Position numbers and translations under genes: made by a program
NCBI GenBank assembly: GCA_017438305.1
Contig: JAFRVX010000114.1
Coordinates: 2,602-66,601, forward strand
Reading direction: 5' to 3'
From: Lachnospiraceae bacterium
GTDB lineage: Bacteria > Bacillota > Clostridia > Lachnospirales > Lachnospiraceae
Length of the DNA stretch: 64,000 nucleotides
In this document: piece by piece, positions 1 through 64,000 of the stretch
Layout of the letters: every line of letters begins with the position of its first letter
Position numbering within the stretch: position 1 is the first letter of the stretch
Notes under the pieces: model-generated
Seen by the model: the letters and a program-made list of their open reading frames with translations, nothing else
Databases searched by the model: none
Told to the model about the DNA's origin: nothing

Positions 1-38
1 AGATCCGACACGTCCGCCTGGATAAAGCAGAGCATTTC

Positions 39-920
39 ATGGCTGAGCTCGGCATCCCCCGGGAGATGATCCTGAAGGGCGGCGATCTGATGCTGAAAGA
101 GATCGATGAAGCTTTTGAAAAAGAAACCGGGAGTGCTGTTTCTGTGCCCGACGCTTTCGGTACACAGGAACAGATGTCTTCAACGGATACTATCGACATG
201 CAAGACACGCTTCCAGACAGCGAAAAAGAACAGCTGTCTGCTGCCGCCCAAATCGCCCTGCCTGTCGGCACTTCGGAGCTGATCCACCAGTTCTATGATG
301 CCATGGAAAGCCGGGAAAACGGTGCCTGGCGTGACCTCCCGGAGGACATCTGGGAAGCTACGATAGCCTGCTATCCACGCTTTATCAGTGAATACCGCCG
401 TTCCTACGGAACCGACGGCTTCGACCGCTTTTTCTGGACCACCCGTCAGCGGGACGCGAAGCTTTTCCGTATCGGCGCCCTGGAATATGAAATGATCACC
501 GCAGAAAACGGTGATCCGGTGATCTCTGTCCATATCCCTTCTAACGTGGAACTGGTGCCGGAAAGCCTGAATCTTTCCGTGGAAAAGGCCCGGGCATTCT
601 TCAAAGCGTATTTCCCCGAATGGGCCGAAGCACCCATGGTGTGTGAGTCATGGCTGCTTTCTCCCCTGCTTAAAGAATTGCTCCCCGAAAGCTCCCATAT
701 CCTCCTGTTCCAGCGGGCCTTCGACATCCTTGAAACGGACCCGGACAACGAAGATGCCCTGGAATGGGTCTTCCACATTGCCGGCGGCCAGCGAGGCAGC
801 TTTAAGGCTGAAGAGTTGAAGGAAGATACCTCACTCCAGCGGAAGCTGAAAGCGCTGTACCTGAAGGGCATAAAACCCGGAGCCGCCAGAGGTGTGCTTG
901 CGCGAAGGTTCGGGGAATAA
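39..920 (+). CDS. acyltransferase-domain protein (DUF5596 / GNAT-like C-terminal domain type)
   Basis: 293-aa ORF. The pattern LFRIGALEYEM...SVHIPS...CESWLLSP...LFQRAFDI resembles an uncharacterised Firmicutes acyltransferase-domain family. The frame stays open back to base 3, so the start at 39 is provisional. A hairpin terminator follows. Confidence 0.55.
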   Translation: MAELGIPREMILKGGDLMLKEIDEAFEKETGSAVSVPDAFGTQEQMSSTDTIDMQDTLPDSEKEQLSAAAQIALPVGTSELIHQFYDAMESRENGAWRDLPEDIWEATIACYPRFISEYRRSYGTDGFDRFFWTTRQRDAKLFRIGALEYEMITAENGDPVISVHIPSNVELVPESLNLSVEKARAFFKAYFPEWAEAPMVCESWLLSPLLKELLPESSHILLFQRAFDILETDPDNEDALEWVFHIAGGQRGSFKAEELKEDTSLQRKLKALYLKGIKPGAARGVLARRFGE

Positions 921-1052
921 GTGGTGACAGGAGAAACTTGAGACAGGCGTGATAATAATAAGGGATCACTGCAGATAAGCGTAACCGTAAACAGGAAAAT
1001 TACAGACAAACGTAATAGTAAAAAAACACATAGACAATAATAACCATAAACA

Positions 1053-1091
1053 GGGGGCTGACGCACCAGGTGCGTCAGCCCCCATTGTTTT
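1053..1091 (+). terminator. rho-independent terminator of the 39-920 gene
   Basis: GGGGGCTGACGCACC / GGTGCGTCAGCCCCC inverted repeat (1053-1067 / 1069-1083) followed by ATTGTTTT. Confidence 0.7.
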
Positions 1092-1107
1092 GTAAGTTAT
1101 TGCAGGA

Positions 1108-1224
1108 CCTCATCCGGCCCTTCGGGCCACCTTCCCCAGAGGGGAAGGCATATAAGGCTTCCCCTCTGGGGAAGCTGTCTGCCGCAGGCAGACTGATGAG
1201 GCAGCCGCAGGCAGACTGATGAGG
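1108..1224. repeat. double-hairpin palindromic repeat units (one forward, one inverted, one partial)
   Basis: Forward unit 1108-1149: CCTCATCCG + GGCCC TTC GGGCC + CACCTTCCCCAGAGGGGAAGGC. Inverted unit 1157-1201. Partial unit 1202-1224. The same family occurs at 45034-45372, 47634-47760 and 61874-62066. Confidence 0.85.
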
Positions 1225-1228
1225 TTTT

Positions 1229-2098
1229 TTAGTTCTCCACGCAGTCCTTATAGAAGATTCTCTTGCAGTTATAGACCAAAGAGCATCCCTTGTATTCGAA
1301 TCTGCGGGTATTTTCGTCGCAGACATGTTTGGCGTCCCAGCCATGGGGGTTCAGGCCCCAGGTCATGGAGAAGGGATCGGTACTGCCTTCGGCGCCGTTC
1401 ATCAGCTGCTCGCAGGCTTCGATCATGTAATCCAGATAGGCGATGTCAATGGGCGCGCCGTTGTGAGCCGGGCAGATGCAGGTCGCGCGGCCAGCCAACT
1501 TCTTCTTGAGCTCCAGGAGGTTGTCCCGGTAAAGCTCGATGCAGTTATTGCCGGTGGGGCGCATGACCAGGACCTGGCCGCCTTCGAATTCGTCGCCGGT
1601 AAAGACACAGCCGTACTTGGTGTCGAAGTAAACGATGGAGGATTCAGCATGACAGCCGCAGAAATACAGGCATTCGATCTTCCGGTCGCCCAGGTCGATC
1701 ACATCGCCGTCCTTGATGATGGTGGGGGTGTAATCCGCCGGAGCGTTCCAGCCCTGGATGTTGCCGTTCTTCTTCATCGCCTGGATCTCTTCCCAGCATT
1801 TCTCGGTCATGTAGATCGGGCAGTCCTTGAAGAAGGTATTGTTCTCCGTATGGTCGCCGTGGGAGTGGGTGGAAGCCACCACCAGGGGCTTGTCGGTGAC
1901 GCACTGTTCAATATAGCCGCGGATATCCAGATCTTCCTGGAGCGTATCGATGACCATGGCTTTCTCCGAGCCTTCCACCACGTAGGAGCGGGTCGCCGCC
2001 ATATCCATGGTGACCGGATTCAGAAGCCAGGTGTCAGGCTTTACCAGGATCCGCATAAACTGCTTATTCACCGGCCAGTCTTTAAAACTAACACTCAT
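1229..2098 (-). CDS. MBL-fold metallo-hydrolase (paralogue 1 of 3)
   Basis: Start moved to the internal ATG at 2098 (MSVSFKDWPVNKQ), which aligns with the paralogues and follows GAGGAA. Motifs: HSHGDH (HxHxDH), GCH, TGDEFEGGQV, PAHNG. Confidence 0.8.
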   Translation of the reverse strand: MSVSFKDWPVNKQFMRILVKPDTWLLNPVTMDMAATRSYVVEGSEKAMVIDTLQEDLDIRGYIEQCVTDKPLVVASTHSHGDHTENNTFFKDCPIYMTEKCWEEIQAMKKNGNIQGWNAPADYTPTIIKDGDVIDLGDRKIECLYFCGCHAESSIVYFDTKYGCVFTGDEFEGGQVLVMRPTGNNCIELYRDNLLELKKKLAGRATCICPAHNGAPIDIAYLDYMIEACEQLMNGAEGSTDPFSMTWGLNPHGWDAKHVCDENTRRFEYKGCSLVYNCKRIFYKDCVEN

Positions 2099-2102
2099 GC
2101 TA

Positions 2103-2972
2103 TTATTCCTCGCAGTCCTTGTAGAAGATCCTCTTCCTGTTGTAAACGATGGACGTGCCCTTCCACTCCGAACGTCTGACATCTTCGTTGGTCATACGGT
2201 CGATGGAATAACCGTGAGGATTCAGGCCAAAGGTGAAGGAACGGATATCTTCCATGCCTTCGCGTCCGGCCATGATCTGCTCGCAGTTCTCGATCATGTT
2301 GTCCAGGATCTGGATGTCGATGGGGGATCCGTTATGGGGCGGGCAGACCACTGTTGCCCTGCCGGCGATACGGTCGCGAAGCGCCACACAGTTATCCCGG
2401 TAAAGCTCGATGCAGTTATTGCCCCGCTGGCCCATGATCAGCACCTGGCCGCCTTCAAATTCGTCGCCGGTAAACAGGCAGCCGTACTTGAGGTCCAGAT
2501 AAACGATGGAGGAAGCGCTGTGGCAGCCCGCGAATTTGATGCATTCCAGCTGACGGTTGCCCAGATCGATGATATCGCCGTCCTTGATGATGGTGGGCGT
2601 GTAGTTAAGCTTCCACTCCCACTTGCTGCCCGGCCTGGGATTGGCCGCTGATGCCTGGATCTCTTCCCAGGCGATCTCGGTCATATAGATCGTGCAGTCC
2701 GCAAACTGGGAATTGTTCAGGGTGTGGTCGCCATGGGAATGGGTGCAGGCCACGCAGATCTCCTTGCCGGGGAAGTTCTCTTCCACATAGGCTCTTAAAT
2801 CCAGATCCAGATCCGTGGTGTCCATGATGAGGACCTTGTCGTCACCCTCGATAACATGGGGCTGGGACTGGGCATTGTCCATGGTAACACCCTGCAGGAA
2901 CCAGGTCTCCGGCTTTACCAGCCGTCTCATAAACTGTTTATTAACAGGCCAGTCTCTGAAACTAACGCTCAT
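2103..2972 (-). CDS. MBL-fold metallo-hydrolase (paralogue 2 of 3)
   Basis: Internal ATG at 2972 (MSVSFRDWPVNKQ) preceded by AAGGAGG. Same HSHGDH / GCH / TGDEFEGGQV / PPHNG motifs. Confidence 0.8.
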   Translation of the reverse strand: MSVSFRDWPVNKQFMRRLVKPETWFLQGVTMDNAQSQPHVIEGDDKVLIMDTTDLDLDLRAYVEENFPGKEICVACTHSHGDHTLNNSQFADCTIYMTEIAWEEIQASAANPRPGSKWEWKLNYTPTIIKDGDIIDLGNRQLECIKFAGCHSASSIVYLDLKYGCLFTGDEFEGGQVLIMGQRGNNCIELYRDNCVALRDRIAGRATVVCPPHNGSPIDIQILDNMIENCEQIMAGREGMEDIRSFTFGLNPHGYSIDRMTNEDVRRSEWKGTSIVYNRKRIFYKDCEE

Positions 2973-2986
2973 ATCATCCCTCCTTA

Positions 2987-3922
2987 TTAATCCAGGTCCA
3001 GATCTTTTAAGAAGACCCGGTTCCGGTTGTAAACGATGGAAGTGCCCTTCCATTCCGAACGAAGCGCGGTGCCCTTGCCTTTTTCCAGTCTTGCCATGCC
3101 GTCGTTGATCTCGTCGGGATCACGGGTGAAGGGCAGGTTGTGATAGGACTGGGGATTGCGGCCGTAGGACATGGAGCTGACGTCTTCCATGCCGGGGATG
3201 CCGGACATGATGCGCTCGCAGTTCTCGATCATATTGTCCAGGGTCAGCGGATCCAGCGGAGATCCGTTGTGCGGCGGGCAGATGCAGGTGGCTCTTCCTG
3301 CAACGACGTCGCGCAGCTTCACCAGGTTGTCGCGGTAGAATTCCACGGAATTCTTCTTGGAAGCAGCACCGCCCACCAGGACCTGGCCGCCTTCGAATTC
3401 ATCACCGGTGAACAGGCAGCCGTACTTGGTATCCAGGTACGCGGCCGAGGAAGCGCTGTGGCAGCCGTTGAACTCAATGACTTCCAGGCCTCTTCCGCCA
3501 AGGTCGATGACGTCGCCGGGCTTCACGATGGTGGGTTCGTAATTCAGCGGGGTATCCCAGCCGTTCGGCATGCCGGGACGCGGGCGTTTCCGGGATTCCT
3601 GGATCTCTTCCCAGCAGACTTCCGTCATATAGATGGGGCAGCCCTCGAACTGATAGTTGTTGGCGGTATGATCGCCGTGGGAATGGCTGCAGACCACCAC
3701 CAGAGGCTTGTCCGTCACGCATTTTTCCACGTATTCCCGTACGTTGTAGGGAAGGTCCGTGGTATCGATAACAGCGGCGTACTTATCGCCGATCACCACA
3801 TGGGGATGGGGCGCGGCGCAGTCCTCTACGAATCCGTTCAGGATCCAGGTATCGGGCTTGACAAGACGCTTCATGAACTGTTTCTCGATGGGAAGCTCGA
3901 GAACATTGATTTTTTCACTCAT
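2987..3922 (-). CDS. MBL-fold metallo-hydrolase (paralogue 3 of 3)
   Basis: 311 aa, AGGAGGAAATTCATT-ATG. Same zinc-ligand motifs and the shared C-terminal tail SEWKGTSIVYNRNRVF. Confidence 0.8.
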   Translation of the reverse strand: MSEKINVLELPIEKQFMKRLVKPDTWILNGFVEDCAAPHPHVVIGDKYAAVIDTTDLPYNVREYVEKCVTDKPLVVVCSHSHGDHTANNYQFEGCPIYMTEVCWEEIQESRKRPRPGMPNGWDTPLNYEPTIVKPGDVIDLGGRGLEVIEFNGCHSASSAAYLDTKYGCLFTGDEFEGGQVLVGGAASKKNSVEFYRDNLVKLRDVVAGRATCICPPHNGSPLDPLTLDNMIENCERIMSGIPGMEDVSSMSYGRNPQSYHNLPFTRDPDEINDGMARLEKGKGTALRSEWKGTSIVYNRNRVFLKDLDLD

Positions 3923-3994
3923 AATGAATTTCCTCCTGAAAATATAGATTAACTTTATTGTAATGTTTTAAACCCACATTGACAATAACCTTTG

Positions 3995-4034
3995 CAAGGG
4001 TATTTTCCGAATCCTTCAAGGGTATTTTCCGAAT
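3995..4034. promoter_or_regulatory. 18-bp direct repeat x2 (CAAGGGTATTTTCCGAAT) in a divergent control region
   Basis: Identical copies at 3995-4012 and 4017-4034 (period 22 bp), just downstream of a TTGACA hexamer at 3979-3984. They lie between the MBL operon and the HprK-like/PqqD/rSAM operon. Confidence 0.5.
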
Positions 4035-4334
4035 TGGACAGCCTGACTTCCGTTCCGGACCGGGCTTCTGCGGCTGTTCCGGGACTTTAAGACCTTTTTG
4101 TTCAGGAAGATTTCCGCCCTTTTGTCTGTACAAATCAGCGGCCGGATGCTAAAATAAGAAATCTAATCGTTAATTGTATGCAGAAGATCAGGATCGTCCG
4201 TGGTCTTTCAGGCAGGGCTGAGAGAGCGTCTTTCAGACAAGCCAGGCAGATAATCTTTAAGACAGACCGGACTCCTGCCGGGAATTCCTTCATCCGGCAT
4301 AAGTCAGAAGCCGGGGAACAAGAAAAGAGAAAAT

Positions 4335-5207
4335 ATGAATATCGTTCGTTACTACACCATAGGAACCTTTACTTTTTCCCTCTCCTGTCCGGAAGAACTG
4401 CCGGTTCCGGCAAATATGGCCTTATTCGAGCTTCACGAACTTGCCGTTTCGAAGGAGCAGGAACCTTATCTCTATACAGTCTCCTTGACAAAGGGCTTTC
4501 CTCTTCCGTCCGGCTCCCCCGATATCATCCGGGAAGATATGGCGGTCTGGCTCCGGAACGGCCTGGAGACCCGGTATCTGTGGTTTCATCAGCACCGCCA
4601 TGAAGGTCCCTATGCCTGTGTACGGGAAGAGGATTCACGGCACACGGCCGTCTTCATCGATCCCCGGGTCACGGAGGATTTTCTGTATGACACAGTCTTC
4701 CTGTCGGTTCTTGCCTTGGAAAAACATATGATCGGCTGCGATGCCCTGATCCTGCACAGCGCCTACATCGTCCATGAAAACCGGGCCATCCTCTTTACGG
4801 CCCCCGCGGGTACCGGAAAAAGCACCCAGGCAGGTCTCTGGGAAAAGTACCGGGGCGCCTTCCAGGTCAACGGAGACCGGACCCTGCTTCAGAAGATCGG
4901 CGGATGCTGGTATGCCCGGGGCTGGCCGGTGTGCGGTAGTTCTGAGATCTGTCACAATCTGGATACCTCCCTTTATGGCATCGTTGTCCTGAGCCAGGGA
5001 GAAAAGAACGAAGCGGTCAGAAGAGAGGCAGGCAAAGCCTTTCAGGAAATTTATCCCCAGATCACGGTGAACCGCTGGAACAGGGATTTCCAGTTAAAGG
5101 CCATGGATCTTACGGAAGCCCTGCTTCGGGAGATCCCGGTTTATCATCTCTCCTGCACCATATCCGAAGAAGCGGTGGAATGCCTGGAAAAGGTGCTGTT
5201 TCCCTGA
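4335..5207 (+). CDS. HPr kinase/phosphorylase C-terminal-domain-like P-loop protein
   Basis: 290 aa. LHSAYIVHENRAILFTAPAGTGKSTQAGLW is a Walker A motif in the context typical of HprK homologues found in peptide-modification clusters. Confidence 0.6.
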   Translation: MNIVRYYTIGTFTFSLSCPEELPVPANMALFELHELAVSKEQEPYLYTVSLTKGFPLPSGSPDIIREDMAVWLRNGLETRYLWFHQHRHEGPYACVREEDSRHTAVFIDPRVTEDFLYDTVFLSVLALEKHMIGCDALILHSAYIVHENRAILFTAPAGTGKSTQAGLWEKYRGAFQVNGDRTLLQKIGGCWYARGWPVCGSSEICHNLDTSLYGIVVLSQGEKNEAVRREAGKAFQEIYPQITVNRWNRDFQLKAMDLTEALLREIPVYHLSCTISEEAVECLEKVLFP

Positions 5208-5258
5208 AACCGTTCCGCCCGGGATCAACAGACAGCCTATACAAATTCCGGAAAGATC

Positions 5259-5300
5259 CTTACGAACACTGATAAGATTCTTACAAACACTGATAAGATT
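5259..5300. promoter_or_regulatory. 21-bp direct repeat x2 (CTTACNAACACTGATAAGATT)
   Basis: Copies at 5259-5279 and 5280-5300, in the 146-bp gap between the HprK-like gene and the PqqD gene. Confidence 0.45.
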
Positions 5301-5353
5301 CTCCTGAAGCAGATAAACCCTCTGAAATACCAAAAACGAAAGGAAGCCGAAAC

Positions 5354-5692
5354 ATGCCCGGTGAAGCCGCCATTTTCGAAAACATCTCCTGGGACAGTGT
5401 CCTCACGACCAGCCCGGACTACATTTTAAGACAGATCGGCGAGGAGACCATCCTGGTCCCCGTCGTTTCCGAAGGCCCCCTGGCCAATACCATGATGACC
5501 ATGAATGATACCGCCTGCTGGCTGTGGAACTCCTTCGCGAAAGGCGCCTCTTCCCAGGATGTGCTGAAAGCCGCCGTCCGGGAATATGACGACGGCACCG
5601 CGGACCACAAAGCCATTACGGAAGGCGTATACCGGTTCGTCCTGGAAAGCCTTGCCCTGGGAACGCTGATCCTGAAAGAGGACGCTTCATGA
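5354..5692 (+). CDS. PqqD-family protein (RiPP recognition element type)
   Basis: 112 aa. ILRQIGEETILVPV...MNDTACWLWN...SQDVLKAAVREY fits the PqqD pattern. SD is AAGGAAG. Its stop overlaps the next start (ATGA). Confidence 0.7.
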   Translation: MPGEAAIFENISWDSVLTTSPDYILRQIGEETILVPVVSEGPLANTMMTMNDTACWLWNSFAKGASSQDVLKAAVREYDDGTADHKAITEGVYRFVLESLALGTLILKEDAS

Positions 5693-6819
5693 ATCCTGCG
5701 GAAGGCGCCGCAACGGAAGAACAGCGGCTGCTGTTTCTTGGCGCGGAACGGAAAATGCCCCTCAACGGCAGTCTGGAGCTGTCTCCTCTCTGCAACATGG
5801 ACTGCGAAATGTGCTACGTCCGGCTGTCTAAGGAAGAAGCTTCCGCCTGCGGCCGCCTGAAGACCGCCGATGAATGGCTTCAGCTGGCGGAACAGCTGAA
5901 GGAAGCCGGCGTGCTCTTTCTGCTGCTTACCGGCGGAGAGCCACTTTTATATCCAGACTTTAAAAGGCTTTTTGTCTCCCTCCGGAAGATGGGCTTTATC
6001 CTGACCGTCAATACCAACGGAACCCTTCTGGACGAAGCCTGGGCCGATTTTTTCAGGGAAAACCGGCCGCGCCGCATCAATCTGACCCTCTACGGGACTT
6101 CTGACCTTGCTTATCAGAAGCTCTGCCATTATCCCGACGGCTTTGAAAAAGCGCTGAAGTCAGCGCGTTATCTTAAAGACCGGGGAACCGACGTCCGCTT
6201 CAGCTACAGCCTTACCCGGGAGAATCTTTCCTCCCTTAACGCTTTTTTCGATCTTTCCGAAGAGCTCGGCATCCCCTGCAGCGTCGATACCTATATGATG
6301 CCTGTCACCAGGGAACGGAACAGACCCTATGCCCTGGCTTCCCGGGTCTCTCCGGAAGAGGCCGCAGCCTGCACCCTTGAGATCAGAAGAAGAGCCTGCG
6401 GCTCACCGGAAAAGTTTGCCGGATACTGCAGAGATACCTTGTCGTCTCTGGAAAAAGCGGCAGCTTATATTAATGCGCATCCTTCTTCCAAAGAGCCTGT
6501 GCCCTCCTCCTGTCTTGCGGGAAGATGTTCCTTCTCCGTAAGCTGGCTGGGGACCCTGCATCCCTGCGTCATGCTGACGCACCCGGAGATCAACGTTTTC
6601 GAAACGCCCTTTGCAGAAGGCTGGAAGATCCTTACGGAAGGCATGGGATCCGTGTATCTGAACGGGACCTGCGCTTCCTGTGAAAAGCGCCTGATCTGCG
6701 AGTTCTGTCCCGCCGCCGCCCTGTCGGAGACCGGAGATATAAACAAAGCTCCCGAATACCTGTGCCGGTATTCGGAAGCCCTGGTAAAACTTATGAAAGA
6801 AATCCTGTCTGATCTCTGA
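5689..6819 (+). CDS. radical SAM / SPASM-domain protein (peptide-maturase type)
   Basis: 376 aa. CNMDCEMC (CX3CX2C), LLLTGGEPLL, and a C-terminal Cys cluster CLAGRCS...HPC...CASCEKRLICEFC typical of SPASM auxiliary Fe-S domains. Confidence 0.8.
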   Translation: MNPAEGAATEEQRLLFLGAERKMPLNGSLELSPLCNMDCEMCYVRLSKEEASACGRLKTADEWLQLAEQLKEAGVLFLLLTGGEPLLYPDFKRLFVSLRKMGFILTVNTNGTLLDEAWADFFRENRPRRINLTLYGTSDLAYQKLCHYPDGFEKALKSARYLKDRGTDVRFSYSLTRENLSSLNAFFDLSEELGIPCSVDTYMMPVTRERNRPYALASRVSPEEAAACTLEIRRRACGSPEKFAGYCRDTLSSLEKAAAYINAHPSSKEPVPSSCLAGRCSFSVSWLGTLHPCVMLTHPEINVFETPFAEGWKILTEGMGSVYLNGTCASCEKRLICEFCPAAALSETGDINKAPEYLCRYSEALVKLMKEILSDL

Positions 6820-6854
6820 TCGGGGAGTTTCCGCCCTGACCTGGAAGTTCATCG

Positions 6855-7178
6855 TCAGGCACCTGTCTCCGTTTCTGTTTTTTCGTCCGCCTGACCATTT
6901 CCTTCGGACCCGGCTTTTTCATCCACGATCATTTCGTTCCCGGTTTTTTCACTCCCGGATCCTTCAATGACATTCAGACCGGCCTGCTTCTCTTTCTGGA
7001 GCAGGCTGGCCTTTCTTTTTTCTTCCTGCGCTTTCAGACGCTTTTTCTGCACCAGGATGATCCCTACAGCGGCGCAGAGGATGACCAGGCCGATCACCGC
7101 CAGCACCGGAAGAAGCGCCAGAAGGATCTCTGCCGGACCTGGAACAAAAATGACGTCGCCCAAAATCATTCTCATCAT
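6855..7178 (-). CDS. small single-pass membrane protein, acidic/lysine-rich tail
   Basis: 107 aa. One hydrophobic helix (LLALLPVLAVIGLVILCAAVGIILV) followed by a charged low-complexity tail. Weak SD. Confidence 0.45.
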   Translation of the reverse strand: MMRMILGDVIFVPGPAEILLALLPVLAVIGLVILCAAVGIILVQKKRLKAQEEKRKASLLQKEKQAGLNVIEGSGSEKTGNEMIVDEKAGSEGNGQADEKTETETGA

Positions 7179-7195
7179 CTTTCTTTACCTGTCTT

Positions 7196-7307
7196 TCTGT
7201 CTGTTTGCGGAACGGTCTGTTCGCGGAACGGTCTGTTTGCAGACCAGTCGGTTTACAGACCAGTCCGTTTACAGACCAGTCTGTTACGGAACTGTCTGTT
7301 TACAGAA
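7196..7307. repeat. short tandem repeats (GCGGAACGGTCTGTT x2; GTTTACAGACCAGTC x2-3)
   Basis: Read directly. GTTTACAGACCAG at 7251-7263 and 7267-7279. The variant GTTTGCAGACC at 7235-7245. CTGTCTGTTTACAGA at 7292-7306, spanning the stop codon of the gene 7300-8217. Confidence 0.8.
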
Positions 7308-8217
7308 TATAATTTCTGAGATACTTCGTACTGATCCGGATAGCCCGCTTTACATCCTCGGGGCTTCCCTGGTAGGCTTCGTCCTCCACTTCAATGCAGG
7401 CAAAGCCTTCGTAGCGGATATCATTCAGAGCGGAAATGTATTTTCCGAAATCGACGTTTCCCAGGCCCGGGAGCTTGGCTGTCATATACTGCACGGGATA
7501 AGCCATAATGCCCATGTCGTCCAGCTTCTCTTTATACAGCTTCACGTCCTTCATATGCACATGGAAGATCCGGCCCTTAAACTCATAGATTGGTTTTATA
7601 TAGTCGATCATCTGCCAGATGAAATGGGACGGATCGTAATTCAGGCCCAGGTTTCTGGAGGGCAGGATCTCGAAGACCTGCCGCCAGATGGCCGGCGTCG
7701 ACATCAGGTTTGTGCCGCCGGGCCACTGATAGGCGCCGAAAAGCATGGGGCAGTTTTCGATGGCGATCTTCACATCGGCCTTTTCCGCGCATTCCAGGAT
7801 CGGATTCCAGACCTCCGCCACGTGCTTAAGATTTTCTTCTACAGTTTTGTTCTGATCCCTTCCGATAAAGGTGCTGACCAGGCCGACGCCCAGCTCCTTC
7901 GCTGCCAGGATCATGTTTTTCAGGTGACGGACGACGGCTGCCTGCTTTTCCGGATCCGGATTCATGGGATTCGCAAAATAGGTCAGGGCGGAAAGAACAA
8001 TGCCCCTGTCTTTGGCATAGCTTATCACGTGCTCCTTATAAGCGGCATCCTCCAGCACCCGTTCCGCGTCAACGTGGCAGACCGCGTAGCCGGATCCGGC
8101 TTCTTCCTTCGGCCAGGAACCGGCCTCGATGCATTCCAGACCCGTTTCACGGGCAAAGTCGATAAGTTCTTCAAAAGTCATGGCACCGGCTATGGTGCTT
8201 ACCAGTCCGAGTTTCAT
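7300..8217 (-). CDS. sugar phosphate isomerase/epimerase (xylose-isomerase-like TIM barrel)
   Basis: 305 aa. ELIDFARETGLECIE...HVHMKD...IEVED pattern of the AP-endonuclease-2 / TIM-barrel family. Confidence 0.7.
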   Translation of the reverse strand: MKLGLVSTIAGAMTFEELIDFARETGLECIEAGSWPKEEAGSGYAVCHVDAERVLEDAAYKEHVISYAKDRGIVLSALTYFANPMNPDPEKQAAVVRHLKNMILAAKELGVGLVSTFIGRDQNKTVEENLKHVAEVWNPILECAEKADVKIAIENCPMLFGAYQWPGGTNLMSTPAIWRQVFEILPSRNLGLNYDPSHFIWQMIDYIKPIYEFKGRIFHVHMKDVKLYKEKLDDMGIMAYPVQYMTAKLPGLGNVDFGKYISALNDIRYEGFACIEVEDEAYQGSPEDVKRAIRISTKYLRNYIL

Positions 8218-8487
8218 AGATCAAGTTCCTTTCTCGTAAAAACATTAACTTTTCGACGCTGAATAATGGGTCAGACATTCAGTGACTCAACCCTGTTCCA
8301 TTCTCCTCCGCTTTCGTCAGCCTTTGAGCCGGGCCGGAAATCATACTGAGCCTGCCCGGACTGTCCAGGATCATCCCCGGGCTTTTCCTCTCCTTGCAGA
8401 AACGTCTGACTTATGGTAAGATTATACAACATATGAGCTGTTGACCGCAAGACGGAAAACAGATGTGTCTTTCATCAGAAAAAGGAT

Positions 8488-10467
8488 GTGTCTTCCATGA
8501 GATACCAGATCAAACACGCGACAGTTAAATATGACGATACGACCATTCTCCAGGATGTCAATTTCGAGATCCGGGATTCGGAGAAGATCGCCGTTGTGGG
8601 CAGAAACGGGTGCGGGAAGACCACACTCCTGAAACTCATGACCGGAGATGTGGAAATGGCCAATCCCACCAGCGATCTGGATACCGGGATCTTCATGTCC
8701 GGAAAGCAGGAGATCGGGTATCTTAAGCAGATCAGCTTTGAGGACGGCTCCATCCCCGTGGAGGAGGAGATCAAAAAGGTCTTCGCCCCCATCTTCGAGA
8801 CCGAAAAGCGCATGCGGGAGATCGAGGAACAGCTGAAGGATCACGACCGGCAGCTCATGGGCGAATATGATTTCCTGCAGAAAAAGATGGAGGCCCTGAA
8901 CGGCTATACCTGGAAGCAGGACATGGAGATCATGTTCCAGAAGTTCGGCTTCGACCTGGAGGACCTGAAGCGGCCCATCGGCACCTTTTCCGGCGGACAG
9001 CAGACCAAGGTGGCTTTCATCAAGCTGCTCCTCTCCCGTCCGGATATCATGCTCCTGGACGAGCCCACGAACCACCTGGACCTGCCCACCATCGAATGGC
9101 TGGAAGGGTATCTTAAATCCTATGACAAGGCGGTGGTGATCGTCTCCCATGACCGGATGTTCCTGGACAATGTGGCGGACGTGACCTATGAGATCGAATA
9201 TCACCGCATCAAGCGTTATCCCGGCAATTATACCGCCTTCATGAAGCAGAAGGAGCTGGATTTCAAGAAGCAGGAAAAGGATTACGAAGAGCAGCAGAAG
9301 GAGATCGCCCGGCTGACGGAATGGATCGAAAAATGGAAAAACACGCCCTCCAAGGTGGCGGCCACCCGGTCCAAACGTATGGTCATCGAGCATATGGTGA
9401 AGATCGAAAAGCCCCAGCGCTTCGATACGAAGACCTTCAAAGCGCTGTTCACCCCGAATTTTGAAAGCTATTCCGACGTACTGGACGTAAAAAAGCTGGT
9501 CATCGGTTATGACGAGCCCCTGGCGGAGGTGACCTTCCATCTGGGCAAGCGGGAACGGCTGGCGGTCATCGGTGAAAACGGAAAGGGCAAATCCACGCTG
9601 TTAAAGACGCTGGTGGGGGAGATCCCGCCCCTGGACGGCACCGCCCGTTTCGGCGCCAACGTCCAGTTCGGCTACTACGACCAGCAGAAGGCCGTCGTTA
9701 ACGACGGGGATCCCTATGAGAGCATTCTGGACAACTTCTGGAACGCCTATCCGAATCTTCTGAGGGAAGATGTCCGGTCCGCCCTGGGCGCTTTCCAGTT
9801 TTCCGGAGAAGACGTGGAAAAAGCCATGGGCCAGCTTTCCGGGGGCGAAAAGGTACGGCTGGAACTGTGCAAGATGTTCTACGCAAAGCCCAACCTGCTG
9901 ATCCTGGACGAGCCCACCAACCATATGGACATCATGGGCAAGGAAGCCCTGGAAAACATGCTGAAGGAATACACCGGCACGGTGCTCTTCGTTTCCCATG
10001 ACCGGTATTTTATCCGCCAGATCGCCACCGGCGTCCTGGAATTCAATAAGGACGAGGTCCGTCAGTATAAAGGGACCTACGAGGAGTATCTGGAGGAAAA
10101 AGACAAACGGGAAAAAGGCCTGATCACGGATCTTTTCAGCGAAAAGAAAAAGCCCAAAGCCCCGGAACCGACGCTGGACGACGTCTTCGACAAAAAGACC
10201 TATTACAATCCCGGGAAGATCCGCTCCCGCCTGGAGACCCAGCTGGGCACCCTGGAAAGAAAGCTTGCCGAAAGTGAAGAAAAGGCCGACGACCTGAAGA
10301 TGCAGCTGGCCGATCCGGACATCGCCTCGGATTACGAGAGGCTTATGGAACTGCAGGAAAAGCTCGCCTTTGAAGAGCATCAGCAGGAAACGCTTCTGGA
10401 ACGCATGCTGGAAGCAGAGACCGAGCTCCACGAACTGGAGGAACAGATGGCGAAAAAGCCTTCCTGA
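8488..10467 (+). CDS. ABC-F family ATPase (two NBDs, C-terminal coiled-coil)
   Basis: Walker A GRNGCGKTT and GENGKGKST. Signatures LSGGQQ and LSGGEK. No membrane domain. The GTG at 8488 or the ATG at 8497 could be the start. Confidence 0.85.
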   Translation: MSSMRYQIKHATVKYDDTTILQDVNFEIRDSEKIAVVGRNGCGKTTLLKLMTGDVEMANPTSDLDTGIFMSGKQEIGYLKQISFEDGSIPVEEEIKKVFAPIFETEKRMREIEEQLKDHDRQLMGEYDFLQKKMEALNGYTWKQDMEIMFQKFGFDLEDLKRPIGTFSGGQQTKVAFIKLLLSRPDIMLLDEPTNHLDLPTIEWLEGYLKSYDKAVVIVSHDRMFLDNVADVTYEIEYHRIKRYPGNYTAFMKQKELDFKKQEKDYEEQQKEIARLTEWIEKWKNTPSKVAATRSKRMVIEHMVKIEKPQRFDTKTFKALFTPNFESYSDVLDVKKLVIGYDEPLAEVTFHLGKRERLAVIGENGKGKSTLLKTLVGEIPPLDGTARFGANVQFGYYDQQKAVVNDGDPYESILDNFWNAYPNLLREDVRSALGAFQFSGEDVEKAMGQLSGGEKVRLELCKMFYAKPNLLILDEPTNHMDIMGKEALENMLKEYTGTVLFVSHDRYFIRQIATGVLEFNKDEVRQYKGTYEEYLEEKDKREKGLITDLFSEKKKPKAPEPTLDDVFDKKTYYNPGKIRSRLETQLGTLERKLAESEEKADDLKMQLADPDIASDYERLMELQEKLAFEEHQQETLLERMLEAETELHELEEQMAKKPS

Positions 10468-10477
10468 ATTTTTTAAT

Positions 10478-10533
10478 AAGCCCCGCCGGCAAATCGTTTT
10501 TCAGTAAATGGTTTACAACCGGCGGGCTTTTTA
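10478..10533 (+). terminator. rho-independent terminator after the ABC-F gene
   Basis: AAGCCCCGCCGG ... CCGGCGGGCTT stem with a long loop, followed by TTTTT. Confidence 0.6.
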
Positions 10534-10682
10534 TTATACTGGACATAATTAATATTTATGATCCAGGGAACTTTCCGTACCTGTCATTTCCGACCGCCTC
10601 CGGAGAATCTTCCCGGGAGAACATCTGAGAGATATGTTTCGGACTTTTCCTATGGATCAGTATAAAAAAACGGAGTGTGAAA

Positions 10683-12161
10683 ATGGAAACGGAAAACAAA
10701 ACACAGCAGAAGAAGAACCTGATCTTCTACCCCATGGGCACCATCGGGCGGGATATGATCTACAGCCTGTTTACCAACTTCATCCTGCTCTTCATTCTGT
10801 ACACCAAGCAGCTCACCAAGGCTCAGCTTGGCGCGGTGACGGCCATTATGATCGCGGCCCGGGTGTTCGATGCCATCAACGATCCCATCATGGGAAATAT
10901 CATCGAACGCACCAGGACCCGCCGGGGCAAGTTCAAACCGTGGCTGCTGATCGGCGTGCTCTTAACCAGCATCGTGGTCTACCTGGCCTTTAATACCGAT
11001 CTCACGGGCTGGAATTTCATCATCTTCTTCGGCGTGATCTACTTTGCCTACAGCATCACCTATACCATGCACGACATTTCCTACTGGGGCATGGTGGCCG
11101 CCCTTTCTTCTGACGGCAACATGAGAAATACCTTTACCTCCCGGGCAACGCTTTTCGCGGGCATCGGCGGCACCCTGGCTTCCATGCTGGTCCCGATGCT
11201 GACCACCGGCTCCATGGCCCTCGGCGGCAACGCCAAGACCGCCTACGGCAGGATCGCCCTGATCATCTGCCTCCTGGCGCCGATCTTCATCCTCTTTACC
11301 GTCTTCGGCGTAAAGGAGAACCGCTCCGATCTTCAGAAGCCCGCTCCGAAGGTCAGCTTTAAAAAGATTATCAACACCATCGGCCATAACGACCAGCTGA
11401 TGTGGATGATCCTGATCTTCCTGCTGCAGCAGATCGGCAACAGCTTTGTCCTGGCCGGCGTAGGCTCCAGCTACATCTATTTCACCTACGGCTACGAAGG
11501 CGGTCTCTATTCCACCTTCTCCACCATCGGCGTTGCGGCGACGGCTTTCCTGATGATCTTCTATCCGGCCATTTCCCGGAAGTTCAGCCGGAAGCAGTTC
11601 ATGACCTATATGGTCTATATCGGCTTCTTCGGCTTCGCGCTGGAACTGATTTCGGGACTGTTCTTCTCCCACAACATGATCGGCTTCTGGATGCTGACCG
11701 TCGGCTACATGTTAAGCAATCTGGCGCTGTATGCCATGTATCTGATCATGATGATCTCCATCATCAACACGGTGGAATACAACGAATACAAAAACGGCGA
11801 ACGGGACGAAGCCATCATCACCTCCATGCGGCCCTTCCTGACCAAGATGGCCAGCGCTCTGGTGGTGGGCCTCACCTCCCTCACCTATATCATCTTCCAG
11901 ATCACGGATTTCACCAATAAGATCTCCCTGTATGAACAGCAGGCAGAGACCGGCGAGATCACTTCCGAAGCCAAAAATACCCTGATCGATACGCTCCTTA
12001 ACGGCGTAACCAATGGCCAGCGGCTGGGCATGCTCTTTGCCCTGGTACTGATCCCCATGGTCTTCATGACCATCTCCTTCATCCTCTACAAAAAGCATTA
12101 TCAGCTGGATGAGGAGGAATACGACCGGATCGTCCTGGAACTGGAAAAGCAAAAAGGCTGA
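10683..12161 (+). CDS. glycoside-pentoside-hexuronide (GPH):cation symporter
   Basis: About 12 TM segments. N-terminal YPMGTIGRDM...DAINDPIMG..ERTRTRRGKFKPW motif typical of MelB/YicJ-type GPH carriers. ATG at 10683 preceded by GGAG; the track ORF begins at GTG 10677. Confidence 0.8.
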   Translation: METENKTQQKKNLIFYPMGTIGRDMIYSLFTNFILLFILYTKQLTKAQLGAVTAIMIAARVFDAINDPIMGNIIERTRTRRGKFKPWLLIGVLLTSIVVYLAFNTDLTGWNFIIFFGVIYFAYSITYTMHDISYWGMVAALSSDGNMRNTFTSRATLFAGIGGTLASMLVPMLTTGSMALGGNAKTAYGRIALIICLLAPIFILFTVFGVKENRSDLQKPAPKVSFKKIINTIGHNDQLMWMILIFLLQQIGNSFVLAGVGSSYIYFTYGYEGGLYSTFSTIGVAATAFLMIFYPAISRKFSRKQFMTYMVYIGFFGFALELISGLFFSHNMIGFWMLTVGYMLSNLALYAMYLIMMISIINTVEYNEYKNGERDEAIITSMRPFLTKMASALVVGLTSLTYIIFQITDFTNKISLYEQQAETGEITSEAKNTLIDTLLNGVTNGQRLGMLFALVLIPMVFMTISFILYKKHYQLDEEEYDRIVLELEKQKG

Positions 12162-12192
12162 AACCAAAGAGCCTGAAGTTAAAAATGGTTAT

Positions 12193-12221
12193 ACCGCCGG
12201 CTGTGCAGCCGGCGGTTTTTC
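12193..12221 (+). terminator. rho-independent terminator after the GPH symporter gene
   Basis: ACCGCCGGCTG / CAGCCGGCGG hairpin followed by TTTTT. Confidence 0.75.
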
Positions 12222-12421
12222 TATGCTTCTCCCCTGTATTGTTCATGAACCCCGGAAGGAGAACTCCCGATTTTTTATACCTTCTCTACGGAATTTATCT
12301 TGTGATGGAAAAAAGATTTTTGTAAAATAAAAAAAAGATTACCATAGGCTGTTCAGTAATCCGCCATGTTCATAAAGGAGTATCATTACATTAAAGCAGA
12401 AGCAGGAGGTGTAAATAATCT

Positions 12422-14245
12422 TTGGAAACAGGTGAAATGCTGGATTTCTTACAGGATATCGATTCCATACAGCTGACAGATCTCTGCCGGGGAATATGTT
12501 CAAGGAGTATGATTTCCAAAGTAAAAAACGGAGAAAGAGAACTGAACTGTATCTGTTTCATTCAGATTATGAAGCGGCTGTTTGTTTCTCCGGACAGGTT
12601 TTTTGTCCTGTTGGACAGGCGTGGATATGCCTACCTGAAATGGCTTTTTGACTGCCAGCGGCTGATTGCTGCAGGAAATTATAGTGAACTGGAAAACTGC
12701 CTGTCTGCTCCGGTTCTTGAAGAGCTGTACAAGGCTTATCGGCTTGTGGTGAAGCACGATGAAGCTTTTTTCCGTTATGTTATCGAACGGGAGCTTCATC
12801 ATGATCTGGAAGCAGCCTATAGACAGATAAAAGAAGCTGTCGAATATATGCTTTTATTGGATGAGAGTGAAGCGCTTCTGCCAGGCCGTTACAGCACGGA
12901 AGAAATAAATCGTTATATGAATTACCTGGAACTGTCCGTTACTTTAGGTTACCGGTCAGCCATGACAGCAAAAGGAAGCTTTGACCAGCTTCTTCAGATG
13001 GCTTCCGTGTCTGAAAGAGATCCCCGCGAAGAAGCCCGACTGTACCCCCGGATCGTCTGCGGAACACTGTATGCCATAGGCAAAGTCTATCCGCCCGAAA
13101 TAAAGATGGGAATGATCACCCGGGCATTGGCAACACTCCGCAAAATCAGGGAATGCTTCGATATGGCACCCCTCCTTGCTCAGTTGGCAGACACAGCAGA
13201 AGAACTGAAGGCCCCGGAAACGAAACGCTGCTGCAACTGGCATAAGGCCATTACCCTATCCTATGAATTAGGTGGCATTTCTCCGGAATATAATCCTTAT
13301 GATTCCCATGATGTCAATCAGCAGCTGTATCGGATACATGAGTATCTGCTGCGGGGCCGCATGGCGGCTCAGGATAAAGCCGGCGGGAGAATGACCCAGG
13401 AGGATGCAAGCGCCGAGATCATGGAAGCAAGCAATTATTCCCGGATCGAGACGGGTTATTCCGACCCTTCAGATTACCATTTTCGCCGTCTTGCCACCCG
13501 TATGGGTCTTTCTTCCGAAAGGTATCAGGGAGAAATCACCACCCCGTACATCACGGATTTTTCTCTGGTTACGGAAGTGAGAAGGGCTATTCTTGAAGAT
13601 GATCCCGAACGTTTTGACCGGGCTTACGCGGTTCTTAATCATCATCTGGACCGCCATTATAAAGAAAACCGCCAGTTTCTCGACCAGGTCATAGTTAACA
13701 GGAGACTGTTGGCCGGCATGATCACTGAAGAAAAAGCCATTGAGGAGTGGATAGCTGCTTTAAATCATACGATTCCTTACCAGGCAGATGAAGTCCATGT
13801 TTATTCAGAGCTTGAAATAGAAACCATTTTTAAAATAGTTAGATCAAAACGCCGTCTGGGAATGATGAATGATAATGACATCAAAATACTGGAAAGCATT
13901 CTGGTCAGCGAACAATCCGTTTACAAATACATTTCATCCTGGAACCGGGTAGGGCTGGTTAAACGCCTTCTGGCAGGCATTTATCAGGTGGCGGGAAACA
14001 ATGAAAAGAGCATGGATCTTTGTTATCATTGCTTAAATGAAATGATGCAGGATCAGGATGCTTCATTATTAATTGAAATACTGGACATTCTTGCCGAAAA
14101 CATGGTCCATACATATCCTGTTAAATCAGAAAGGCTAATGCAGATCGCCTATTGGATAGGCGATCTATATCAGGAAGAAGGGAGCAAAAAAGCAATAAGT
14201 TCCCTTATCAAAAGATGCTTTTCGAAGCCAATTCAAGATTTATGA
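12422..14245 (+). CDS. large HTH transcriptional regulator with two Xre-like HTH segments plus helical repeat regions (RNPP/Rgg-like, tandem fusion)
   Basis: 607 aa with a TTG start 12 nt after AGGAGG. HTH-like LTDLCRGICSRSMISKVKNGERELN near residue 20. A second one, MTQEDASAEIMEASNYSRIETGYSDPSDYHFRRLATRMGL, near residues 324-363. Each is followed by a long alpha-helical-looking region. Confidence 0.6.
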   Translation: METGEMLDFLQDIDSIQLTDLCRGICSRSMISKVKNGERELNCICFIQIMKRLFVSPDRFFVLLDRRGYAYLKWLFDCQRLIAAGNYSELENCLSAPVLEELYKAYRLVVKHDEAFFRYVIERELHHDLEAAYRQIKEAVEYMLLLDESEALLPGRYSTEEINRYMNYLELSVTLGYRSAMTAKGSFDQLLQMASVSERDPREEARLYPRIVCGTLYAIGKVYPPEIKMGMITRALATLRKIRECFDMAPLLAQLADTAEELKAPETKRCCNWHKAITLSYELGGISPEYNPYDSHDVNQQLYRIHEYLLRGRMAAQDKAGGRMTQEDASAEIMEASNYSRIETGYSDPSDYHFRRLATRMGLSSERYQGEITTPYITDFSLVTEVRRAILEDDPERFDRAYAVLNHHLDRHYKENRQFLDQVIVNRRLLAGMITEEKAIEEWIAALNHTIPYQADEVHVYSELEIETIFKIVRSKRRLGMMNDNDIKILESILVSEQSVYKYISSWNRVGLVKRLLAGIYQVAGNNEKSMDLCYHCLNEMMQDQDASLLIEILDILAENMVHTYPVKSERLMQIAYWIGDLYQEEGSKKAISSLIKRCFSKPIQDL

Positions 14246-14410
14246 GTTTTTTCCTTTGGAAACGTCTATCTCTTCAACAATTATGATATCCGCCTGCAGT
14301 TCATCTGAAGTATTATGCAGCGGATAACTTATGATACCTGTTTTTACCGGTGAAAACAGGACTGCTGCAGAAAATATAAATGCCAGGATTCTCGTGAATA
14401 TAGCCATCAT
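14240..14410 (-). CDS. small exported peptide (56 aa), candidate signalling pro-peptide
   Basis: ATGATG start 6 nt after a perfect AAGGAGG. Sequence MMAIFTRILAFIFSAAVLFSPVKTGIISYPLHNTSDELQADIIIVEEIDVSKGKNS has a hydrophobic signal-like N-terminus and a polar/acidic C-terminus. Convergent with the regulator, and their 3' ends overlap. Confidence 0.55.
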   Translation of the reverse strand: MMAIFTRILAFIFSAAVLFSPVKTGIISYPLHNTSDELQADIIIVEEIDVSKGKNS

Positions 14411-14553
14411 TAGACGCCTCCTTACTTGTTGATAATTCAAGCGTAAGAGGTTTTCCCGAAAAGCTCCATGTCCTCACTGTCACGAGGTGTTGACTGAAAC
14501 AGCATGGACAATAGTTTTTTCATATGATAGCATTATGATGCGCGTAATAATAC

Positions 14554-14565
14554 GACTTATAAGTC
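14554..14565. promoter_or_regulatory. perfect 12-bp palindrome GACTTATAAGTC (candidate operator)
   Basis: Read directly. It lies in the divergent intergenic region between the 56-aa peptide gene and the 130-aa secreted-protein gene. Confidence 0.35.
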
Positions 14566-14663
14566 TTTAAAAGACAACTGACGAAGAGTTATACAGAGGC
14601 CGTTTTCAAAAAGAAAACAAAGATTACTCCCCTGTATCTAAATTGTCAAGAACGGAGGTATTG

Positions 14664-15056
14664 ATGAAAATTATCAGAAAAATAATCGCTGTTGCTGCTT
14701 TGATGGGTATTTTATTCGGTGTAACAGCGGCTGCAGATTCGCGTAGTTACTGGTTCCCATTCCCTTCATATGGTGTAGGCAGTATGTGCTACTCCGAACT
14801 GGTAAACCCTAAATCCACTTCAGCACCAAGTGTAAAATCCAGTGTGCAGGTCCATGGTACATGTTATTTCCTAAGCAGCAGCAGGACAGCTAGTGATCAG
14901 GATACCAACATAGTTACTATCCCCACCAACAGTCTGGCCAAATATCCATTTACCTGGACAGACAATTCTTCCTCATCCTACTACCTGATAGGTTATCCTG
15001 ATATTTATTCAGGTACATGGAGTGATTATACCGGAATAGGAACCTGGGTAAACTAA
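14664..15056 (+). CDS. small Sec-secreted protein, Ser/Thr/Tyr/Gly-rich (about 105-aa mature)
   Basis: GGAGG-5 nt-ATG. Signal peptide MKIIRKIIAVAALMGILFGVTAAA/DS. The mature part has 2 Cys and ends GTWSDYTGIGTWVN. No family recognised. Confidence 0.65.
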   Translation: MKIIRKIIAVAALMGILFGVTAAADSRSYWFPFPSYGVGSMCYSELVNPKSTSAPSVKSSVQVHGTCYFLSSSRTASDQDTNIVTIPTNSLAKYPFTWTDNSSSSYYLIGYPDIYSGTWSDYTGIGTWVN

Positions 15057-15083
15057 CCGAAGACATTCGCTGATCATACAAAG

Positions 15084-15137
15084 CTGACAGTATCGGCGGC
15101 AGAACAAGCTGCTGATACTGTCAGTAATTGTGTTTTC
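15084..15137 (+). terminator. strong hairpin / partial terminator after the secreted-protein gene
   Basis: 14-bp stem CTGACAGTATCGGC (15084-15097) / GCTGATACTGTCAG (15111-15124) with one G-T pair, followed by TAATTGTGTTTTC. Confidence 0.6.
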
Positions 15138-15185
15138 AATGGTTTTCGATAGTTTGAAGGCATTATCCTATAGAGGTCTTATTCT

Positions 15186-15956
15186 ATGTTAAGATCATTT
15201 TCAGTCCAGATAAAAAGAGCTCTGTCACCAAGACTGCTTCTGCTTTCTTTTGCTGCCGCAGCACTTCAGCTGCTGTCGGCGGCTCCCTTTATCAAAACCG
15301 ATCAGGTTTCTTCTGTCTGGTATGTCCTGTTCAACAGCCAGATGACCGGCATAAATTTCTTTACCATCTATATTCTCCCGGTAATGGTTTATGCCGTTAC
15401 GCTGGTAAAAGAATCGGAAACCCGCGCGTCGGATTATTATATCATCCGAACAGGCGTGGGGCGATACACGCTCTCTAAAATTCTGGCTTCCGCAACAGGT
15501 GGATATCTCCTGGTTTTTCTGGAATTATTGATTTGTATGACAGCGCTGAAAGCAGCCGGATTTCCATGGTATACCTTCAGATCCGATGGAACTCCCTATT
15601 CCGCAGCCATGGAGCAGGGGAAGGTCATTTATGGTTTTTTCATGTTCCTTCTGGACATGGGCTGGGGCGGGGCGGTTGTTTCCGTTTTTGGTCTGACCGT
15701 ATCGGTTTTCATTGAAAATTCACTGGCTGCTGCGGCAGCACCGCTGGCAGTGACCCTGTTTCTTTCCAGAGTCGTGGATCAGTTGAAGCTGCCTTTTGAT
15801 TTTAACCCCATGATGTGGATGAGATATGTGGATTACAGCGACCGGTTTACTGCCCTGGACGGAGTCCTGTATAAGTCAGCAGTCAGCCTGATCGTCATGA
15901 CGATACTCTCTGTTATAGGGATCAGGGGAATGAAGAGGAGGCAGGACCGTGCCTGA
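15186..15956 (+). CDS. ABC-2-type polytopic membrane protein (LanE/G-like)
   Basis: 256 aa with about 6 hydrophobic segments. Size and topology resemble lantibiotic-immunity permease subunits. No motif-level proof. Confidence 0.5.
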   Translation: MLRSFSVQIKRALSPRLLLLSFAAAALQLLSAAPFIKTDQVSSVWYVLFNSQMTGINFFTIYILPVMVYAVTLVKESETRASDYYIIRTGVGRYTLSKILASATGGYLLVFLELLICMTALKAAGFPWYTFRSDGTPYSAAMEQGKVIYGFFMFLLDMGWGGAVVSVFGLTVSVFIENSLAAAAAPLAVTLFLSRVVDQLKLPFDFNPMMWMRYVDYSDRFTALDGVLYKSAVSLIVMTILSVIGIRGMKRRQDRA

Positions 15957-16821
15957 AATAAGAAAAATACGGCGTCTGGTCTATATCAGTTTTGCCAGGC
16001 ATATCACTAACCGGAAGACGATTCTGATAGCGGGTATGGCCGTAATCTTTGCTTTTTATAATTATATGCCGCTGACCAGGCTGGCCATGTTTTACCATGA
16101 AAACATACCACCGGTGTCCTTTGTCTTTCACCTGAGTCATTATCTTGTGCTGTGCTTTCATGCAGCCGCATCTGTGCTTTTGTTTGCTGATGTGATGAAA
16201 GAAGATGGATTCACCCTGTGGACGGTTATCAGGAGCGGAAAGACGGAGTATATTCTGGCTCAAAGCCTGTATGTGCTGCTGATGTCAGCAGTTTACGTAC
16301 TTTTCCTTTATCTGCTCTCTCTGGTCTTCACCTTGCCCGTATTGGGTTCCATAAAGGAATGGGGCCCGTTTATGAAGCGGATGAGCCAGGATATGACGAG
16401 TCTTGTACAGGAGTCGGGAATCAGCGGCCATTCACTTTATGTTGCACCGGTGATTATCCGGCATTTTACACCGGCAGGTGCGCTGCTTTTTGCTTTTCTG
16501 ATCATGTGGCTGGATGTTTCTTTTACCGGGATGATGATACTTTTTTTCTCCTGCGTTATCAGCCGGTCCTTTGCCACAGCTTTTGGCGGTGTTTTGGTAT
16601 CCATAGCCATCTTTGCCACAGTTTCCGGCATGCTGCTCTTCGGAACCAGACTGCTTTACGCCTCTCCCATGTCCTGGAACAATATTAATAATATCGATTA
16701 TGACAGGAGCGGTGCGTACCCGTCTCCGGAATACGTTGTCACGTTTCTGACTGTGGGGATCATCATGTTTGCCGTAGGTTCCTATATCGGATACAGACAT
16801 AAAGAAGCCATAAAAGGATAA
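15949..16821 (+). CDS. ABC-2-type polytopic membrane protein (second subunit)
   Basis: 290 aa. GTG start 7 nt after GAGGAGG, overlapping the preceding stop. Multiple TM segments. Confidence 0.5.
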   Translation: MPEIRKIRRLVYISFARHITNRKTILIAGMAVIFAFYNYMPLTRLAMFYHENIPPVSFVFHLSHYLVLCFHAAASVLLFADVMKEDGFTLWTVIRSGKTEYILAQSLYVLLMSAVYVLFLYLLSLVFTLPVLGSIKEWGPFMKRMSQDMTSLVQESGISGHSLYVAPVIIRHFTPAGALLFAFLIMWLDVSFTGMMILFFSCVISRSFATAFGGVLVSIAIFATVSGMLLFGTRLLYASPMSWNNINNIDYDRSGAYPSPEYVVTFLTVGIIMFAVGSYIGYRHKEAIKG

Positions 16822-16902
16822 TAATGGGGCAGAACAGCCTGTCTGTTCCGCAGGTTACTCGCGGATCAGTCAGGAAAAAGCTGCCGGAGGTGATTAACGG
16901 TT

Positions 16903-18012
16903 ATGAAGAAGAGAATGATCGTGCTACTCCTGGTGATTACACTGGGAACCGTTTCTTGTGGAAAACAATCGCAGGAGACAACAGTTTCGGACGAAACGCC
17001 TTCTGTTGTATCCTCCGGACTTGTGACAGAGGCTGAGTTTCCTGAAGATTATCCGGAGAGTCTGGACACCTATCAGGCCTGTTTTTTTGAGCCTGATCTA
17101 GAAAAAGTCACCGCTGCTCTGATGCTCAATGACCCGGATGAGACCTTTATATCAGATTCCGGTGATTATCATGCGCTTTACGGGGAAGAAGAACATCTGG
17201 TAGTCAATACTAAGGACTGTATTATCGGTTATATCCGGACAGACGCTGAAACCGAAGAAGAACGGGAATTCAAAAAGCACGTCCGGGGACTGAAACCCAT
17301 GGCTACCGAATTCTATCGATTCGGGAATAATGCGGGTCTGAATCCGGGGCATGGGAAATTCAAGGATTTCGACCAGGAGGCAGTGCTTTCTTTTTCTTCA
17401 AAAAAAGAAGTGACAGAACGGTTTTTCAATCTTATAGAAAACGCAGGATTTCCGGAAATGGATGTCCGGTATGTCTATCCAAGGAATAAGGATATTCTGA
17501 CAGAGAACCTTAAAATATACAACGGGTTTTCTTCTATCGAAGAAAACCAATATGTCTTCACGGAAGAAGATGAAGATTATTATCTGATGGCGGTTCAGAA
17601 AATAAACGGTATTCCTCTGTGCTGTCATCGTTGGATCCTGGATCCCAGATCGGAATATCAAACGGATACCTATCTGGAGATGATTTATACAAAGGATTCC
17701 GGAGTTGATGAGATCAACGCCTGGCATTTATTCGACATAAAAGAAAAGACAGGGGTGAGAAAAATCCGCAGTCCCCTGGATGCGGTAAGGGAATATGAAA
17801 GGCTGTATGGCGAAAATGAATCCTTAAAGGGAACAACCCTCAGTTCGGTGGAACTGAATTATATTGTAACTCAGAAAGACGGAAACCTGACCGCGCTTCC
17901 CTGCTGGATACTGGTAATGTGGAAGGACCGTCAGTTATCCGAGGATGTAAGTATGAGACAGTATACGGTTATCGCCATAGATCCCGAGACCCTGGAGATT
18001 TATAACAAATGA
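16903..18012 (+). CDS. lipoprotein of unknown function
   Basis: 369 aa. MKKRMIVLLLVITLGTVSCGKQ carries a lipobox (LGTVS-C). SD is GGAGGTG. Confidence 0.6.
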   Translation: MKKRMIVLLLVITLGTVSCGKQSQETTVSDETPSVVSSGLVTEAEFPEDYPESLDTYQACFFEPDLEKVTAALMLNDPDETFISDSGDYHALYGEEEHLVVNTKDCIIGYIRTDAETEEEREFKKHVRGLKPMATEFYRFGNNAGLNPGHGKFKDFDQEAVLSFSSKKEVTERFFNLIENAGFPEMDVRYVYPRNKDILTENLKIYNGFSSIEENQYVFTEEDEDYYLMAVQKINGIPLCCHRWILDPRSEYQTDTYLEMIYTKDSGVDEINAWHLFDIKEKTGVRKIRSPLDAVREYERLYGENESLKGTTLSSVELNYIVTQKDGNLTALPCWILVMWKDRQLSEDVSMRQYTVIAIDPETLEIYNK

Positions 18013-18158
18013 TCTTAAAACAGATTTATATCATCAGGGTAAGATAGTTGCTGAAAACATGCAACTGTGTATCATTAGCCGGGGCAAACCCTTTTGACCC
18101 CGGCATCAGGCAAACAGCGGCTGTATCATGGAATCCATCCGGACAAAGGGACGATAAA

Positions 18159-18791
18159 ATGGCATATATAGAAATCAGGGAATTAGTGAAAGAATTCAAA
18201 GAAATCCGGGCACTGGACCAGGTTTCACTGTCCTTTGACCAGGGGCAGATACACGGCATCATAGGCCGGAACGGGTCCGGAAAGACCGTCATGCTGAAAT
18301 GCATCTGCGGCTTCATGAAGCCAACATCAGGGGAAATTCTGGTTGGGGGAAAGAAAATAGTTCCGGGAAAAAGACAGGCTATGGGCATTATCATAGAGGT
18401 CCCCGGTTTTATTGACCAGAAAAGCGGGCTGAAAAACCTTGAATATCTATATGGGCTGAATCACAGACCGGACAGAAACAAACTGAAGAAAACCATGGAA
18501 AAGGTCGGTCTGGACCCTGAAAACAAAAAGCCGGTGGGAAAGTATTCCCTGGGGATGAGACAGCGTCTGGCAATAGCACAGGCCATTATGGAAGAGCCGG
18601 AACTGCTGCTTCTGGACGAGCCCATGAACGGTCTGGACAATAAAGGCGTGGAAGATATCCGGGAGCTGCTGAAAAAACTGGCGAAAGAAGGAAAAACCAT
18701 CATTCTGGCTTCCCACAGCCGGGAGGACATTTCATTACTTTGCGATACCGTGACCGAACTGGATCATGGAAAGATAATCTTGACAGCCTGA
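18159..18791 (+). CDS. ABC transporter ATP-binding protein (ABC-2/LanF-like)
   Basis: Start taken at MAYIEIRELVKEF. Walker A GRNGSGKT, signature YSLGMRQR, Walker B LLLLDEP. Confidence 0.8.
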   Translation: MAYIEIRELVKEFKEIRALDQVSLSFDQGQIHGIIGRNGSGKTVMLKCICGFMKPTSGEILVGGKKIVPGKRQAMGIIIEVPGFIDQKSGLKNLEYLYGLNHRPDRNKLKKTMEKVGLDPENKKPVGKYSLGMRQRLAIAQAIMEEPELLLLDEPMNGLDNKGVEDIRELLKKLAKEGKTIILASHSREDISLLCDTVTELDHGKIILTA

Positions 18792-18831
18792 CCGGCATCC
18801 CGGTGCAGCTGCATACCATTGTTTTACTGTA

Positions 18832-18870
18832 AAGCCCGGACTTATCGAAGTCCGGGCTTGTGTTTTTTTT
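18832..18870 (+). terminator. rho-independent terminator between convergent genes
   Basis: AAGCCCGGACTT-ATCG-AAGTCCGGGCTT followed by GTGTTTTTTTT. Confidence 0.8.
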
Positions 18871-18891
18871 CCCTGTTAGCGATAAACTGAT

Positions 18892-19752
18892 TTATTCAGT
18901 GTTTTCTTGGCTTTCCGCCTCGTTCTGAGGAGCGAAATAGAATTCCCTGGCATAGGCAAAATGCTCTTCAAAGCGGTGGATGGCTTCCCGGGAAACCTTT
19001 TTTGCCGGGAGAAGGATGTCATAGGCATGGAACCAGTTCGGGTAAACGTCCGCTTCCGCTTCGATGCCGGCTTTTCTCAGGTTCTCCACATAGTCCACGG
19101 TCTCCTGATAAAAGGGCTCGATATCCCCCACATAGGTATAACAGGGCGGCAGACCGCTGTAATCCGTACACCGGGCGGGGGCGGCATAGATGGGCACCAG
19201 GTCCGTCCCGTAGGCCTCCCTTAAGTACCGCTTCCAGGCCTTATGGTTCCGTTTGGTATTCCAGTTCGGCGCGTGATTATCCCGGGAAGAATCTGTATCC
19301 CGGTCGTCCAGCATGGGGTAAATGGGCATCTGAAAAGCAATATTCACTTCCTTCCGGTCCCGGGCCAGCATGCAGAGGGCGACTGCCATGCCGCCCCCGG
19401 CGCTCTCACCGCCCACCATGATCTGGTCCGGCCTGATCCCCAGTGCTTCCGCGTGCTCCTTTACATAAAGAAGGGCTGCGTAGCAGTCATGCAGGGCTCC
19501 CGGGTAGGGATGCTTTTTGGAAAGCCGGTAATCCGGCGCGATAAGGACCGCCCCGAACTTGACCACCAGCGACAGGGCCCTGGTGGCGAAAACATCCTTG
19601 GCGGAACCGGACTGGTAGCCACCGCCATGGATCCACAGGACCCCCGTTGCCGGTTCGTCCCTCTTGTCCAGCGGCTTCAGCACCAGCAGTTTGATTTTAT
19701 GCTTCCTCACGGGAATAACGATCTTCTCAATAGTAAAAAGGTGTCTTGACAT
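18892..19752 (-). CDS. alpha/beta hydrolase, hormone-sensitive-lipase-like esterase
   Basis: 286 aa. HGGGY oxyanion motif and a GGESAGG nucleophile elbow. Confidence 0.75.
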   Translation of the reverse strand: MSRHLFTIEKIVIPVRKHKIKLLVLKPLDKRDEPATGVLWIHGGGYQSGSAKDVFATRALSLVVKFGAVLIAPDYRLSKKHPYPGALHDCYAALLYVKEHAEALGIRPDQIMVGGESAGGGMAVALCMLARDRKEVNIAFQMPIYPMLDDRDTDSSRDNHAPNWNTKRNHKAWKRYLREAYGTDLVPIYAAPARCTDYSGLPPCYTYVGDIEPFYQETVDYVENLRKAGIEAEADVYPNWFHAYDILLPAKKVSREAIHRFEEHFAYAREFYFAPQNEAESQENTE

Positions 19753-19848
19753 AGGCTGCTGTAATGATGATCAAGTATAGTTATTCAGCGTAAAACCTTC
19801 TGTTTTCCGACAGGGTTCCGCTGCTTTTCATGCAGGCTCAGGCACTGC

Positions 19849-20535
19849 TTAATAGAAAAACTTTCTTCTTAAAGCCATTCTTAAGGGTTTGATGACGCCG
19901 GCCAGGATCAGGAACAGGCCCGAAACGGCGATGGCCGGGAAGGAATAAATGCTCCAGGTAAACATGGGGGTCTTAAAGGTGATATGTTCAAAAAACTCGA
20001 TGAGCATCGTAAAGCCGCCCAGAAGGATCAGGAAGCCGCCGAAGATATAGGGCCGGCTGCCTTCCACATGCTTCAGGAGCGTGATCAGCGCCGTAAACAG
20101 CAGGCAGTTGATCCCGATGATGGGAAAAGCAAAGCTTAAAAACCAGTGCCCGCCGGTCTTCAGACAGCAGTACAGTACATATCCGCCGATGGCCAGATGA
20201 TCCAGCGGGATGTGGAATTCCACCTTCGGATGGCGGAACCACATCGGCAGCACCACGATGATATAAAACAAAGCGATCCCCAGCGCCGCGTAGCCGCCCC
20301 AGCGGATCTCGTGATACAGGCCGAAACAGACCGCCAGCACCACGCCGCAGGCAATGATCAGAAGCACCGTCAGAATAATGGCGGTGGGGATATCCGATTC
20401 GTTATAATGCTCCGGAAGCCTGTCCGAATAGGCCTTCTCCTGATATACTTCCTCAGGATTCCAGACCGGCGTATTGCAAAGCGGACAGCGGGCGGTCCCT
20501 TCCTGAAGCTTGACGCCGCACTTCACACAATACAT
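19849..20535 (-). CDS. zinc-ribbon domain membrane protein
   Basis: 228 aa. MYCVKCGVKLQEGTARCPLCNTPV (CxxC...CxxC) followed by about 5 TM segments. Its start lies 1 nt after the upstream stop. Confidence 0.6.
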   Translation of the reverse strand: MYCVKCGVKLQEGTARCPLCNTPVWNPEEVYQEKAYSDRLPEHYNESDIPTAIILTVLLIIACGVVLAVCFGLYHEIRWGGYAALGIALFYIIVVLPMWFRHPKVEFHIPLDHLAIGGYVLYCCLKTGGHWFLSFAFPIIGINCLLFTALITLLKHVEGSRPYIFGGFLILLGGFTMLIEFFEHITFKTPMFTWSIYSFPAIAVSGLFLILAGVIKPLRMALRRKFFY

Positions 20536-20536
20536 G

Positions 20537-21826
20537 TCATTCTCTCCTGTTTGTCTCGATCTCCACCGGAATGCCCAGGTCCACCAGCCGCGAGAAGAAA
20601 CGCCTCTCCAGCTCGGTTTCCCGAATGTTCCGGATCATATTGATGCAGGTTTTGTCCTGATAACTTAACACCGAACAGTTGTTGGGATAGGATCTCTGGG
20701 GACCGATGATGAATTCCATCCGGTTCACATAAGGCTTCATCGCTTCGGGAAGCTCCAGGTTCCCCAGGTTGGAAATATTGATCGATCCGCTGCTCTCCCC
20801 GCTGTGCCCGTACACCAGGTCCATGACGATATTCTTGATCTGGACCGGCGCCAGCCTCAGGATAAGCAGCTGCTGCGGTTTGACGTTGGCGGCGATCATA
20901 CCCGCCATGTTCTGTTTTGTGGCGTAGGCCCTCAGCTGATGATTGATGGTATCACAGAGCTCATTCAGCGTATAGCTCCCGAAACGGGGATCCACGCCCG
21001 GGTTCAGCACCAGGGAAAAGTTCCTCAGCGTACGGCTGCCGTACAGCCTTCTTAAGTCCACGGGGATCGTGATCTTGACCGGCTTCCGGCGGGAAACGGA
21101 GCGTCTTTCTTCCTGCATCGAGATAATGCTCTCCGCCATGACGCCGGCCAAAAAAGACGTCACGGACACCTTTCTTTTATGGGCTTCCTCCAGCAGGACC
21201 GCCGTATCGACAATGCCCGTTGTCAGATGCTTAAAACCCTTTTTCTCTTTCCGTCCCTTCAGATGATAGGAAACGGACTCTTTCCGGGAAGCCGCCACAG
21301 GCGCCGCATTTTTTAAAAAGCTGTCTTCATATTCTTCCGGGTCCGGCTTGTCGGAAAGCCGGAAGATCATCTTTTCCGTCGGCACTTTTATGTGATATCT
21401 GATCTCCGTATACCGGGCCGCCAGGTTGCAAAGATACGTGATCCCGCCCCGGCCGTCCGTCAGCGAATGAAAGAATTCCACCGCGATCCGGTTTTTATAA
21501 TAGAGGACGCGCAGCCCCGCCTTTTTGACTTCTCTCCGGCTCATGAAAGTCAGTGGATAGGCATAGTCTTCCCGGACCCTGATATCCTTTTTTATCTCCT
21601 CCAGATAATACCAGAAGAGGCCCTGGTTCAGGGCCAGATAAAACTGAGGGAAGCGGGGTCTTAAGTCGTTAACGGCCTGCTGGAGCATTTCCGGATCCAC
21701 CTCATCCGCAAAATCCGCCGAGACCCGGAACACGTTGCACCAGTCTCTTCTGGTGATGGCCGGGAAAATAAGGGCAGCCGTGTCCAGCCTGAACCATTTT
21801 TTCTGAATCCGTTTTTCTGCTGCCAT
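20537..21826 (-). CDS. HxxxD-motif acyltransferase (condensation / alcohol-acetyltransferase-like superfamily)
   Basis: 429 aa. FHSLTDGRGG matches the HxxxDG catalytic motif of CoA-dependent acyltransferases. Function unknown. Confidence 0.5.
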   Translation of the reverse strand: MAAEKRIQKKWFRLDTAALIFPAITRRDWCNVFRVSADFADEVDPEMLQQAVNDLRPRFPQFYLALNQGLFWYYLEEIKKDIRVREDYAYPLTFMSRREVKKAGLRVLYYKNRIAVEFFHSLTDGRGGITYLCNLAARYTEIRYHIKVPTEKMIFRLSDKPDPEEYEDSFLKNAAPVAASRKESVSYHLKGRKEKKGFKHLTTGIVDTAVLLEEAHKRKVSVTSFLAGVMAESIISMQEERRSVSRRKPVKITIPVDLRRLYGSRTLRNFSLVLNPGVDPRFGSYTLNELCDTINHQLRAYATKQNMAGMIAANVKPQQLLILRLAPVQIKNIVMDLVYGHSGESSGSINISNLGNLELPEAMKPYVNRMEFIIGPQRSYPNNCSVLSYQDKTCINMIRNIRETELERRFFSRLVDLGIPVEIETNRRE

Positions 21827-21846
21827 GATCTGTTCCTCTTTATCAG

Positions 21847-21920
21847 GGACCGGCCTGTTATTACCAGTTCATGGACCGGCCTGTTTTTACCAGGTCAGGA
21901 ACAGTCCTGTTTCTTACCAC
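21847..21920. repeat. 26-bp tandem repeat x about 2.7 (GGACCGGCCTGTTNTTACCAGNTCA)
   Basis: Copies at 21847-21872 and 21873-21898, plus a degenerate third copy that runs into the stop codon of the CPBP gene. Confidence 0.75.
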
Positions 21921-23035
21921 GTCTCTGTATAAGGCTGTTCCTGAAGATTTTCCTCGTTATGGAAGAACGGCACCCGTCTTCCCAGAAACAGTGCTGCTGC
22001 CGCAAATACCATAAACAGCACCGCGTAAATGAAAAGATACTTTTCCGGATCCAGGATCCCTCCCAGGAACATGCCCAGGAAATTATTGAACATGTGGCAG
22101 AGGATGCTGGGGATCACGGAATTATACTTATACCCGATAAAGCCCCACAGAAGGCCCATGGGAAGCACATAGATGCCCTGAATGGGATTCATATGGAAGA
22201 TGCTGAAAAGGACGCCGCTTATGATCACGCAGCCCGCCAGCCCGAAGACTCTTCTGGAACGTTGGAGGATGATCCCCCGCATGGCCAGTTCTTCACAGAT
22301 GGGCGCCAGAAGCACCGCCGCCAGAAGCCCCAGGATCTCGTTCTTTCCCAGGGTCAGGTACATGGTTTCATTTAAAGCTTCGGCCTCATACGGGAAGAGG
22401 CCCGCAGCGATGATCTCCAGCATGATGGCCAGAGAAAAACACGCAATATTCGAGGTCAGCAGGAAGAGAAGGCCTGCCGGGTTCTTAAGCTTTGGCCCCA
22501 CCGGTTCATACCGCCCTTCCAGTCTGGCCTTCCGCACATATCCGCGGTAATACCAGATCAGTACAAAAATGGTTCCTGCAACTACCGAAATGATCTCGAC
22601 CCGGGCCAGAAGGGAAGTCGATGTCAGCAGTTCATTATAGGCATTGATAATTGCTTCGTAGTCCCCGCCGTTTTCCATCACCAGCCGGAAAAGAGACGGC
22701 AGGATCCCCGCGGCGCCTGCCGCGGACTGCACCAGGATCACGGCAATCATCACCCAGACACAGAAGAAAACCGTCCCGATCTTTCCGGGCTGAGCCTTGT
22801 AGGCCTGCCGGTAAACCGCCCGGTCCGATACCTGCGGCTGGGGCGTATAAGTCCTGGCCGGCTCATCTGTCCTGTTTATCGTATAAGGGATCTGCGTTAC
22901 CTCTTCACGATCCGTTCCGGTTCCCGTATAAGGGATCTGAGACGCTTTTTCGCGATCCGTTCCGGTTCCCGTATAAGGGATCTGAGATACTTCTTCGCGA
23001 TCTGTTCCGGTTTCAGCGGGGCCATATTCACTCAT
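21914..23035 (-). CDS. CPBP-family intramembrane metalloprotease (CAAX/Abi type) with a repetitive N-terminus
   Basis: Start at MSEYGPAE (GGAGG-5 nt-ATG). CEELAMRG (EExxxR), FSIFH and HMFNN motifs. Three 15-aa repeats TGTDREEVSQIPYTG at the N-terminus. Confidence 0.75.
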   Translation of the reverse strand: MSEYGPAETGTDREEVSQIPYTGTGTDREKASQIPYTGTGTDREEVTQIPYTINRTDEPARTYTPQPQVSDRAVYRQAYKAQPGKIGTVFFCVWVMIAVILVQSAAGAAGILPSLFRLVMENGGDYEAIINAYNELLTSTSLLARVEIISVVAGTIFVLIWYYRGYVRKARLEGRYEPVGPKLKNPAGLLFLLTSNIACFSLAIMLEIIAAGLFPYEAEALNETMYLTLGKNEILGLLAAVLLAPICEELAMRGIILQRSRRVFGLAGCVIISGVLFSIFHMNPIQGIYVLPMGLLWGFIGYKYNSVIPSILCHMFNNFLGMFLGGILDPEKYLFIYAVLFMVFAAAALFLGRRVPFFHNEENLQEQPYTETW

Positions 23036-23085
23036 AAAAAACCTCCGAAGTCTGTTATGTTCTCTCATCATAACAGACTTCGGAG
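23036..23085 (-). terminator. rho-independent terminator whose 3' arm contains the SD of the CPBP gene
   Basis: 18-bp arms at 23068-23085 and 23041-23058 (CCTCCGAAGTCTGTTATG / CATAACAGACTTCGGAGG in mRNA sense) with a 9-nt loop. TTTTT follows, then ATG directly. Confidence 0.7.
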
Positions 23086-23244
23086 GGATGTGCAAGAATT
23101 ATCCGGCATCAGGTTAGTGTCAGCTCCGGATTTCCTCTCACCGGCGGTTCATTAATCCTTTACTCTTTGCCGGGCAGAAACGGCCGGATATCTTTATAGG
23201 GAATTAGCAGGTTCAATCGCGGAAGATATGTTTTATCTGTCTGT

Positions 23245-23880
23245 TTACAGACTGTCTAAGAGATTTCTGATGATCTCCAATGCCTGATTTACAGCAGCAT
23301 CTCTTTCTTCTGATGAAATAATAAGATTATTACTGCTTTTCTTGAAGTAATAGTTGATCACGTACTTGAGTTCTCCCTGTTTTATTGTTCCAAATAGAAT
23401 ATCAGGTTGTAACGGATCTTTTTCTATATAGGTAACACAATACTCCATAGTTTTATCATCAGCAGTAAGAAGTTCTTTCCCAAACCGGGTAATCAGATTG
23501 CTCGCCTGCTGATATTGTTCGTGAATATCATTAAAGTATATATCTACGGATATATTGTCCCCATTCTCCAGTCCGGCATACTCAGACAAATACAGCCATG
23601 TGTTTCTGTCTGACACATAACCGGTGCCATCCAGAGGAAGGAACAAGGTGAATTGAAGATTTTTCAATTCATCCTCATGTTTGATATACCATTGAATGAG
23701 GCAATCTTCTCCAAAAAGTCTCAGAGCTTTTTCAGGATCTTTTTCTGTATACTCAGATATATTTTCTGTAGGTGATGGACCATGTCTGTGAGAAGATTCA
23801 AACCAGATAACGCCAATTCCCAAACAGCCTGATACAACCAGTACAATTACCAGTATCGTAAGATTTTTTCTTTTATTCAT
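23245..23880 (-). CDS. lipoprotein / membrane-anchored protein of unknown function
   Basis: 211 aa. MNKRKNLTILVIVLVVSGC has a lipobox-like VSG-C. AT-rich coding sequence. Confidence 0.55.
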   Translation of the reverse strand: MNKRKNLTILVIVLVVSGCLGIGVIWFESSHRHGPSPTENISEYTEKDPEKALRLFGEDCLIQWYIKHEDELKNLQFTLFLPLDGTGYVSDRNTWLYLSEYAGLENGDNISVDIYFNDIHEQYQQASNLITRFGKELLTADDKTMEYCVTYIEKDPLQPDILFGTIKQGELKYVINYYFKKSSNNLIISSEERDAAVNQALEIIRNLLDSL

Positions 23881-23941
23881 ATTATAGTCCTTATTTATTT
23901 GCTATATCCTTGGTTTAGAGACTTCTGATTTGTTTTCTGGT

Positions 23942-25234
23942 TTAATCAGTTCCTTCCTCCTGCTCCTTTTCGGATGGGACTGCAAAGGACTGTATGAGCT
24001 CGCTTTCATCCCCGTACCAAAGGATCTTATAAGGACATTCCTTTCCATGAATACTTCCAATTTCCTTTTTATCAAAGATCAGAAGCCCCCACCGCTGACT
24101 TCCTTTTTCATTATAGACAACATATTGATAGTCTTTACCGCCTATCGGGATTTCCCATGCATATCCTATGTCCGGGATCTTATATTCATCCACAATGTTG
24201 AAGTCTGTATCGTAAACTACACATTTTCTTTCCCTCTCGGGGAATTCCCGGTTAATACTCGTGTTGTCAAGGTAAAAGTAATTCCCATCAGACAGGGGTG
24301 TATTATATTGTTCCACAGATGAAAGGACTGTTCCTTTTGATCCTCCGTAAACATCAGATTCATAGATCTCTGTCAGGTATATTGAGTTCTCCATTCCGTT
24401 CCGGGGCTCTCTGTATAGTTTTCCGTCAAATAATACAAGGTCATCAAACTCAAGGTCAGTTTTTTCTATTTCTCCTGTACGCATATTGTAGACCTGAGAT
24501 AATATGTTTGGCCCGTTTATCATTGTGAACCAGACATAATCACCCAGGGCCCGCAACGGGAGACATCCATGCTGTAAGCCGTCATAGTAGATTTCTTCTT
24601 CTGTCATGATTTTCTTTTCAAGGTCGATTCTGTTAAAACATGTTTTTGCTGCAATTCCCTCTTCTGAAGTAACAAACACCGAAGAATAATAGAACAGTGT
24701 ACCTCTATGAATTAGCGGAAACGCCATATCCACTGTTCTCCATATCATTTCTTTTGAAGAACCGTCCGTGGATACTTTGACGACACATGTTTTTCGGTTT
24801 TCAGGATCATTATCTAACCTATCATAACAGATATAAAGATCATCCTTATACAGCATCAGACTTATAGGAGCAAATCTCCCATTCTCATCATAAAAGGCAT
24901 AGTCAAGACAGGCATTACACTCCCGTTTCTTTTCAGGATCCCTTTCCTCATCATGAAGACAGTTTGCCTTTGAACAAAGAGGGATAATCGCACCTCCTTG
25001 CCTGTAAGTATATAAGAAATCATTATGAACAAAGATACAGCCTTCTTCAATCTCCTGGATTTTCGGGTAGATTAGATTCGGCGTCATCATATAACACTGC
25101 CAATCCGTTTCAAAGTTGTAGTCATCCTGAAAAACCATCTTTCTCTCCGTTGAAGAGGAGCTTTCGGTTGCTCCTGTAAAATCTTTACTGCTGCCGCATC
25201 CGGAGAAAAGGATGATTCCAAGTAAGAAAGCCAT
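23942..25234 (-). CDS. large lipoprotein, paralogue A (possible beta-propeller, DUF5050-like by eye)
   Basis: Start placed at MAFLLGIILFSGCGSS (lipobox); the track ORF extends to 25318 inside the upstream gene. Paralogous to 26647-27945. Confidence 0.6.
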   Translation of the reverse strand: MAFLLGIILFSGCGSSKDFTGATESSSSTERKMVFQDDYNFETDWQCYMMTPNLIYPKIQEIEEGCIFVHNDFLYTYRQGGAIIPLCSKANCLHDEERDPEKKRECNACLDYAFYDENGRFAPISLMLYKDDLYICYDRLDNDPENRKTCVVKVSTDGSSKEMIWRTVDMAFPLIHRGTLFYYSSVFVTSEEGIAAKTCFNRIDLEKKIMTEEEIYYDGLQHGCLPLRALGDYVWFTMINGPNILSQVYNMRTGEIEKTDLEFDDLVLFDGKLYREPRNGMENSIYLTEIYESDVYGGSKGTVLSSVEQYNTPLSDGNYFYLDNTSINREFPERERKCVVYDTDFNIVDEYKIPDIGYAWEIPIGGKDYQYVVYNEKGSQRWGLLIFDKKEIGSIHGKECPYKILWYGDESELIQSFAVPSEKEQEEGTD

Positions 25235-25265
25235 TCTCAAAGGGAATGTCCGGCTGAATAAGTGC

Positions 25266-25688
25266 TTAACCCTGAGAGCCACTGCTTGTTTCCCCTGTCC
25301 ATGTGCCTGCTGTTCCAATCACTTTATGTGTCGCAATGGAACCTGCGGCAGAGTAGGGATATGGAATAGATATTGTGACGCTGACCGGATCAATATCTAC
25401 CCCACTGTTTGTTGCAGGAGTATAGTTATACCTGAAAACATGACTGTCATAGGCTGCATAAGCAATTAAAGAAACCTCTTTAGTCGTATGAAGTTTGTGT
25501 TTCGTATTAGCGCTTACAGACGAAGGCGTATAACCGGTGGAACCTGATGCGTAGGAACCATCAATCATATACGACGACTGCACAAAACTCGCGGCATTCA
25601 CGGGGGTGGACGTAAATAATCCGGCTGCCATAATCACCGCACCGGCAATACCAGCTGTTTTCTTTATGAAACTTCTTATTCCTTCCAT
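25266..25688 (-). CDS. small Sec-secreted protein, paralogue A (140 aa)
   Basis: Signal peptide ...STPVNA/ASFVQ. The mature part is Ser/Thr/Tyr/Gly-rich. Paralogous to 27938-28360. Confidence 0.65.
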   Translation of the reverse strand: MEGIRSFIKKTAGIAGAVIMAAGLFTSTPVNAASFVQSSYMIDGSYASGSTGYTPSSVSANTKHKLHTTKEVSLIAYAAYDSHVFRYNYTPATNSGVDIDPVSVTISIPYPYSAAGSIATHKVIGTAGTWTGETSSGSQG

Positions 25689-25869
25689 ACCTAAAAACCC
25701 TTTTCTTCTTAAAGATACTGGTACGAATCAATTAAAACTTTCTAGATCGCCGTACTATACGACAGACTCTCTTTGACCTGTTACCAACCATTGTTAACAC
25801 AGAACAGATTATATGCAATTATTGAACTATTTGATAGACTCTGGTATTACCCTCCTTCTCAATGATGGA

Positions 25870-26529
25870 TTACTTCCCGTTAACTTCAACTTTTCCCCGG
25901 CATCGTTCTAAATATAAGTATTCAACTATCGGTTTGGACACCGGATCTGTATCTTCGGCATCGGCATCCGGTGACCAGGTCTGACTCTGACCTTCAACCA
26001 GGATCTCCGCCCTTACTCCTATAAATTCATCCGCACCTTCCGGAAGCTCTATCTCCAATAACACAGGTTCGAAAATATTCCTGCTTGTCACCGTCTGTTT
26101 CCTTACATAGTTATCCCCTTCTTTTGTATAATAACCATATATCGTTGCAACAGCAGTATCACTATATCCTATAAGAACCTGGCCGTGTTCTTCATAATGC
26201 GATGTGTCAGGCATATCTAGGATCACTTCCACAGATGCTTTATCACGTGACAAGTTTACCTCGCCTTCAATCCCCGGTACATGATCAGAATACCTGTTTT
26301 TTTTCTTAAGCTCCCCTGTAAACAATATATCCTCAGGCTCTGTATATTCTATAAATGGCTCCATGTTCAGCGAAGTTTTTGGAATGGTGGAAGAATCCCG
26401 TTTAGCATAATCAGAAATGACAATGAGCGCGCCGTTATTCTCCATGTTTCCGCAGCCTGATAACAGCATCGCTCCAAGCAAGAGGATAACTCCAATGTTA
26501 ATAAATATACTGTTCCTGTTTTTTTGCAT
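25870..26529 (-). CDS. lipoprotein of unknown function
   Basis: Start at MQKNRNSIFINIGVILLLGAMLLSGCGN (lipobox LLSG-C). 219 aa. Confidence 0.55.
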   Translation of the reverse strand: MQKNRNSIFINIGVILLLGAMLLSGCGNMENNGALIVISDYAKRDSSTIPKTSLNMEPFIEYTEPEDILFTGELKKKNRYSDHVPGIEGEVNLSRDKASVEVILDMPDTSHYEEHGQVLIGYSDTAVATIYGYYTKEGDNYVRKQTVTSRNIFEPVLLEIELPEGADEFIGVRAEILVEGQSQTWSPDADAEDTDPVSKPIVEYLYLERCRGKVEVNGK

Positions 26530-26646
26530 AACGGTCACTCTTTCCTCTGGGTGCACCCATACATCCGGCCAATTCCATTTATAACATTCTGGGAATACAC
26601 AGCAACTCGTGGAGTTATTGCTGCCTGTACCCTCCGTTCTCTGGTG

Positions 26647-27945
26647 TTAAGGCGCAGCGATGAATGCGGCAGGTTCTGTCTGATCATCACCATACCATAG
26701 GATTCTATAAGGACATTCCTTTCCCTGTATACTCCCGATCTCCTTTTTATCAAAGATCAGAAGCCCCCACCGTTCACTTTCCTTTTCATTATAGACAACA
26801 TATTGGAAGTCTTTCCCACCTATTGGGATTTCTCCCGAATAGCCTATGTCCGGGATCTTATATTCGTCTACTTTCCTGAAACCTGTATCGTAAACCGTGC
26901 ATTTCCTTTCCCTTTCGGGAAATTCCTGGTTAATCAGTGAATTGTCAAGATAGAAATAATGACCGTCCGATAAAGGCGTATTATACTGCTCTACGGATGA
27001 AAGCACGGTTCCTTTTGATCCTCCGTATACATCAGACTCATAGATCTCTGTCAGGTATATCGAGTTCTCCAGCCCGTTCCGGGGTTCTCTGTACAGTTTT
27101 CCGTTAAACAACATCAGCGCATCAAACCCAAGTTCGGTTTTTTCTATCTCTCCTGTACGAATATTATAGACCTGCGACAATGTGTCTGTCCCGTTTATCA
27201 TCGTAAACCAGACATAATCTCCCAGAGCCCGGAGCGGAAGACTTCCATGCTGCACTCCATCATAGAACAATTCTTCTTTGGAGAGTTTTTTCTTTTCAAG
27301 ATCGATTTTGTTAAAACTGATCTTTCCCGCCACATTTTCTTCTGTTGCCGTAAAGGCAACGTCATAATAATATAGAGCTCCTCGGTGGATCAAAGGAAAA
27401 TGCATTTTGTTCTCTCTCAGTATCACTTCCTTTGACGTTCCGTCCAATGATAGTTTTATGACACAGACATTTCTTCCTTCAGGATCGTTATCCATAATAT
27501 CATAACAAACATAAAGATCATCTTTATCAAGCATCAGTTTTCCTGAATATGACCCGACCTCATCATCATAGAAGGCATAGTCCAGCCAGGCATTGCACTC
27601 CCGTTTCTTCTCAGGATCGTTTTCCTGATCGTGAAGACAGTTCACTTTTGAGCAGAGCGGCATAATTGTGCCCCCCTGTTTATAAGTATAGATAAAATCA
27701 TTGTGTACAAAAACACATCCTCCATCTGTCTCCTGCATTCTCGCACTCATGACGTAAGGGGTAGTCATGTAATACTGCCAGTCCGTGCCAAAATGATAAT
27801 TATCATGAAAATCCTCCTTTTTTTCCAGTACCGTGGATTCATAACTTATCGTACCCTCCTCATCGGAGCATCCGCTGAGCAATATTATAAGAAAAAAACA
27901 TAGGAACCGGAAGACAGCAGACCAGGATAAATTATGCTTAATCAT
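26647..27945 (-). CDS. large lipoprotein, paralogue B
   Basis: Start at MIKHNLSWSAVFRFLCFFLIILLSGCSDEE. This ATG overlaps the upstream stop (ATGATTAA). Confidence 0.65.
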   Translation of the reverse strand: MIKHNLSWSAVFRFLCFFLIILLSGCSDEEGTISYESTVLEKKEDFHDNYHFGTDWQYYMTTPYVMSARMQETDGGCVFVHNDFIYTYKQGGTIMPLCSKVNCLHDQENDPEKKRECNAWLDYAFYDDEVGSYSGKLMLDKDDLYVCYDIMDNDPEGRNVCVIKLSLDGTSKEVILRENKMHFPLIHRGALYYYDVAFTATEENVAGKISFNKIDLEKKKLSKEELFYDGVQHGSLPLRALGDYVWFTMINGTDTLSQVYNIRTGEIEKTELGFDALMLFNGKLYREPRNGLENSIYLTEIYESDVYGGSKGTVLSSVEQYNTPLSDGHYFYLDNSLINQEFPERERKCTVYDTGFRKVDEYKIPDIGYSGEIPIGGKDFQYVVYNEKESERWGLLIFDKKEIGSIQGKECPYRILWYGDDQTEPAAFIAAP

Positions 27946-28360
27946 AGTGGCCGCTGAAAGTTGAACCGCTCCATACACCGGTCGTTCCGGTTACTTTATG
28001 TGTTGCTTTTGATCCTGCTCCATAATAAGGAGATGGTATGGAAACAGATACACTAACAGGATCGAGATCTACTGCGCTTCCCGTAACAGGTGTACTATTG
28101 TACTGAAAATAGTATCCCGAATAACTGGCATATGCCGTCAAAGACACTTCCTTTGTCGTATGCAGTTTGTGTTTTGTGTTGGCACTCACCGATGATGATG
28201 TGTAACCGGTAGATCCTGATGCATAGGCACCATCAATCATATATGCTGACTGTACAAAACTTGCGGCATTCACCGGGGTGGACGATATAAACCCGACTGC
28301 CATGATCACCGCACCGGCAATACCGGCTGCTTTTTTTATATAGTTTCTTTTTCTTTTCAT
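27938..28360 (-). CDS. small Sec-secreted protein, paralogue B (140 aa)
   Basis: Start at MKRKRNYIKKAAG, preceded by AAAGGAGAAA. Signal peptide ...STPVNA/ASFVQ. Confidence 0.7.
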   Translation of the reverse strand: MKRKRNYIKKAAGIAGAVIMAVGFISSTPVNAASFVQSAYMIDGAYASGSTGYTSSSVSANTKHKLHTTKEVSLTAYASYSGYYFQYNSTPVTGSAVDLDPVSVSVSIPSPYYGAGSKATHKVTGTTGVWSGSTFSGHYD

Positions 28361-28415
28361 GATCAGCTTTCTCCTTTGCAAAGGTCCGTTGCACATTAAT
28401 TTGTTTTCCTCCTGT

Positions 28416-28445
28416 ATTATAAACATCACCCATAAACAGTGTCAA
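28416..28445 (-). promoter_or_regulatory. sigma-A type promoter TTGACA-N18-TATAAT for the secreted-protein/lipoprotein operon
   Basis: Minus-strand reading GCGTATTGACACTGTTTATGGGTGATGTTTATAATACAGG. The -35 is at 28440-28445 and the -10 at 28416-28421. Confidence 0.65.
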
Positions 28446-28450
28446 TACGC

Positions 28451-28519
28451 TTCACTTATTCAACGTTTTTTTCACTTATTCGACATTTTCCACATAGATA
28501 ACGCGTCAGATAAGTGAAA
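28451..28519. promoter_or_regulatory. three copies of TTCACTTAT(T/C) (two direct, 20-bp period; one inverted): candidate LytTR boxes
   Basis: TTCACTTATTCAAC at 28451-28464. TTCACTTATTCGAC at 28471-28484. The inverted copy GATAAGTGAAAA at 28508-28519 sits directly upstream of TTGCAG-N17-TATCCT, which faces the response-regulator gene. Confidence 0.5.
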
Positions 28520-28597
28520 ACAGTTGCAGGATCACCAAAAGATGTGTATCCTTACAACCATAACAGCTATGAATAATCTCCCCTTGAGGTTTTATCT

Positions 28598-29332
28598 ATG
28601 AAAATAGCCTTTTGTGATGATGAAGTGATGAATTTCAGGGATTTTCAGCACTCCGTTGAACTTTACAATAAAAAAAACTCCGCCGGAGCAGAGGTTACTT
28701 ATTTTCCCGAAGGCTCACAGCTAAGAGAAGTGCTGGATAAAGGCTCGCGGTACGATGTCTACTTCCTGGATATTGTGATGCCGGATCCGAACGGATATCA
28801 GCTTGCGGAAAGCATACGGAAGCTCGGGATCGAGGCTCCGATCATATTTATAAGCCAGTATGACATCTATGATAAAAAAAGAGAGAGCCTGAAAATCTTC
28901 CGTTTTATCTCCAAACCCATAAATTCAAGAGAGCTCTTTTCGTGTCTTGATCACATAAACAGGGAAGCAGAGAATAAACTGAAAACCATTTCTGTAAGAT
29001 ACCGTCCGGCAAAAGGCGAGGACTTTACGAAAACCGTCATTCCTTTATCCGAAATCACCCATGCCATGTATTATTACCATCAGATCACTTTGTTTACCGA
29101 GCATAATGCATATGTTTTTTCGAGCAGGGAAAGCTTTAAAGAATATCTTGAAAATGATCTTGATAACAGCCTTATCCAGTGCAGTCAGAGCGAAGCCGTG
29201 AATCCGGATCATATCCTTAAGTATACAAAAAGCCGCATTTTCATGAAAGACGGGCATTCAATACTGATCACACGCTCTTTCAGGCAGACGGCTTTTTCGA
29301 AGATTCAGCTTTATTTTTCCGGAGATTATTAA
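28598..29332 (+). CDS. LytTR-family response regulator (AgrA/ComE-like)
   Basis: 244 aa. Receiver domain (CDDE, YFLDIVMPD, ISKP) plus a C-terminal LytTR-like DNA-binding domain. Confidence 0.75.
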   Translation: MKIAFCDDEVMNFRDFQHSVELYNKKNSAGAEVTYFPEGSQLREVLDKGSRYDVYFLDIVMPDPNGYQLAESIRKLGIEAPIIFISQYDIYDKKRESLKIFRFISKPINSRELFSCLDHINREAENKLKTISVRYRPAKGEDFTKTVIPLSEITHAMYYYHQITLFTEHNAYVFSSRESFKEYLENDLDNSLIQCSQSEAVNPDHILKYTKSRIFMKDGHSILITRSFRQTAFSKIQLYFSGDY

Positions 29333-29364
29333 GCGATTATTACGCGATTGATTGGAGATTGATT

Positions 29365-30657
29365 ATGGATGTTTTACTGGACTGCTGCATGAGTCTTTTT
29401 ATGAGCCTTCTGACGGTTTATTATCTTAATAAGGTCTTTAAAGATCCCCGGTTTGAAAGCCCCTCTGCCCTATTCTTTGAAACGGCAGGATATGCCGTAT
29501 TACTGTTCCTGAGTTTCAGGTTTTACAGGGTATTATCGGGCATCCCGGGTTTTTTGCTTATGCTCCTTCCTGTCTTTCTTTTTATTCTGCTTCTTTTTAA
29601 CGATCCGATCCGGAAGAAGCTTCCTCATCTTTTGTACTGGCTTTTCATTTGTATAAGCCTCTATTATTTAATGCCTCATCTTTTTGCAGCTGCTGCAGGA
29701 AAAAGCCTGCAGCAGGATAACGGCAGGGAAATGCAGATCATCTTCCTGTTTCTTGATAATCTGCTGTTTCTGGTATTCATTTCGGCCGGCATTATGTTTT
29801 CCGACAAAGAAAAGCGTCATACCGGAACCAATGCTGTCCTGCTTTCCACTAACCTTTTCTGTATCGGGATCATCCTTTTTGTGATCAGAACTGCAGCAGA
29901 AAGGCAGGAAGCGTTAAGCACAACCGCCATGATATCCATTGTGCTTTCCCTTATCCTTTCCGGTATTTTCCTGGTTCTTTTCTACCTGATACGGGAAGAA
30001 GATGCAGAGGCCCGGAAAATGGCTGTTATCCATAATCATCTTGAAACACAGGAAAAACAGAATGCGGAAACAGATTCTCTTTTCCGGTCTTTCCAGATGC
30101 TTAAACACAATATGAATCATTATGTAAAGAGCATATCGTCCTATGTAAATAATAATGACATGGCTGGCGTACAGCATGAGTTAAACAGGCTTTCCAAAGA
30201 GACAGAAACTGCAAATGCTCTCATAAGCGGCTGTTCAGAGGTTGATGCAGCGGTTTACTTAAAGACCCTTGAATTCAAAAAAGAAGGGATCCCCTTTACC
30301 TGTCATCTTTGTGACCTTTCGAAGATCCCCATAACGCCTTTTGAACTTAATTCAATTATAATTAACCTTCTGGACAACGCAAAAAGGGCCGTATCTGACC
30401 CGGAGGTATCCGATCCCTATGTGGATTTCAGGATAAACCGTATGGAACAGATGCTTATTGTCCAATGCTCCAACACGCTTTCCGAAAAGCAGCTGGAACA
30501 TCTTAACGGACCGGATCCTTTAAAGAAAGCTATAACGGAAAACGGCCTGGGGCTGAAAGTTATACGGCATATAGCAGACCGGTATGATGCTGTCTTTACC
30601 GTAAACCTGGTCCGTGATTGTTTTCACGCAGTGGTATCTTTCGAATATCCGGATTGA
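29365..30657 (+). CDS. AgrC-like GHKL sensor histidine kinase (polytopic N-terminus)
   Basis: ATG at 29365 follows GGAG. About 6 TM segments, H-box region FQMLKHNMNHY, N-box NLLDNAKRA, G-box GLGLKVIRHIADRY. Confidence 0.75.
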   Translation: MDVLLDCCMSLFMSLLTVYYLNKVFKDPRFESPSALFFETAGYAVLLFLSFRFYRVLSGIPGFLLMLLPVFLFILLLFNDPIRKKLPHLLYWLFICISLYYLMPHLFAAAAGKSLQQDNGREMQIIFLFLDNLLFLVFISAGIMFSDKEKRHTGTNAVLLSTNLFCIGIILFVIRTAAERQEALSTTAMISIVLSLILSGIFLVLFYLIREEDAEARKMAVIHNHLETQEKQNAETDSLFRSFQMLKHNMNHYVKSISSYVNNNDMAGVQHELNRLSKETETANALISGCSEVDAAVYLKTLEFKKEGIPFTCHLCDLSKIPITPFELNSIIINLLDNAKRAVSDPEVSDPYVDFRINRMEQMLIVQCSNTLSEKQLEHLNGPDPLKKAITENGLGLKVIRHIADRYDAVFTVNLVRDCFHAVVSFEYPD

Positions 30658-30666
30658 ACGCAAACT

Positions 30667-32163
30667 TTATGATATAAATTCAAAACTGAAGAACTGCCCT
30701 CTTCCTTCTCCGGCGAAAGAGAAATACAGGGCATGACAGCCGTTCTCCACTGTAACAGGGACGCATATGCTGCCATTTTCAGTGATCTCGGCAGTTCCTA
30801 TGATGCTGTCCTTCTCCAAAGAGGTAAACAGGGTAACCTTTCCGCAGAAACTGCCTTTTAAGTGCAGGCAGACAGATTTTACATTGTCAAAGTCGAAATA
30901 CTTGTATCCGGCCACGCTGCCGTCCTGAATATCCGTAATGAACTGTTCCTGCCCGTCTTCCGTGGCTGTGATCCGGGTCTGGCTCTGCATCACCGGGTTC
31001 TGGTAATTGATCACGCTGACCGTAGAGGGATCTGTTATATGACAGGCTATGGCTGCCGGATATTTTCCTTCTGTCTTCAGCGGTCCGTCGTTCAGGCCGC
31101 AGCTGGTGATCTCTGTCTGGTCGATGCTGCCGTCTTCCTTTATGGTCAGCTTTTCCGCGCAGCCCTGGCGGGAGAATTCCGTACCGTTGGTCTGCCGATG
31201 GTAGAAGATATACCATTGTCCGCCCGCCTTTACCATGCCGCCGTGGTTATTGCCCAGCACGTTGACCGGTTCTGTCCTGCCGTCAAGGCCGATATCGCCG
31301 TTGGAAACCAGCGTGCCGCCGTAAACAAAACCTCTGTCGGGGAAGTCCGAGACCGCATAGCAGAGCTCATGGCTCTTATGGCTGGAATAGACAAAATAAT
31401 ACCGGCTTCCGACCTTCCGGATGGAAGAAGCCTCAAAGAAGCCATGGCCTTCGAAGCCGGTGCCTTCCGTATGATGGCCGCCGGGGATAAGCACCCGGGG
31501 CACTTCCTTCAGAGTCAGCATGTCTGCTTCCAGTTCTGCCGTCATGCCGTTTTCTCCAAGTTTAAGCGATGCCAGGCCGCCCATCCGTTTTTTCAGTTTT
31601 TCCTTCTCTTCCTCCGGGATGTCCATCTCATCCGGGTTCGGCAGCTTCATTTCCTTCTCGGCAGCAGGAGCAAAGCCATAGTACAGATAGACCCGTCCGT
31701 CATCGTCCGTCAGCACCGCCGGATCAAAGGGCATATACTCCCTTAACACAGCGCCGTGATGGAGGCTTTCCGGGTAATGGACATGTCCGTAAAATTCAAA
31801 GGGGCCGGCGGGGGAATTGCTTACCGCAACGCCGATCTCCGGATAGAAGGAAAAGCAGTAATACAGATAGTATCTGCCGTCGGGTCCTTTTGTCACATCC
31901 GGCGCCCACAGCTGCATATTGCCTTCTTTGTTGGAAGGATCCTGGGTTTTGGTGTAGATCACGCCCTCATAGCGCCAGTCGGAAAGATCGTCTTCCGGCG
32001 CGGACCAGGTCACGTAATCGCCTTCACAGTACTTTGTGCCGAAGGCTCTGTCATGGGAACCGTAAATATAGACCCTGCCGTCGAAAAGATGGGGCTCTCC
32101 GTCCGGCACATACTCGTAGGCCGGAAGGTACGGATTGAATACCTGTTTTTTCATAACTGCCAT
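30667..32163 (-). CDS. glycoside hydrolase family 43 (beta-xylosidase / alpha-L-arabinofuranosidase type)
   Basis: 498 aa. NPYLPAYEYVPDGEPHLFDGRVYIYGSHD and WAPDV motifs typical of GH43. Confidence 0.8.
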   Translation of the reverse strand: MAVMKKQVFNPYLPAYEYVPDGEPHLFDGRVYIYGSHDRAFGTKYCEGDYVTWSAPEDDLSDWRYEGVIYTKTQDPSNKEGNMQLWAPDVTKGPDGRYYLYYCFSFYPEIGVAVSNSPAGPFEFYGHVHYPESLHHGAVLREYMPFDPAVLTDDDGRVYLYYGFAPAAEKEMKLPNPDEMDIPEEEKEKLKKRMGGLASLKLGENGMTAELEADMLTLKEVPRVLIPGGHHTEGTGFEGHGFFEASSIRKVGSRYYFVYSSHKSHELCYAVSDFPDRGFVYGGTLVSNGDIGLDGRTEPVNVLGNNHGGMVKAGGQWYIFYHRQTNGTEFSRQGCAEKLTIKEDGSIDQTEITSCGLNDGPLKTEGKYPAAIACHITDPSTVSVINYQNPVMQSQTRITATEDGQEQFITDIQDGSVAGYKYFDFDNVKSVCLHLKGSFCGKVTLFTSLEKDSIIGTAEITENGSICVPVTVENGCHALYFSFAGEGRGQFFSFEFIS

Positions 32164-32452
32164 TCTGGATGTATCCTGAATAAGGGATACATCGGTCTCC
32201 TTTCAGTTTATGAACCATATATTTCCCGTTCTGATAACAATAATATACAGGCCGCCATGAAAAGTCAATTGTCAGGCTTGATTATGAAAGAGCTGTTTAT
32301 TCGACTGTTTACAGACCAGGGACCTGTACCTGCTCCATCTGCAAAAAAGGAGATTCTCTTACCGGCCATTTTTATGACCTTTCGAAAATCCCCTTACACA
32401 CATTTTGAACAGAAATACTGTATTCTTAATTGACACTGAATCATCCCGGCAT

Positions 32453-33823
32453 TTACATAGCAGCAGGAGCAGCTTTTTTCTTTCCTCTGATGTGCTTCAG
32501 ATAATAATACGTCACTTCGATAAAGAAGCACATCGCCCAGCCTACCGGGTAGCCGAAGCCCACAATAAAGGGCGTGTTGCCGATAAAGCGGGTGGCAAGG
32601 AACAGGTATAGCTGCCGGATGCCTACAAAGGCCGTCAGCATGATGATCATGGGGCCTCTCGAATCGCCTCTTCCTCTCAGGGCGCTCGCCAGCACATGGT
32701 TTACGCAGTTAAAGAGCAGGAAGAAGACGTTGGCGTGCAGGAACAGAGCGCCGGCTTCGATAACCTCCTGATCCTTGGAGAACAGGCCCACCGCCGGTTC
32801 CGCAAAGAAGAAGAGTCCCAGGGCCACAACGGCGGTTACGGACACCGACATGATAATGGTGATAATGGTCCCCTTGTTGGCCCTTTCTTCCTGCCCTGCG
32901 CCGATGTTCTGGCTCACAAAGGTGGTCGCCGCCATGGCCATGCTCTGCATAGGCAGCATGATGAAGGTATCCAGTTTGTTATAGGAACTCCAGCCTGCCA
33001 TGACGGAAGAACCGAAGTAGTTGACGTAGGACTGGACGAAAATATTCGAAAAAGCGGTTATGACCGACTGAATGCCCGCGGGAAGGCCTACGGAAAAGAT
33101 CGCCTTCAGGGTCTTCAGATCCACCTTCAGATCTTTCCAGACCAGTTTATAAATATCCTTGGTCCGGGTCAGAAGGAGCAGCGTCAGTACCGCGGATACC
33201 GCCTGGGAAATGATCGTAGCCCAGGCAACGCCGGCGATGCCCGCTTTCAGGAAGATGACAAAGATCAGGTCCAGAACGGTATTCAGGATGCTGGTAAAGA
33301 CCAGGAACATCAGCGGCCTGGTGCTGTCGCCAACAGCCCGTAAAATGCCGCTTCCCATGTTGTAGATAAGAAGACCGGAAATGCCGGCAAAATAAATGGT
33401 AAGGTAGGTGACCGCATCCTCAAACACATCTTCCGGCGTATCCATGAATCTGAGCATGGGTTTTACGCCCAGGATGCCCACGATGGTAAAAACGATGCAG
33501 AACAGGAACGTCATGGCCATGGTAGTTTCCACGGACGTGTGCAGGTTCTTCATATCCTTCGCGCCGAAACGTTGGCCGATGATAACGCCGGCGCCGATGG
33601 AAAACCCGTTGAAGAAAAACACCAGCATGTTTACGATCATCGTGGTGGAACCCACCGCCGCCAGAGCTTCCTTGCCGACAAAGTTGCCAACGACAATGGA
33701 GTCCACGGTATTGTAAAGCATCTGGAAGATGTTTCCCAGCATCAGAGGCAGGGAGAACATGATAATCTGTCTGACAATGGAACCTTCCGTCATGATGACG
33801 GCTTTACCGAGTTTTCTGGACAT
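32453..33823 (-). CDS. MATE family efflux transporter
   Basis: 456 aa, 12 TM. N-terminal PLMLGNIFQMLYNTVDSIVVG pattern. Confidence 0.85.
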   Translation of the reverse strand: MSRKLGKAVIMTEGSIVRQIIMFSLPLMLGNIFQMLYNTVDSIVVGNFVGKEALAAVGSTTMIVNMLVFFFNGFSIGAGVIIGQRFGAKDMKNLHTSVETTMAMTFLFCIVFTIVGILGVKPMLRFMDTPEDVFEDAVTYLTIYFAGISGLLIYNMGSGILRAVGDSTRPLMFLVFTSILNTVLDLIFVIFLKAGIAGVAWATIISQAVSAVLTLLLLTRTKDIYKLVWKDLKVDLKTLKAIFSVGLPAGIQSVITAFSNIFVQSYVNYFGSSVMAGWSSYNKLDTFIMLPMQSMAMAATTFVSQNIGAGQEERANKGTIITIIMSVSVTAVVALGLFFFAEPAVGLFSKDQEVIEAGALFLHANVFFLLFNCVNHVLASALRGRGDSRGPMIIMLTAFVGIRQLYLFLATRFIGNTPFIVGFGYPVGWAMCFFIEVTYYYLKHIRGKKKAAPAAM

Positions 33824-34075
33824 GAGAGTTTCCTTTCCGTACAGCTGAAAACAACTGCTTTATACTGTCTTTTACTTTCTTTTACTGCCTTTATGCAGGC
33901 TTGTCTATCATAGCACAGAGAAGCAGGAAAAACCAGTTTTCGCCTGACAAAATCTTCGTATCCCCGGTCTGATAAAACGCCGTCTTCCCTGCCTGACGAT
34001 AATTCGTGTACCCTTTTCCGGCATCTGACTGACAGCCGCCCCTGCAGGCACAGCACCCATCGCCGGATCTGTACC

Positions 34076-34103
34076 GTAAAACAGGCTGCCCTCGGGCAGC
34101 CTG
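34076..34103 (-). terminator. rho-independent terminator after the DUF362 gene
   Basis: Minus-strand CAGGCTGCCC-GAG-GGCAGCCTG followed by TTTTAC. Confidence 0.6.
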
Positions 34104-34169
34104 CATGACCTTCTCTCAGGCTTTATTATTGCCTTCAAGAGTTATCGAGAATAGTTTTGCCGCCCTTTG

Positions 34170-35162
34170 TCAGGGTTTGATCCGGACGAAGGGCTTCAGG
34201 TTCTGCACCGCATCCTTAGCCACGATGCGCTTCTCATCATTGTCCAGATCGATCAGCACGTAGCGGTCGTTGCCCATGCCCAGTTCCTTCATGTAGGAAA
34301 GCTGGCGAAGGCCGTGACGGGATTCGATCCTTTCCACCAGGTCGTGATGCTCTTCTTCCGTCATGGCATAGATCATATCCACGGCCGCATTGTCGATGGC
34401 GACGATGTCCGTGGAAGCCAGGATGCCGACGTTCGGCGTGACCACCGGCGCCGCGTTCAGGCCTTCGCAGTCACAGGATACCGACATGTTCCGCATGATA
34501 GAGACATAGGTAATGTGCTTTCCGAAATAGTCCACGACGGCCTTGGTGGATTCCGTCATTCTTTCGCCGAACTCCTCTTCCACGATGCCCATGGGATCGT
34601 CGGAGGTGGCGTGGATGTTCCTCTTGCCCACCAGGGCGTCCGCGCAGCCGATGCCGATGTTCTTGTTCGCGCCGCCGAATCCGCCTACGGTATGACCCTT
34701 GAAATGGGTCAGGACAAAGAGGGAATCATAATTTGTCATATGAGAGCCGTGGGAGGTCTCCGTAAACCATTTGCCGCCCTTTACGGGAAGGGTGATGGTG
34801 CCTTCGGCGTCCATGATGTCCACCGGGCAGAAATCCCAGCCGTTGACCTTAATAGTCTCCAGATGCTTCTCCGTGGTATCGCGGTCGCCGTGATACCAGG
34901 TGTTGGTCTCAACGATGGTGGCGTCTGGCAGTTCCTTTTCCATGAACTGCTTTACCCAGGACGCGGGGGTGAAATTTGGGCCGTGCTGTTCGCCGGTGTG
35001 AAGCTTGATGGCTACCTTGCCGCAGATCCCGGCATTGACCTTCTCATAGGCCTTCATAATGCCTTCCGGCGAAATGTCTCTGGTAAAATAGACAATGGAC
35101 TCATTGCCTGATCTCTCTTCATAAGGGATATAACGATTTCCGATCTTTACAGCTTCGGGCAT
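34170..35162 (-). CDS. DUF362 domain-containing protein
   Basis: 330 aa. VYFTRDISPEG...GKVAIKLHTGE pattern characteristic of the DUF362 family. Confidence 0.7.
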   Translation of the reverse strand: MPEAVKIGNRYIPYEERSGNESIVYFTRDISPEGIMKAYEKVNAGICGKVAIKLHTGEQHGPNFTPASWVKQFMEKELPDATIVETNTWYHGDRDTTEKHLETIKVNGWDFCPVDIMDAEGTITLPVKGGKWFTETSHGSHMTNYDSLFVLTHFKGHTVGGFGGANKNIGIGCADALVGKRNIHATSDDPMGIVEEEFGERMTESTKAVVDYFGKHITYVSIMRNMSVSCDCEGLNAAPVVTPNVGILASTDIVAIDNAAVDMIYAMTEEEHHDLVERIESRHGLRQLSYMKELGMGNDRYVLIDLDNDEKRIVAKDAVQNLKPFVRIKP

Positions 35163-35312
35163 AATTTCCTCCTGAAATGATTCTTATCCTGCTGCCTTCC
35201 TGGCAGCATTTGTTTTTTGATGACATCTGTATCATACAGCTTTCACGGGAATACAGCTATACTACGAACCGGGGATTTTGTTGCGTAAATCCCGTATAAC
35301 CAGCGGAAGGCC

Positions 35313-35440
35313 TCAAAGTCGTGGCCCCGGAAGACTTATCGCTAGCCGTAAAGTACCCAGAAAACCAGCAGGGTGCTTCAAAATCGTTGCCCCGGAAGGC
35401 TTATCCTGGCCGCCAGGGGCCCCGAAAACATGCTGTAACT
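35313..35440. repeat. tandem duplication of about 65 bp
   Basis: TCAAAGTCGTGGCCCCGGAAGACTTATCGCTAGCCG... at 35313 versus TCAAAATCGTTGCCCCGGAAGGCTTATCCTGGCCGCC... at 35378. Confidence 0.7.
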
Positions 35441-35444
35441 ATCC

Positions 35445-36566
35445 TTAAGCTTCTTCCCCTTCGGGTTCTTCTTCTTTCGCTTCCGGCTGACAAACTGCTC
35501 CCTCCCCGATGAGTTCCGAATCATGCCCGTCATTTACAGCTTCAGCAGCTTCAAGGGCTTGCGTACCCGTTTCTTCGTCAGGCATGCCCTTTTCTTCAAT
35601 AGGCAGGCCTTCTTCATTGTGTTCGCTCTCTTCTTCGGCGAGCGTACGATCTTTCTCAATGGCGACGTTCTCTTCTCCGCCGAGCATACTTTCTTCCTCG
35701 ATGAAGACATTTTGTTCTCCGTCGAGCGTGCGCTCTTCCTCGATCTGCGCGTTTTCTTCTGCAGCCCGTTCCCTCTCCCGCCGGTTTTTCGTCACCAGCA
35801 TCAGGACCAGGATGATCATAAGAAGAATAAAGACAAGAAGAGCCAGGCCTAAAATGACCATCAGGTTTTTTGCATTCAGCAGCGTGAAACTGTACCGGAT
35901 CTCCGTTTTTTCTCCGTAAGGCACTTTCCAGGAAAGGGTCCTTCCGTCGGCGGATCTTTCGGAAGCATTATCCGAGAGCGGTTTTCCCGGCAGCGTGACT
36001 TTGTAGGAAACCAGGAAGGATTTCCCCGCCAGGGCGGCCATATCGATATCAGGACTGTCCGCGCCCATATCCTGGGCGGCAAAATCATAATAGAAATCCG
36101 CTGTAAACCGGTCCCGGAAGAAGCCTTTTTCTTTTTTGAAGAAACAAGGCGTTCCGGCATTCCCCTGGGAAAGCAGGGAGAACAGGTCCACGGACACCTC
36201 GGCATCCGACGACACCGTATCGATATTCGCCGCGGCATAACTCAGCCTGATGCCGGTGTAGCCTTCTTCTTTATGATCTTCCACCTGGTACCCGCTGTCC
36301 CGGAAGCTGATCCTGATATTCTCAAAGGGATCCTCCTGCATATAGGTCATGATCTCATTGGCATAGAGATAGGTGGCCGACAGCGTGAATTTCCGGTCCC
36401 GGCCGATCTCCATGGCGGTTTCGCTTTTGACGCAGGACGTGAGCGTCAGCATAAAACAGGCCATAAGGACCGTCACAAAAAAGAAACGTCCTGTCCTGAG
36501 TGTGTTTTTTCTTTCTGCAGCCCGCCCTGTTCCGCTGCTGAGCCTGTGTTTCCGTTCTTTTTTCAA
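35445..36566 (-). CDS. membrane-anchored lipoprotein with an acidic repetitive cytoplasmic tail
   Basis: 373 aa. Lipobox LTLTS-C, a C-terminal TM helix (LMVILGLALLVFILLMIILVLMLV), then a Glu-rich imperfectly repeated tail. Confidence 0.55.
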   Translation of the reverse strand: MKKERKHRLSSGTGRAAERKNTLRTGRFFFVTVLMACFMLTLTSCVKSETAMEIGRDRKFTLSATYLYANEIMTYMQEDPFENIRISFRDSGYQVEDHKEEGYTGIRLSYAAANIDTVSSDAEVSVDLFSLLSQGNAGTPCFFKKEKGFFRDRFTADFYYDFAAQDMGADSPDIDMAALAGKSFLVSYKVTLPGKPLSDNASERSADGRTLSWKVPYGEKTEIRYSFTLLNAKNLMVILGLALLVFILLMIILVLMLVTKNRRERERAAEENAQIEEERTLDGEQNVFIEEESMLGGEENVAIEKDRTLAEEESEHNEEGLPIEEKGMPDEETGTQALEAAEAVNDGHDSELIGEGAVCQPEAKEEEPEGEEA

Positions 36567-36874
36567 CTGTATCTTCCTTTTATCTTCTTTTTTTCGTTTT
36601 TTATGCTTGTTTTTCAGTTTTTTCAGGGTTTTTCCAGTTTATTAACCGTTCAGTTTTTAACTGTTCATTCCTGTTTATTGTTCTGATCAGATCCGGGCTT
36701 TATTGTCCCGATCTCCCCGGTATTCATTGTCCGGTTATTCAGACCGGATTCTGCCATTGGCCGGGCCCGCCGCCTCTGCAGCATCACCTTCCCCCGGAAG
36801 TCAGGCTGAGCCTGCCGGCGGTGGATCTCACCGCACTGCAGGCTCTTCATTGCCGCACGGGAAACCGGATCAGG

Positions 36875-37315
36875 TCATTCCCGGTTCATGTCGTAATTGA
36901 CGTAGGCGTCCACTTTCTTCCCGGAGCGCTCGTTATAGACGAATTCGCAGGAAAGATAGGCTTCGATGAGCTCCTTGCCCAGCATGTTTCCGGTGACCTG
37001 GGAACCCAGGGTGATGATATTGCAGTTATTGCTTAAGCAGGCCCGTTTCGCGCTGTAGACGTTCCAAACGTTGGCGGCATAGGCGCCCTTTACCTTATTG
37101 GCCGCCAGCATCACGCCGATGCCGGTGCCGCAGAACAGGATGCCCCGGTCAAATTTCTTAGCCGCTACGGCTTCCGCCACCTCGATGGCCACGTTCGCGT
37201 AGACCGGATCGTCGGAACCGAAGTCCGTTACCTCATGGCCAAGACCGATGACAAATTTTTTCATTTCCTGCTTGAAGCTTTCCGCATTGGGGTCGCATCC
37301 CATCGCAATTTTCAT
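36875..37315 (-). CDS. RpiB/LacA/LacB family sugar-phosphate isomerase
   Basis: 146 aa. MKIAMGCD...GILFCGTGIGVMLAANKVKGA motif. The start overlaps the ribulokinase stop (ATGA). Confidence 0.8.
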   Translation of the reverse strand: MKIAMGCDPNAESFKQEMKKFVIGLGHEVTDFGSDDPVYANVAIEVAEAVAAKKFDRGILFCGTGIGVMLAANKVKGAYAANVWNVYSAKRACLSNNCNIITLGSQVTGNMLGKELIEAYLSCEFVYNERSGKKVDAYVNYDMNRE

Positions 37316-38973
37316 TTCAGTGCCTCCTTCTTGATTTCGAGAAGCTTCTTCAGGGGGCTGTTTTTATCCCTTCCGAAGCAATCATGGAGCAGTAAATACT
37401 CCCGGTACAGTTTTTCATATACAACAGTATGCTCCGGTATGGGAACATACCTGTTTTCAGAGGGTCTTACCAGGGCGGAGACCGCTTCCTCATAAGCGTT
37501 TTCCGCGCCTTCCGCCTTTTTCAGAACCGCCAGTGCGTAGACCGCGCTTCCCAGGGCGCCGCATTCTCTGGTGGCTGCCACCTCGATGGGCATATTCAGA
37601 ACGTCCGCGTAGATCTGCATAAGGAGCGGATCCTTATAGGAGATGCCGCCCGCCGCGATAAACCGGCTGATGTCCAGGCCGTTCTTCCGGTTATTGTCCA
37701 GGATGAGCCGGGCGCCGAAGGCGGTGGATTCCACCATGGCCCGGTAAAGTTTCTCCGGCGTGGTCTTCAGCGTGCAGCCGATGAACATGCCGGTAAGCTC
37801 ACCGTCCATTAAGATGGAACGGGTGCCGTTCCACCAGTCCAGGGCCATGACTCCGGATGCCCCGGGCTTAAGCCGCGCGGCTTTGTCCTGCAGGAGCTTG
37901 AAGACGGAGATCCCTTTTTTCCGGGCTTCTTCTTCATAACTCCAGGGGACCATGTTGTCGGTAAACCAGGAAAACTCATCTCCCACGCAGCACTGGCCGG
38001 ATTCAAAGCCGTAAAGCCCTTCCACCATGCTGCCGAAAACAGCCCCGTTGGAACCGCTGATATCCCTGATCTCATTTCCCTGGACCATGTAGACCGCGCT
38101 GGTGCCGATGACGGCAGCCATGACGCCCGGCGATGTGACGCCGGAGGCCGGCACCGTGGTATAGCAGTCTCCCTGGGAGACCGTCACATAGGTCCCTTCT
38201 TTAAGCCCGGTAAGAGCTGCGCCTTTCTCATCTACATATCCGGCCAGGCTCCCCGCCGGAAGGACAGGGGCGTTCAGCCTGGTTTCGGCAAGGTCTTCCA
38301 GGGCCGGATCCAGGGCCTTCAGGAAATCCCTTGAGGGATAACCGTCTCTGTACAGTCCCCGGTGCCCCGCCATGCTCCGGTTCCTGACCTGTTTCCCGGT
38401 AAGGAGCCAGGTGATCCAGTCTCCGGCTTCCAGCATGTAGGCGGCCTCATGGAACACCTCCGGGTCCTTGTTCAGGGTCTCCCAGATCTTCGGAAGCAGG
38501 TATTCCGAAGAGACCGTTCCGCCGCTCCAGGAAAGGAAATCCTCATTCCCTTCCCTGGCCAGACGGTTGATCTCGTCCGCTTCCTTCTGGGCACCGTGAT
38601 GCTTCCAGAGCTTCACGTAAGCCTGAGAGCGGCTTCTGTATTTTTCCGAGAAGGAAAGGGGCGTCCCGTCCTCATATACCGGGATCATGGTACAGAAGGT
38701 AAAGTCCGTACCGACGGCCAGCACCTCTTCCGGTGAAAGGGCCGCTTTCTTAAGCACGTCCCGGATGACCCATCCCAGGCCAAGCCGGTAATCCGCCGGA
38801 TCCTGATAGCATTCGTTGATCCCCACGGGGGTCCCGTCCGGAAGGATCGTATCCAGACAGCCATGGGGATAATAGAAGGTGGAGGACGCCAGTTCCTCTC
38901 CCGTTTGGATATCGAAGGCCGCGGCCCGGGCAGATAATGTCCCAAAGTCCACGCCGATAACGGTCTTTCTCAT
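37312..38973 (-). CDS. araB: ribulokinase (FGGY carbohydrate kinase)
   Basis: MRKTVIGVDFGTLSARA N-terminus and a length of about 553 aa typical of AraB. The track ORF starts at GTG 38982. Confidence 0.75.
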   Translation of the reverse strand: MRKTVIGVDFGTLSARAAAFDIQTGEELASSTFYYPHGCLDTILPDGTPVGINECYQDPADYRLGLGWVIRDVLKKAALSPEEVLAVGTDFTFCTMIPVYEDGTPLSFSEKYRSRSQAYVKLWKHHGAQKEADEINRLAREGNEDFLSWSGGTVSSEYLLPKIWETLNKDPEVFHEAAYMLEAGDWITWLLTGKQVRNRSMAGHRGLYRDGYPSRDFLKALDPALEDLAETRLNAPVLPAGSLAGYVDEKGAALTGLKEGTYVTVSQGDCYTTVPASGVTSPGVMAAVIGTSAVYMVQGNEIRDISGSNGAVFGSMVEGLYGFESGQCCVGDEFSWFTDNMVPWSYEEEARKKGISVFKLLQDKAARLKPGASGVMALDWWNGTRSILMDGELTGMFIGCTLKTTPEKLYRAMVESTAFGARLILDNNRKNGLDISRFIAAGGISYKDPLLMQIYADVLNMPIEVAATRECGALGSAVYALAVLKKAEGAENAYEEAVSALVRPSENRYVPIPEHTVVYEKLYREYLLLHDCFGRDKNSPLKKLLEIKKEALK

Positions 38974-39043
38974 GATAGTCACCCTGTATTATCTTATGTA
39001 TTTTCTTATATATTCTTATGTATTTCCCTACACTTTTATTTTC

Positions 39044-40810
39044 TTATGTATTTCCCTGCGCTTTCAGCACCTGATAAGACCGGACGGTGATCTGCAGGGT
39101 CCTGGAATCCCGGTATTCATTGATCTCCGGATAATAGGTAAAGGCCGCGTCCAGGCAGTTTTCCGCGCCTCTTAACGCCTTGTCCGTTTCATAAGCCCCG
39201 TAGGTCTCCTTCATCAGGCTTATGAATTCTTCCGCTTCATTGAACAGAACAGCTTCCATGCGGGTGCCGCTTTCATCGGAGACCACCATCCTCAGGGTAT
39301 TCCGGTTCTTCCCGATGACGCGCATCTGATGGATCCTGAAATGGGCCCGGGCAAAAACCGGTCTGGGATTGCCGGTCCCGAAGGGTTCCAGCACGGAAAA
39401 TTCCCGGATCAGCTGCTCCGAAACATAGGAAAGAGGCATGCGGGCGTCGATGTTCACCACGGGGACCAGATCCTTTTCGGAAAGACCGCAGGATAAGTTC
39501 AGGGCTTCCCTCAGCTTTTCCAGATTTTCCGGCCGGATGCTTAACCCCGCCGCCATGGCGTGGCCGCCGAACTTCCCCAGAAGATCGCTTACGGAAAGCA
39601 GGCCTTTCAGCATATGATAGGCCGGTATGGACCGTCCGGAGCCCTTCAGCCATTCTCCGCTGTCGGTAAAGACAAAGACCGGGCGGGAATACCTTTCCTT
39701 CAGGCGTCCGGCGATAATGCCCACGACGCTCTCATGGACCCCCGGCAGATAGACCAGCATGACGGGGTCTTTCAGCCGGGCGGAATGCTCCAGCTTCGAG
39801 ACCGCCAGGTCAAAACCTTCCTCTGTCTTCTTCTTCCGTTCCTCGTTTAGGGCATGGATCTCGGAAGCAAGTTCAATGGCCGTCACCTGATCCCGGGTCT
39901 GAAGAAGGTCGAAAGCCAGTCTGGCATGGGTCAGCCGCCCCACCGCGTTGAAGCAGGGGCCGATGACAAAGCCGATGTGGTAGGCGCTGATCTTCTCCTG
40001 CACCAGGCCGCAGACGTCGATCAGGGCCTTCAGCCCGATCTTTTCCGTGATCCGGAGTTTCTCAAGCCCGGCCTTTACCAGGATACGGTTTTCACCCTTT
40101 AACTCCATGACGTCGGCCACTGTCGCAATGGCGGCGTACTCATAGAGTTCTTCTTCCTTTTCCTTCGGAATGCCCGCTCTCTCATACAGGACCTGGATCA
40201 GCCGGAAAGCGACCCCGGCGCCGCAGAGGCCCTTAAAGGGATAGGCGCAGTCCACCTGTTTGGGATCGATCACCGCGTCCGCCGCGGGCAGCCTGTTCTG
40301 GACTTCATGATGATCCGTCACAATAACGGTAAAACCCAGGGATTTCGCGTAGTCCGTTTCCTCTATGGCGGCGATGCCGTTGTCGCAGGTCAGGATCACG
40401 CCCATGCCGTCCCGTTTCGCTTCGTCGATGATCCTGGCGTTCAGGCCGTAGCCTTCCGTCAGGCGCTCCGGGGTATAGATCACCGGATTCCCGCCGAGGT
40501 TCTTAAGCCCCTCGAAAAGGATCTGCCCGGCAAAGATGCCGTCGTCGTCAAAATCGGAAACGATGGCGATCCCCTGCCGCTCTTCTATGGCCTTTTCCAG
40601 AAGGTCAGCGCCTTTGTCCAGGTCCTTCATCAGATGCGGATCCGCCAGGTCATCCATGGTGCCGTACAGGAACTGCCCGGCTTCCTCCAGGGTCGTGATA
40701 TCCCGGTTTCTTAACAGCCGGGCGGTCAGCGGCGTGATGTGAAGCGCCTTTCCCCAGGCGGTAAAATCCGCTTTTTTCGTGAGTTCGATCCATTGTTCCC
40801 TGCGGGCCAT
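39044..40810 (-). CDS. recJ: single-stranded-DNA-specific exonuclease RecJ
   Basis: 588 aa. DHH-family motifs (VSDFDDDG, DNGI, TDHH) and a DHHA1-like GGHAMAAG. Confidence 0.85.
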   Translation of the reverse strand: MARREQWIELTKKADFTAWGKALHITPLTARLLRNRDITTLEEAGQFLYGTMDDLADPHLMKDLDKGADLLEKAIEERQGIAIVSDFDDDGIFAGQILFEGLKNLGGNPVIYTPERLTEGYGLNARIIDEAKRDGMGVILTCDNGIAAIEETDYAKSLGFTVIVTDHHEVQNRLPAADAVIDPKQVDCAYPFKGLCGAGVAFRLIQVLYERAGIPKEKEEELYEYAAIATVADVMELKGENRILVKAGLEKLRITEKIGLKALIDVCGLVQEKISAYHIGFVIGPCFNAVGRLTHARLAFDLLQTRDQVTAIELASEIHALNEERKKKTEEGFDLAVSKLEHSARLKDPVMLVYLPGVHESVVGIIAGRLKERYSRPVFVFTDSGEWLKGSGRSIPAYHMLKGLLSVSDLLGKFGGHAMAAGLSIRPENLEKLREALNLSCGLSEKDLVPVVNIDARMPLSYVSEQLIREFSVLEPFGTGNPRPVFARAHFRIHQMRVIGKNRNTLRMVVSDESGTRMEAVLFNEAEEFISLMKETYGAYETDKALRGAENCLDAAFTYYPEINEYRDSRTLQITVRSYQVLKAQGNT

Positions 40811-41038
40811 GTCATTTTCCTTAAACCGCTTGAAATGCGGACTGTTTTTGATTATAATGCTACTTTGATGGTTTCGTTAATTATACCATCGCATGCACGG
40901 GTATTTCAATGAAATCTTCACCGGATTTTCATAAAGTTATGATACTATGCATTCATCTATTTCCCGGTACCGGACAAGACGCCTGTTCTCTCTTTACGAT
41001 GCGCTTTTCCCGGGACCCTGTTTCTTAAGGAGGAAACC

Positions 41039-42022
41039 ATGATCGAAGTCAGCCATCTGACGAAACGGTACGGCGACCATGAAGCGGTCAAAGATATCTC
41101 GTTTACCGTTGAAAAAGGCCGGATCTACGGTTTTCTCGGGCCTAACGGCGCGGGAAAATCCACAACCATGAATATCATCACCGGCTGTCTCTCCGCCACA
41201 GAGGGCACCGTTACCATTAACGGCCATGATATTTTCGAAGAGCCCAAGGAAGCCAAAAAATCCATCGGCTACCTGCCGGAGCAGCCTCCGGTCTATCTTG
41301 AGGAGACTATCGAGGAATACCTGACCTTCGTGGCCAGCGCCAAGAAGATCCCCAAAAAAGACATCAGAGCCGAAGTGGAACGGGTCATGGAAGCCACCGG
41401 CACCACCATCTTCCGGAACCGGCTCATCAAAAACCTGTCCAAGGGCTACCGGCAGAGAGTCGGCATTGCCCAGGCCCTTCTGGGAGATCCCGAGATTATC
41501 ATCCTGGACGAGCCCACGGTAGGCCTCGATCCCATGCAGATCATCGAGATCCGCGACCTGATCTCCGGGCTTAAGGATACCCATACTGTTATCTTAAGCT
41601 CCCACATCCTTTCCGAGGTCCAGGAGATCTGCCAGATCATCATCATGATCGCCCACGGCAAGCTCATCGCCTGCGACACGCCGGAAAACCTGCAGCGGCA
41701 GTTTGCCGGAGACCTGAAGGTTGAGCTCCGGGCGGATGCTTCCGAAGCCGCGGTCCTGGGGGTCCTGAAGGATATTCCGGATATCGACGACGTGAAATTC
41801 GAAAAGGTGGACGAAGGGGCGGTCAGTGCCGTGATCTCCACGAAACTTGAAAACAGCCGCAGCCTGAATACGGCCCTGTTCAAAGCCTTCTCCGAAGCCG
41901 GCATCACCCTGTTTGAATTAAAGACCCTGCAGTCGGATCTTGAGGACATCTTCATCGAACTGACCAATCAGGCGGACGTGGAATATGCCGAGGAAGAAGA
42001 AAGGAGGTCCGGCGAACAATGA
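41039..42022 (+). CDS. ABC transporter ATP-binding protein (ABC-2 type)
   Basis: Walker A GPNGAGKST, signature LSKGYRQR, Walker B IIILDEP. Confidence 0.85.
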   Translation: MIEVSHLTKRYGDHEAVKDISFTVEKGRIYGFLGPNGAGKSTTMNIITGCLSATEGTVTINGHDIFEEPKEAKKSIGYLPEQPPVYLEETIEEYLTFVASAKKIPKKDIRAEVERVMEATGTTIFRNRLIKNLSKGYRQRVGIAQALLGDPEIIILDEPTVGLDPMQIIEIRDLISGLKDTHTVILSSHILSEVQEICQIIIMIAHGKLIACDTPENLQRQFAGDLKVELRADASEAAVLGVLKDIPDIDDVKFEKVDEGAVSAVISTKLENSRSLNTALFKAFSEAGITLFELKTLQSDLEDIFIELTNQADVEYAEEEERRSGEQ

Positions 42023-42882
42023 AAGCCATCTTTAAAAATGAGCTGAGAAGCTATTTTACCAGCATGACCGGCTATGTTTTCGTAGGCTTCATGCTGCTCT
42101 TTGCCGGCATCTATACCCTGGCCCTGTGCTTAAGATCCGGCTTCCCTTCGTTTGAATACGTGCTGGCCAACATGTCCTTCGTTTTCTTCATCATCGTGCC
42201 CGTCATTACGATGAAGGTATTGTCTGAAGAAAAGCGCCAGAAGACGGACCAGCTGTTATACTCGCTTCCCATCACCACCACCGACGTGGTCCTGGGCAAG
42301 TATTTCGCCCTTTTAACGGTTCTGGCGGTGCCGCTTCTTATCATGGCGTTCTACCCCCTGATCCTTTCCCTGTACGGAAACGTCTATCTGCTGACGGCCT
42401 ACGGCGCGCTGCTCGGCTTCTTCTTTATGGGAGCCGCCTTCCTGGCCATCGGCCTGTTCATCTCATCCGTAACGGAAAGCCAGATGATCGCCGCGGGCCT
42501 CTGCTTCGTGGTGCTGCTCTTAAACTACTTCATCACGCAGATCTCCGGCGTCGTTTCTTCCGCAGCTTACGTTTCCTTCATGATCCTGATGGTCCTCGCG
42601 GCCGCCATGGCCGGCATTGTCTGGCTCATGACCCGGAACTGGTTCTCCACGCTTCTTGTGGGCGGCATATTGCTTATCGGCGTGGCCCTGACCTATTACT
42701 GGAAGCCCTCTTTATTTGAAGGCCTTGTGGGAAAAGCCATCACCGGCATTTCCCTCTTCAACCGGTTTTACGTGTTTGTGTCCGGTTCCTTTAACCTGAC
42801 CGAGATCGTCTTCTTTGTAAGCGTCAGCGTCCTGTTTATATTCCTCAGCGTCCAGTCTCTGGAGAAGAGGAGGTGGAGCTAA
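42019..42882 (+). CDS. ABC-2 family permease
   Basis: 287 aa with 6 TM. Start overlaps the ATPase stop. Confidence 0.75.
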   Translation: MKAIFKNELRSYFTSMTGYVFVGFMLLFAGIYTLALCLRSGFPSFEYVLANMSFVFFIIVPVITMKVLSEEKRQKTDQLLYSLPITTTDVVLGKYFALLTVLAVPLLIMAFYPLILSLYGNVYLLTAYGALLGFFFMGAAFLAIGLFISSVTESQMIAAGLCFVVLLLNYFITQISGVVSSAAYVSFMILMVLAAAMAGIVWLMTRNWFSTLLVGGILLIGVALTYYWKPSLFEGLVGKAITGISLFNRFYVFVSGSFNLTEIVFFVSVSVLFIFLSVQSLEKRRWS

Positions 42883-44330
42883 TGAAAAAGCTTTTGAATT
42901 CCTTTAAGACCAAAGCCTTCCGTGTGGGTGGCTATTCGGTGGTGGCCGCCGTTATCGTACTGGCCATCGTCATCGCGGCGAACCTCCTGATAAACGCGCT
43001 GCCGTCCCATATCAAGATGATCGACCTGTCCCAGAACCTGCTCTATTCCTTCTCGGACCAGACCAAAAAGATCGTTTCGGAAGCTGACCGGGACGTCAAC
43101 ATCTACATGATCTGCCAGACCGGTTATGAAAACAGCACCCTGACAAACCTTCTGGACCGGTACAACGAACTGTCTTCCCGGATCCACATCATCCCGATAG
43201 ACACCAACAACAGCCCCACCTTTGCCACCACCTACGGGCTTTCCGAGGTGCCCAACAACTCGCTGCTGGTGGCCAGCGACCTGCGGTACCGCTATATTGC
43301 GGCCAGCGATATTTTCGAGACCACGCCCATGTACGACAAGGACGGCAAGTATATCGGCACCTCGTCGAACCTGGACGGTGAATCGGAAGTCACCAGCGCC
43401 ATCAACTACTGCCTGATGAAGGAGCTGCCGAAGGTCTACCAGCTGACCGGCCACGGTGAAGAACAGCTTCCCGAAGAGTATGTCACCGCCATTTCCCGGC
43501 TGAACCTTACCGTTGAAGACCTGAACCTGCTGACGGTAAGCTCCATTCCGGAGGAATGCGACACCCTGCTTTTCCTGGATCCCAAGGGAGACCTTAACGA
43601 AAGCGAGTACGGTATCTTAAGCGAATTCCTGGGCCGCGGCGGCAGGCTGCTCCTGGTCACCACACCCAGACTTTATGAAAGGCCCTGGCTTGACAAGCTG
43701 ATGGCAGATTACGATATGAGAGAAGAAACCGGTATCGTGGCGGAAGGCGATGCTTCCTACTACGCCGCCAGCGGCGATCCCACCTACCTGCTTCCCTCCA
43801 TTACGGATCACACCATCACCAAGCCCATCGTGGACAACCGGTACATCATCTTCATGCCCATCGCCTCCGGCATCAAGCGGACGGGTACGGATGCCAACAT
43901 CACCCTGACCCAGCTTCTGAAGACCTCCGGCGATGCCTATTCCATGATCGACGGCTACAACCGCACCTCCTTCGAAAAGCGGGACGGTGATATTTCCGGC
44001 CCCTTCTCCCTGGCAACGCTGATGGTCAGGGCGGATCCGGATTACATCCACGACGATACCATGATCATGTGGTTCTCCTCTTCCGCCATCATCGACGAGG
44101 AGATCGACCGCCTGGTTTCCGGCGCCAACATGGACCTGTTCCTGAATTCGCTTTCCTTTATCTGCGATCAGACCAACAGCATCTCCATCCATTCAAAGAG
44201 CCTGAACTACCGCTACCTGAATGTATCCGGTTCCCAGGCCACTTTCTGGTCGGTGATCCTGATCGGCGTGCTGCCCGCTGCCTGTCTGGCTGTAGGCTTA
44301 ATCATCTTCTTAAGGAGACGTAAGAAATAA
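42882..44330 (+). CDS. GldG-family ABC-transporter accessory protein
   Basis: N- and C-terminal TM anchors with a large extracytoplasmic domain. The canonical ATPase / ABC-2 permease / GldG / DUF4340 gene order supports the call. ATG at 42882 (TAATG overlap) follows GAGGAGG. Confidence 0.65.
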   Translation: MKKLLNSFKTKAFRVGGYSVVAAVIVLAIVIAANLLINALPSHIKMIDLSQNLLYSFSDQTKKIVSEADRDVNIYMICQTGYENSTLTNLLDRYNELSSRIHIIPIDTNNSPTFATTYGLSEVPNNSLLVASDLRYRYIAASDIFETTPMYDKDGKYIGTSSNLDGESEVTSAINYCLMKELPKVYQLTGHGEEQLPEEYVTAISRLNLTVEDLNLLTVSSIPEECDTLLFLDPKGDLNESEYGILSEFLGRGGRLLLVTTPRLYERPWLDKLMADYDMREETGIVAEGDASYYAASGDPTYLLPSITDHTITKPIVDNRYIIFMPIASGIKRTGTDANITLTQLLKTSGDAYSMIDGYNRTSFEKRDGDISGPFSLATLMVRADPDYIHDDTMIMWFSSSAIIDEEIDRLVSGANMDLFLNSLSFICDQTNSISIHSKSLNYRYLNVSGSQATFWSVILIGVLPAACLAVGLIIFLRRRKK

Positions 44331-44893
44331 TGAGCAAAAGAACGCAGAAACTGCTGGTCCTGCTCTTGTGCCTGCTCCTGGTAGGCGCAGCGGGATTTGC
44401 CGTGGTCAAGTTTACCAAGGAGAAGGAAGAGACCACAGAGACCGACCCTTCGGTGGAAAGCTTTGAGATCTTTAAAGTGGACAAAGACAAGATCGTCCAT
44501 GTGGACTGGGTCTTCGGCGGCTTTATCGAAGAGTCCTTCACGAAAAAGGACGGCAAATGGGTCTCGGACACCTCTCCCGACGAATTTTTCTATCAGGAAG
44601 TTTTCGAAGAATGGCTGGACCGGAACTTCGGTTCTCCCTGGACTTCGGAAGCCGAGGTCAGCAGCACCGATATGGAGGCCATGGGCTTCACGGACGCGGA
44701 CACCATCGCCCACGTGAAGCTAGAAGACGGCACCGAATACACACTGACCTTCGGCGCTTCCACTACCATCCAGAGCACCTGCTACTTCACGATGGATATG
44801 AAGAAAGTCTATGTGGTCCCCAGAGGCCGGAAGGCCGCCTTCGGACTGAAGCTGGCCAACTACCAGACCACCACCACGAAAAAAGGGGAATAA
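44330..44893 (+). CDS. DUF4340-like membrane-anchored protein
   Basis: 187 aa with an N-terminal anchor. It sits downstream of GldG as in many Firmicutes operons. Confidence 0.5.
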   Translation: MSKRTQKLLVLLLCLLLVGAAGFAVVKFTKEKEETTETDPSVESFEIFKVDKDKIVHVDWVFGGFIEESFTKKDGKWVSDTSPDEFFYQEVFEEWLDRNFGSPWTSEAEVSSTDMEAMGFTDADTIAHVKLEDGTEYTLTFGASTTIQSTCYFTMDMKKVYVVPRGRKAAFGLKLANYQTTTTKKGE

Positions 44894-44949
44894 CACCCGG
44901 CCTGAAAACCGGAGAATAAGACGCCGGAATTTCCGGTATGAAACCTGTT

Positions 44950-45000
44950 AAACAGGGGAATCTTAAGACAATCTTAAGAGGTTCCCCTGTTTATTTTTTA
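44950..45000 (+). terminator. rho-independent terminator after the ABC-2/GldG operon
   Basis: AAACAGGGGAA ... TTCCCCTGTTT stem followed by ATTTTTTA. Confidence 0.7.
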
Positions 45001-45033
45001 TGATGCACAGCAGTAGAATAATGTGCAGCAAAG

Positions 45034-45372
45034 GCTTCCCCTCTGGGGAAGCTGTCAGCTCGAAGAGCTGACTGATGAGGTCGCCGAAGGCGGAGGATGA
45101 GGTCGCCGAAGGCGGAGGATGAGGTACCGAAACTATCAAAAAGGGAAACAGAGCCTCATCCGGTGCTCCGCGCCACCTTCCCCAAAGGGGAAGGCTGCCT
45201 CATCCGGCGCTTCGCGCCACCTTCCCCAGAGGGGAAGGCTGCCTCATCCGGCGCTTCGCGCCACCTTCCCCAGAGGGGAAGGCTGCCTCATCCGGTGCTT
45301 CGCGCCACCTTCCCCAGAGGGGAAGGCTGCCTCATCCGGCGCTTCGCGCCACCTTCCCCAGAGGGGAAGGCT
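45034..45372. repeat. array of double-hairpin palindromic units (1 inverted, 2 partial, 5 forward at a 44-bp period)
   Basis: Inverted unit 45034-45080. Partial 22-bp units at 45081-45102 and 45103-45124. Forward units start at 45153, 45197, 45241, 45285 and 45329, each reading GCCTCATCCGGCGCTTCGCGCCACCTTCCCCAGAGGGGAAGGCT. Confidence 0.9.
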
Positions 45373-45441
45373 GGGGTTCCGGCTTCAGGGATGAAAAAGC
45401 CTGAACATACATGAACATGCCTGAACATTTTAGGAGGGAAA

Positions 45442-46728
45442 ATGAAAATACTGACTGCTGTGAATCTTATCATCGGGATTTTGTTTACGGTCTGCTATGC
45501 TTACCAGTTTGTTTATATCCCGGTCTCGTGGTTTAAAAAGAAGAAACCGGCTTCGAAAGAGCCGGTGCTTCATGATTTTGCGGTGCTGATCTCGGCGCGG
45601 AATGAAGAAGAGGTCATCGAAGACCTGATCGGGAGCCTGAAGAACCAGACCTATCCCCGGGAGCATCTGCATATCTTTGTGATAGCCGATAACTGCACCG
45701 ACAGAACGGCCGATGCCGCCCGCCGGGCGGGAGCCTGCGTCTACGAGCGCTCCAATAAAGAGCTGGTGGGAAAGGGTTATGCCCTGGATGCCCTCCTGAA
45801 GCATCTAAAGGAGGATCATCCCGAAGGCTTCGACGGCTATTTCGTTTTTGACGCGGACAACATCCTGAACCCGGATTATGTGGAAAGAATGAATGAGACT
45901 TTCTCCGAAGGCCATGACATCGTCACCGGCTACCGGAACAGCAAGAATTACGGATCCAACTGGATCAGCGCAGGCTACGCTCTCTGGTTTTTACGGGACA
46001 GCCGATATCTGAATCACGCCCGTTCGCTTCTGAATACCAGCTGCGTCGTCTCCGGCACCGGCTTCCTTTTCAGCCGGGCTGTTCTGGAGGAGATGGGCGG
46101 ATGGCCCTACCACACCCTGACCGAGGATACGGAATTTACCATCGACCAGGTCATCGCCGGCAGGAAGATCGGCTGCTGCCGCGAAGCAGAGCTTTACGAT
46201 GAACAGCCGGTGAGCTTCATCCAGTCCTGGCATCAGCGCATGAGATGGTCCCGGGGCTATATCCAGGTTTTAAAGATGTACGGAAAACAGCTGTTTGCCG
46301 GCATGTTCAGAAGCTTCTCCTGCTTTGATATGACTATGAACTTCATGCCCGCCTTTGTGCTTTCCGTCCTGTCCATCATCATCAATATCTCGGTGGGGAT
46401 CTGCGGGGCTGTTGCAGGAGAGGATGTTATGATCGCGGTAAGGTTCATCGGAGAATTCTTCTTTAACATGTACCGCCTGTTCTTCTTCCTGGGTCTTATT
46501 ACCACTGTCACCGAATGGAAGCACATCCATACGGCAGCGCACAGAAAGATCCTCTATCTGTTTACCTTCCCGGTCTTCATGTTCACCTACATCCCCATCT
46601 CCGTGGCGGCCCTGTTCGTGAAGACCTCCTGGAAGCCCATCCGCCACACCTACTCCATGAAAAAGCTTGCCTCCCAGGGGATCACCGCCCTGCCGATGGC
46701 GGAAGGCAGCATCCGGAAGGCTTCGTAA
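45442..46728 (+). CDS. family 2 glycosyltransferase, processive beta-glycan synthase type
   Basis: 428 aa. N-terminal TM, VLISARNEE, FDADN, TEDTE and QRMRW (QxxRW) motifs, plus C-terminal TM segments. Confidence 0.8.
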   Translation: MKILTAVNLIIGILFTVCYAYQFVYIPVSWFKKKKPASKEPVLHDFAVLISARNEEEVIEDLIGSLKNQTYPREHLHIFVIADNCTDRTADAARRAGACVYERSNKELVGKGYALDALLKHLKEDHPEGFDGYFVFDADNILNPDYVERMNETFSEGHDIVTGYRNSKNYGSNWISAGYALWFLRDSRYLNHARSLLNTSCVVSGTGFLFSRAVLEEMGGWPYHTLTEDTEFTIDQVIAGRKIGCCREAELYDEQPVSFIQSWHQRMRWSRGYIQVLKMYGKQLFAGMFRSFSCFDMTMNFMPAFVLSVLSIIINISVGICGAVAGEDVMIAVRFIGEFFFNMYRLFFFLGLITTVTEWKHIHTAAHRKILYLFTFPVFMFTYIPISVAALFVKTSWKPIRHTYSMKKLASQGITALPMAEGSIRKAS

Positions 46729-46824
46729 AGCCTTATCAGCTGTTTTTCCGGCAGACAGGTTCATACATCGCCGGCAGCTATATCGCCGGCATGAAAGACG
46801 GCCGGAATTCGGAAGCTGAAAAGG

Positions 46825-46914
46825 AAATCTTATACTAAGGGAAAATAATATACGAAGGGGAAATCTTATACTAAGGGAAAATGATATACGAAGGGGAAAT
46901 GTTATACGAAGGGG
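46825..46914. repeat. 36-bp tandem repeat x2.5 directly upstream of the 46924 start codon
   Basis: AAATCTTATACTAAGGGAAAATAATATACGAAGGGG at 46825-46860. A second copy with one mismatch at 46861-46896. A partial copy at 46897-46914. Confidence 0.85.
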
Positions 46915-46923
46915 AGAGATTCC

Positions 46924-47391
46924 ATGAAAAAGAAGATACTTAAGATCGTTTTCGCTGTTGTGATCGTCTTTGCAGCGTATAATGCCGCATGGTTTGCCTG
47001 GTCTCATGTAAAATACAGTAAATTTACCGGAGGCATGAAGCAGGGGGACTTCAGCAGTTTTGTTACACCGCGTTATGTTTATACAGATGCTGATAAATAC
47101 GACTATCTTGTTAAGTACCCGGACTATCTCAGCTTTACCGGCAATATGTGTGTGGGGTGTCCTTCCGCAGATGAAGAAATCTTTACTGATGCTTTGATCA
47201 TATGGCCTAAGGTAATGGGCGGATACAGTTTCGGAGTTCTGTTGTATGAAAATGACACGGAATACGCAGTCTATATCGACTCCGCCGGCAATGCTCTGGC
47301 AAAAGAAGAGGAAGCAATTGTTTCGCGGCATAGCGGGAATATTAAAAACCTGCTGATGATGGCTGATGAAAAATGGGACATCTGTGACTGA
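46924..47391 (+). CDS. membrane-anchored hypothetical protein
   Basis: 155 aa. N-terminal anchor MKKKILKIVFAVVIVFAAYNAAWFAW. SD-like GAAGGGGAG. Confidence 0.5.
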   Translation: MKKKILKIVFAVVIVFAAYNAAWFAWSHVKYSKFTGGMKQGDFSSFVTPRYVYTDADKYDYLVKYPDYLSFTGNMCVGCPSADEEIFTDALIIWPKVMGGYSFGVLLYENDTEYAVYIDSAGNALAKEEEAIVSRHSGNIKNLLMMADEKWDICD

Positions 47392-47422
47392 AACAGATAA
47401 CGGTGCAAGACCGGTCGGCAGC

Positions 47423-47499
47423 AATTGAATAAACAGTAATTGAATCGAAAAAGAAATTGAATAAACAGAAATCGAATCGAAAAGAAAATGAATAAACAA
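47423..47499. repeat. 32-bp tandem repeat x about 2.4
   Basis: AATTGAATAAACAGTAATTGAATCGAAAAAGA at 47423-47454. A second copy at 47455-47486. A partial third copy follows. Confidence 0.8.
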
Positions 47500-47550
47500 A
47501 GGAAAGGGCTTCCGGAGTTCGGCTGTAAAACACGGCAAAACTTCGAAAGC

Positions 47551-47602
47551 CCTTTATTTCAGACCTTTATTTCAGGCCTTTATTTCAGGCCTTTATTTCA
47601 AG
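47551..47602. repeat. 13-bp tandem repeat x4 (CCTTTATTTCAGG)
   Basis: Units at 47551, 47564, 47577 and 47590. Confidence 0.85.
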
Positions 47603-47633
47603 TCTATTATCAGTATTTATGTGTTGGGGAAGA

Positions 47634-47760
47634 CCTCATCCACCACCTGCGGTGGTCCCCCTTCCCCAAAGGGGAAGGCTATTTGTATCTGCGACAGCGG
47701 CCGCTTTCCAGATGGGAAGGCTTTTTGCGTATGCGGCAGCGGCCGCCGGGGAAGGCTTAT
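47634..47760. repeat. double-hairpin palindromic unit plus two degenerate copies
   Basis: CCTCATCCACCACCTGCGGTGGTCCCCCTTCCCCAAAGGGGAAGGC at 47634-47679, followed by decayed ...GGGAAGGC copies that abut the esterase stop codon. Confidence 0.75.
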
Positions 47761-49322
47761 TTTTTGCGTCTGCGGTAGTGGCCGCCGGTGAAGGGGTTGA
47801 TGGCGATGTCCTTATAGGCTTCCAGCAGTTCCCGGTCGGAATTGAAGCGGGCCTTGCTTTCGACGTCAAAGTACATGGTCGCCCGGGTGTCGGAGGCATA
47901 GACCGGCCATTCGGCGAGTCCGGGGCCGTTGGGATCGCCCGTATGAGCAAACTGTTTAAAGGCGCCGAACAGGGCATCCTGGACCCATTCACTGGCCAGG
48001 TCGCCGTTGGTCACCGGTACCAGATCGATGTTATGGAAGGCGTAGGGGATGTCCGCGCAGTGCCAGGCCGGCGCGCCGCCGTTATAGCCCCTGAAGCGGT
48101 AATCGAACAGGTAGTTGTAGGTTTCCGCGCTGCAGGTGTCCGCCCGGAGATCGCAGTATTCCAGAAGACCCGAGCGGTCATCCATAATATTCAGGATCAG
48201 CTCGTTCTTGCCGGGATAGGTCTTTTTGAAAAGATCGATGACCTTATCCACCACGGCTTCGTCTTTCCCCGCAAAGTGCTCCAGGATCAGGGCCCGGCGG
48301 TCTTTTTCGGGGATATCGTCCATGTTGGGAATGGCACGGCCTGCCAAGAATTCTCCGGTGGTGGAGCCGATGATGAGCTTCACCTTCTTCGCATTCTCCG
48401 TAAAGCCGCCGTTATAGAAGGGTTCGCCTTTGAAATAATCGTTAGCCACGGGCATCCACATGAAGAACCAGCCCCGGTCAAAGATCTCGTCGGAAATATT
48501 GCCGTAGGCTTCAAAAAGCTTATCGAGCGGCGTGGTCTCCAGGACCGTGATATCCTCGCCGCCAAGCTCCCGAATCAGCAGCTCGGCGATCTCCTTATCG
48601 TGCCGGTAAGAAGGCTCCTGGCCTCTTCCGGCGCCGCCGCTCATCATGATGCCCTTCTGGAACAGGCCGTCCGCCGCGGGGGTCTGCAAGAGCACGGAGA
48701 CCTTGATGCCGCCGCCGGACTGGCCGAAAATGGTCACGTTCTCCGGATCGCCGCCGAAGGCTTCGATATTGTCATGGATCCACTGAAGGGCCAGGACCAG
48801 GTCCTCGATGCCGGCGTTTCCGGAATTCTTAAATCTTTCGCCGAAGGCGGAAAGATCAAAGTAGCCCAGCATGTTCAGGCGGTGGTTTAAGGAGACCACG
48901 ACGCAGTCGCCGTACTGACTTAGATTCGTGCCGTCATACACCACCATCTCCACCGATGAACCGCCGCTCATGGCGCCGCCGTGAAGCCAGACCATGACCG
49001 GTTTTTTCGCCGAGGGATCCAGGGACTGGGTCCAGACGTTCAAGTTGAGGCAGTCCTCGGATTCCGGCCAGAACCGGTGGGTGACTGTGAGCTCATTTTT
49101 TCCGAGGGCGTTAAAGCCCATGGAAGGTGCGGTAAAGCCGTAGGCGATGGCATCCTGGACGCCCTCCCAGGGCTCCACGGGCGTGGGCGGCATGAACCGT
49201 TTGGCGTCGCCGTATTTCATGCCCTGGAACACATAGGTGCTCTCCAGCTTAAAGCCCCGTACCTTTCCGGCCTTCGTCTCTACGATGTTAAGATCGGGTC
49301 CGTAAGAAAACTGTCTGATCAT
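47757..49322 (-). CDS. type-B carboxylesterase/lipase family protein
   Basis: 521 aa. VWLHGGA oxyanion region and FGQSGGG nucleophile elbow, as in para-nitrobenzyl-esterase-like enzymes. Confidence 0.8.
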   Translation of the reverse strand: MIRQFSYGPDLNIVETKAGKVRGFKLESTYVFQGMKYGDAKRFMPPTPVEPWEGVQDAIAYGFTAPSMGFNALGKNELTVTHRFWPESEDCLNLNVWTQSLDPSAKKPVMVWLHGGAMSGGSSVEMVVYDGTNLSQYGDCVVVSLNHRLNMLGYFDLSAFGERFKNSGNAGIEDLVLALQWIHDNIEAFGGDPENVTIFGQSGGGIKVSVLLQTPAADGLFQKGIMMSGGAGRGQEPSYRHDKEIAELLIRELGGEDITVLETTPLDKLFEAYGNISDEIFDRGWFFMWMPVANDYFKGEPFYNGGFTENAKKVKLIIGSTTGEFLAGRAIPNMDDIPEKDRRALILEHFAGKDEAVVDKVIDLFKKTYPGKNELILNIMDDRSGLLEYCDLRADTCSAETYNYLFDYRFRGYNGGAPAWHCADIPYAFHNIDLVPVTNGDLASEWVQDALFGAFKQFAHTGDPNGPGLAEWPVYASDTRATMYFDVESKARFNSDRELLEAYKDIAINPFTGGHYRRRKK

Positions 49323-49435
49323 ACTAACTCCTTTTTCTTATAAAAACTGTACCCGGATCTGACTCATCCCTGCCGCGGGTATTTCTTTTTATGCAGGGTG
49401 AATATCTTCTTTTTCAGACTGCCCTTTCGGCAGCA

Positions 49436-50170
49436 TCAGTAATCTACTTTCATCAGGCAGAGCCCCGAGGCGGGGGCCGTGGGTCCGGCCATCTGCCGGT
49501 CCCTGGATTCAAGAGCGGCCTTTACATCCTCCGGAGTCATCCTGTGAAAGCCGGCTTCCAGGATCGTGCCGGTCATGATCCGCACCATGTTCTGGAGAAA
49601 GCCCGTTCCGTGGAAGTTCAGGTAGATCTTATCCTTTCTTCGGACGATCTCGATCTTGTCCACGATCCGTACCGTGGATTTACTGAACTTCGGATTGCCG
49701 CAGAAAGCTTTGTAATCATGCTCGCCTTCCAGATAAGCCGCAGCCTTTTTCATGGCTTCAAGATCCGGCATCTGGTCCAGGACCGTCACGAATTTCCGTT
49801 CGAAAACCGGTTTGTTCTCCCCCACCCATAAGGTATAGGTGTAGAGCTTCCCCACCGCCTTGTAGCGGGCGTGAAAACGGTCGGAGCACTCCCGGACGTC
49901 GGTAACGCCGATGTCGTCCGGCAGATAATGATTCATATAGTCCCGGATCTCTTCGCAGGTCTTTTCCGTATTCAGCCGGACGTTCGCGATCATGGCTTTC
50001 GCATGCACGCCGGCGTCGGTGCGTCCCGCGCCGATGACCTCCGCCGCTTCATCCGTCATCAGAGACAGCACCTTTTCCAGTTTTCCCTGGACGGTCTCCC
50101 GGTCCGGCTGATGCTCCCAGCCGAAATACCGGGACCCGTCGTAGGCTATCTCCAGTTTATAATTCTTCAT
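49436..50170 (-). CDS. truA: tRNA pseudouridine(38-40) synthase
   Basis: 244 aa. YDGSRYFGWE and GAGRTDAGVHA motifs. Confidence 0.9.
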   Translation of the reverse strand: MKNYKLEIAYDGSRYFGWEHQPDRETVQGKLEKVLSLMTDEAAEVIGAGRTDAGVHAKAMIANVRLNTEKTCEEIRDYMNHYLPDDIGVTDVRECSDRFHARYKAVGKLYTYTLWVGENKPVFERKFVTVLDQMPDLEAMKKAAAYLEGEHDYKAFCGNPKFSKSTVRIVDKIEIVRRKDKIYLNFHGTGFLQNMVRIMTGTILEAGFHRMTPEDVKAALESRDRQMAGPTAPASGLCLMKVDY

Positions 50171-50191
50171 AAAAACCTTATCTTTGCCGTA

Positions 50192-52294
50192 TTATCCGTT
50201 TTCCGCGAAATTGCCGGTATAAAGCTGATAATAACGGCCCTTCTTTTCGATCAGCTGATCATGATTGCCCCGCTCGATGATCCGTCCCTTCTCCAGGACC
50301 ATGATCACGTCGGAATTCATGACCGTTGAAAGTCTGTGGGCAATGACGAAGACCGTGCGGCCTTTCATCAGGGAATCCATACCCCGCTGCACCAGGATCT
50401 CTGTACGGGTATCGATGGAGGACGTGGCTTCGTCCAGGATCATGACCGGCGGATCCTCAATGGCTGCCCGGGCAATGGAGATCAGCTGCCGCTGGCCCTG
50501 GGAGAGCTGGGAGCCGGTGCCGTCGATGACCGTATCATAGCCCTTGGGCAGGCGGGAAATAAAGTCGTGGGCGTTGGCCAGCTTCGCGGCGTTCACCACG
50601 TCTTCGTCCGTCGCGTCCAGACGGCCGTAGCGGATGTTCTCCCGGATGGTGCCGGTGAACAGGTTGACGTCCTGGAGGACCATGCCCAGGGATTTCCGAA
50701 GGTCCGCCTTCCGGATATCCTTGACCGGAATGCCGTCATAGGTGATGTCGCCGTTCTGGATATCGTAGAAGCGGTTGATCAGGTTGGTGATGGTGGTCTT
50801 CCCGGCGCCGGTGGAGCCCACAAAGGCGACCTTCTGGCCGGGTTCCGCGTAAAGGGTGATGTCGTGAAGGATCTCTTTCTCATCCGTATAGCCGAAATCC
50901 ACATGGCTGAACCGGACGTCGCCCTCCAGCTTGATATAGACGGTCTCTCCGGCCATGGGGACCTTCCAGGCCCAGATGTCCGTTCTTCTTTCGGATTCCC
51001 GGATGTTGCCGTGAACGTCGATCTTCGCGTTGACCAGGGTGACCTTGCCTTCGTCCTCTTCCGGCTTTTCATCGATAAGCTGGAAGATACGGTTGGCGCC
51101 GGCCATGGCCAGGACGATGGAGTTCATCTGCTGGGCCACGTTGGAAATGGTCATGTTGAAACGCCGGCCCAGGTTCAGGAAGATGATGACGTTTCCGAGG
51201 GTCAGAGCCGCGAAGCCCGTCACCGTCAGGTTGGCAATGCCCAGAGCCACCAGCAGCGCGCCGAAAATGGCAGTCAGCACGTACTGGAAGTTGCCCAGGG
51301 AGCCCATGATGGGTCCCATCATGCTTCCGTAGAAAGAAGCGTTTTTCGCGATCTCACGCAGGTTCTCGTTTTCCTGGTTGAATTCCTCGATGGCGGCGCC
51401 TTCGTGGTTGAAGACCTTGATGACCCGCTGGCCGTCCACCATTTCTTCGACGAAGCCGTTCAGAGAACCCACCGCCTGCTGCTGCGCCATGAAGTAGGCG
51501 CCTGATATGCCGGCGATCTTTGTGGTGATCTTCGTGATGATGAAGACGAAGACAAAGGCGAACAGCGTCATCCAGATGGAGGTCCGGAGCATGGTCACAA
51601 GAGAGGTGATCAGCGTGATGACGGCGGACAGGATCTGGGGCAGCGACCGGGAGATCAGCTGCTGCATCGTATCGATATCATTCGTATAATGGGACATGAC
51701 GTCGCCGAAGGTGTTGGTATCGAAATACTTGATGGGCAGGGACTGCATATGGGCGAACATATCCTCACGGATATCCTTCATAATGCCCTGGGTCATGACC
51801 ACGAACATCCGCTGCTGCAGAAACAGCGAAACGATGCTGATCAGGTAAATGGAACCGATCTTTAAAATATAGCTCACCATCCTGGTCCCGGAGAAGCCGG
51901 TGGACATCATGGGGGTGATATAATCGTCGATCAGGGTTCCGAAGGCTGTTGCCGTAAGGACCGAGGTCACAGCGCCGGTTATGATGCAGATGACGGCGCT
52001 GATGAACCTGGCCCGGTAGTTCCAGAGATAGCCCAGCACTCTTTTGATGACGCTGAAATCCATCTTGGAAAAATCGATATCCTTAAGCTTGGTTCTGCCG
52101 AAGCCGCCCCGTCTTCCGCCGGGGCCTCCGGGTCCCGGACCGCCGAAGCCCCGTCCTCCCGACGCGGAAGTCCTTCTATAGATCTTTTTGCCGTTTTCAT
52201 CCACCTCCGGCCCGTTTCCGGGCATCTTCGATGGATCGAAGCCCTTTTTATTATCCTGGATAACAGAGGAGGTATTTTTCTTATCGTCTTTCAT
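50192..52294 (-). CDS. ABC exporter permease/ATPase fusion (heterodimer subunit) with a Gly/Pro/Arg-rich N-terminal extension
   Basis: 700 aa. 6-TM domain + NBD (GSTGAGKTT, LSQGQRQ, ILDEATS). The first ~90 aa are low complexity (GGRGFGGPGPGGPGGRRGGFGR). Confidence 0.85.
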   Translation of the reverse strand: MKDDKKNTSSVIQDNKKGFDPSKMPGNGPEVDENGKKIYRRTSASGGRGFGGPGPGGPGGRRGGFGRTKLKDIDFSKMDFSVIKRVLGYLWNYRARFISAVICIITGAVTSVLTATAFGTLIDDYITPMMSTGFSGTRMVSYILKIGSIYLISIVSLFLQQRMFVVMTQGIMKDIREDMFAHMQSLPIKYFDTNTFGDVMSHYTNDIDTMQQLISRSLPQILSAVITLITSLVTMLRTSIWMTLFAFVFVFIITKITTKIAGISGAYFMAQQQAVGSLNGFVEEMVDGQRVIKVFNHEGAAIEEFNQENENLREIAKNASFYGSMMGPIMGSLGNFQYVLTAIFGALLVALGIANLTVTGFAALTLGNVIIFLNLGRRFNMTISNVAQQMNSIVLAMAGANRIFQLIDEKPEEDEGKVTLVNAKIDVHGNIRESERRTDIWAWKVPMAGETVYIKLEGDVRFSHVDFGYTDEKEILHDITLYAEPGQKVAFVGSTGAGKTTITNLINRFYDIQNGDITYDGIPVKDIRKADLRKSLGMVLQDVNLFTGTIRENIRYGRLDATDEDVVNAAKLANAHDFISRLPKGYDTVIDGTGSQLSQGQRQLISIARAAIEDPPVMILDEATSSIDTRTEILVQRGMDSLMKGRTVFVIAHRLSTVMNSDVIMVLEKGRIIERGNHDQLIEKKGRYYQLYTGNFAENG

Positions 52295-52304
52295 GATCGT
52301 TCTC

Positions 52305-54104
52305 TCACGCGTACGCTACTTCGTCCGCGTCGCCGCCTCCTTTCTGCTGGGATTCGTAAACTTCTCTGTAGATCTCATTGTTCGCCATGAGTTCGTCATG
52401 GGTGCCGTAGCCGTTGACCATGCCCTCATCCATGACGATGATCATGTCCGCGTCCTGGATGGAGTTGATGCGCTGGGCAATGATGATCTTGGTGGTATCC
52501 GGTATCTCGTTCCTGAACGCGTAGCGGATCTTCGCATCGGTAGCTGTATCCACGGCCGAGGTGGAGTCGTCCAGGATCAGGATCTTCGGATGCTTCATCA
52601 GGGCTCTGGCTATGCAGAGACGCTGTCTCTGGCCGCCGGACACATTGGTTCCGCCCTGCTCGATGTGATAGTCGTATTTATCAGGGAATTCCTGGATGAA
52701 TTCATCGGCCTGGGCAAGCCTGCAGGCGTGTTCGATCTCTTCATCCGTCGCGTTGGGATTGCCCCAGCGCATGTTGTCCTTGATGGTGCCGAAGAAGATC
52801 TGGTTCTTCTGAAGGACCATGGACACTGCGTCACGGAGCACCGTCATGTCATAGTCCCTGACGTCGACGCCGCCAACCTTTACTGAGCCCTCCGATACGT
52901 CATAAAGCCTCGGGATCAGCTGCACCAGGGTAGATTTGGAAGAACCCGTGCCGCCGATGATGCCTACCGTAGCGCCGGACGGTATCTTCAGATTCACCTT
53001 GGACAAAGCGTCCCGGTCGCTCCGGATGATGCTGTCGTCGTTCACTTCAGGATAACGGAAATTCACGCCTTCAAATTCGATGGAGCCGTCTTTTACTTCC
53101 ATGACCGGATCCGCGGGATTGACGATATCCGCCTTCTCGTTCAGGATCGCCACGATACGTCTCATGGATTCCAGAGACATGGTGGTCATCATGAACAGCA
53201 TGCCTACCATGGAGCAGCTCATCAGGATCTGCATGGAGTAGGAAAAGACAGAATTCAGAAGGCCCGTCGTAAAGACCGTTCCCATAAAGGGCGCCGTCAC
53301 CGGCTCCTGGCCGATGATCAGCTTCGCGCCGAAGAAGGAAGCCAGCAGCATGCAGGTATACATGATGCCTGACATGATGGGCTCATTCCAGGACATCAGC
53401 CGTTCTGCCTTGACAAAATCGTCATAGATCAGGCGGCTGGTGGTGCCGAAGCGGGATTTTTCAAATTCTTCCCGGACAAAGGCCTTTACCACGCGGATGC
53501 CGTGCAGGTCTTCCTGGACGTTTTTGTTCAGATCATCATAACGCCGGAAGGCCCGGTGCATGATGGGATGGATGATCCTGGTCAGGATGATCATGGAGAC
53601 CGCAAGAAGCGGCGCCGCCACCAGGAAGATCAAGGCCAGCTTCCAGCTGATGAATACGGTCATCACGATGGAGAACAGCAGCATGAGCGGCATGCGGAGC
53701 GCCATTCTCATGGCCATGCCGAAGGTGTTCTGCACCCGGGTGACGTCCGTCGTAAGACGGGTGATGATGGACGCCGTCGAAAACTTGTCAATATTCGAGA
53801 ACGAAAAGGTCTGCACGTTTTCGTACATGTCTTTCCGCAGGTTCTTGGCAAAGCCGGTGGTGGCTTCCGCAGAGAACTTCGCGCTGAGAAGCCCTGTAAT
53901 AAGGGCGATAATGGCAAATCCTATCAGGATCAGACCGTATTTGATGATGTTCGCCATATTGGACTGCTGCAGTCCGCGGTCGATCAGATAGGACATAAGA
54001 TAGGGGATCAGGGATTCCAGGACCACCTCCGCCAGAGTCATGACCATGGTGAGGATGGCTGCCTTCTTATAGTCCCTGAAATATCCCAGCAGCTGTTTTA
54101 TCAT
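52305..54104 (-). CDS. ABC exporter permease/ATPase fusion (heterodimer subunit)
   Basis: 599 aa. GGTGSSKST, VSGGQRQR, ILDDSTS. Confidence 0.85.
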   Translation of the reverse strand: MIKQLLGYFRDYKKAAILTMVMTLAEVVLESLIPYLMSYLIDRGLQQSNMANIIKYGLILIGFAIIALITGLLSAKFSAEATTGFAKNLRKDMYENVQTFSFSNIDKFSTASIITRLTTDVTRVQNTFGMAMRMALRMPLMLLFSIVMTVFISWKLALIFLVAAPLLAVSMIILTRIIHPIMHRAFRRYDDLNKNVQEDLHGIRVVKAFVREEFEKSRFGTTSRLIYDDFVKAERLMSWNEPIMSGIMYTCMLLASFFGAKLIIGQEPVTAPFMGTVFTTGLLNSVFSYSMQILMSCSMVGMLFMMTTMSLESMRRIVAILNEKADIVNPADPVMEVKDGSIEFEGVNFRYPEVNDDSIIRSDRDALSKVNLKIPSGATVGIIGGTGSSKSTLVQLIPRLYDVSEGSVKVGGVDVRDYDMTVLRDAVSMVLQKNQIFFGTIKDNMRWGNPNATDEEIEHACRLAQADEFIQEFPDKYDYHIEQGGTNVSGGQRQRLCIARALMKHPKILILDDSTSAVDTATDAKIRYAFRNEIPDTTKIIIAQRINSIQDADMIIVMDEGMVNGYGTHDELMANNEIYREVYESQQKGGGDADEVAYA

Positions 54105-54577
54105 GATTTTGTCTCTGCCTCCATTTCCTTCATGTTATTATTCACGATCGTCAGCATGCGGAGAAGTTCTTTCTGCTCTTCTTCACTCAGGCCCTTGACA
54201 AAGTTCTCGTCGGCCTTTTCCAGTGACTGTCTCATGATCTGCTGTGTTTCTTCTCCGAAGGGCGTCAGGACGATCCGTTTAAGACGCGCATCTCCCTCTA
54301 CGGACTGCCGCTCGATATAGCCCTTTTCCGCCATCCGCGACAGGATCGTGGAAATAGCTGATTTGGTCAGCCCCACCACCTTTTCCAGGTCCTTCTGATA
54401 GACGTCATTTTTTTCCATGCTCAGATAGCCCAGGATGCGTCCGTTGACAATGGTTTCCTGATCCATTCCGGCTTTTTCCTGCCCCGTGACCACGCACCGG
54501 TGCCACCGGTAGTTCACGATATGCAGCAGCCGCCCGATCTCTGCCTGGATCCTGTAAGGCCGTTCTGTTTGACTCAC
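54101..54577 (-). CDS. MarR family transcriptional regulator
   Basis: 158 aa. Winged-HTH region QKDLEKVVGLTKSAISTILSRMAEKGYIERQ. GTG start follows AAGGAGAGGG. Stop overlaps the ABC gene start. Confidence 0.8.
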   Translation of the reverse strand: MSQTERPYRIQAEIGRLLHIVNYRWHRCVVTGQEKAGMDQETIVNGRILGYLSMEKNDVYQKDLEKVVGLTKSAISTILSRMAEKGYIERQSVEGDARLKRIVLTPFGEETQQIMRQSLEKADENFVKGLSEEEQKELLRMLTIVNNNMKEMEAETKS

Positions 54578-55089
54578 TTCACCCTCTCCTTCCCGATCCG
54601 CCTGACAAAACAGTTCTTAGTAAAAAGTCTCAGTAAAGTTCCCGGAAAAGTTCTCTGAAATATTTACCGGAAATCTGCTGAATAGTTCTCTGTTCAATAG
54701 TTGGCTGGTTGATAGTCAATCATTGAATTGTTTACAGGTGAATCGTTTGAATTAAAACAGTTTCTTTTTGAACAATTTATCAACAAACCATATTGTACTC
54801 TTTTCCGTTCGTTAGTCAACAGTTTTTTAAAAAAACAGCTTATCTGCCAACAGCCGGCCCGACAGCCGCTGATTTTCCGGGATTTTGTAAAAAAAGAGGA
54901 GCTTCGGTTGCATTTTGGCTCCGGATATGGTATACAAATGCCGTTTGGTACTATTAGACAGACTATTAGAATATGCTGCCGGAATCATCCCTGAGCGGCA
55001 GATAGGAGACAGCCCGGTAAGGTACAGCTGCACCGGCAGAACATCAGATTCCCGGTCGGGAACTGCTCTGATCCTGAAGGAGATATATA

Positions 55090-56376
55090 ATGAAGCGAAA
55101 AACGTCAATATACGCGTTTGCCGAAGGCGCCGCCTTTACGGGACCGGCATGCATTACGGGGACCATATGCGCCCTTCTTTCCGGCGGTCCCGGCAGCCTT
55201 TTCTGGATGGCTGCAGCCGGCCTGGTCAGCTGGCTGGCGTCCCGCAAACTGGCGTTTATACAGCGGACCCGGCCCGATTCAGAAGACTTTTTTTCCTACG
55301 CCCCGAAACGGCTGACAGCCGTTCTCTTTATCCTGTCGGCTGTCTTCATCAGCGCTTTCTCCCTGAACCAGGCCGGACTATCACTGACCCGGGCCTTGAC
55401 GGAAGCAGCGCTTTACAGACCTTCTGCGGTCTCCTGGACCGGCCTTTCCGGTTTCAAAGCTTTCTTTACGGCTAAAAGCCCTTTCAGGACAGCGGCTTCT
55501 TTCGCGGGGCTGTTCCTGGCGGCCTGCCTCTTATTTTTCAGGAAAAAAGCCTCTCTGACGGGTTTTGTCAGAAAACTGCTGACCGTTCTGACCCTGGGAT
55601 TACTGATGATATATGCAGGCATGTGTCTGTACATCATCGTCACCCACCCGGGTGAAATATTCCATGCCGCCGGCCGCATAGCAAAATATGCCTTCAAGTT
55701 CAGGGCTGTCTACGGCGGCATCTTTTCCTATACCCTGCTGCAGGTGATCCGGACTGGCTTTCTCCGGGGGCTTCTGATCTCCCGGCCCTTTGAAGAACTT
55801 TACGATGATCCGGCTTCCCGGGCCGGCAGTTCTTCCGGGACCGCCGGTTCTTCCGGGTCTTTCCTCCTGGGTAAATTTCTGTTTCCGGTCCTGATCTCCC
55901 TCCTGACGGGCTTCATGATCCTTACGTCCATGAATGTCGAGATCCTGCAAGGACACGAGGACATTGTTCTGTACACGCTTCTTGTTTTCAGAGAGAGCTT
56001 TGGTACTTTCGGAACCGTCGCTGTAACGGCTGTTCTGTGCGTGCTTGCTTTAACCGCCGTCAGCCGGCTGACGGCCGGCGCCGGGAATGCGCTCGCATTT
56101 CTGACCGATGCCGTTTCTTCTGATGAACCTTCGGTTTCTCCGGAATTCCGGGAATCCCCTGCAGAGGAAGCACATCGGGAAACTCTTTCCCTGACGGGGG
56201 CAAAAAAACAGAAGAGCCCTTCTCGGGCTCTTCTGCCGGTAGTTTTTGTTATATACCTTGTACTTGCCTTCGTTCTCTCCGCGGCAAAAAGCCGTTTCCT
56301 GCTGTCCTGCTGTGATCTTGCCGTCCTGGCTCATTTCCTGGTCTGCCTTGTGACGCTTTTCAGAACGCTGGCGTGA
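55090..56376 (+). CDS. polytopic membrane protein (weak resemblance to alanine/glycine:cation symporter motif)
   Basis: 428 aa with many TM segments. Only the GGPGSLFWM stretch recalls the AGCS family. Function not supported further. Confidence 0.4.
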   Translation: MKRKTSIYAFAEGAAFTGPACITGTICALLSGGPGSLFWMAAAGLVSWLASRKLAFIQRTRPDSEDFFSYAPKRLTAVLFILSAVFISAFSLNQAGLSLTRALTEAALYRPSAVSWTGLSGFKAFFTAKSPFRTAASFAGLFLAACLLFFRKKASLTGFVRKLLTVLTLGLLMIYAGMCLYIIVTHPGEIFHAAGRIAKYAFKFRAVYGGIFSYTLLQVIRTGFLRGLLISRPFEELYDDPASRAGSSSGTAGSSGSFLLGKFLFPVLISLLTGFMILTSMNVEILQGHEDIVLYTLLVFRESFGTFGTVAVTAVLCVLALTAVSRLTAGAGNALAFLTDAVSSDEPSVSPEFRESPAEEAHRETLSLTGAKKQKSPSRALLPVVFVIYLVLAFVLSAAKSRFLLSCCDLAVLAHFLVCLVTLFRTLA

Positions 56377-56437
56377 GCCGGACAGGTCTCGGCGGCAGAT
56401 CATCCTCTGCTGCAGTCTGATCCTCTTACATAATGTT

Positions 56438-57529
56438 TCAGGCAAGGACCTTCTGTCCGATAAACATCGGCACGCCGGTATCCTTATCCACGATGGCATA
56501 GACAAAAGGCCGGTTCAGGCGGACCTCCGGCTTTTCCACGGGAAGTCCCAGGGCTTTCAGCATGATCGCGGTCACCGCGCCGGCCTTTGTTCCCCGTTCA
56601 TCCACTTCGATATGAGTCTTATGAATGACGTCTCCCAGAGACGTCATTTTCTTTACGATGCCGGAAAGTTCCGCCTGGTCCGAGAAGGTTTTTTCCAGAC
56701 CGATGGCCCGGAAAACATCGTTCATGATGGCGGACCAGTCTTCCTTGAATTTCGGCAGGGAGCAGATGCAGGGCGTATTCTTTGCCGAAGCCAGAAGCAG
56801 AAGAAGGGTTTCTCCGGTAAGGGATCTGATAAAGGCTTCGAAATCCGCCGTTTCTGCCGGAAGAAGCGCCAGGAAGGCAAACCGGTTCCCCTTGTAAAGC
56901 TTGACAAAACCGGTGCACTTCTCATTTTCGATATAATAATTTTCTTCGGAATCCAGATAGGTCACGGAAGTCTTTTCACCGTAAATATCCGTAAACTCCC
57001 CTTCCCGGACATCGTCAACCGTGTACAGCCTCTCCCATTCCGCGTCGAAGGCCAGGGCGTTGATCAGGTACATGATGGCTTCCGGAGCGGCGGATTCGAT
57101 CACCTGGTCGATCATGCCGTCCGTATGCTCCGATACCCAGGCATTGATCTCCCGGACCGCGTTCTCATCAAAGAAGACCTTCTTCACTTCCGCGTTGTAA
57201 AAATCCTCACAGTTTTTGATAAAGCGCTTTTTGACCTTCAGGTCCTCGTTCATCCAGAGGCTGTCGGCAAAATGGAACTTCGCTTTTTCGTCAGAGGGAA
57301 GCCCTTTGACATACTCCGACAGAAACGTGTTGAATTCATCCTCGGAAAGGCCGCCGGAAATGACTTTCAGCATTTCTTCCTGGGTCTCTCCTTCCGCGCC
57401 GTTCAGCACCATGGCCAGCGCCAGGGCCAGGCTTAACGGAGAGACCAGCACGTTCTCATCCTTGGAAAAACAGTTTTTAAAGGTTTCCAGGCCAAAAGAA
57501 GCCAGCGCCGCGTAATTCTTCATATCCAT
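56438..57529 (-). CDS. serpin family protein (serine protease inhibitor)
   Basis: 363 aa. NVLVSPLSLALALAMVLNGAEGET, hinge ERGTKAGAVTAI and C-terminal NRPFVYAIVD match serpin signatures. No signal peptide seen. Confidence 0.85.
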   Translation of the reverse strand: MDMKNYAALASFGLETFKNCFSKDENVLVSPLSLALALAMVLNGAEGETQEEMLKVISGGLSEDEFNTFLSEYVKGLPSDEKAKFHFADSLWMNEDLKVKKRFIKNCEDFYNAEVKKVFFDENAVREINAWVSEHTDGMIDQVIESAAPEAIMYLINALAFDAEWERLYTVDDVREGEFTDIYGEKTSVTYLDSEENYYIENEKCTGFVKLYKGNRFAFLALLPAETADFEAFIRSLTGETLLLLLASAKNTPCICSLPKFKEDWSAIMNDVFRAIGLEKTFSDQAELSGIVKKMTSLGDVIHKTHIEVDERGTKAGAVTAIMLKALGLPVEKPEVRLNRPFVYAIVDKDTGVPMFIGQKVLA

Positions 57530-57542
57530 GTCTTTCTTCCTC

Positions 57543-59144
<1,602 letters not shown>

Positions 59145-59145
59145 T

Positions 59146-59275
59146 CATTCTGCGCTCCCGCGGAGTCAACGCCCCCGCTTCGTGCTTCATGAGGGGCACG
59201 CCGGGAAGTCTTTCCTCTACCGTAAGGCAGACACTCCATGGAGTCCGGCTTTAGGGCAGGAATCATATTAAAATA
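59146..59275. repeat. about 130-nt structured intergenic element, copy A
   Basis: Aligns with 59334-59464. Shared core: CTTCGTGCTTCATGAGGGGCACGCC..GAAGTCTTTCCTC...GGAGTCCG...GGAATCATATTAA. Confidence 0.7.
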
Positions 59276-59333
59276 TAGTCGCCAAAAGTAGATTCCGGAT
59301 GGTTCCGTGCTTCGCACTCCCACCATCCTCCCT

Positions 59334-59464
59334 CATTCTGCACTCTCGTGGAGTAAAAACTCCACTTCGTGCTTCATGAGGGGCACGCCAAGAAGTCTTT
59401 CCTCCACTGGAATGTAAACATTCCGTGGAGTCCGACTTTTGGCGTTGGAATCATATTAAGATAA
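59334..59464. repeat. about 130-nt structured intergenic element, copy B
   Basis: Contains hairpins GTGGAG-TAAAAA-CTCCAC and CTCCAC(T)GGAATG-TAAA-CATTCC-GTGGAG, plus an enclosing GCCAAGAAGTC / GACTTTTGGC pairing. Confidence 0.7.
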
Positions 59465-59737
59465 ATGTATCAGAACTTTCCATGAAAAGCAACAAAAAAT
59501 CACGGAATAAGGCTCTTGCGTCTCCGGCTTTTTCCCCTTATCATGGAAGAGGCAGCGGGAACAGCCTGACGTCCCGCAGGAGAACGAATTCCCGGAAAAT
59601 GGTTTCACGACTCACCGGAAACGGGGTCATGATGAGATAACACCGATGCTTTCCGGAAGCCCCCCTGCGGACACGACCCGTGTGCCTGAAAAAAAGTATT
59701 ATGTTAAAACAGCCAACTGACTAAGGAGAATGATTTT

Positions 59738-60712
59738 ATGACCACCGTCCTGATAACCAGACCCTTTAAGGAGACCGATCTTTCCCGTTTTTCTTCTTTC
59801 GAGGGAAAGTGCCGGTTTCTCTATGACGCCGCCCCATCCCGGGACATCCTTTTACAGGCCGACGTGATCCTGGGCCAGCCCGTCCCGGACAGTTTAAAAG
59901 ACCTGCCGGATCTTAAATGGGTGCAGATCACCAGCGCCGGCGCCAATAACTACACAGACCGGAAAGAGCTCTTTGGAAACGGACTGAAGCTGACCTGCCT
60001 TTCCGGCGCCTTCGGCCAGTCCATCTCCGAGTTTGTCCTGACCATGACCCTGATGCTCTATAAAAACATGCAGCTTTACCGAGACAACCAGAACCAATCT
60101 CTCTGGAAGGATGAGGGCCCCCAGGAGACCCCGGTGGGCAAGAATCTGCTGATCCTGGGCGCCGGAAACATCGGGAGCGAGATCGCGAAGCTGTTCCGGC
60201 CTTTCAGGACACATATCACCGGTATGAGAAGGGTCGTCCGGGAGATTCCGGAAAACTTCGATGAAATGATCACCTCCGACGGTCTGGATGAAGCCCTTCC
60301 AAAGGCGGACATCATCGCCTGCGCCCTTCCGGAAACGCCGGAAACCATAAAAATGCTGGATGAAAGAAGGCTCAGCCTGATGAAACCCTCGGCGATCCTC
60401 ATCAACGTGGGCCGCGGGACTCTGATCGATACCGATGCTGTCCTGAAGGCTCTCCGGGAAAACCGGCTCTTCGGCGCAGCCCTGGACGTCACCGATCCCG
60501 AACCCCTTCCGGCGGATCATCCCCTCTGGCAGGAGAAAAAGGCCATCATCACGCCCCATACCACCGGAGGTTCTTTCGGCCATCTGAAGGCCACGGAAGA
60601 GGTTCTGTTTGACATCTGCCAGAAGAACCTTCAACGGTATCTGGAAGGAGAACCGCTTCTGAACCTGGTGGATCCCGAGACCGGCTATCGGGTCGTGGAA
60701 AACCGGTATTGA
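59738..60712 (+). CDS. D-isomer-specific 2-hydroxyacid dehydrogenase family protein
   Basis: 324 aa. GAGNIG Rossmann motif, INVGRG, and a TPH catalytic-region pattern. Confidence 0.8.
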   Translation: MTTVLITRPFKETDLSRFSSFEGKCRFLYDAAPSRDILLQADVILGQPVPDSLKDLPDLKWVQITSAGANNYTDRKELFGNGLKLTCLSGAFGQSISEFVLTMTLMLYKNMQLYRDNQNQSLWKDEGPQETPVGKNLLILGAGNIGSEIAKLFRPFRTHITGMRRVVREIPENFDEMITSDGLDEALPKADIIACALPETPETIKMLDERRLSLMKPSAILINVGRGTLIDTDAVLKALRENRLFGAALDVTDPEPLPADHPLWQEKKAIITPHTTGGSFGHLKATEEVLFDICQKNLQRYLEGEPLLNLVDPETGYRVVENRY

Positions 60713-60770
60713 CCGGCCCGGCAAACGAGCAAAGCAACGATCACTCTGTATTTTGCCGGAAACTGACAGA

Positions 60771-60815
60771 AAAACACCGCCCGCGGATTTTTGTCCGAAG
60801 GGCGGTGTTTTCTTC
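60771..60815. terminator. bidirectional rho-independent terminator between convergent genes
   Basis: AAAACACCGCCC ... GGGCGGTGTTTT 12-bp stem, flanked by an A-run upstream and a T-run downstream, so it reads as a terminator on both strands. Confidence 0.75.
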
Positions 60816-60946
60816 TGTTCTTGCCGGTCTGGTCATCTGATCCGGGCTGTCCGTGTGGCCGTCTTATCCGAGCTGTCTGCTCCGAACTGCCGGCCAAACT
60901 ATCTGATTCTTTCACAGAAGCGGTTTCAGTCATCAACGGTCATCAG

Positions 60947-61798
60947 TCAGTTTTTCCGGCTTAAGAATTCAATGATCTCATGGGCGGCCACATTGCCTTC
61001 TCCCACAGCCTTGGCGATCTGATAGGGACGGCCCGTGCAGTCGCCGGCGGCGTATAAGCCGGGCAGGTTGGTCTCCTGCTTACGGTTGACCACGATGTGG
61101 GCGCCGTCGATCTCAATGCCGGGCACCAGCGTGGTAGGCGCCAGGGCGTTCCGCAGGCAGAACAGCCCGTCCACCGGGATCTCCGTGCCGTCAAAAAGAC
61201 TGATGGATTTAATCTTCAGCCCGCCGGCTACTTCCTTGATAACGCCGATCCTTTCCACGTTCGGAAGGTCGATATCACAATCCTTATACCCCACGGAAAG
61301 ATACACCTTCTCCGCAAGTTCCGCCAGATAGGCGACCTCATGCTCATACCGTTTTGATCCGCAGAAAACGGCGATGGTCTTTCCCTTGTACAGGAAGCCG
61401 TCGCAGGTCGCGCAGTAGCTGACGCCCCGGCCGACAAAGTTTTCTTCATTGACAAATCCCTTGGCCTGCACCACCCCGGTGGAAAGCAGGACGGTCTTTG
61501 CCTCATACATTTCATTTTCCGCGAGAAGGCTGAAGTAATCGCCCATGGCGCCGACAGTGGTCACCATCTTATCAACGGTCTCGATCTCCATCTCTTCCGC
61601 GTGCGCGCGCATCTTCTTATTCAGTTCTTCCCCGGAGATCATCCCGACGCCCGGATAATTCGCGATCTTCTCGCTCTTTTCTACCTTATCGCTGAAGGCC
61701 ATGGAACCGAACCAGATGAAATTTTTTTCATGGAGTTTAAGGCACAGGGCCGCGGAAAGGCCCGCAGGACCTGAACCGATTATAGCAGCATCATACAT
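60947..61798 (-). CDS. thioredoxin-reductase-like flavoprotein lacking NADPH-binding motifs
   Basis: 283 aa. GSGPAG FAD motif, CATCDG redox dithiol, AAGDC. The positions of GGGNSA and HRRxxxR read CGSKRY and VGYKDCD. Confidence 0.75.
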   Translation of the reverse strand: MYDAAIIGSGPAGLSAALCLKLHEKNFIWFGSMAFSDKVEKSEKIANYPGVGMISGEELNKKMRAHAEEMEIETVDKMVTTVGAMGDYFSLLAENEMYEAKTVLLSTGVVQAKGFVNEENFVGRGVSYCATCDGFLYKGKTIAVFCGSKRYEHEVAYLAELAEKVYLSVGYKDCDIDLPNVERIGVIKEVAGGLKIKSISLFDGTEIPVDGLFCLRNALAPTTLVPGIEIDGAHIVVNRKQETNLPGLYAAGDCTGRPYQIAKAVGEGNVAAHEIIEFLSRKN

Positions 61799-61873
61799 TC
61801 TAAATACCTCTTTCTGATGGTTACTGTTGTTCTGTTTGTGAAACTGTTGTCCTGTCAGACCGGATGCATTCCG

Positions 61874-62066
61874 GCTTCCCCTTTGGGGAAGCTGTCTGCC
61901 GTAAGGCAGACTGATGAGGTTTCCTCATCCGTCATGCTCCGCATGACACCTTCCCCAGAGGGGAAGGCTGGCCTTATCCGTCATGCTCCGCATGACACCT
62001 TCCCCAGAGGGGAAGGCTAGCCTCATCCGTCATGCTCCGCATGACACCTTCCCCAGAGGGGAAGGC
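61874..62066. repeat. array of double-hairpin palindromic units (1 inverted + 3 forward, 49-bp period)
   Basis: Inverted unit 61874-61919. Forward units start at 61923, 61972 and 62021, each reading CCTCATCCGTCATGCTCCGCATGACACCTTCCCCAGAGGGGAAGGC. Confidence 0.9.
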
Positions 62067-62112
62067 CTGAGGGGTGGTGTAACGGAGGGCTGGTGGTATA
62101 AGCAAAGCCGGG

Positions 62113-63318
62113 TCAGGCGTTAAAAACGTATTTGTCCAGGCGGTCGAAGGCTTCCACGACCCTGGTATGAGGAACGGCCAGATTCATGCGGATGGTGTTG
62201 TCCACCTTGAAGGGTCTGCCGTCCTGCCAGTAAACGCCGACTTCGTAGCCTTTCCGGATCAGGGCGTCGCAATCCGTATCATGGGCTTTGATCCACTCAT
62301 CGCAGTCCAGATAGAGCATATAGGTGCCCTGGGCCCGCTGGAGCTTCACGCCTTTAAAGTGTTCATTGATATAATCATAAGCATAATCACAGTTATCCCG
62401 AAGCACTTCACAGAGTTCATCCACCCATTCCTGTCCTTCCTGTCTGTAGGCGCCGATCAGGGCATACATGGAGAGCACATTCATGGAATTGTAATGGGTC
62501 TTGGAGGCGGAAGCCTGGACCCTGTCCCGGAGATATTTGCTGTAAATGATATGATAGCTTCCCACCAGGCCTGCCAGGCTGAAGGTCTTGGACGTTGCGT
62601 AAAACGCCATGGTACGCATCTTCGCATCCTCCGATACGGACTGGGTGGGCGTATGCTTTCCGTGAAGAATGATGTCGGACCAGATCTCGTCGGAAATGAC
62701 GAAAACATCGTTGGCCTTATAGACCTCCATTGCCTTTTCCAGTTCTTCCTTCTCCCAGACACGGCCGCAGGGGTTGTGAGGATTGCACATGATGGCCACA
62801 TGGATCTTGTTTTCCTTGATCTTCTGATCCATATCGTCATAATCCATGCGCCAGATGCCCTCTTCATCCTTATACAGATCCGAATGGACGATCTTATAGC
62901 CTGCATTGGTCAGGGTGCCGGTAAAGCCTACATACGTGGGTCTGTGAAGCAGCACCGCGTCGCCGGGCTGGGCCAGGGCTCTGAGGGCCGATGCCACGCC
63001 GCCGAGGACGCCGTTCTCATAACCGATATCGTCCTTTGTCAGGCCCCCCACACCGTTCCTGGTCTTCTGCCAGTTGATGATGGCGTCGAAGTATTCCTCT
63101 CTGGGCCGGTAATAACCGAAAGTGGGATGCTTCACTCTTTCGATAATGGCCTCCTGGATGGTGGGGCAGGTGGGGAAATTCATATCCGCGACCCACATGG
63201 GGATCGGGTCGAACCCCTCTTTTGCCGGAACCATATTGCCGGTGCCGATGGCATCCACCGCTATGGCATCGTGGCCTTTCCGTTCGATGATACTGGTAAA
63301 ATCAAACTTCATGATCAT
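62113..63318 (-). CDS. PatB/MalY-family PLP-dependent C-S lyase (cystathionine beta-lyase type aminotransferase fold)
   Basis: 401 aa. ERKGHDAIAVD..., NPHNPCGRVW, and SKTFSLAG (PLP lysine) motifs. Confidence 0.8.
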   Translation of the reverse strand: MIMKFDFTSIIERKGHDAIAVDAIGTGNMVPAKEGFDPIPMWVADMNFPTCPTIQEAIIERVKHPTFGYYRPREEYFDAIINWQKTRNGVGGLTKDDIGYENGVLGGVASALRALAQPGDAVLLHRPTYVGFTGTLTNAGYKIVHSDLYKDEEGIWRMDYDDMDQKIKENKIHVAIMCNPHNPCGRVWEKEELEKAMEVYKANDVFVISDEIWSDIILHGKHTPTQSVSEDAKMRTMAFYATSKTFSLAGLVGSYHIIYSKYLRDRVQASASKTHYNSMNVLSMYALIGAYRQEGQEWVDELCEVLRDNCDYAYDYINEHFKGVKLQRAQGTYMLYLDCDEWIKAHDTDCDALIRKGYEVGVYWQDGRPFKVDNTIRMNLAVPHTRVVEAFDRLDKYVFNA

Positions 63319-63439
63319 GCCTCCGAAAATGAATTAATTAAGTTGGCTTCAGCATATCATAAATCGAACCAAACCTCAAGACGGACCGGGGAGAAGTTTT
63401 GTTTTCGCCGGAAGTTTTCCCTCAAATGTTTACCATCTT

Positions 63440-63524
63440 AAATTATACCGTCAGAAGTTTTGCCTTGAGAAGTTTTATCGTCAGAAGGTCTATCGTCATA
63501 AATTATATCGTCAGAAGCTCTGCC
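63440..63524. repeat. direct repeats AAATTATA(C/T)CGTCAGAAG(T/C)T(T/C)TGCC, 60 bp apart, with a related copy between them
   Basis: Copies at 63440-63464 and 63500-63524, with TTATCGTCAGAAGGTCTATCGTCAT between them. They lie in the divergent region between the PatB-like and GH3 genes. Confidence 0.7.
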
Positions 63525-63682
63525 GTCATACGGAATCTTTGACTTACAAGGAAGAGATCCATCCGGATCAACTCATAAACTCCTGTTTTTTCTTGCAGAT
63601 GAATTCCGTTTTTTTACTTCTTTCCTCTCCGTTTCTGTGCTATACTTTTTTAAGAATATCGACCATTACCCGGAGGAAATCC

Positions 63683-64000
63683 ATGAAAAGTTTAACTTTT
63701 GCAGCAAGAAATGACGCTGTTACCCGGCGCGAGGACGAAAACCGGAAGATCGCCCGTCTGGCCGCATCCGAGGGCATCGTCCTTCTGAAGAACGAGGACC
63801 ATCTTCTGCCCCTTGCCGATAAGCGCATCGCCCTTTTCGGCGCCGGCGCTTCCCATACCGTAAAGGGCGGCACCGGTTCCGGCGAAGTCAACGAACGGCA
63901 TGCGGTGACCATCCTGGAGGGACTGGAAAAGGCCGGCTTTGAGATCACCTCCTACAACTGGCTCTATGATTACATTGCCTCCTATGATAAAAAGCCGGAA
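63683..64000 (+). CDS. glycoside hydrolase family 3 protein (5' part; runs off the window)
   Basis: Not in the ORF track because no stop is reached. GGAGGA-4 nt-ATG. The translation MKSLTFAARNDAVTRREDENRKIARLAASEGIVLLKNEDHLLPLADKRIALFGAGASHTVKGGTGSGEVN matches the GH3 beta-glucosidase/xylosidase N-terminal pattern. Confidence 0.7.
   Translation, partial: MKSLTFAARNDAVTRREDENRKIARLAASEGIVLLKNEDHLLPLADKRIALFGAGASHTVKGGTGSGEVNERHAVTILEGLEKAGFEITSYNWLYDYIASYDKKPE

Follow-up and report, generated by a model that had tools for sequence, protein, structure and literature searches.

The locus described here raises the question of what a set of putative modifying enzymes acts upon when no substrate is encoded beside it. 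In the window, the 64-kb stretch of a 70,163-base contig that was analysed (up to ~6 kb of the contig lies outside it), ORF calling reveals three intact co-directional genes in the order ScmC-family protein, RRE and radical SAM enzyme. The RRE stop is joined to the radical SAM start by an ATGA overlap (...TTCATGAAT...); both this overlap and the common direction had been described in an earlier sequence-only reading of the DNA, and both are present. Its neighbours are metabolic and transport genes unrelated to it. On balance, and with some confidence, we regard it as an operon-like maturase module of a widespread Clostridial system for leader-bearing proteins, which would here act in trans. 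The features referred to below are:

4335-5207, + strand: ScmC-family P-loop protein, 290 aa
5354-5692, + strand: PqqD-type RRE, 112 aa
5689-6819, + strand: radical SAM enzyme with SPASM-type C-terminal domain, 376 aa
3979..4006, + strand: promoter-like site, TTGACA, 16 nt, TATTTT (consensus scan)
3985-3957, - strand: promoter-like site of the divergently oriented MBL gene (consensus scan)
3995-4012 and 4017-4034, + strand: two exact 18-nt direct repeats (CAAGGGTATTTTCCGAAT), spacing 22
5265-5281 and 5286-5302, + strand: two copies of AACACTGATAAGATTCT in the ScmC-RRE spacer, 21 nt start to start

Domains and folds of the three proteins

According to precomputed Pfam matches, the first protein of the trio (P0121) and all 120 homologues listed belong to the family ScmC (PF27840.1). 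It carries the Walker A motif APAGTGKST at residues 156-164, and H141, K162, N179-G180-D181 and W197-P198-x-C200-G201 are invariant in the family. When the AlphaFold2 model (pLDDT 95.1) was used for a fold search, the top 50 PDB matches were PEP carboxykinases and HPr kinase/phosphorylases only, with TM scores of 0.3-0.5. As no relative of the family could be found by a sequence-profile search of the PDB, this tie to HprK emerges from the fold search alone. The Pfam scan found no Hpr_kinase_C match at the family threshold, and the only NCBIfam match is a weak one to HprK_rel_A (E 1.9e-4, spanning 30 residues; 20.6 bits, where the cut-off is 200). The protein is linked to HprK only by its modelled fold, its P-loop and this weak 30-residue HMM match, and is best described as a putative Ser kinase with an HprK/PEPCK-type fold. 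A loss of catalytic residues, which the sequence-only reading had contemplated, is not observed, since the Walker A motif and the invariant Asp of NGD are both kept.

The second protein matches the Pfam PqqD model (PF05402) at 25.0 bits, against a GA threshold of 23.4. It shares 50-53% identity with RREs from three complete loci (L004, L005 and L007), which adjoin 'MKTWTMP' genes for the PRE proteins, the presumed substrates in relatives of this system. This resemblance suggests that the window RRE shares its leader specificity with the RREs found next to PRE genes. Its similarity to LppB is not significant (E 0.057).

The third protein has a radical SAM domain (PF04055, 90.6 bits), in which the CX3CX2C motif (C35/C39/C42) is invariant across 23 family members. 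Eight C-terminal cysteines (C275, C280, C293, C328, C331, C337, C340 and C359) are likewise invariant in 23 sequences and are spaced in the SPASM manner, as CX12GX4C ... CX2CX5CX2C ... C. Pfam's own SPASM model found no match at E<=0.01; full-length alignments to the AhbD, PqqE and ScmE models extend to residues 353-364. All three domain assignments of the sequence-only reading thus agree with the searches: ScmC (PF27840) together with an HprK/PEPCK fold, PqqD (PF05402), and PF04055 with SPASM-type cysteines.

The radical SAM enzyme might instead serve cofactor biosynthesis or enzyme maturation, as an AhbD/NirJ-like heme enzyme, a PqqE-like enzyme or an anaerobic sulfatase maturase, its neighbours being incidental. 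This is the reading that the top NCBIfam matches would favour, namely AhbD (97 bits), NirJ2, NirJ and PqqE, as would the presence of MoaA, PqqE and anSME among the PDB sequence matches. However, the scores fall far below the curated cut-offs (97 against 500 for AhbD, 67.9 against 381 for PqqE, and a further 44 against 349), and no equivalog, cofactor or sulfatase-maturase model in NCBIfam is reached; ScmE and ScmF score 66.9 and 47.6 bits, where both cut-offs are 400. The best PDB matches are the RiPP maturases SuiB and SkfB, the enzyme is translationally coupled to the RRE, and no heme, PQQ or sulfatase genes adjoin the trio. Leader-bearing PRE genes also adjoin its relatives in 39 of 43 loci. 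An assignment to sulfatase or cofactor enzymes, which the sequence-only reading had named, jointly with the lack of any conserved small ORF, as fatal to its interpretation, is consequently very improbable, and the RiPP-type logic that it saw in an RRE, a radical SAM/SPASM enzyme and an HprK-like protein is supported. Model scores, together with the gene content, led us to reject PQQ-like, heme-d1/AhbD-like and lasso readings of the trio.

Related loci and their presumed substrates

A relative of the ScmC-like protein is encoded by no fewer than 560 species genomes from Lachnospiraceae, Oscillospiraceae and their allies in the human and animal gut, the carrier genera including Mediterraneibacter, Blautia, Dorea, Faecalicatena, Sellimonas, Coprococcus and others. 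Carriers that can be cultivated are Sellimonas caecigallum JCM 35759, Faecalicatena contorta, Coprococcus catus and Merdimonas faecis. A metagenome scan for the lineage of the window identified nothing nearer than 59%. The cluster mates of the window ScmC protein all lie on contigs of at most 3.9 kb.

Neighbourhoods were counted in the 43 related loci that have at least 8 kb on both sides. The radical SAM enzyme, the RRE and a PRE gene are each present in 39 of the 43, an MsbA-like ABC exporter in 33, an S26/SipW-like peptidase in 30, CpsB in 23 and an NTP_transf_5 nucleotidyltransferase in 21. The setting is that of capsule-type/EPS loci, normally with one to four PRE genes per locus, and the peptidase shows homology to LppS (E 1e-11). 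In the nearest relatives (L004, L005, L007 and L011, at 51-56% identity) the order ScmC, RRE, radical SAM is the same, and PRE genes follow immediately downstream, for instance at 6461-6910 in L004 and at 9323-9739 in L005. A conserved co-occurring ORF, the lack of which would have weakened the sequence-only reading, therefore exists in the form of the PRE family. As three loci (L010, L013 and L015) have ScmC without any radical SAM enzyme, the two are not obligately coupled; no LPP-like precursors were found beside these three. In the literature reached, no experimental work on any member of the radical SAM-containing ScmC system was found, nor any paper on SynChlorMet or on radical SAM combined with HprK, PqqD, RiPP or Lachnospiraceae.

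The PRE proteins are 83-152 aa long, with ~140 residues being typical, and are thus proteins and not short peptides. They match no Pfam or NCBIfam family, and every database name is 'hypothetical'. Their N-terminus is leader-like, with the pattern [W/Y]xxPxxxVxxFxANEYVAAC, of which the P, F and C are invariant, and disorder is predicted for residues 1-29. The C-terminal residue is Ser in 87 of 93 unique sequences. The AlphaFold2 model of a PRE protein has a pLDDT of 60, which is too poor for its fold to be searched.

The mechanism that we infer by analogy, in every chemical step as well as in its trans arrangement, would begin when the RRE binds a PRE protein of ~130-150 aa through the [W/Y]xxP motif of its N-terminal leader. 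The RRE would hand this protein to the radical SAM/SPASM enzyme, which would modify the core, most plausibly at the invariant Cys that follows the leader (...NEYVAAC), the product being, for example, a thioether-type crosslink. It would also hand the protein to the ScmC/HprK-fold enzyme for phosphorylation of a Ser, the best candidate for which is the nearly invariant C-terminal one. In complete loci, the SipW-like signal peptidase would cut off the leader, the NTP_transf_5 protein may elaborate the phosphate, and the MsbA-like ABC pump would export the product in a capsule/EPS setting. For the window trio, the PRE protein, peptidase and exporter would all be encoded elsewhere in the genome.

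The window copy and its absent partners

The window itself contains no recognisable substrate gene. The best match of the precursor HMM had E>1 over 2158 six-frame segments of the 64 kb, and an N-terminal HMM, a full-length HMM, a regular expression and a scan of ORFs for [WYF]xxP with a C-terminal Ser were all negative. Scanning every ORF of the window for motifs did not reveal a plausible alternative substrate. Searches across the 64 kb by tblastn and phmmer with the relatives' components recovered nothing beyond generic ABC proteins, of which the best lie at 50.3-54.1 kb, and no leader peptidase, NTP-transferase or dedicated or adjacent exporter was detected in the window. A precursor in the 413-nt upstream region or the 147-nt internal spacer was considered and rejected, as these are indel-rich relative to the strain L090 and hold no conserved ORF. 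The claim of the sequence-only reading that precursor, protease and exporter are lacking consequently stands for the 64-kb window, but does not extend to the system, whose other members normally carry a peptidase, an exporter and PRE genes. As only about 4 of the 43 full-flank relatives are without PRE, the state of the window is atypical.

The trio is nevertheless under purifying selection: relative to L090, which is 94.7% identical to the window, dN/dS is 0.18 for the ScmC-family gene, 0.065 for the RRE and 0.15 for the radical SAM gene, at dS values of 0.09-0.16. Every residue that is invariant in the family is retained. The arrangement recurs in two further samples, L090 and L091, the latter 99.7% identical to the window. 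The apparent splitting of the ScmC gene in L091 represents a scaffold gap filled by a run of N, a frameshift having been ruled out.

The promoter-like site at 3979..4006 lies ~330 nt upstream of the ScmC-family gene, in a region kept in L090, and is a candidate for the promoter of the trio. Its -10 region is overlapped by the two 18-nt direct repeats (3995..4034), which form a candidate operator; L090 has both, each altered at one position. The sequence AACACTGATAAGATTCT, by contrast, is found twice in the window and once in L090, making this a strain-specific duplication, which probably reflects replication slippage and not a functional element. No credible Rfam match to a riboswitch or other RNA was found in 3800-7400 (best E 0.38).

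These observations bear on the suggestion that the trio is a functionless evolutionary remnant of a complete locus, the partners of which were lost by rearrangement. Such an origin would account for the absence of every usual partner, for the unrelated metabolic and transport neighbours and for the rarity of the PRE-less state; against it stand three intact ORFs with dN/dS of 0.07-0.18 at the divergence given above, the retention of every family-invariant residue, and the preservation of both the promoter-like site and translational coupling. We therefore consider a remnant unlikely. Being intact and under purifying selection while its partners are absent from the 64-kb window, the trio would most likely act in trans.

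A second possibility is that in this lineage the trio has been recruited to another substrate, either an undetected small ORF or the MBL-fold paralogues next to it, and is distinct from the PRE system. A divergently transcribed triplet of MBL-fold paralogues adjoins the trio, the 413-nt promoter region with its conserved direct repeat is common to both units, and the combination of MBL, PqqD and radical SAM/SPASM proteins loosely recalls PqqB/PqqD/PqqE; purifying selection on a trio with no known partner nearby could be read in the same way. The adjacency is also present in L091, an independent sample, which because of its 99.7% identity adds no evolutionary depth. The MBL-fold neighbours match no PqqB model in NCBIfam. 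Against recruitment, the surroundings of all 89 related loci are devoid of MBL homologues, and the MBL proteins have neither a [W/Y]xxP leader, nor the context of the invariant Cys, nor a C-terminal Ser. The indel-rich upstream DNA, with no ORF conserved between strains, the failure of the motif scan to provide a substrate among the window ORFs, and the identity of the RRE to those adjoining 'MKTWTMP' PRE genes further argue against recruitment, which we hold to be about as improbable as the remnant explanation.

A broader proposal can be made, although our doubts about it as a whole slightly outweigh our confidence. Gut Clostridia would possess a new class of leader-guided ribosomal small proteins, with ~110 core residues and distributed over at least 560 species genomes, in which a radical SAM/SPASM enzyme modifies the invariant Cys and an HprK-fold enzyme phosphorylates the C-terminal Ser, which is perhaps glycosylated too. 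These would be cleaved by a SipW-like peptidase, exported by an ABC transporter and wired to capsule/tyrosine-kinase loci, forming a protein-sized hybrid of LPP and sacti/ranthipeptides; the window would hold a stand-alone maturase trio kept under selection and serving substrates in trans. If the proposed chemistry holds, a very common and unstudied maturation pathway exists in gut Lachnospiraceae and Oscillospiraceae, physically linked to capsule/EPS regulation genes, in which radical SAM chemistry and Ser phosphorylation, possibly elaborated, are combined on protein-sized substrates. The LPP family would then gain a further enzyme class and reach beyond its present phylogenetic range, Pfam ScmC would acquire a function, and PRE would be established as a defined substrate family. 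The window copy is of interest chiefly because it indicates that the maturase core can persist with no substrate gene linked to it.

Comparison with known systems

The closest parallel is provided by the LPP clusters of Bacilli (PMC13381572, Popov et al., Nat Commun 2026), which are located in capsule loci and comprise an RRE, the HprK-like LppK, the SpI-like LppS, the NTP-transferase LppN and the MsbA-like LppD. LppK polyphosphorylates a Ser, core residue 3, in precursors of 35-200 aa with a [Y/W]xxP leader, in full YxxPxVLxHQxIxFETxxS (PMC13381572). A discrete RRE of the PqqD type is common to both systems, each of which also has a P-loop protein, in the trio only a putative kinase of HprK-like fold; shared too are, in the relatives of the trio, the [Y/W]xxP leader, an F-E-[T/A] element and the capsule/EPS setting. 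The systems differ in that a radical SAM enzyme is absent from LPP (0 mentions in PMC13381572), and in that the ScmC/rSAM system is found in Lachnospiraceae and Oscillospiraceae, whereas LPP was studied in Bacilli; the window copy is in addition without a peptidase, an NTP-transferase, an exporter and a precursor. The PRE leader, WxxPxxxVQxFEANEYVAAC, has a likeness to that of LppA limited to the [W/Y]xxPxV motif (4 bits). Instead of a Ser at the phospho position it has Tyr, Phe, His or Cys, which makes the assignment of the phosphorylation site uncertain; PRE proteins are distinguished by the invariant Cys and the C-terminal Ser. In sum, the ScmC/rSAM system matches the LPP/paeninodin accessory set with a radical SAM enzyme added. 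The earlier statement that the class could not be named therefore holds only in part, as the accessory set is described (PMC13381572) and the ScmC family is already known to Pfam.

In the paeninodin and pseudomycoidin pathways, PadeK and PsmK phosphorylate a C-terminal Ser and PsmN adds a hexose (PMC6993621). Shared with these would be an HprK-family kinase, a precursor ending in Ser, an NTP_transf_5-type enzyme that elaborates the phosphate and RRE-dependent recognition via a [W/Y]xxP leader; the differences are a radical SAM/SPASM enzyme where lasso clusters have a cyclase and B2 protease, substrates ~5x longer and the putative nature of the ScmC kinase role. It is conceivable that the trio is a degenerate paeninodin-type lasso cluster, comprising a kinase and a B1-type RRE, that lost its cyclase and B2 protease, because paeninodin-like clusters typically contain an HprK-like kinase, a discrete RRE and NTP_transf_5 (PMC6993621, PMC13381572). 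Nevertheless, no lasso cyclase (Asn-synthetase-like) or transglutaminase-like B2 protease is found among the Pfam-scanned ORFs at 39-8217, the absence of the cyclase being as the sequence-only reading had it, nor among the called genes of the related loci L001-L009. A radical SAM enzyme stands in place of the class-defining enzyme, and PRE proteins are far longer than lasso precursors, such that this origin merits hardly any credence.

With SuiB, SkfB and the sactipeptide/ranthipeptide synthases, the trio shares the CX3CX2C motif, the SPASM auxiliary-cluster cysteines and, presumably, RRE-guided leader recognition, but its RRE is a separate protein, it has a kinase-fold partner, and its presumed substrates are 83-152 aa long.

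The SynChlorMet cassette (ScmC, ScmD, ScmE and ScmF), defined by bioinformatics only, consists of a P-loop protein distantly related to HprK, a PqqD homologue and PqqE-like radical SAM/SPASM enzymes. The Pfam ScmC match of the window protein relates the two; the NCBIfam ScmC and ScmD models found no match in the trio at E<=0.01. There is one radical SAM enzyme in the window against two (ScmE and ScmF) in SynChlorMet, and the Clostridial system goes beyond the cassette in having PRE proteins, a SipW-like peptidase, an exporter and linkage to capsule loci.

A precedent for protein-sized radical SAM substrates is offered by QhpD and QhpC of quinohemoprotein amine dehydrogenase, in which a radical SAM/SPASM enzyme makes Cys thioethers within a leader-bearing protein of ~100 aa, the product then passing to a dedicated peptidase for processing and to an ABC transporter. 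Compared by description, that system differs in its unrelated substrate family, in having neither a kinase-like protein nor a discrete RRE, and in its Gram-negative periplasmic location.

The enzymes of the trio

The trio consists of three co-directional genes in the window ORF listing, in which the stop of the RRE gene and the start of the radical SAM (rSAM) gene share an ATGA overlap:

4335-5207, + strand: ScmC-like P-loop protein, 290 aa (ORF call), with APAGTGKST at residues 156-164
5354-5692, + strand: PqqD-type RRE, 112 aa (Pfam PqqD, 25.0 bits against a gathering score of 23.4)
5689-6819, + strand: radical SAM protein, 376 aa (PF04055, 90.6 bits)

The CX3CX2C motif of the rSAM protein corresponds to C35, C39 and C42, and its C-terminal part contains eight more cysteines, spaced CX12GX4C ... 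CX2CX5CX2C ... C and invariant in all 23 family members aligned, an arrangement that fits the SPASM-type pattern. As the ORF positions, motifs, PqqD and PF04055 scores and ATGA overlap were all recovered, the sequence-only reading described the trio correctly, and the observation is real and reproducible.

Every match of the window rSAM to an NCBIfam model lies far under the cut-off (AhbD, 97/500 bits; PqqE, 68/381; ScmE, 67/400; anSME, 44/349). When solved structures are compared by sequence, the RiPP maturases SuiB (3e-9) and SkfB rank first, ahead of MoaA, PqqE and anSME. The enzyme belongs to the SPASM group and to no named subfamily; with all scores well below cut-offs, the clustering with sulfatase-maturating or cofactor enzymes that had been anticipated as a possible refutation is not observed. 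The model scores, together with the gene content, contradict both a role of the trio in cofactor biosynthesis and its interpretation as a degenerate lasso cluster. Thousands of rSAM homologues, at approximately 50-56% identity, are found in gut metagenomes and Lachnospiraceae MAGs. In one related locus (L009, 1828-3345), the rSAM is a 505-aa protein containing the radical SAM core twice (the window enzyme aligns to residues 14-175 and again to 174-501), accompanied by a short 83-aa PRE, the leader-bearing putative substrate of related loci; a separate RRE was not detected at this locus.

Sequence methods barely tie the ScmC-like protein to HPr kinase: the NCBIfam match is HprK_rel_A alone, at 20.6 bits across a stretch of 30 residues, no model in the local Pfam copy matches, and a 14-sequence profile found no chain in the PDB. 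A precomputed match to Pfam PF27840 'ScmC' is nevertheless recorded in the protein database for the window protein and every listed homologue. From 71 sequences AlphaFold2 gave a confident model (mean pLDDT 95.1, pTM 0.91), and the best 50 Foldseek matches in the PDB (probability 1.0, TM-scores 0.3-0.5) represent two families only: ATP-/GTP-dependent PEP carboxykinases and HPr kinase/phosphorylases (3tqf, 1knx, 1ko7, 1kkl and 1kkm). These two families have one P-loop fold in common. Residues invariant in the ScmC family include H141, G161-K162, T164, N179-G180-D181 and W197-P198-x-C200-G201, every one of which is retained in the window protein; the loss of catalytic residues that would have spoken against the reading is not seen, the P-loop Lys and NGD being kept. 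The structural matches and retained residues support the label 'HprK-like' at the level of predicted fold and motif, and the protein is a putative kinase.

Related loci and their putative substrate

The ScmC-like protein has 1619 homologues; with each species represented by one genome, at least 560 of the genomes scanned contain a relative, the named carriers including Mediterraneibacter, Blautia, Dorea, Faecalicatena, Fusicatenibacter, Sellimonas, Merdimonas, Coprococcus, Anaeromassilibacillus, Hominenteromicrobium and Oscillospiraceae. ORFs were called at 89 loci and classified by phmmer and HMMs made from the first loci. The neighbourhood of the ScmC-like gene is strongly conserved across relatives, the usual order being (NTP_transf_5) - PRE - rSAM - RRE / RRE - PRE - rSAM - ScmC, then ABC exporter, S26 peptidase, CpsB phosphatase, Ig-like protein and two ParA/AAA_31 (BY-kinase-like) proteins.

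Components of the 43 genome loci flanked by 8 kb or more on both sides
rSAM: 39/43
RRE: 39/43
PRE gene: 39/43
ABC exporter: 33/43
S26 peptidase: 30/43
Ig-like protein: 28/43
ParA-like protein: 27/43
CpsB: 23/43
NTP_transf_5: 21/43

The conserved co-occurring ORF that had been sought is thus present beside relatives as PRE, and one of the four loci scored as lacking it (L016) has a divergent PRE. PRE proteins (83-152 aa) match no Pfam or NCBIfam model and are all named 'hypothetical protein' in their source records. The conserved N-terminus reads M-K-K-x-[W/Y]-x-x-P-x-x-x-V-x-x-F-x-A-N-E-Y-V-A-A-C, with Pro, Phe and Cys invariant in 20 diverse members, and the variable body splits into subfamilies. 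The C-terminal residue is Ser in 87 of 93 unique sequences, most frequently as ...TAKS (19), ...PNRS (18), ...PNHS (9) or ...PNAS (7). For one member AlphaFold2 gave a poor model (pLDDT 60), in which residues 1-29 are predicted to be disordered and the remainder beta-rich. The S26 protein matches the archaeal/SipW-type signal peptidase I (TIGR02228, E 4e-7).

The ScmC/rSAM system almost always adjoins a fixed block (L001-L089; e.g. L001 12569-17137, L005 79-4749) in which the gene for a CpsB-type tyrosine phosphatase is accompanied by genes for a Bact_surface_Ig-like protein and for two proteins of ParA/AAA_31 type (BY-kinase-like, weak Wzz). LytR_cpsA_psr, Bac_transf and glycosyltransferase genes frequently lie close by as well. 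This suggests that the system is functionally tied to capsule/EPS regulation. Many loci contain two sub-modules with different PRE types (L001, 1112-4683 and 7160-9978): NTP_transf_5 - PRE(...HPNRS) - rSAM - RRE, and RRE - PRE(...WETAKS) - rSAM - ScmC. In L001-L003 these are separated by an IS (DDE_Tnp_1). At three further loci (L010, L013 and L015), the ScmC-like gene accompanies NTP_transf_5/ABC or S26 peptidase genes, and rSAM, RRE and recognisable PRE are all absent within 10 kb, which hints at rSAM-free variants in Clostridia resembling the linear polyphosphorylated peptide (LPP) clusters of Bacilli.

The window copy and its surroundings

No PRE was found in the window, either by HMM (best E-value >1 across 2158 six-frame segments) or by regex and motif scans, and searches with the relatives' components found no S26 peptidase, NTP_transf_5, CpsB, Ig-like or ParA-like genes in these 64 kb of the 70,163-base contig. 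ABC matches are limited to generic ABC proteins, none of which exceeds about 26% identity; the best lie at 50.3-54.1 kb. The reported absence of precursor, protease and exporter therefore holds for this copy but not for its relatives, so the earlier interpretation was right in part. The surrounding features are:

1229-3922, - strand: three tandem MBL-fold paralogues (317, 316 and 311 aa), HSHGDH motif
3979-4006, + strand: promoter-like TTGACA-16-TATTTT, overlapping the direct repeats
3995-4034: two exact 18-nt direct repeats CAAGGGTATTTTCCGAAT, spacing 22, between MBL genes and trio, overlapping the -10 region
5265-5302: 21-nt tandem duplication in the ScmC-RRE spacer
Flanking: GNAT-like gene
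Flanking: small membrane protein
Flanking: sugar-phosphate isomerase-like TIM barrel
Flanking: ABC-type ATPase with two ATP-binding domains
Flanking: transporter-like membrane protein, 494 aa

The same trio is present, at 94.7% nucleotide identity, on a 2.6-kb contig (L090) of MAG GCA_017425425.1, where the promoter arrangement and repeats are conserved. Comparison of the two copies gives dN/dS values of 0.18 (ScmC), 0.065 (RRE) and 0.15 (rSAM), with dS at 0.09-0.16. The MBL-fold genes, transcribed divergently from the trio, retain this adjacency in a contig from another sample (L091, 99.7% identical to the window). Low dN/dS, this adjacency and the conserved promoter-like site and repeats imply that selection maintains the trio and that it probably has a regulated promoter of its own, the repeats being a candidate operator. 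The duplication at 5265-5302 appears to be a recent slippage event, as L090 holds one copy. An apparently split ScmC gene in L091 is merely a run of N.

In the mechanical ORF listing the MBL-fold genes overlap end to end; their products have only weak Lactamase_B and SoxH-like Pfam matches and no sequence relative in the PDB, and a homologue is found near none of the 89 related loci. In this lineage the trio may have acquired a new substrate, perhaps one connected with the MBL genes, or it may be a recently orphaned remnant. Most likely, it represents the maturase core, here standing alone, of a Clostridial system that is widespread but uncharacterised. The full system is clearly of interest to specialists in RiPPs and the gut microbiome; less can be learned from the window copy by itself because its substrate is missing.

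Elsewhere in the window (21914-30657), an Rce1-like CAAX protease gene, five ORFs without Pfam match (23.2-28.0 kb), a LytTR response regulator (28598-29332) and a GHKL-type (AgrC-like) histidine kinase (29359-30657) follow one another in this order, in a layout resembling an agr-like quorum-sensing or bacteriocin-immunity locus.

Putative pathway and comparison with known systems

In the proposed mechanism, the RRE would bind a PRE-type protein at its WxxP leader; RREs adjoining 'MKTWTMP...' PRE genes share 50-53% identity with the RRE of the window. The rSAM/SPASM enzyme would then modify the core, the obvious target being the invariant Cys after the leader; the commonest SPASM chemistry on Cys is a thioether-type link. 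The ScmC/HprK-fold protein may phosphorylate a Ser of PRE, the C-terminal one being the candidate since it is the sole conserved Ser and paeninodin is modified likewise. Leader removal, further elaboration and export would need the S26 peptidase, NTP_transf_5 and ABC pump, which for the window trio would come from elsewhere in the genome.

A literature search found no paper joining radical SAM, HprK and RiPP, and none naming SynChlorMet. The TIGRFAMs 'SynChlorMet cassette' (ScmC, PqqD-like ScmD, and rSAM ScmE and ScmF) is the bioinformatic antecedent; in the NCBIfam scan the window proteins fall short of its models. The HprK-type kinases PadeK (paeninodin) and PsmK (pseudomycoidin) phosphorylate the Ser at the C-terminus, and hexose is added by the nucleotidyltransferase PsmN (PMC6993621).

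The LPP clusters described in Bacilli by Popov et al. (Nat Commun 2026, PMC13381572) lie inside capsule loci and encode a SipW-like peptidase (LppS), discrete RRE (LppB), HprK-like kinase (LppK), NTP-transferase (LppN) and MsbA-like exporter (LppD). Their precursors (35-200 aa) have the leader YxxPxVLxHQxIxFETxxS, which LppS cuts after FET with RRE assistance, and LppK polyphosphorylates core Ser3 (PMC13381572). Radical SAM enzymes are not mentioned in that paper or its supplements, and its minor network clusters include a few Lachnospiraceae peptidases (PMC13381572). The Clostridial system has counterparts of all the LPP accessory components, a putative kinase among them, and the capsule context; its S26 peptidase and LppS are homologues (E 1e-11). 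By contrast, it carries one or two rSAM/SPASM enzymes in addition, its PRE leader shares only the [W/Y]xxPxV and F-E-[A/T] elements, and PRE has an invariant Cys and C-terminal Ser instead of Ser3. By analogy, it seems best described as an LPP-like pathway with radical SAM chemistry on protein-sized substrates.

Follow-up and report, generated by a model that had tools for sequence, protein, structure and literature searches.

What does a seven-gene, AT-rich island in the 64,000-nucleotide stretch of DNA analysed here (the window) encode: a quorum-regulated bacteriocin with its own self-protection, as the initial annotation proposed, or some other surface, resistance, or signalling system? The AT-richness noted by eye proved to be a strong compositional shift, since island A (12217-18831) has a GC content of 0.450, compared with 0.538 ± 0.008 (minimum, 0.520) in 162 same-size windows lying outside both islands of the window. 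GC falls from the left terminator onward and returns to 0.54 to 0.55 beyond the right edge, and GC3 is 0.35 to 0.57 in the seven island genes versus 0.69 to 0.81 in flanking genes. The two bounding terminators, seven genes, and internal hairpin described previously are all present (Table 1), with the terminators ending here at 12216 and 18859; as also claimed, the island holds neither a modification enzyme nor a dedicated peptide exporter. Between strains, island A is more conserved (dS, 0.02 to 0.035) than the flanking core genes (dS, 0.13 to 0.17). An indel module within it, bracketed by an imperfect 8-nt repeat (left, GCTGTTCA; right, GCTGATCA), is present in the window and in L001 to L004 and absent from variant L011. 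Island A is a horizontally acquired cassette copy of foreign composition in a genome of gut or rumen Clostridia.

Table 1. Features of island A and its edges (positions in the window)
Feature	Position	Strand	Basis
Terminator-like hairpin, left island edge, ends GPH/MFS_2 symporter gene	12193..12216	+	10-bp stem, 8 GC pairs, then TTTTTCT
Indel module: regulator, 56-aa peptide gene, SSP gene	12357..15072	.	Comparison with L001-L004, L011
Regulator, 607 aa, two HTH modules	12422..14245	+	PDB, PF01381 matches
56-aa peptide gene, candidate pro-pheromone	14240..14410	-	Gene call on 7 metagenome contigs, ribosome-binding site
Intergenic region, 253 nt, candidate duet promoter and operator	14411..14663	.	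Sequence, promoter-like sites
SSP, 130-aa Sec-secreted small protein	14664..15056	+	Family search, AF2 model
Strong stem-loop directly 3' of SSP gene	15083..15125	+	Folding vs shuffles
Permease 1 (PERM1), 256 aa, ~6 TM	15186..15956	+	Homologues in 9 other loci, hydropathy
Permease 2 (PERM2), 290 aa, ~6-8 TM	15949..16821	+	Homologues, hydropathy
Lipoprotein (LIPO), 369 aa	16903..18012	+	Lipobox Cys
ABC ATPase, 210 aa	18159..18791	+	PF00005, TIGR03740
Terminator-like hairpin, operon end, right island edge	18832..18859	+	12-bp stem, then T-run

A secreted protein within a conserved cassette

The small secreted protein (SSP) has a signal peptide of ~27 aa followed by a mature part of ~103 aa. It had been described as belonging to no recognized family; we found no Pfam, PDB, or Lcn972 relationship, but a small, unnamed family exists, with 20 representatives in 1.84 billion proteins, of which the island A protein is a divergent member (alignment A2) without the family's SGYGG motif. 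The two cysteines singled out earlier are not a family trait, as family members have 0 to 3 Cys and no conserved disulfide. Across the family, mature SSPs carry a net charge of -3 to +6, close to neutral, and have many aromatic residues. The AF2 model of SSP is a confident beta-sandwich (pLDDT, 86.9; pTM, 0.75). Its Foldseek matches were limited to generic jelly-roll, CBM, and PirA-like structures at a TM score of about 0.5, the best neighbours being 3x0t and 7fcn (PirA, jelly-roll CBMs; TM, 0.46 to 0.59; E, 0.009 to 0.016; 9 to 11% identity). Neither sequence nor fold revealed homology to known bacteriocins, toxins, or immunity proteins, and none of the SSP homologues is a known structural envelope protein, an identity that the initial annotation had considered.

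The stem-loop after the SSP gene has an 18-bp stem, in a region that folds at -52 kcal/mol (z = -6.9 versus shuffles). A strong GC-rich hairpin follows the SSP gene in 8/8 loci folded (z, -2.2 to -6.9), conserved in position and nonhomologous in sequence. It is a putative partial terminator or mRNA stabilizer, and the fact that SSP has its own hairpin suggests that it is the most highly expressed gene.

The lipobox Cys19 of LIPO is conserved without exception across 10 homologues (alignment A7), and LIPO belongs to a new lipoprotein family. Its C-terminal ~80 aa appear PepSY-like by eye, family searches gave weak FTP and YycI hints only, its profile matched no PDB chain, and LanI models were negative. 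The permease genes overlap by 8 nt, and a crude hydropathy scan underlies the segment counts in Table 1. Their assignment as ABC-2-like or LanE/G proteins was not borne out, as neither matched an ABC-2, LanE/G, or other model and PERM1 had no Pfam, NCBIfam, or PDB match. PERM1 is a putative ABC transmembrane subunit; it has in common with PERM2 an IR(T/S)G...Y loop motif after TM2, and hhalign of A8 versus A9 gave an E value of 0.002 with a probability of 13%. The ATPase matches PF00005 at 109 bits. Its best model is the lantibiotic-protection TIGR03740 in 6/6 cassettes, at 177.6 bits against a cutoff of 309.75 bits and therefore below it, and the next-best models, DrrA, PmtC, and GldA, are all ABC-2 exporters. 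We classify its sequence as ABC-2-exporter type, closest to the lantibiotic-protection subfamily.

In all 13 independent loci, the SSP-family gene adjoins homologues of LIPO, both permeases, and/or the ATPase, so the ABC set, which the initial annotation allowed might be unlinked to the secreted protein elsewhere, is linked to it throughout. The loci comprise the window, L017, L023, five from GTDB genomes (L028 to L032; Lachnospiraceae, Ruminococcaceae, Ca. Heritagella, Acetatifactor, and Lachnoclostridium), and five from metagenomes (L033 to L037); they were sampled with SSP as the query. In every locus, the gene that immediately follows SSP is LIPO or PERM1, and upstream of SSP we found only the ATPase (L017 and L034) or an extra LIPO copy (L030 and L033). 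Judged from gene content and homology, the five-gene cassette of SSP (with its hairpin), LIPO, PERM1, PERM2, and ATPase is previously undescribed and conserved across the class Clostridia.

Variation, losses, and duplications

Variation is concentrated in extracytoplasmic parts, namely, mature SSP, LIPO, and patches of permease 1. Within the island, LIPO alone is hypervariable, with 87% nucleotide identity and a dS of 0.41 versus 0.02 to 0.035 in its neighbours; the divergence is confined to its open reading frame, and the rest of the island is 98 to 100% identical. Pairwise dN/dS is 0.1 to 0.25 throughout, values that give no hint of an arms race. L029 and L030 differ by a swap of the mature SSP (47 to 67% nucleotide identity) behind a promoter and signal peptide that are 92 to 96% identical, and PERM2 and the ATPase are 92% and 97% identical at the amino acid level. 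L017 contains SSP-LIPO pairs in tandem and a further LIPO, and L030 has two LIPO copies per SSP. SSP has been lost independently twice with LIPO and the ABC genes retained: in L011, a deletion has joined PERM1 to the promoter region of the regulator (nucleotides 1 to ~125 correspond to window positions 12230 to ~12355 and then continue from about 15075), and in L031, SSP is a 5'-truncated remnant.

The alleles indicate that cognate SSP-LIPO co-variation is not clean. Identical SSPs are paired with LIPO alleles of 100% and, inferred from contig overlap, 84% identity; L030 and L033 are 80% identical in LIPO and 55% in SSP, and L029 and L033 are 89% identical in SSP and 78% in PERM1. We read the tandem pairs, SSP losses, SSP swap, and LIPO hypervariability as resembling the population pattern of a toxin/immunity system.

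Regulator and candidate pheromone

The regulator and the 56-aa peptide lie outside the conserved cassette and are specific to the island. Other loci have other regulators: an AgrC-like kinase adjoins the cassette in L032, an ECF sigma and anti-sigma pair serves in L034, and BlaI/BlaR1 lies next to the cassette in L031, with TelA-like genes nearby. The N-terminal HTH of the island regulator (aa 16 to 66) is Rgg/MutR-like, its sole significant PDB sequence match being a MutR-family Rgg HTH chain (284 aa; E = 0.0045), and the second is an HTH_3 (aa 324 to 364; PF01381, 26.6 bits versus a 23-bit cutoff). The two halves have no detectable similarity to each other, no TPR or other peptide-binding repeat domain was detected in the protein, and hydropathy revealed no transmembrane segments, indicating a cytoplasmic location. 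The label "RNPP-like" thus suits the N-terminal HTH and the MutRS-like layout but not the length, twice the RRNPP size, the double HTH, or the lack of a detected TPR.

A ribosome-binding site, AAGGAGG, precedes the ATGATG of the peptide gene by 7 nt. The peptide gene is convergent with the regulator gene, their 3' ends overlap by 6 nt, and there is no insulating terminator between them. The peptide has a single hydrophobic segment (aa 1 to 19) and consists of a basic-hydrophobic N terminus, then S-P, then the C-terminal ADIIIVEEIDVSKGKNS; the DIIIV near its C terminus is similar to the SHP cores DIIIIVGG and DILIIVGG (PMC3679016), and the C-terminal tail is hydrophilic. These features make it a candidate pro-pheromone. 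The peptide gene (- strand) and the SSP gene (+ strand) diverge from a common intergenic region with promoter-like sites on the + strand (14505-14533 and 14524-14551) and a weak palindrome (14511-14536); no binding box was identified. The arrangement of regulator, convergent peptide, and divergent promoter recognized in the initial annotation matches the topology of MutRS and group III Rgg/SHP systems (PMC11848300, PMC3679016).

We infer peptide processing and regulator-peptide binding from this layout, such that the cassette in island A would be under a private peptide-pheromone switch. The double-HTH Rgg/MutR-like regulator would respond to the processed product of the convergent peptide gene and activate both arms of the common promoter region, leading to peptide autoinduction; at high cell density, SSP and the immunity genes would be switched on.

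Function and comparison with known systems

Our best explanation, offered tentatively and with slightly less than even confidence, is that the cassette encodes a new protein bacteriocin together with self-protection by a lipoprotein and an ABC transporter. We infer antimicrobial activity and immunity as follows. SSP would be an unmodified, Sec-exported, bacteriocin-like effector of ~11 kDa; surface LIPO would protect the producer by binding SSP on the outer side of the membrane, and a heterodimeric ABC-2-type exporter would do so by expelling it, following the logic of LanI plus LanFEG with unrelated protein families. The hairpin would keep SSP expression high and immunity expression lower but coupled. 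The initial designation of a bacteriocin-like locus is partly supported, by architecture and population-genetic pattern but not by sequence membership in LanFEG, LanI, or Lcn972. Against a bacteriocin, near-neutral mature SSPs with no conserved disulfide do not have the usual cationic profile, and the envelope-stress regulators in L034 and L031 would also suit a resistance module. The missing homology to known bacteriocins or immunity proteins, the imperfect SSP-LIPO co-variation, the dN/dS values, and the atypical regulator with no detected peptide-binding domain count against it as well.

The near-neutral, aromatic-rich mature SSP, with jelly-roll CBMs and PirA as its best structural neighbours, would also fit a cell-surface apparatus without antagonism, in which SSP is an accessory that binds carbohydrate or cell wall, such as a CBM-like module or adhesin, the transporter exports a nonprotein substrate such as a lipid-linked glycan or lipid, and phage or host antibody pressure drives variation in exposed parts. 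Consistent with this, variation falls in surface-exposed LIPO and SSP, whose alleles are of old origin, have recombined, and evolve under purifying selection, and SSP-LIPO co-variation is loose. However, the cassette lacks accompanying glycosyltransferase, polymerase, or cell-wall genes in all loci, and two lineages dispense with SSP while retaining the other genes. SSP-LIPO pairs in tandem and orphan copies of LIPO are also atypical of a structural machine. The structural matches are also all weak (E ≥ 0.009; TM, about 0.5), and we consider such an apparatus unlikely.

An intact SSP directly before LIPO or PERM1, with a hairpin suggesting top expression, argues against a module in which LIPO and the ABC proteins render external antimicrobial peptides or cell-wall antibiotics harmless, as in CprABC and orphan LanFEG/LanI, with SSP as a cofactor, decoy, or sensor rather than a weapon. 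The allelic exchange of the mature SSP domain, with the signal peptide conserved, also speaks against it, and multiple SSP-LIPO pairs are not predicted by a decoy or sensor role. We judge resistance to be a rather improbable primary function, even though the ATPase is closest to lantibiotic-protection ATPases, envelope-stress regulators lie nearby (ECF sigma/anti-sigma in L034; BlaI/BlaR1 and TelA-like genes in L031), and L011 and L031 retain the cassette without SSP, in a survey that was sampled with SSP as the query. Very improbable is a nonkilling signal or kin-discrimination factor, sensed by the variable lipoprotein and transduced by the ABC complex for strain-specific self/nonself recognition: the ancient, recombination-shuffled allelic types of SSP and LIPO under purifying selection resemble pherotype or recognition loci, and quorum-sensing-type regulators accompany the cassette in the window and L032, but the conserved cassette has no signalling output domain (kinase or DNA-binding), ABC-2 exporters have no precedent as receptors of an ~11-kDa protein, and the variants that lack SSP retain what appears to be an intact receptor set.

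Comparison with known systems places the proposed bacteriocin and its self-protection alongside several families. Like PirA, component A of a Photorhabdus/Vibrio binary toxin, and jelly-roll CBMs, SSP is a small all-beta jelly-roll sandwich of ~100 aa; island A has no PirB partner, and neither homology nor common function can be read from so generic a match. Lcn972 is an unmodified, Sec-secreted beta-sandwich bacteriocin with its own membrane-protein and ABC immunity. With Lcn972 operons, island A has in common a Sec-dependent, unmodified, beta-rich product encoded by the first gene of a short operon with membrane proteins and an ABC ATPase and with no processing enzyme or dedicated exporter. 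Membership is not supported, as PF09683 matched 0/20 SSP family members and TIGR01653 and TIGR01654 were also negative; the Lcn972 structure was not among the top 50 Foldseek returns for SSP. Mature Lcn972 is ~66 aa, compared with ~103 aa for SSP, the ATPase scores 114 bits against the 255-bit cutoff of TIGR03608, and island A includes a lipoprotein, whereas the Lcn972 operon is not known to have one.

LanI and LanFEG (NisI/NisFEG and SpaI/SpaFEG) function in self-protection (PMC8538875). Similar to these, island A combines a surface lipoprotein, one ATPase, and two different ~6-TM permeases 3' of a structural gene with a hairpin, and the lantibiotic-protection subfamily is the best ATPase model. 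Membership in LanFEG/LanI is not supported, given the negative LanE/G and LanI models, with permeases that match no model and an ATPase below its family cutoff. Island A also has no lantibiotic precursor, LanB, LanC, LanM, or LanT, LIPO is larger than SpaI or the two-domain NisI (residues 1 to 226; PMC8538875), and the cargo would be a folded protein of ~11 kDa rather than a ~3-kDa modified peptide.

MutRS and group III Rgg/SHP are quorum-sensing systems in control of bacteriocin operons. In MutRS, found at lantibiotic loci, the peptide gene and bacteriocin structural gene are expressed from one "duet promoter" (PMC11848300), and SHP precursors are 22 to 26 aa (PMC3679016). Island A differs in its host, gut or rumen Clostridia rather than a streptococcus, in its 607-aa, two-HTH regulator with no detected peptide-binding repeat domain or identified binding box, in the overlapping, uninsulated regulator and peptide genes, and in a 56-aa peptide with a hydrophilic tail. 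It resembles MutRS and group III Rgg/SHP systems in having a regulator gene, then a convergent small peptide gene, with immunity genes downstream; it shares with MutRS a common divergent promoter region for the peptide and structural genes, and with SHPs a basic-hydrophobic leader, a helix-breaker, and an acidic-then-hydrophobic DIIIV core (PMC3679016).

Composition and gene content of island A

Island A stands apart from the rest of the window in composition, with a GC content of 0.450 across positions 12217-18831 compared with 0.538 ± 0.008 in 162 same-size windows elsewhere, and a GC3 of 0.35 to 0.57 in its seven genes compared with 0.69 to 0.81 in the flanking genes for an ABC-F protein, an MFS_2 symporter, an esterase, and a DUF6320 protein. 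All seven open reading frames (ORFs) are real. The initial annotation had described an AT-rich shift, seven genes between two terminators with a hairpin among them, and the absence of a modification enzyme or dedicated exporter, and each of these observations held: the gene content includes no modification enzyme, peptidase-domain exporter, or integrase. We found no boundary direct repeats and no Rfam element in the island, and neither the island nor its flanks has a lanthipeptide precursor or LanB/C/M modification gene. The flanking symporter and esterase gave no records in exact look-ups, and an island-free strain was not found. The interval is foreign in composition, and its acquisition is firmly established. 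Searches for a plasmid origin matched nothing beyond generic ABC ATPase fragments, and an anti-phage defense reading was dropped because PADLOC gave generic ATPase similarity only.

Features of island A, with positions in the window
Feature	Position	Strand	Description
Left-border hairpin	12193-12216		Terminator-like
Regulator	12422-14245	+	607 aa
56-aa peptide gene	14240-14410	-	Opposite strand to regulator; strong AAGGAGG ribosome-binding site; 3' end overlaps that of the regulator gene by 6 nt
SSP			Secreted small protein, 130 aa; signal peptide present
Internal hairpin	15083-15125		18-bp stem; region folds at -52 kcal/mol, z = -6.9
PERM1			Polytopic membrane protein; ORF overlaps that of PERM2 by 8 nt
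PERM2			Polytopic membrane protein
LIPO			Lipoprotein, 369 aa
ATPase			ABC ATPase, 210 aa
Right-border hairpin	18832-18859		Terminator-like

A second AT-rich island (GC, 0.41) occupies positions 23200-30660 of the window. On its minus strand, a small secreted protein and a large lipoprotein are encoded together twice, as tandem pairs; the secreted proteins (140 and 163 aa) are 73% identical to each other, the paired lipoproteins (458 and 443 aa) are 67% identical, and a further two lipoproteins measure 228 and 211 aa. The pairs adjoin genes for a LytTR response regulator (28598-29332) and for an AgrC-like GHKL kinase (29359-30657). Comparison with the island A families detected no homology; common to both islands is the pairing of a small secreted protein with a lipoprotein, accompanied by a quorum-sensing-type regulator. 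Between the islands, a minus-strand gene at 21914-23095 encodes a 393-aa membrane protein with N-terminal repeats of TGTDRE(E/K)(V/A)(S/T)QIPYT and, by the look of the translation alone, a C-terminal CPBP/Abi-type intramembrane protease domain. Domains of this type are often linked to bacteriocin immunity.

The SSP family and its cassette

A word-indexed search with SSP returned a single copy of 99% identity, and a HMMER scan of 1.84 billion representatives recovered 19 further full-length relatives of ∼125 to 150 aa (E values of 3e-12 to 1e-3); a 20th match, P0004, was set aside as a repetitive 482-aa artifact. These relatives place SSP, which the initial annotation assigned to no family, in a small unnamed family of the Clostridia. 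Its members have in common a signal peptide and a ∼103-aa mature part, with the alignment motifs Y.F.FP..GS, PYV, T.YFLSP, AT, FTW.SGYGG, Y.L.GYPD, and W..Y...G.W and the invariant residues T66, L108, P112, Y122, and G126. The window SSP, whose mature part spans residues ∼28 to 130, is a divergent member without SGYGG, and it belongs with the family by full-length similarity as well as by synteny (cassette neighbors and hairpin). The cysteine count (0 to 3) is not conserved, and the net charge of the mature proteins ranges from -3 to +6. None of the 20 members matched a relevant Pfam family, and the family profile matched no PDB sequence. A match of the window SSP to phrog_27179 (E value, 9e-5) was treated as spurious, since only 1 of the 20 members produced it. 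From the family alignment, AlphaFold2 predicted a confident beta-sandwich (pLDDT, 86.9; pTM, 0.75) whose Foldseek neighbors in the PDB were PirA, carbohydrate-binding modules, and Ena fibers (best E value, 0.009; TM, ∼0.5). These jelly-roll neighbors are generic, and a viral fold library likewise gave generic beta-sandwich matches only, one unnamed protein among them reaching an E value of 8e-4 at a TM of 0.46.

In a locus sample that was seeded with SSP, the SSP gene adjoins homologs of LIPO, PERM1, PERM2, and/or the ATPase in 13 of 13 loci, as far as the contigs extend. The initial annotation had allowed that the ABC set might be unlinked to the secreted protein elsewhere; in these loci the two go together. 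A GTDB scan yielded five of the loci (from a Lachnospiraceae MAG, a Ruminococcaceae MAG, “Candidatus Heritagella caecorum,” an Acetatifactor sp., and a Lachnoclostridium sp.) and a metagenome scan yielded five more. The sample is biased because both scans were seeded by a five-sequence SSP subset that recovers only members with the motif F[TS][WY]xSGYGG. Gene order differs among cassettes, with LIPO mostly directly after SSP and, in the window, after PERM2. In L030 (a GTDB genome), LIPO flanks SSP on both sides; L023 has SSP and then LIPO; and L017 runs from an ATPase C terminus very similar to that of the window through SSP, LIPO, SSP, LIPO, and LIPO. A strong GC-rich stem-loop lies directly 3' of SSP in all eight loci folded, with unrelated sequences, the layout of operons in which a strongly expressed first gene precedes accessory genes with lower expression. 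It is firmly established that five island A genes are one copy of a cassette that is conserved in Clostridia and had not been described before, and that its first gene encodes a secreted beta-sandwich protein. No equivalent turned up in literature searches.

The cassette is built from undescribed protein families. A search with the window LIPO returned only clusters at 97% and 84% identity, and the L017 and L023 lipoproteins align with it over their full length at 18 to 30% identity. The signal peptide and lipobox cysteine are invariant in 10 LIPO homologs, together with a set of other residues. An AlphaFold2 model of LIPO, built with three close sequences as input, was too poor for fold comparison (pLDDT, 34.6). 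We dropped a likeness to PepSY, FTP, or YycI, which came from inspection and single weak matches (E values of 0.03 to 0.09), as well as one N-terminal match to DUF6034 (E value, 0.18), a family without mention in the literature searched. The window permeases had no Pfam match at an E value of ≤0.1, and permease profiles matched no PDB chain. PERM1 and PERM2 are probably paralogous transmembrane subunits, given their weak N-terminal similarity and a common IR(T/S)G..Y loop motif after TM2.

Allelic variation and regulation

SSP is 100% identical to the window copy on all ten same-species metagenome contigs. (The metagenome labels XIEF21-1 and STEW19-1 and the MAG name RUG12824 suggest ruminant gut or rumen datasets.) On these contigs PERM1, PERM2, and the ATPase are ∼99% identical in nucleotides to the window, with a dS of 0.02 to 0.035 compared with 0.13 to 0.17 in flanking core genes, which argues that, relative to its surroundings, island A is younger or more mobile. 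The LIPO ORF alone has 79 to 93% nucleotide identity, a dS of 0.41, and a dN/dS of 0.2. When positions 16900-18000 are compared with contigs L011, L012, and L015, the divergence ends at the LIPO ORF borders, with 98 to 100% identity on both sides; because it begins and ends at gene borders, it indicates allelic replacement of LIPO. Two further short patches diverge in L015, one near 16900 and one near 17200, and this contig is without the 73-nt PERM2-LIPO spacer (16827-16899).

Contig L011 joins position ∼12355 directly to ∼15075 and so is without the regulator, the peptide gene, and SSP, with PERM1, PERM2, LIPO, and the ATPase kept; the regulator promoter region is fused to PERM1, and an imperfect 8-nt repeat marks the junction. 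In Acetatifactor (L031), SSP is a 5'-truncated remnant before an intact LIPO-PERM1-PERM2-ATPase set. Between two GTDB loci, L029 and L030, the promoter and signal-peptide DNA is 92 to 96% identical, compared with 47 to 67% nucleotide and 53% amino acid identity in mature SSP; the PERM2 and ATPase proteins are 92% and 97% identical, and PERM1 is a mosaic. Pairwise dN/dS is 0.1 to 0.25 throughout and gives no arms-race signal, and cassette variation is an exchange of old alleles by recombination and not fast positive selection. It is firmly established that the variable parts of the cassette are extracytoplasmic and that LIPO and the ABC genes can persist where the SSP gene is lost. Strict covariation of SSP, LIPO, and PERM1 was not supported by allele comparison: L030 and the metagenome locus L033 have LIPOs 80% identical and SSPs 55% identical, and L029 and L033 have SSPs 89% identical and PERM1s 78% identical. 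In the window's species, an identical SSP is apparently linked to two LIPO alleles (84% identical), a linkage drawn from exact contig overlaps of 87 nt, the k-mer length. Several metagenome assemblies break with such overlaps just after the SSP hairpin, where L001-L004 end and L012-L014 start (∼15130-15230). These breaks fit a branch in the assembly graph from strains carrying the regulator-peptide-SSP module that coexist with strains lacking it.

The regulator module is specific to island A, as other cassette loci hold no regulator homolog; none was found outside the window's species. Regulators near other cassettes are an AgrC-like kinase (L032), an ECF sigma factor with an anti-sigma factor (L034), and BlaI/BlaR1 (L031). 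In L034, the sigma and anti-sigma factors lie upstream of the cassette (4727-6660) with a gene for a 154-aa secreted protein, and the anti-sigma factor C terminus is DUF4367-type by eye. In L031, a BlaI/MecI-like repressor and a BlaR1-like (M56) membrane protein directly follow the ATPase (13607-15179), and a TelA-like gene lies upstream of the cassette; these L031 labels were assigned from sequence inspection.

The island A regulator has no transmembrane segment. Its N-terminal helix-turn-helix (HTH; residues 16 to 66) aligns to residues 18 to 68 of a MutR-family Rgg chain (10lg, 6w1e) at an E value of 0.0045, a weakly supported match that was the only significant one in the PDB. A second HTH_3 domain lies at residues 324 to 364 (26.6 bits, against a cut-off of 23). 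BLASTP of the two halves found no similarity, so a tandem duplication is not supported and two HTH modules are what stands; the chain could work as two Rgg-like units fused covalently into a “pseudo-dimer.” The peptide and SSP genes diverge from a 253-nt region at 14411-14663. The 56-aa peptide has a basic-hydrophobic N terminus, an S-P break, and, toward the C terminus, the segment ADIIIVEEID...; one of its C-terminal fragments is DIIIVEEIDVSKGKNS.

Possible function and comparison with known systems

The most economical model, plausible though tentative, is a proteinaceous bacteriocin with lipoprotein and ABC-2 self-protection, placed here under a MutRS-like pheromone switch. SSP would be the Sec-secreted bacteriocin, LIPO and the ABC-2 transporter would protect the producer, working like LanI/LanFEG or Lcn972 operons without membership in either, and the switch would control the island A copy of the cassette. 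Bacteriocin loci typically show this pattern of tandem SSP-LIPO pairs, orphan LIPOs, immunity-only variants, and mature domains exchanged while the leader is kept. The model is weakened by the lack of homology to any antimicrobial, the near-neutral SSP charge, the generic, carbohydrate-binding-module-like fold, the loose covariation, and the stress-type regulators at other loci. More doubtful, though possible, is the wider proposal that SSP family proteins make up a new class of bacteriocins found across the Clostridia, unmodified, Sec-secreted, and folded as ∼11-kDa beta-sandwiches, each with dedicated lipoprotein and ABC-2 immunity from families without described relatives, here wired to a new tandem-HTH Rgg/MutR-like pheromone receptor.

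An alternative reading that we consider unlikely is a machine of the surface or envelope on which phages or the host exert pressure. Less likely still is a resistance module with SSP as a cofactor. A recognition or signaling system appears improbable.

How gut and rumen Clostridia compete by interference is poorly understood, and bacteriocin genome mining depends on families already known, whether of precursors, modification enzymes, or immunity proteins. Homology-based mining would miss this cassette, since it has no Pfam or NCBIfam model as such and its PADLOC match is limited to the generic ABC ATPase. If SSP is antimicrobial, the cassette would define a class of bacteriocins, a family of immunity lipoproteins, and a pair of ABC permeases, all of them new, and the natural allelic series (swapped mature domains, hypervariable LIPO, and immunity-only strains) would allow specificity to be mapped. 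If it is not, abundant gut anaerobes still carry in this cassette a conserved and mobile system of five genes that is exposed at the surface. With the tandem-HTH regulator and convergent peptide gene, a MutRS-like signaling architecture would extend beyond streptococci.

In the comparison with lactococcin 972, no SSP family member (0 of 20) matched PF09683 at an E value of ≤1, the window SSP matched neither PF09683 nor TIGR01653, no island A protein matched the partner membrane protein model TIGR01654, and the ATPase scored 114.3 bits against TIGR03608, below its cut-off of 254.85. The lactococcin 972 structure was not among the best 50 PDB Foldseek matches of the SSP model. Like LanI, LIPO is a lipobox-anchored extracellular protein encoded beside ABC genes, and a profile of five lipoproteins matched no PDB chain at an E value of ≤1. 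The PDB includes the structures of NisI and SpaI.

The likeness to LanFEG lies in one ATPase and two distinct permeases of ∼6 transmembrane segments encoded beside a structural gene. The cassette permeases fall outside the LanE/LanG and Pfam ABC-2 families; none of 12 had a relevant NCBIfam match, including LanE/LanG (MutE/MutG), at an E value of ≤5. The cassette ATPases form a conserved clade, 54 to 59% identical to the window ATPase, in which the lantibiotic-protection model TIGR03740 was the best NCBIfam match in six of six, followed by DrrA, PmtC, and GldA. All of these scores are under their cut-offs, and the window ATPase falls short of the TIGR03740 subfamily (177.6 bits, against a curated cut-off of 309.75). 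The initial annotation is thus confirmed in what it observed and upheld in part in its bacteriocin-like interpretation: the comparison of how the systems would work stands, and LanFEG, LanI, or Lcn972 membership, with models unmatched or below cut-off, does not.

For the regulator, the proposed RNPP-like identity agrees with the MutR-like N-terminal HTH and adjacent peptide gene. Membership of the RRNPP or Rgg/MutR proteins is supported only in part. No TPR or Rgg C-terminal model matched, and the protein has 607 aa and a second HTH, compared with an expected length of about 280 to 300 aa. The gene layout has published counterparts. In the MutRS systems that control mutacin operons, the mutS gene follows mutR in convergent orientation and shares a “duet promoter” with mutA (PMC11848300); group III Rgg/SHP loci have the same convergent arrangement of regulator and peptide genes (PMC3679016). 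Island A resembles both in pairing its regulator with a convergent, downstream gene for a small secreted propeptide, and the ADIIIVEEID... segment of that peptide recalls SHP cores such as DIIIIVGG (PMC3679016), which we regard as a lead.

Follow-up and report, generated by a model that had tools for sequence, protein, structure and literature searches.

The gene clusters of lactococcin 972 and mediterrocin combine a Sec-dependent, unmodified beta-sandwich bacteriocin with a membrane immunity protein and an ABC ATPase (PMC12345188). Mediterrocin, an 89-aa protein from a gut Lachnospiraceae species, is the precedent for a Sec-dependent, unmodified product of this kind, and its cluster encodes a putative membrane immunity protein and an ABC protein (PMC12345188). 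Here we describe, in the 64-kb stretch of Lachnospiraceae DNA analysed in full (hereafter, the window), a locus whose cassette logic resembles, by analogy, that of the lactococcin 972 and mediterrocin loci and that is built from two new protein families, denoted D and P.

The locus coincides with a low-GC block of about 7.5 kb, from approximately 23200 to 30700 (23.2-30.7 kb), that includes the genes of a two-component system, the response regulator gene being as low in GC as the operon. The GC content of the island is 0.413 compared with 0.536 in the rest of the window; each of its 1-kb segments falls below the minimum of the 49 segments outside it; and GC3 is 0.33-0.47 in the island genes as against 0.64-0.71 in the flanking genes. 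These values bear out the compositional difference noted in the initial annotation, and the island is a foreign, horizontally acquired cassette. The two-component system had been placed beside the island, and a CPBP gene on the other side: the AgrCA-like pair is present but lies inside the low-GC block, whereas the CPBP gene lies outside it and is probably not part of the unit, because its composition is host-like and a strong terminator separates the two. Inspection of ORFs and a domain search of positions 23200-30700 revealed no ABC gene and no polytopic permease or immunity-type membrane protein.

All six proposed minus-strand ORFs of the operon (23245-28360) were found, in the order free D, P, tethered D, free D, P and an unrelated tethered protein, and its promoter and terminator were confirmed (Table 1). 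Within the modules, each small gene adjoins or runs into its large gene. The terminator, previously placed at 23036-23085, is real, and was missed by a simple terminator scan because its loop is 9 nt long. Upstream of the promoter, two 19-nt direct repeats are proposed binding sites for the LytTR regulator; abutting the -35 element, they appear to resemble the layout at LytTR-activated promoters. With up to two mismatches allowed, the 14-nt repeat core occurs in the whole 64 kb only in these repeats and in the inverted copy facing the regulator gene, which may be an autoregulation site. Such LytTR-style repeats at the -35 element, found nowhere else in the 64 kb outside this intergenic region, lend support to the suggested co-regulation with the adjacent two-component system. 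The AgrCA-like identity of that system also held, with receiver and LytTR domains in the regulator and a HATPase_c_5 domain in the six-TM kinase. No relatives of agrB or agrD were detected in the six-frame translation of the window, in which the AgrC/AgrA-type sensor pair is an orphan.

Table 1. Features of the D-P cassette and of the adjacent two-component system (window coordinates; the arrow marks the predicted cleavage site)
Feature	Coordinates	Strand	Remarks
Intrinsic terminator of the operon	23036..23086	-	Perfect 18-bp stem and U6; -31.1 kcal/mol; z -7.65
211-aa membrane-tethered protein, last operon gene	23245..23880	-	One N-terminal hydrophobic segment
Large lipoprotein A (P domain), 430 aa	23942..25234	-	From ATG at 25234; 67% identical to large B
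Small secreted protein A (D domain), 140 aa	25266..25688	-	73% identical to small B
219-aa lipoprotein, membrane-tethered D copy	25870..26529	-	Lipobox LLSGC
Large lipoprotein B (P domain), 432 aa	26647..27945	-	Lipobox LLSGC; ATG overlaps small B stop (ATGATTAA)
Small secreted protein B (D domain), 140 aa	27938..28360	-	Sec signal ending VNA↓AS; 108-aa mature form
Deleted 197-bp segment (some strains of the window's species)	27946..28142	-	Cuts small B to 73 aa; large B intact
Sigma-70 promoter of the six-gene operon	28416..28445	-	TTGACA, 18 nt, TATAAT; 12/12 consensus matches; best site in the region
Two 19-nt direct repeats TTCACTTATTC(A/G)AC(G/A)TTTT	28451..28489		Start-to-start 20 bp; end 5 bp upstream of -35
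Third copy of the repeat core, inverted, facing the regulator gene	28505..28518		2 mismatches
AgrA-type response regulator (receiver and LytTR), divergent from the operon	28598..29332	+	Response_reg 1.3e-13; LytTR 8.4e-7
AgrC-type histidine kinase, GHKL	29359..30657	+	HATPase_c_5 3.6e-11; six TM segments by hydropathy

The computed identities, 73% between the small proteins (E = 8e-71), for which a by-eye comparison had suggested roughly two-thirds, and 67% between the large ones (E = 0.0), support the initial view of one operon with two paralogous modules; as also noted by eye, the large lipoproteins are more similar in their C-terminal halves. With dN/dS of 0.10 for the small pair, at saturated synonymous sites, and 0.16 for the large pair, the two D-P modules are ancient paralogs under purifying selection.

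D is a new domain type, a beta-sandwich of 105 aa. The AF2 model of small protein B (pLDDT 95.8) is a complete and closed sandwich of nine strands, preceded in the sequence by a predicted signal consisting of a K/R-rich segment, a hydrophobic core and the VNA↓AS cleavage site. The small proteins belong to no Pfam, NCBIfam or PHROG family and match neither Pfam Lactococcin_972 nor NCBIfam TIGR01653 at E ≤ 1. The D profile matched only a nanobody among the PDB sequences (E = 0.38), and 2LGN is absent from the top 50 Foldseek matches of the D model. A profile-profile match (92% probability, E = 6.7e-7) links small protein B to the small proteins of agr cassettes from the human gut. In the deletion variants of the window's species, two contigs (L002 and L003) join window position 28143 directly to 27945, and two (L001 and L004) break exactly at 27945.

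P is a new domain type as well, a beta-propeller lipoprotein with a Cys-x4-Cys-x-His...Cys knuckle. Counted from its ATG, which lies across the stop codon of small B, large lipoprotein B has 432 aa, where the mechanical ORF list has 443 aa; large lipoprotein A could alternatively start from a GTG at 25282. The AF2 model of large B (pLDDT 76.8) is all-beta, and Foldseek matches it with probability 1.0 to the propellers of TolB, prolyl-oligopeptidase and acylaminoacyl-peptidase, at TM-scores of only 0.3-0.47. The suggested DUF5050-like propeller is thus right as to fold but not as to family: neither large lipoprotein matches DUF5050 (PF16472) at E ≤ 1, and two of the 10 distant relatives scanned score 24.0 and 21.9 bits against a cut-off of 27. 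Residues C109, C114, H116 and C128 are invariant in an alignment of 10 sequences, and the knuckle is present in 129 of 145 P-family members. One relative carries a BlaR1 M56 domain fused to P-D, which implies that P-D would bind an extracellular ligand.

The 219-aa product, initially listed as a further lipoprotein, is a lipoprotein but not merely an additional one: it is a homolog of the small secreted protein and a tethered copy of the same D domain that is fused to the C-terminus of P in relatives. It aligns with the C-terminal extension of P relatives of 550-945 aa and is matched at 4.5e-62 by the HMM of that domain, whose members include its own sequence. In locus L005, the free D and the C-terminal domain of its neighbouring P are 32% identical over 105 residues (E = 4e-16); the HMMs of free D and of the P C-terminal domain match each other (1.7e-13 and 1.2e-6); and a joint alignment of small proteins and tethered D contains four shared blocks. 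The C-terminal D was found in 14 P-family representatives, twice in P0004. The 211-aa protein is unrelated to the 219-aa protein, was seen only in contigs of the window's species, and has no family and no solved relative in domain-family and structure-sequence searches. It could be held by a signal anchor instead of being a lipoprotein, as its hydrophobic stretch runs past the Cys. Signal peptides and lipoboxes (LLSGC, LFSGC, VNA↓AS) were called from sequence alone; so read, the annotation of all six products as carrying Sec or lipoprotein signals stands as far as their extracytoplasmic location is concerned, with the lipoprotein status of the 211-aa protein doubtful.

Gut and rumen Clostridia commonly carry a gene cassette, not described before, of which the window locus is a reduced version; linked to agr and widespread, this cassette normally includes an ABC exporter, and the reduced form is no isolated oddity. 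In a human-gut lineage, the full cassette consists of agrA-agrC-agrB and agrD-D-P-12-TM permease-ABC ATPase, where, by gene arrangement, agrD, D and P form one transcription unit followed by the ABC-2-type permease and the ATPase. The gut agrD (L044) scores 32 bits with TIGR04223 (cut-off 19), and AgrB (L011) was recognized at 1.8e-29; the window kinase and regulator share no more than 22-25% of residues even with their gut-cassette counterparts. The D-P modules are tied to three peptide-signal circuits, namely, the agrBDCA of the gut lineage, the orphan agrCA of the window, and the L005/L006 type with a double-HTH regulator and a small pro-peptide gene.

Removal or disruption of agrD and D in the gut lineage traces to one insertion and at least four distinct deletions; wherever the contig of a deletion variant extends that far, its P, permease and ATPase are of full length. 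In otherwise near-identical cassettes, dS reaches 0.39-0.49 in D compared with 0.027 in the adjacent P, and a comparison of the same two loci gives 82% identity for D as against 97-100% for the other components; the D alleles are ancient and have been exchanged by recombination among near-identical cassettes. Across Clostridia, P genes adjoin ABC-2 exporters, often with a two-component system next to them. The exporter ATPases score best with DrrA, GldA and lantibiotic-protection models, all below the cut-offs, and the permeases are single fused proteins of approximately 12 TM segments that do not match DUF1430. In the loci that could be judged, a permease follows P without D, whereas none follows P with a fused or separate tethered D (the window, L006 and L010). 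Because many P-permease-ATPase loci lack any D, P has a role that does not require D.

We tentatively favour the reading, possible although short of probable, that D is a quorum-induced, Sec-exported antagonistic protein and that P provides self-protection, aided by the tethered D here and by the ABC exporter elsewhere; these functions we infer from context. At high cell density, the kinase would sense a peptide made elsewhere, the LytTR regulator would then turn the operon on, and free D, exported by Sec, would attack competitors as a protein bacteriocin that carries no modification. P on the producer surface would capture or block D and so spare the producer, with the tethered D acting as a decoy that helps P here, as the ABC exporter would in other lineages, and the two diverged modules might confer two specificities.

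Antagonism under peptide-pheromone control had been suggested from the setting of the island, and the comparative data favour it, through the linkage to agr and the loss of D with P kept. The gut variants lose agrD and D while keeping P, permease and ATPase, and the window's species retains large B where small B is deleted. Also pointing to antagonism are the swapping of D alleles between near-identical cassettes; the ABC-2 exporters beside P, which are protection-type partners; the occurrence of a permease after P without D but not after P with tethered or fused D; the BlaR1 M56-P-D fusion with its implied extracellular ligand; the neutral to basic charge of free D as opposed to the strongly acidic P and tethered D; the overlapping or abutting small and large genes; and the wiring of D-P to three signal circuits. 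Against it, no relationship of D to lactococcin 972, or to any other known bacteriocin, could be detected, a toxin homologous to a part of its own immunity protein would be unusual, the small proteins of the window itself are neutral rather than cationic, dN/dS is low everywhere with no codon-level sign of an arms race, and many P-permease-ATPase loci do without D. The promoter, with its perfect -35 and -10 elements, could be constitutive rather than activator-dependent, which argues against quorum induction, and a shared "public good" would also lose its secreted product and yet keep the partner.

The last point bears on a relay in which free D scavenges a metal, haem or glycan and passes it to the tethered D and P. 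Loss of the producer gene with the receptor kept fits public-good cheating, homologous beta-sandwich domains exist both free and tethered, most free D proteins have conserved His/Tyr residues and an HxxH motif, and one member of the P family carries a fused solute-binding-protein domain. We consider such a relay quite improbable, given that the His residues are not conserved in the tethered D, the partner ABC system is an exporter of the ABC-2/DrrA type that lacks a solute-binding protein, the window island has no transporter, and control is by peptide pheromones instead of nutrient-responsive regulators. Somewhat unlikely, in our view, is a non-killing, density-controlled surface assembly, in which free D docks on tethered D and P to form a surface layer, adhesin or matrix. 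Matrix proteins are commonly under quorum control, and fibres and biofilm scaffolds are built from secreted and anchored homologous subunits; here, too, one beta-sandwich domain occurs in free and tethered copies, every operon product is extracytoplasmic, Ser, Thr, Gly, Ala and Tyr make up 50-64% of D across eight free copies, and the weak Foldseek matches of D include CsgC and the biofilm scaffold RbmA. However, the closed nine-strand sandwich has no missing strand for donor-strand assembly, the ABC-2 exporter that partners most relatives would have no obvious role, and recurrent loss of D with P and the exporter kept would leave a useless anchor.

A module for resistance to, or sensing of, foreign antimicrobials, in which P with the ABC exporter or the tethered D removes the compound and free D is a secreted decoy, would account for the D-less P-permease-ATPase loci, which, with their OmpR-type two-component genes, resemble peptide-antibiotic detoxification, for the sub-threshold scores of the ATPases with lantibiotic-protection and DrrA models, and for the BlaR1-P-D fusion, which fits a sensor of an outside compound. 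We regard it as unlikely: co-transcription of the gut D with agrD ties D to the cell's own density signal and not to an outside threat, ancient recombination-swapped alleles are typical of self/non-self factors, and D is lost first in natural variants. That P is an ordinary housekeeping envelope lipoprotein family, duplicated by chance next to unrelated regulators, is highly improbable. The family is large (1231 cluster representatives, in Clostridia) and often occurs without D or agr genes, but close relatives are extremely scarce, numbering 10 and 9 among the 5.8 billion proteins searched, and the foreign composition, the presence/absence polymorphism, the repeats at the promoter and the recurrence of pheromone-circuit linkage in independent lineages all argue against this explanation.

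Among known systems, the cassette shares with the lactococcin 972 and mediterrocin loci a first gene for a small, unmodified all-beta protein, here predicted to be Sec-exported, followed by envelope proteins (in cassette relatives, a polytopic membrane protein and an ABC ATPase), and a location in foreign-looking DNA of gut Clostridia beside a transcription regulator. It differs from lactococcin 972 in that D matches that family neither in sequence nor in fold, the 7-TM DUF1430 protein is missing and the relatives' permease has about 12 TM segments instead, the genes also encode a propeller lipoprotein and a tethered version of the secreted domain, and any ABC component is absent from the window island. 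As in self-protection by LanI and LanFEG, which is under a two-component system, most P-family loci have a surface lipoprotein gene directly next to genes for an ABC-2-type exporter and a two-component system, and the relatives' ATPases score with the lantibiotic-protection model TIGR03740, although far below the cut-off (158 and 149 bits against 310). Unlike in that system, the window island carries no ABC genes, P is a propeller and does not resemble LanI, the permease is a single fused 12-TM protein, and the presumed agent is a folded 11-kDa protein instead of a modified peptide. DUF5050, a family of Clostridia and Bacteroides for which we know of no function, is likewise a predicted beta-propeller of about 400 aa and often a lipoprotein, whereas the P family has its own Cys/His knuckle. 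In the NEAT haem relay, from IsdX1 to IsdC, a domain is both secreted and anchored; by analogy only, our locus encodes free secreted and surface-tethered copies of one beta-sandwich domain, but the two are unrelated in sequence, and here the ABC system is of the exporter rather than importer type and regulation is by pheromone rather than iron. Compared with staphylococcal agr (agrBDCA, the psm genes and the Pmt exporter), the window has neither agrB nor agrD, its repeats are spaced by 20 bp rather than 21-22 bp, and the products are unrelated to PSMs; the AgrC-type kinase with a LytTR regulator, the paired direct repeats by the -35 element and, in the gut lineage, the co-transcription of agrD with the secreted product and the retention of an ABC exporter by producers are common to both.

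The six minus-strand genes that the initial annotation had assigned to one AT-rich operon are all present. They run in the order free D, P, tethered D, free D, P, and a tethered protein of 211 aa unrelated to the others, where D is a small beta-sandwich domain (free in the secreted proteins small A and small B, tethered in the 219-aa lipoprotein) and P is the propeller lipoprotein family of large A and large B. A possible relationship of the 219-aa protein to the 211-aa one was considered and rejected, as the two are unrelated in pairwise comparison. The start of large B is most likely the ATG that overlaps the stop codon of small B (ATGATTAA), which yields a protein of 432 aa. The operon has a perfect consensus promoter, and the previously proposed terminator is real, consisting of a perfect 18-bp stem with U6 behind it (-31.1 kcal/mol, z -7.65). 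The lower GC content noted by eye holds when computed, at 0.413 compared to 0.536 in the remainder of the window; every 1-kb window of the island falls below the minimum of the 49 outside windows, and GC3 is 0.33-0.47 within the island vs 0.64-0.71 in flanking genes. The low-GC block takes in the divergent response-regulator and kinase genes along with the operon, and the CPBP gene lies outside it. The coordinates of these and other features are collected in the table.

Coordinates of features in the window and in related loci
Feature	Sequence	Positions	Strand
Six-gene operon (island B)	window	23245-28360	-
Low-GC block	window	~23200 to ~30700	
Operon promoter, TTGACA-18-TATAAT	window	28445-28416	-
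Start codon of large B (most likely)	window	27945	-
Segment deleted in L002 and L003	window	27946-28142	
Operon terminator with CPBP Shine-Dalgarno	window	23030-23090	-
ATG of CPBP gene	window	23035	-
CPBP N-terminal repeat region	window	22800-23030	
Second low-GC island	window	12422-18791	
Gene for 137-aa secreted protein	window	14643-15056	
Convergent ORF past double-HTH regulator	window	14240-14440	-
Convergent ORF past double-HTH regulator	L006	2031-2198	-
ORF between two D-P modules	L005	2705-3022	
Five tandem P paralogs	L017	5461-11662	
Clostridiales-1 small RNA	window	59290-59453	-

The CPBP protease is unlikely to be part of the unit, given its host-like composition, its position behind the terminator and the presence of a CPBP neighbor at only one other locus (L028, which encodes P and an ABC transporter). 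The Shine-Dalgarno sequence of the CPBP gene, a GGAGG located 7 nt ahead of the ATG, is contained in the 3' arm of the terminator hairpin, so that the hairpin could mask CPBP translation on read-through transcripts. The N-terminus of this protein contains a threefold repeat, TGTDRE(E/K)(V/A)(S/T)QIPYT..., ahead of the membrane domain. No tRNA gene was found in the window, and the sole Rfam match there is a Clostridiales-1 small RNA (RF01699, 97.7 bits).

None of the six operon proteins showed a significant match to family models of Pfam, NCBIfam or PHROGs, and no solved relatives were detected by sequence in the PDB with either single proteins or profiles. The model of P is all-beta (pLDDT 76.8), with the best Foldseek matches to TolB and prolyl-oligopeptidase propellers (probability 1.0, with TM-scores of only 0.3-0.47), and that of D is a closed nine-strand beta-sandwich (pLDDT 95.8); against the PDB and viral models, Foldseek returned a generic propeller for P and weak generic Ig-like sandwiches for D. 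Residues C109, C114, H116 and C128 of P are invariant in a 10-sequence alignment, and the matching Cys/His motif, which looks like a zinc knuckle, is found in 129 of 145 P-family members.

In a word-index search of 5.8 billion proteins, the large protein had only 10 relatives and the small protein only 9. Several relatives of the large protein measure 550-945 aa and carry a C-terminal extension that aligns with the 219-aa lipoprotein of the window, which identifies the 219-aa gene as a split-off domain of the large protein. This domain is homologous to the small secreted protein: in locus L005, the small protein is 32% identical to the C-terminal domain of the adjoining large protein over 105 residues (E 4e-16), and HMMs of small proteins and C-terminal domains cross-match at 1.7e-13 and 1.2e-6; taken by itself, a profile of free D compared directly with the C-terminal domains (P 0.0012) is only suggestive. 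A joint alignment of both sets contains four blocks in common. Given this homology, the operon is built of two domain types, D and P. With a pI of 6.4-9.2, free D ranges from neutral to basic, and P and tethered D are strongly acidic (4.5-4.7). In one family member, P0023 (945 aa), a BlaR1-type M56 sensor-protease domain (residues 8-307) is fused to P and D (D at 769-934), which suggests that P-D binds an extracellular ligand; in another, P0154, P is fused to a solute-binding-protein domain.

The two small proteins of the window (140 aa each) are 73% identical (E 8e-71), and the two large ones are 67% identical across their full length. The paralogs are saturated at synonymous sites (pS 0.62-0.69), and dN/dS is 0.10 between the small proteins and 0.16 between the large ones. 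The most similar stretch, residues 295-334 of the large proteins, shows 97% protein identity and 83% DNA identity, which, together with the saturated synonymous sites, rules out recent duplication or gene conversion between the modules and argues for strong constraint at the protein level. The duplication of the module is old, with both copies maintained.

The divergent neighbors of the operon encode a receiver-LytTR regulator and a kinase with six TM segments and a HATPase_c_5 domain, that is, a pair of the AgrA/AgrC type. The -35 element is preceded, at a distance of 5 bp, by a pair of 19-nt direct repeats placed 20 bp apart; a third copy is inverted and faces the regulator gene, and the repeat core is absent elsewhere in the 64 kb. 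This is the layout of LytTR-activated promoters, and the regulator is predicted to bind these repeats. Neither agrB nor agrD was found in the window, which makes the sensor pair an orphan whose peptide signal would have to come from another source.

A second low-GC island of the window (GC 0.45) encodes a 607-aa double-HTH regulator, two polytopic membrane proteins, a 369-aa lipoprotein, a Sec-type secreted protein of 137 aa, and an ABC ATPase with 'lantibiotic protection' as the best model. In loci L005 and L006, it is a 607-aa double-HTH regulator that precedes the D-P module, and the L006 regulator is 39% identical to the one in this second island (E 3e-154). Small convergent ORFs just past the double-HTH regulators of the window and L006 have hydrophobic N-termini and C-termini that resemble each other (...IIIVEEIDVSKGKNS and ...QINEVEIPPTKGID), and might encode pro-pheromones of an RRNPP-like circuit. 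In L005, an ORF of 72-105 aa that separates two D-P modules is similar only to the C-terminus of the double-HTH regulator; it could be either a small independent domain or a remnant.

Searched exhaustively with a profile, the P family comprises 1231 cluster representatives at E<=0.001, of which 193 reach E<=1e-30. In genome and metagenome scans, one of which yielded 48 metagenome loci of the cassette family, the hosts were only Clostridia of the gut and rumen, mostly uncultured. No relatives were found in viral contigs or plasmids, so a phage or plasmid origin is without support. The gene order around P is highly regular: P is usually followed by a permease (~630-830 aa, ~12 TM segments), with an ABC ATPase of the DrrA/GldA/lantibiotic-protection type after it, and often has a two-component system upstream. 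P can also occur in tandem, as in L017, where five paralogs precede one permease and ATPase; in L014, P and permease alternate twice. Among the loci where this can be judged, a permease follows P that lacks D, and none follows P with a fused or separate tethered D (the window, L006 and L010). The tethered copy of the secreted domain appears to stand in for the transporter.

The full cassette is found in one human-gut lineage (e.g. L044), with agrA, agrC and agrB on one strand and agrD, small D, P, permease and ATPase on the other. Its 55-aa ORF scores 32 bits with the AgrD model (cut-off 19), and its small proteins are homologous to those of the window (profile-profile probability 92%, E 6.7e-7, 101 columns). 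Within this lineage, agrD and D are intact in at least 11 loci with an agrB-P spacer of 862-866 bp, reduced to remnants where the spacer is 461-467 bp, and both lost at 202 bp; at 406 bp, D is partial and agrD absent, a 374-bp spacer accompanies the loss of agrB, agrD and D, and a spacer of ~2710 bp carries an insertion. In all the deletion variants, P (437-438 aa), permease (631 aa) and ATPase (290 aa) are full length wherever the contig extends that far; the fragmented genes in a few low-coverage or long-read contigs may be sequencing errors. The window's species shows the same tendency to lose the small protein and keep the large one: a clean 197-bp deletion in L002 and L003 shortens small B to 73 aa without affecting large B, and the L001 and L004 contigs break exactly at the deletion point.

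Between the gut loci L033 and L053, D is 82% identical and P, permease, ATPase and kinase are 97-100% identical, with dS of 0.39-0.49 for D vs 0.027 for the adjacent P (~15-fold). With D far more diverged than the rest of these near-identical cassettes, old D alleles are being exchanged by recombination. The kinases form two groups that share only ~67% identity (L035/L061 vs L033/L044), the rest of the cassette being 97-100% identical and D identical between L044 and L035; these look like agr specificity groups exchanged by recombination.

On top of the observed anatomy, domain relationships and link to pheromone circuits, we infer a function, tentatively and with slightly less than even confidence. 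In the interpretation that accommodates most of the data, D would be an antagonist made at high density and exported via Sec, and P would protect the producer jointly with the ABC exporter or tethered D. Several features point to this reading: D-P is wired to three different peptide-signal circuits, the two genes are tightly coupled, the ABC partners are of the exporter type, the composition is foreign, the D alleles are ancient and exchangeable, and producer genes are repeatedly lost while P and the ABC exporter are kept. Caution is due because D is unrelated to known bacteriocins and many P-ABC loci lack D, and a public-good or surface-assembly role would account for part of the same pattern.

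The antagonist reading can be extended to a more specific and distinctly less probable proposal, which we consider doubtful: D and P might constitute a new class of protein bacteriocins of gut and rumen Clostridia, with an 11-kDa beta-sandwich toxin secreted via Sec, immunity through a propeller lipoprotein with a zinc knuckle, in combination with an ABC exporter or with a tethered toxin-homologous decoy, control by three pheromone circuits, and populations that mix producers with immune-only strains. If true, this would be a new type of protein bacteriocin and immunity in strict gut anaerobes, for which few are known, and provide a natural human-gut case of production lost with immunity retained and a rare case of a tethered secreted-factor copy apparently replacing an ABC exporter. 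Even if the function differs, the findings of two new domain families, of gene fusions that link them, and of a clear output regulon of agr-type signaling in commensal Clostridia stand.

Clostridia of the human gut and the rumen commonly carry this cassette family, of which only the agr genes and ABC ATPase match described families; no description of the cassette was found in the literature searched. A validated precedent is mediterrocin, a Sec-dependent, unmodified beta-sandwich bacteriocin of gut Lachnospiraceae (PMC12345188). The layout of the second island resembles lactococcin 972/mediterrocin clusters, without a family match. The D-P cassette itself has no Lactococcin_972 or DUF1430 match, no similarity to LanI and no match to DUF5050 at threshold. 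By analogy, it would work like either lactococcin 972/mediterrocin or LanI-LanFEG, under agr control: the logic of the cassette is familiar, and its protein families are new.
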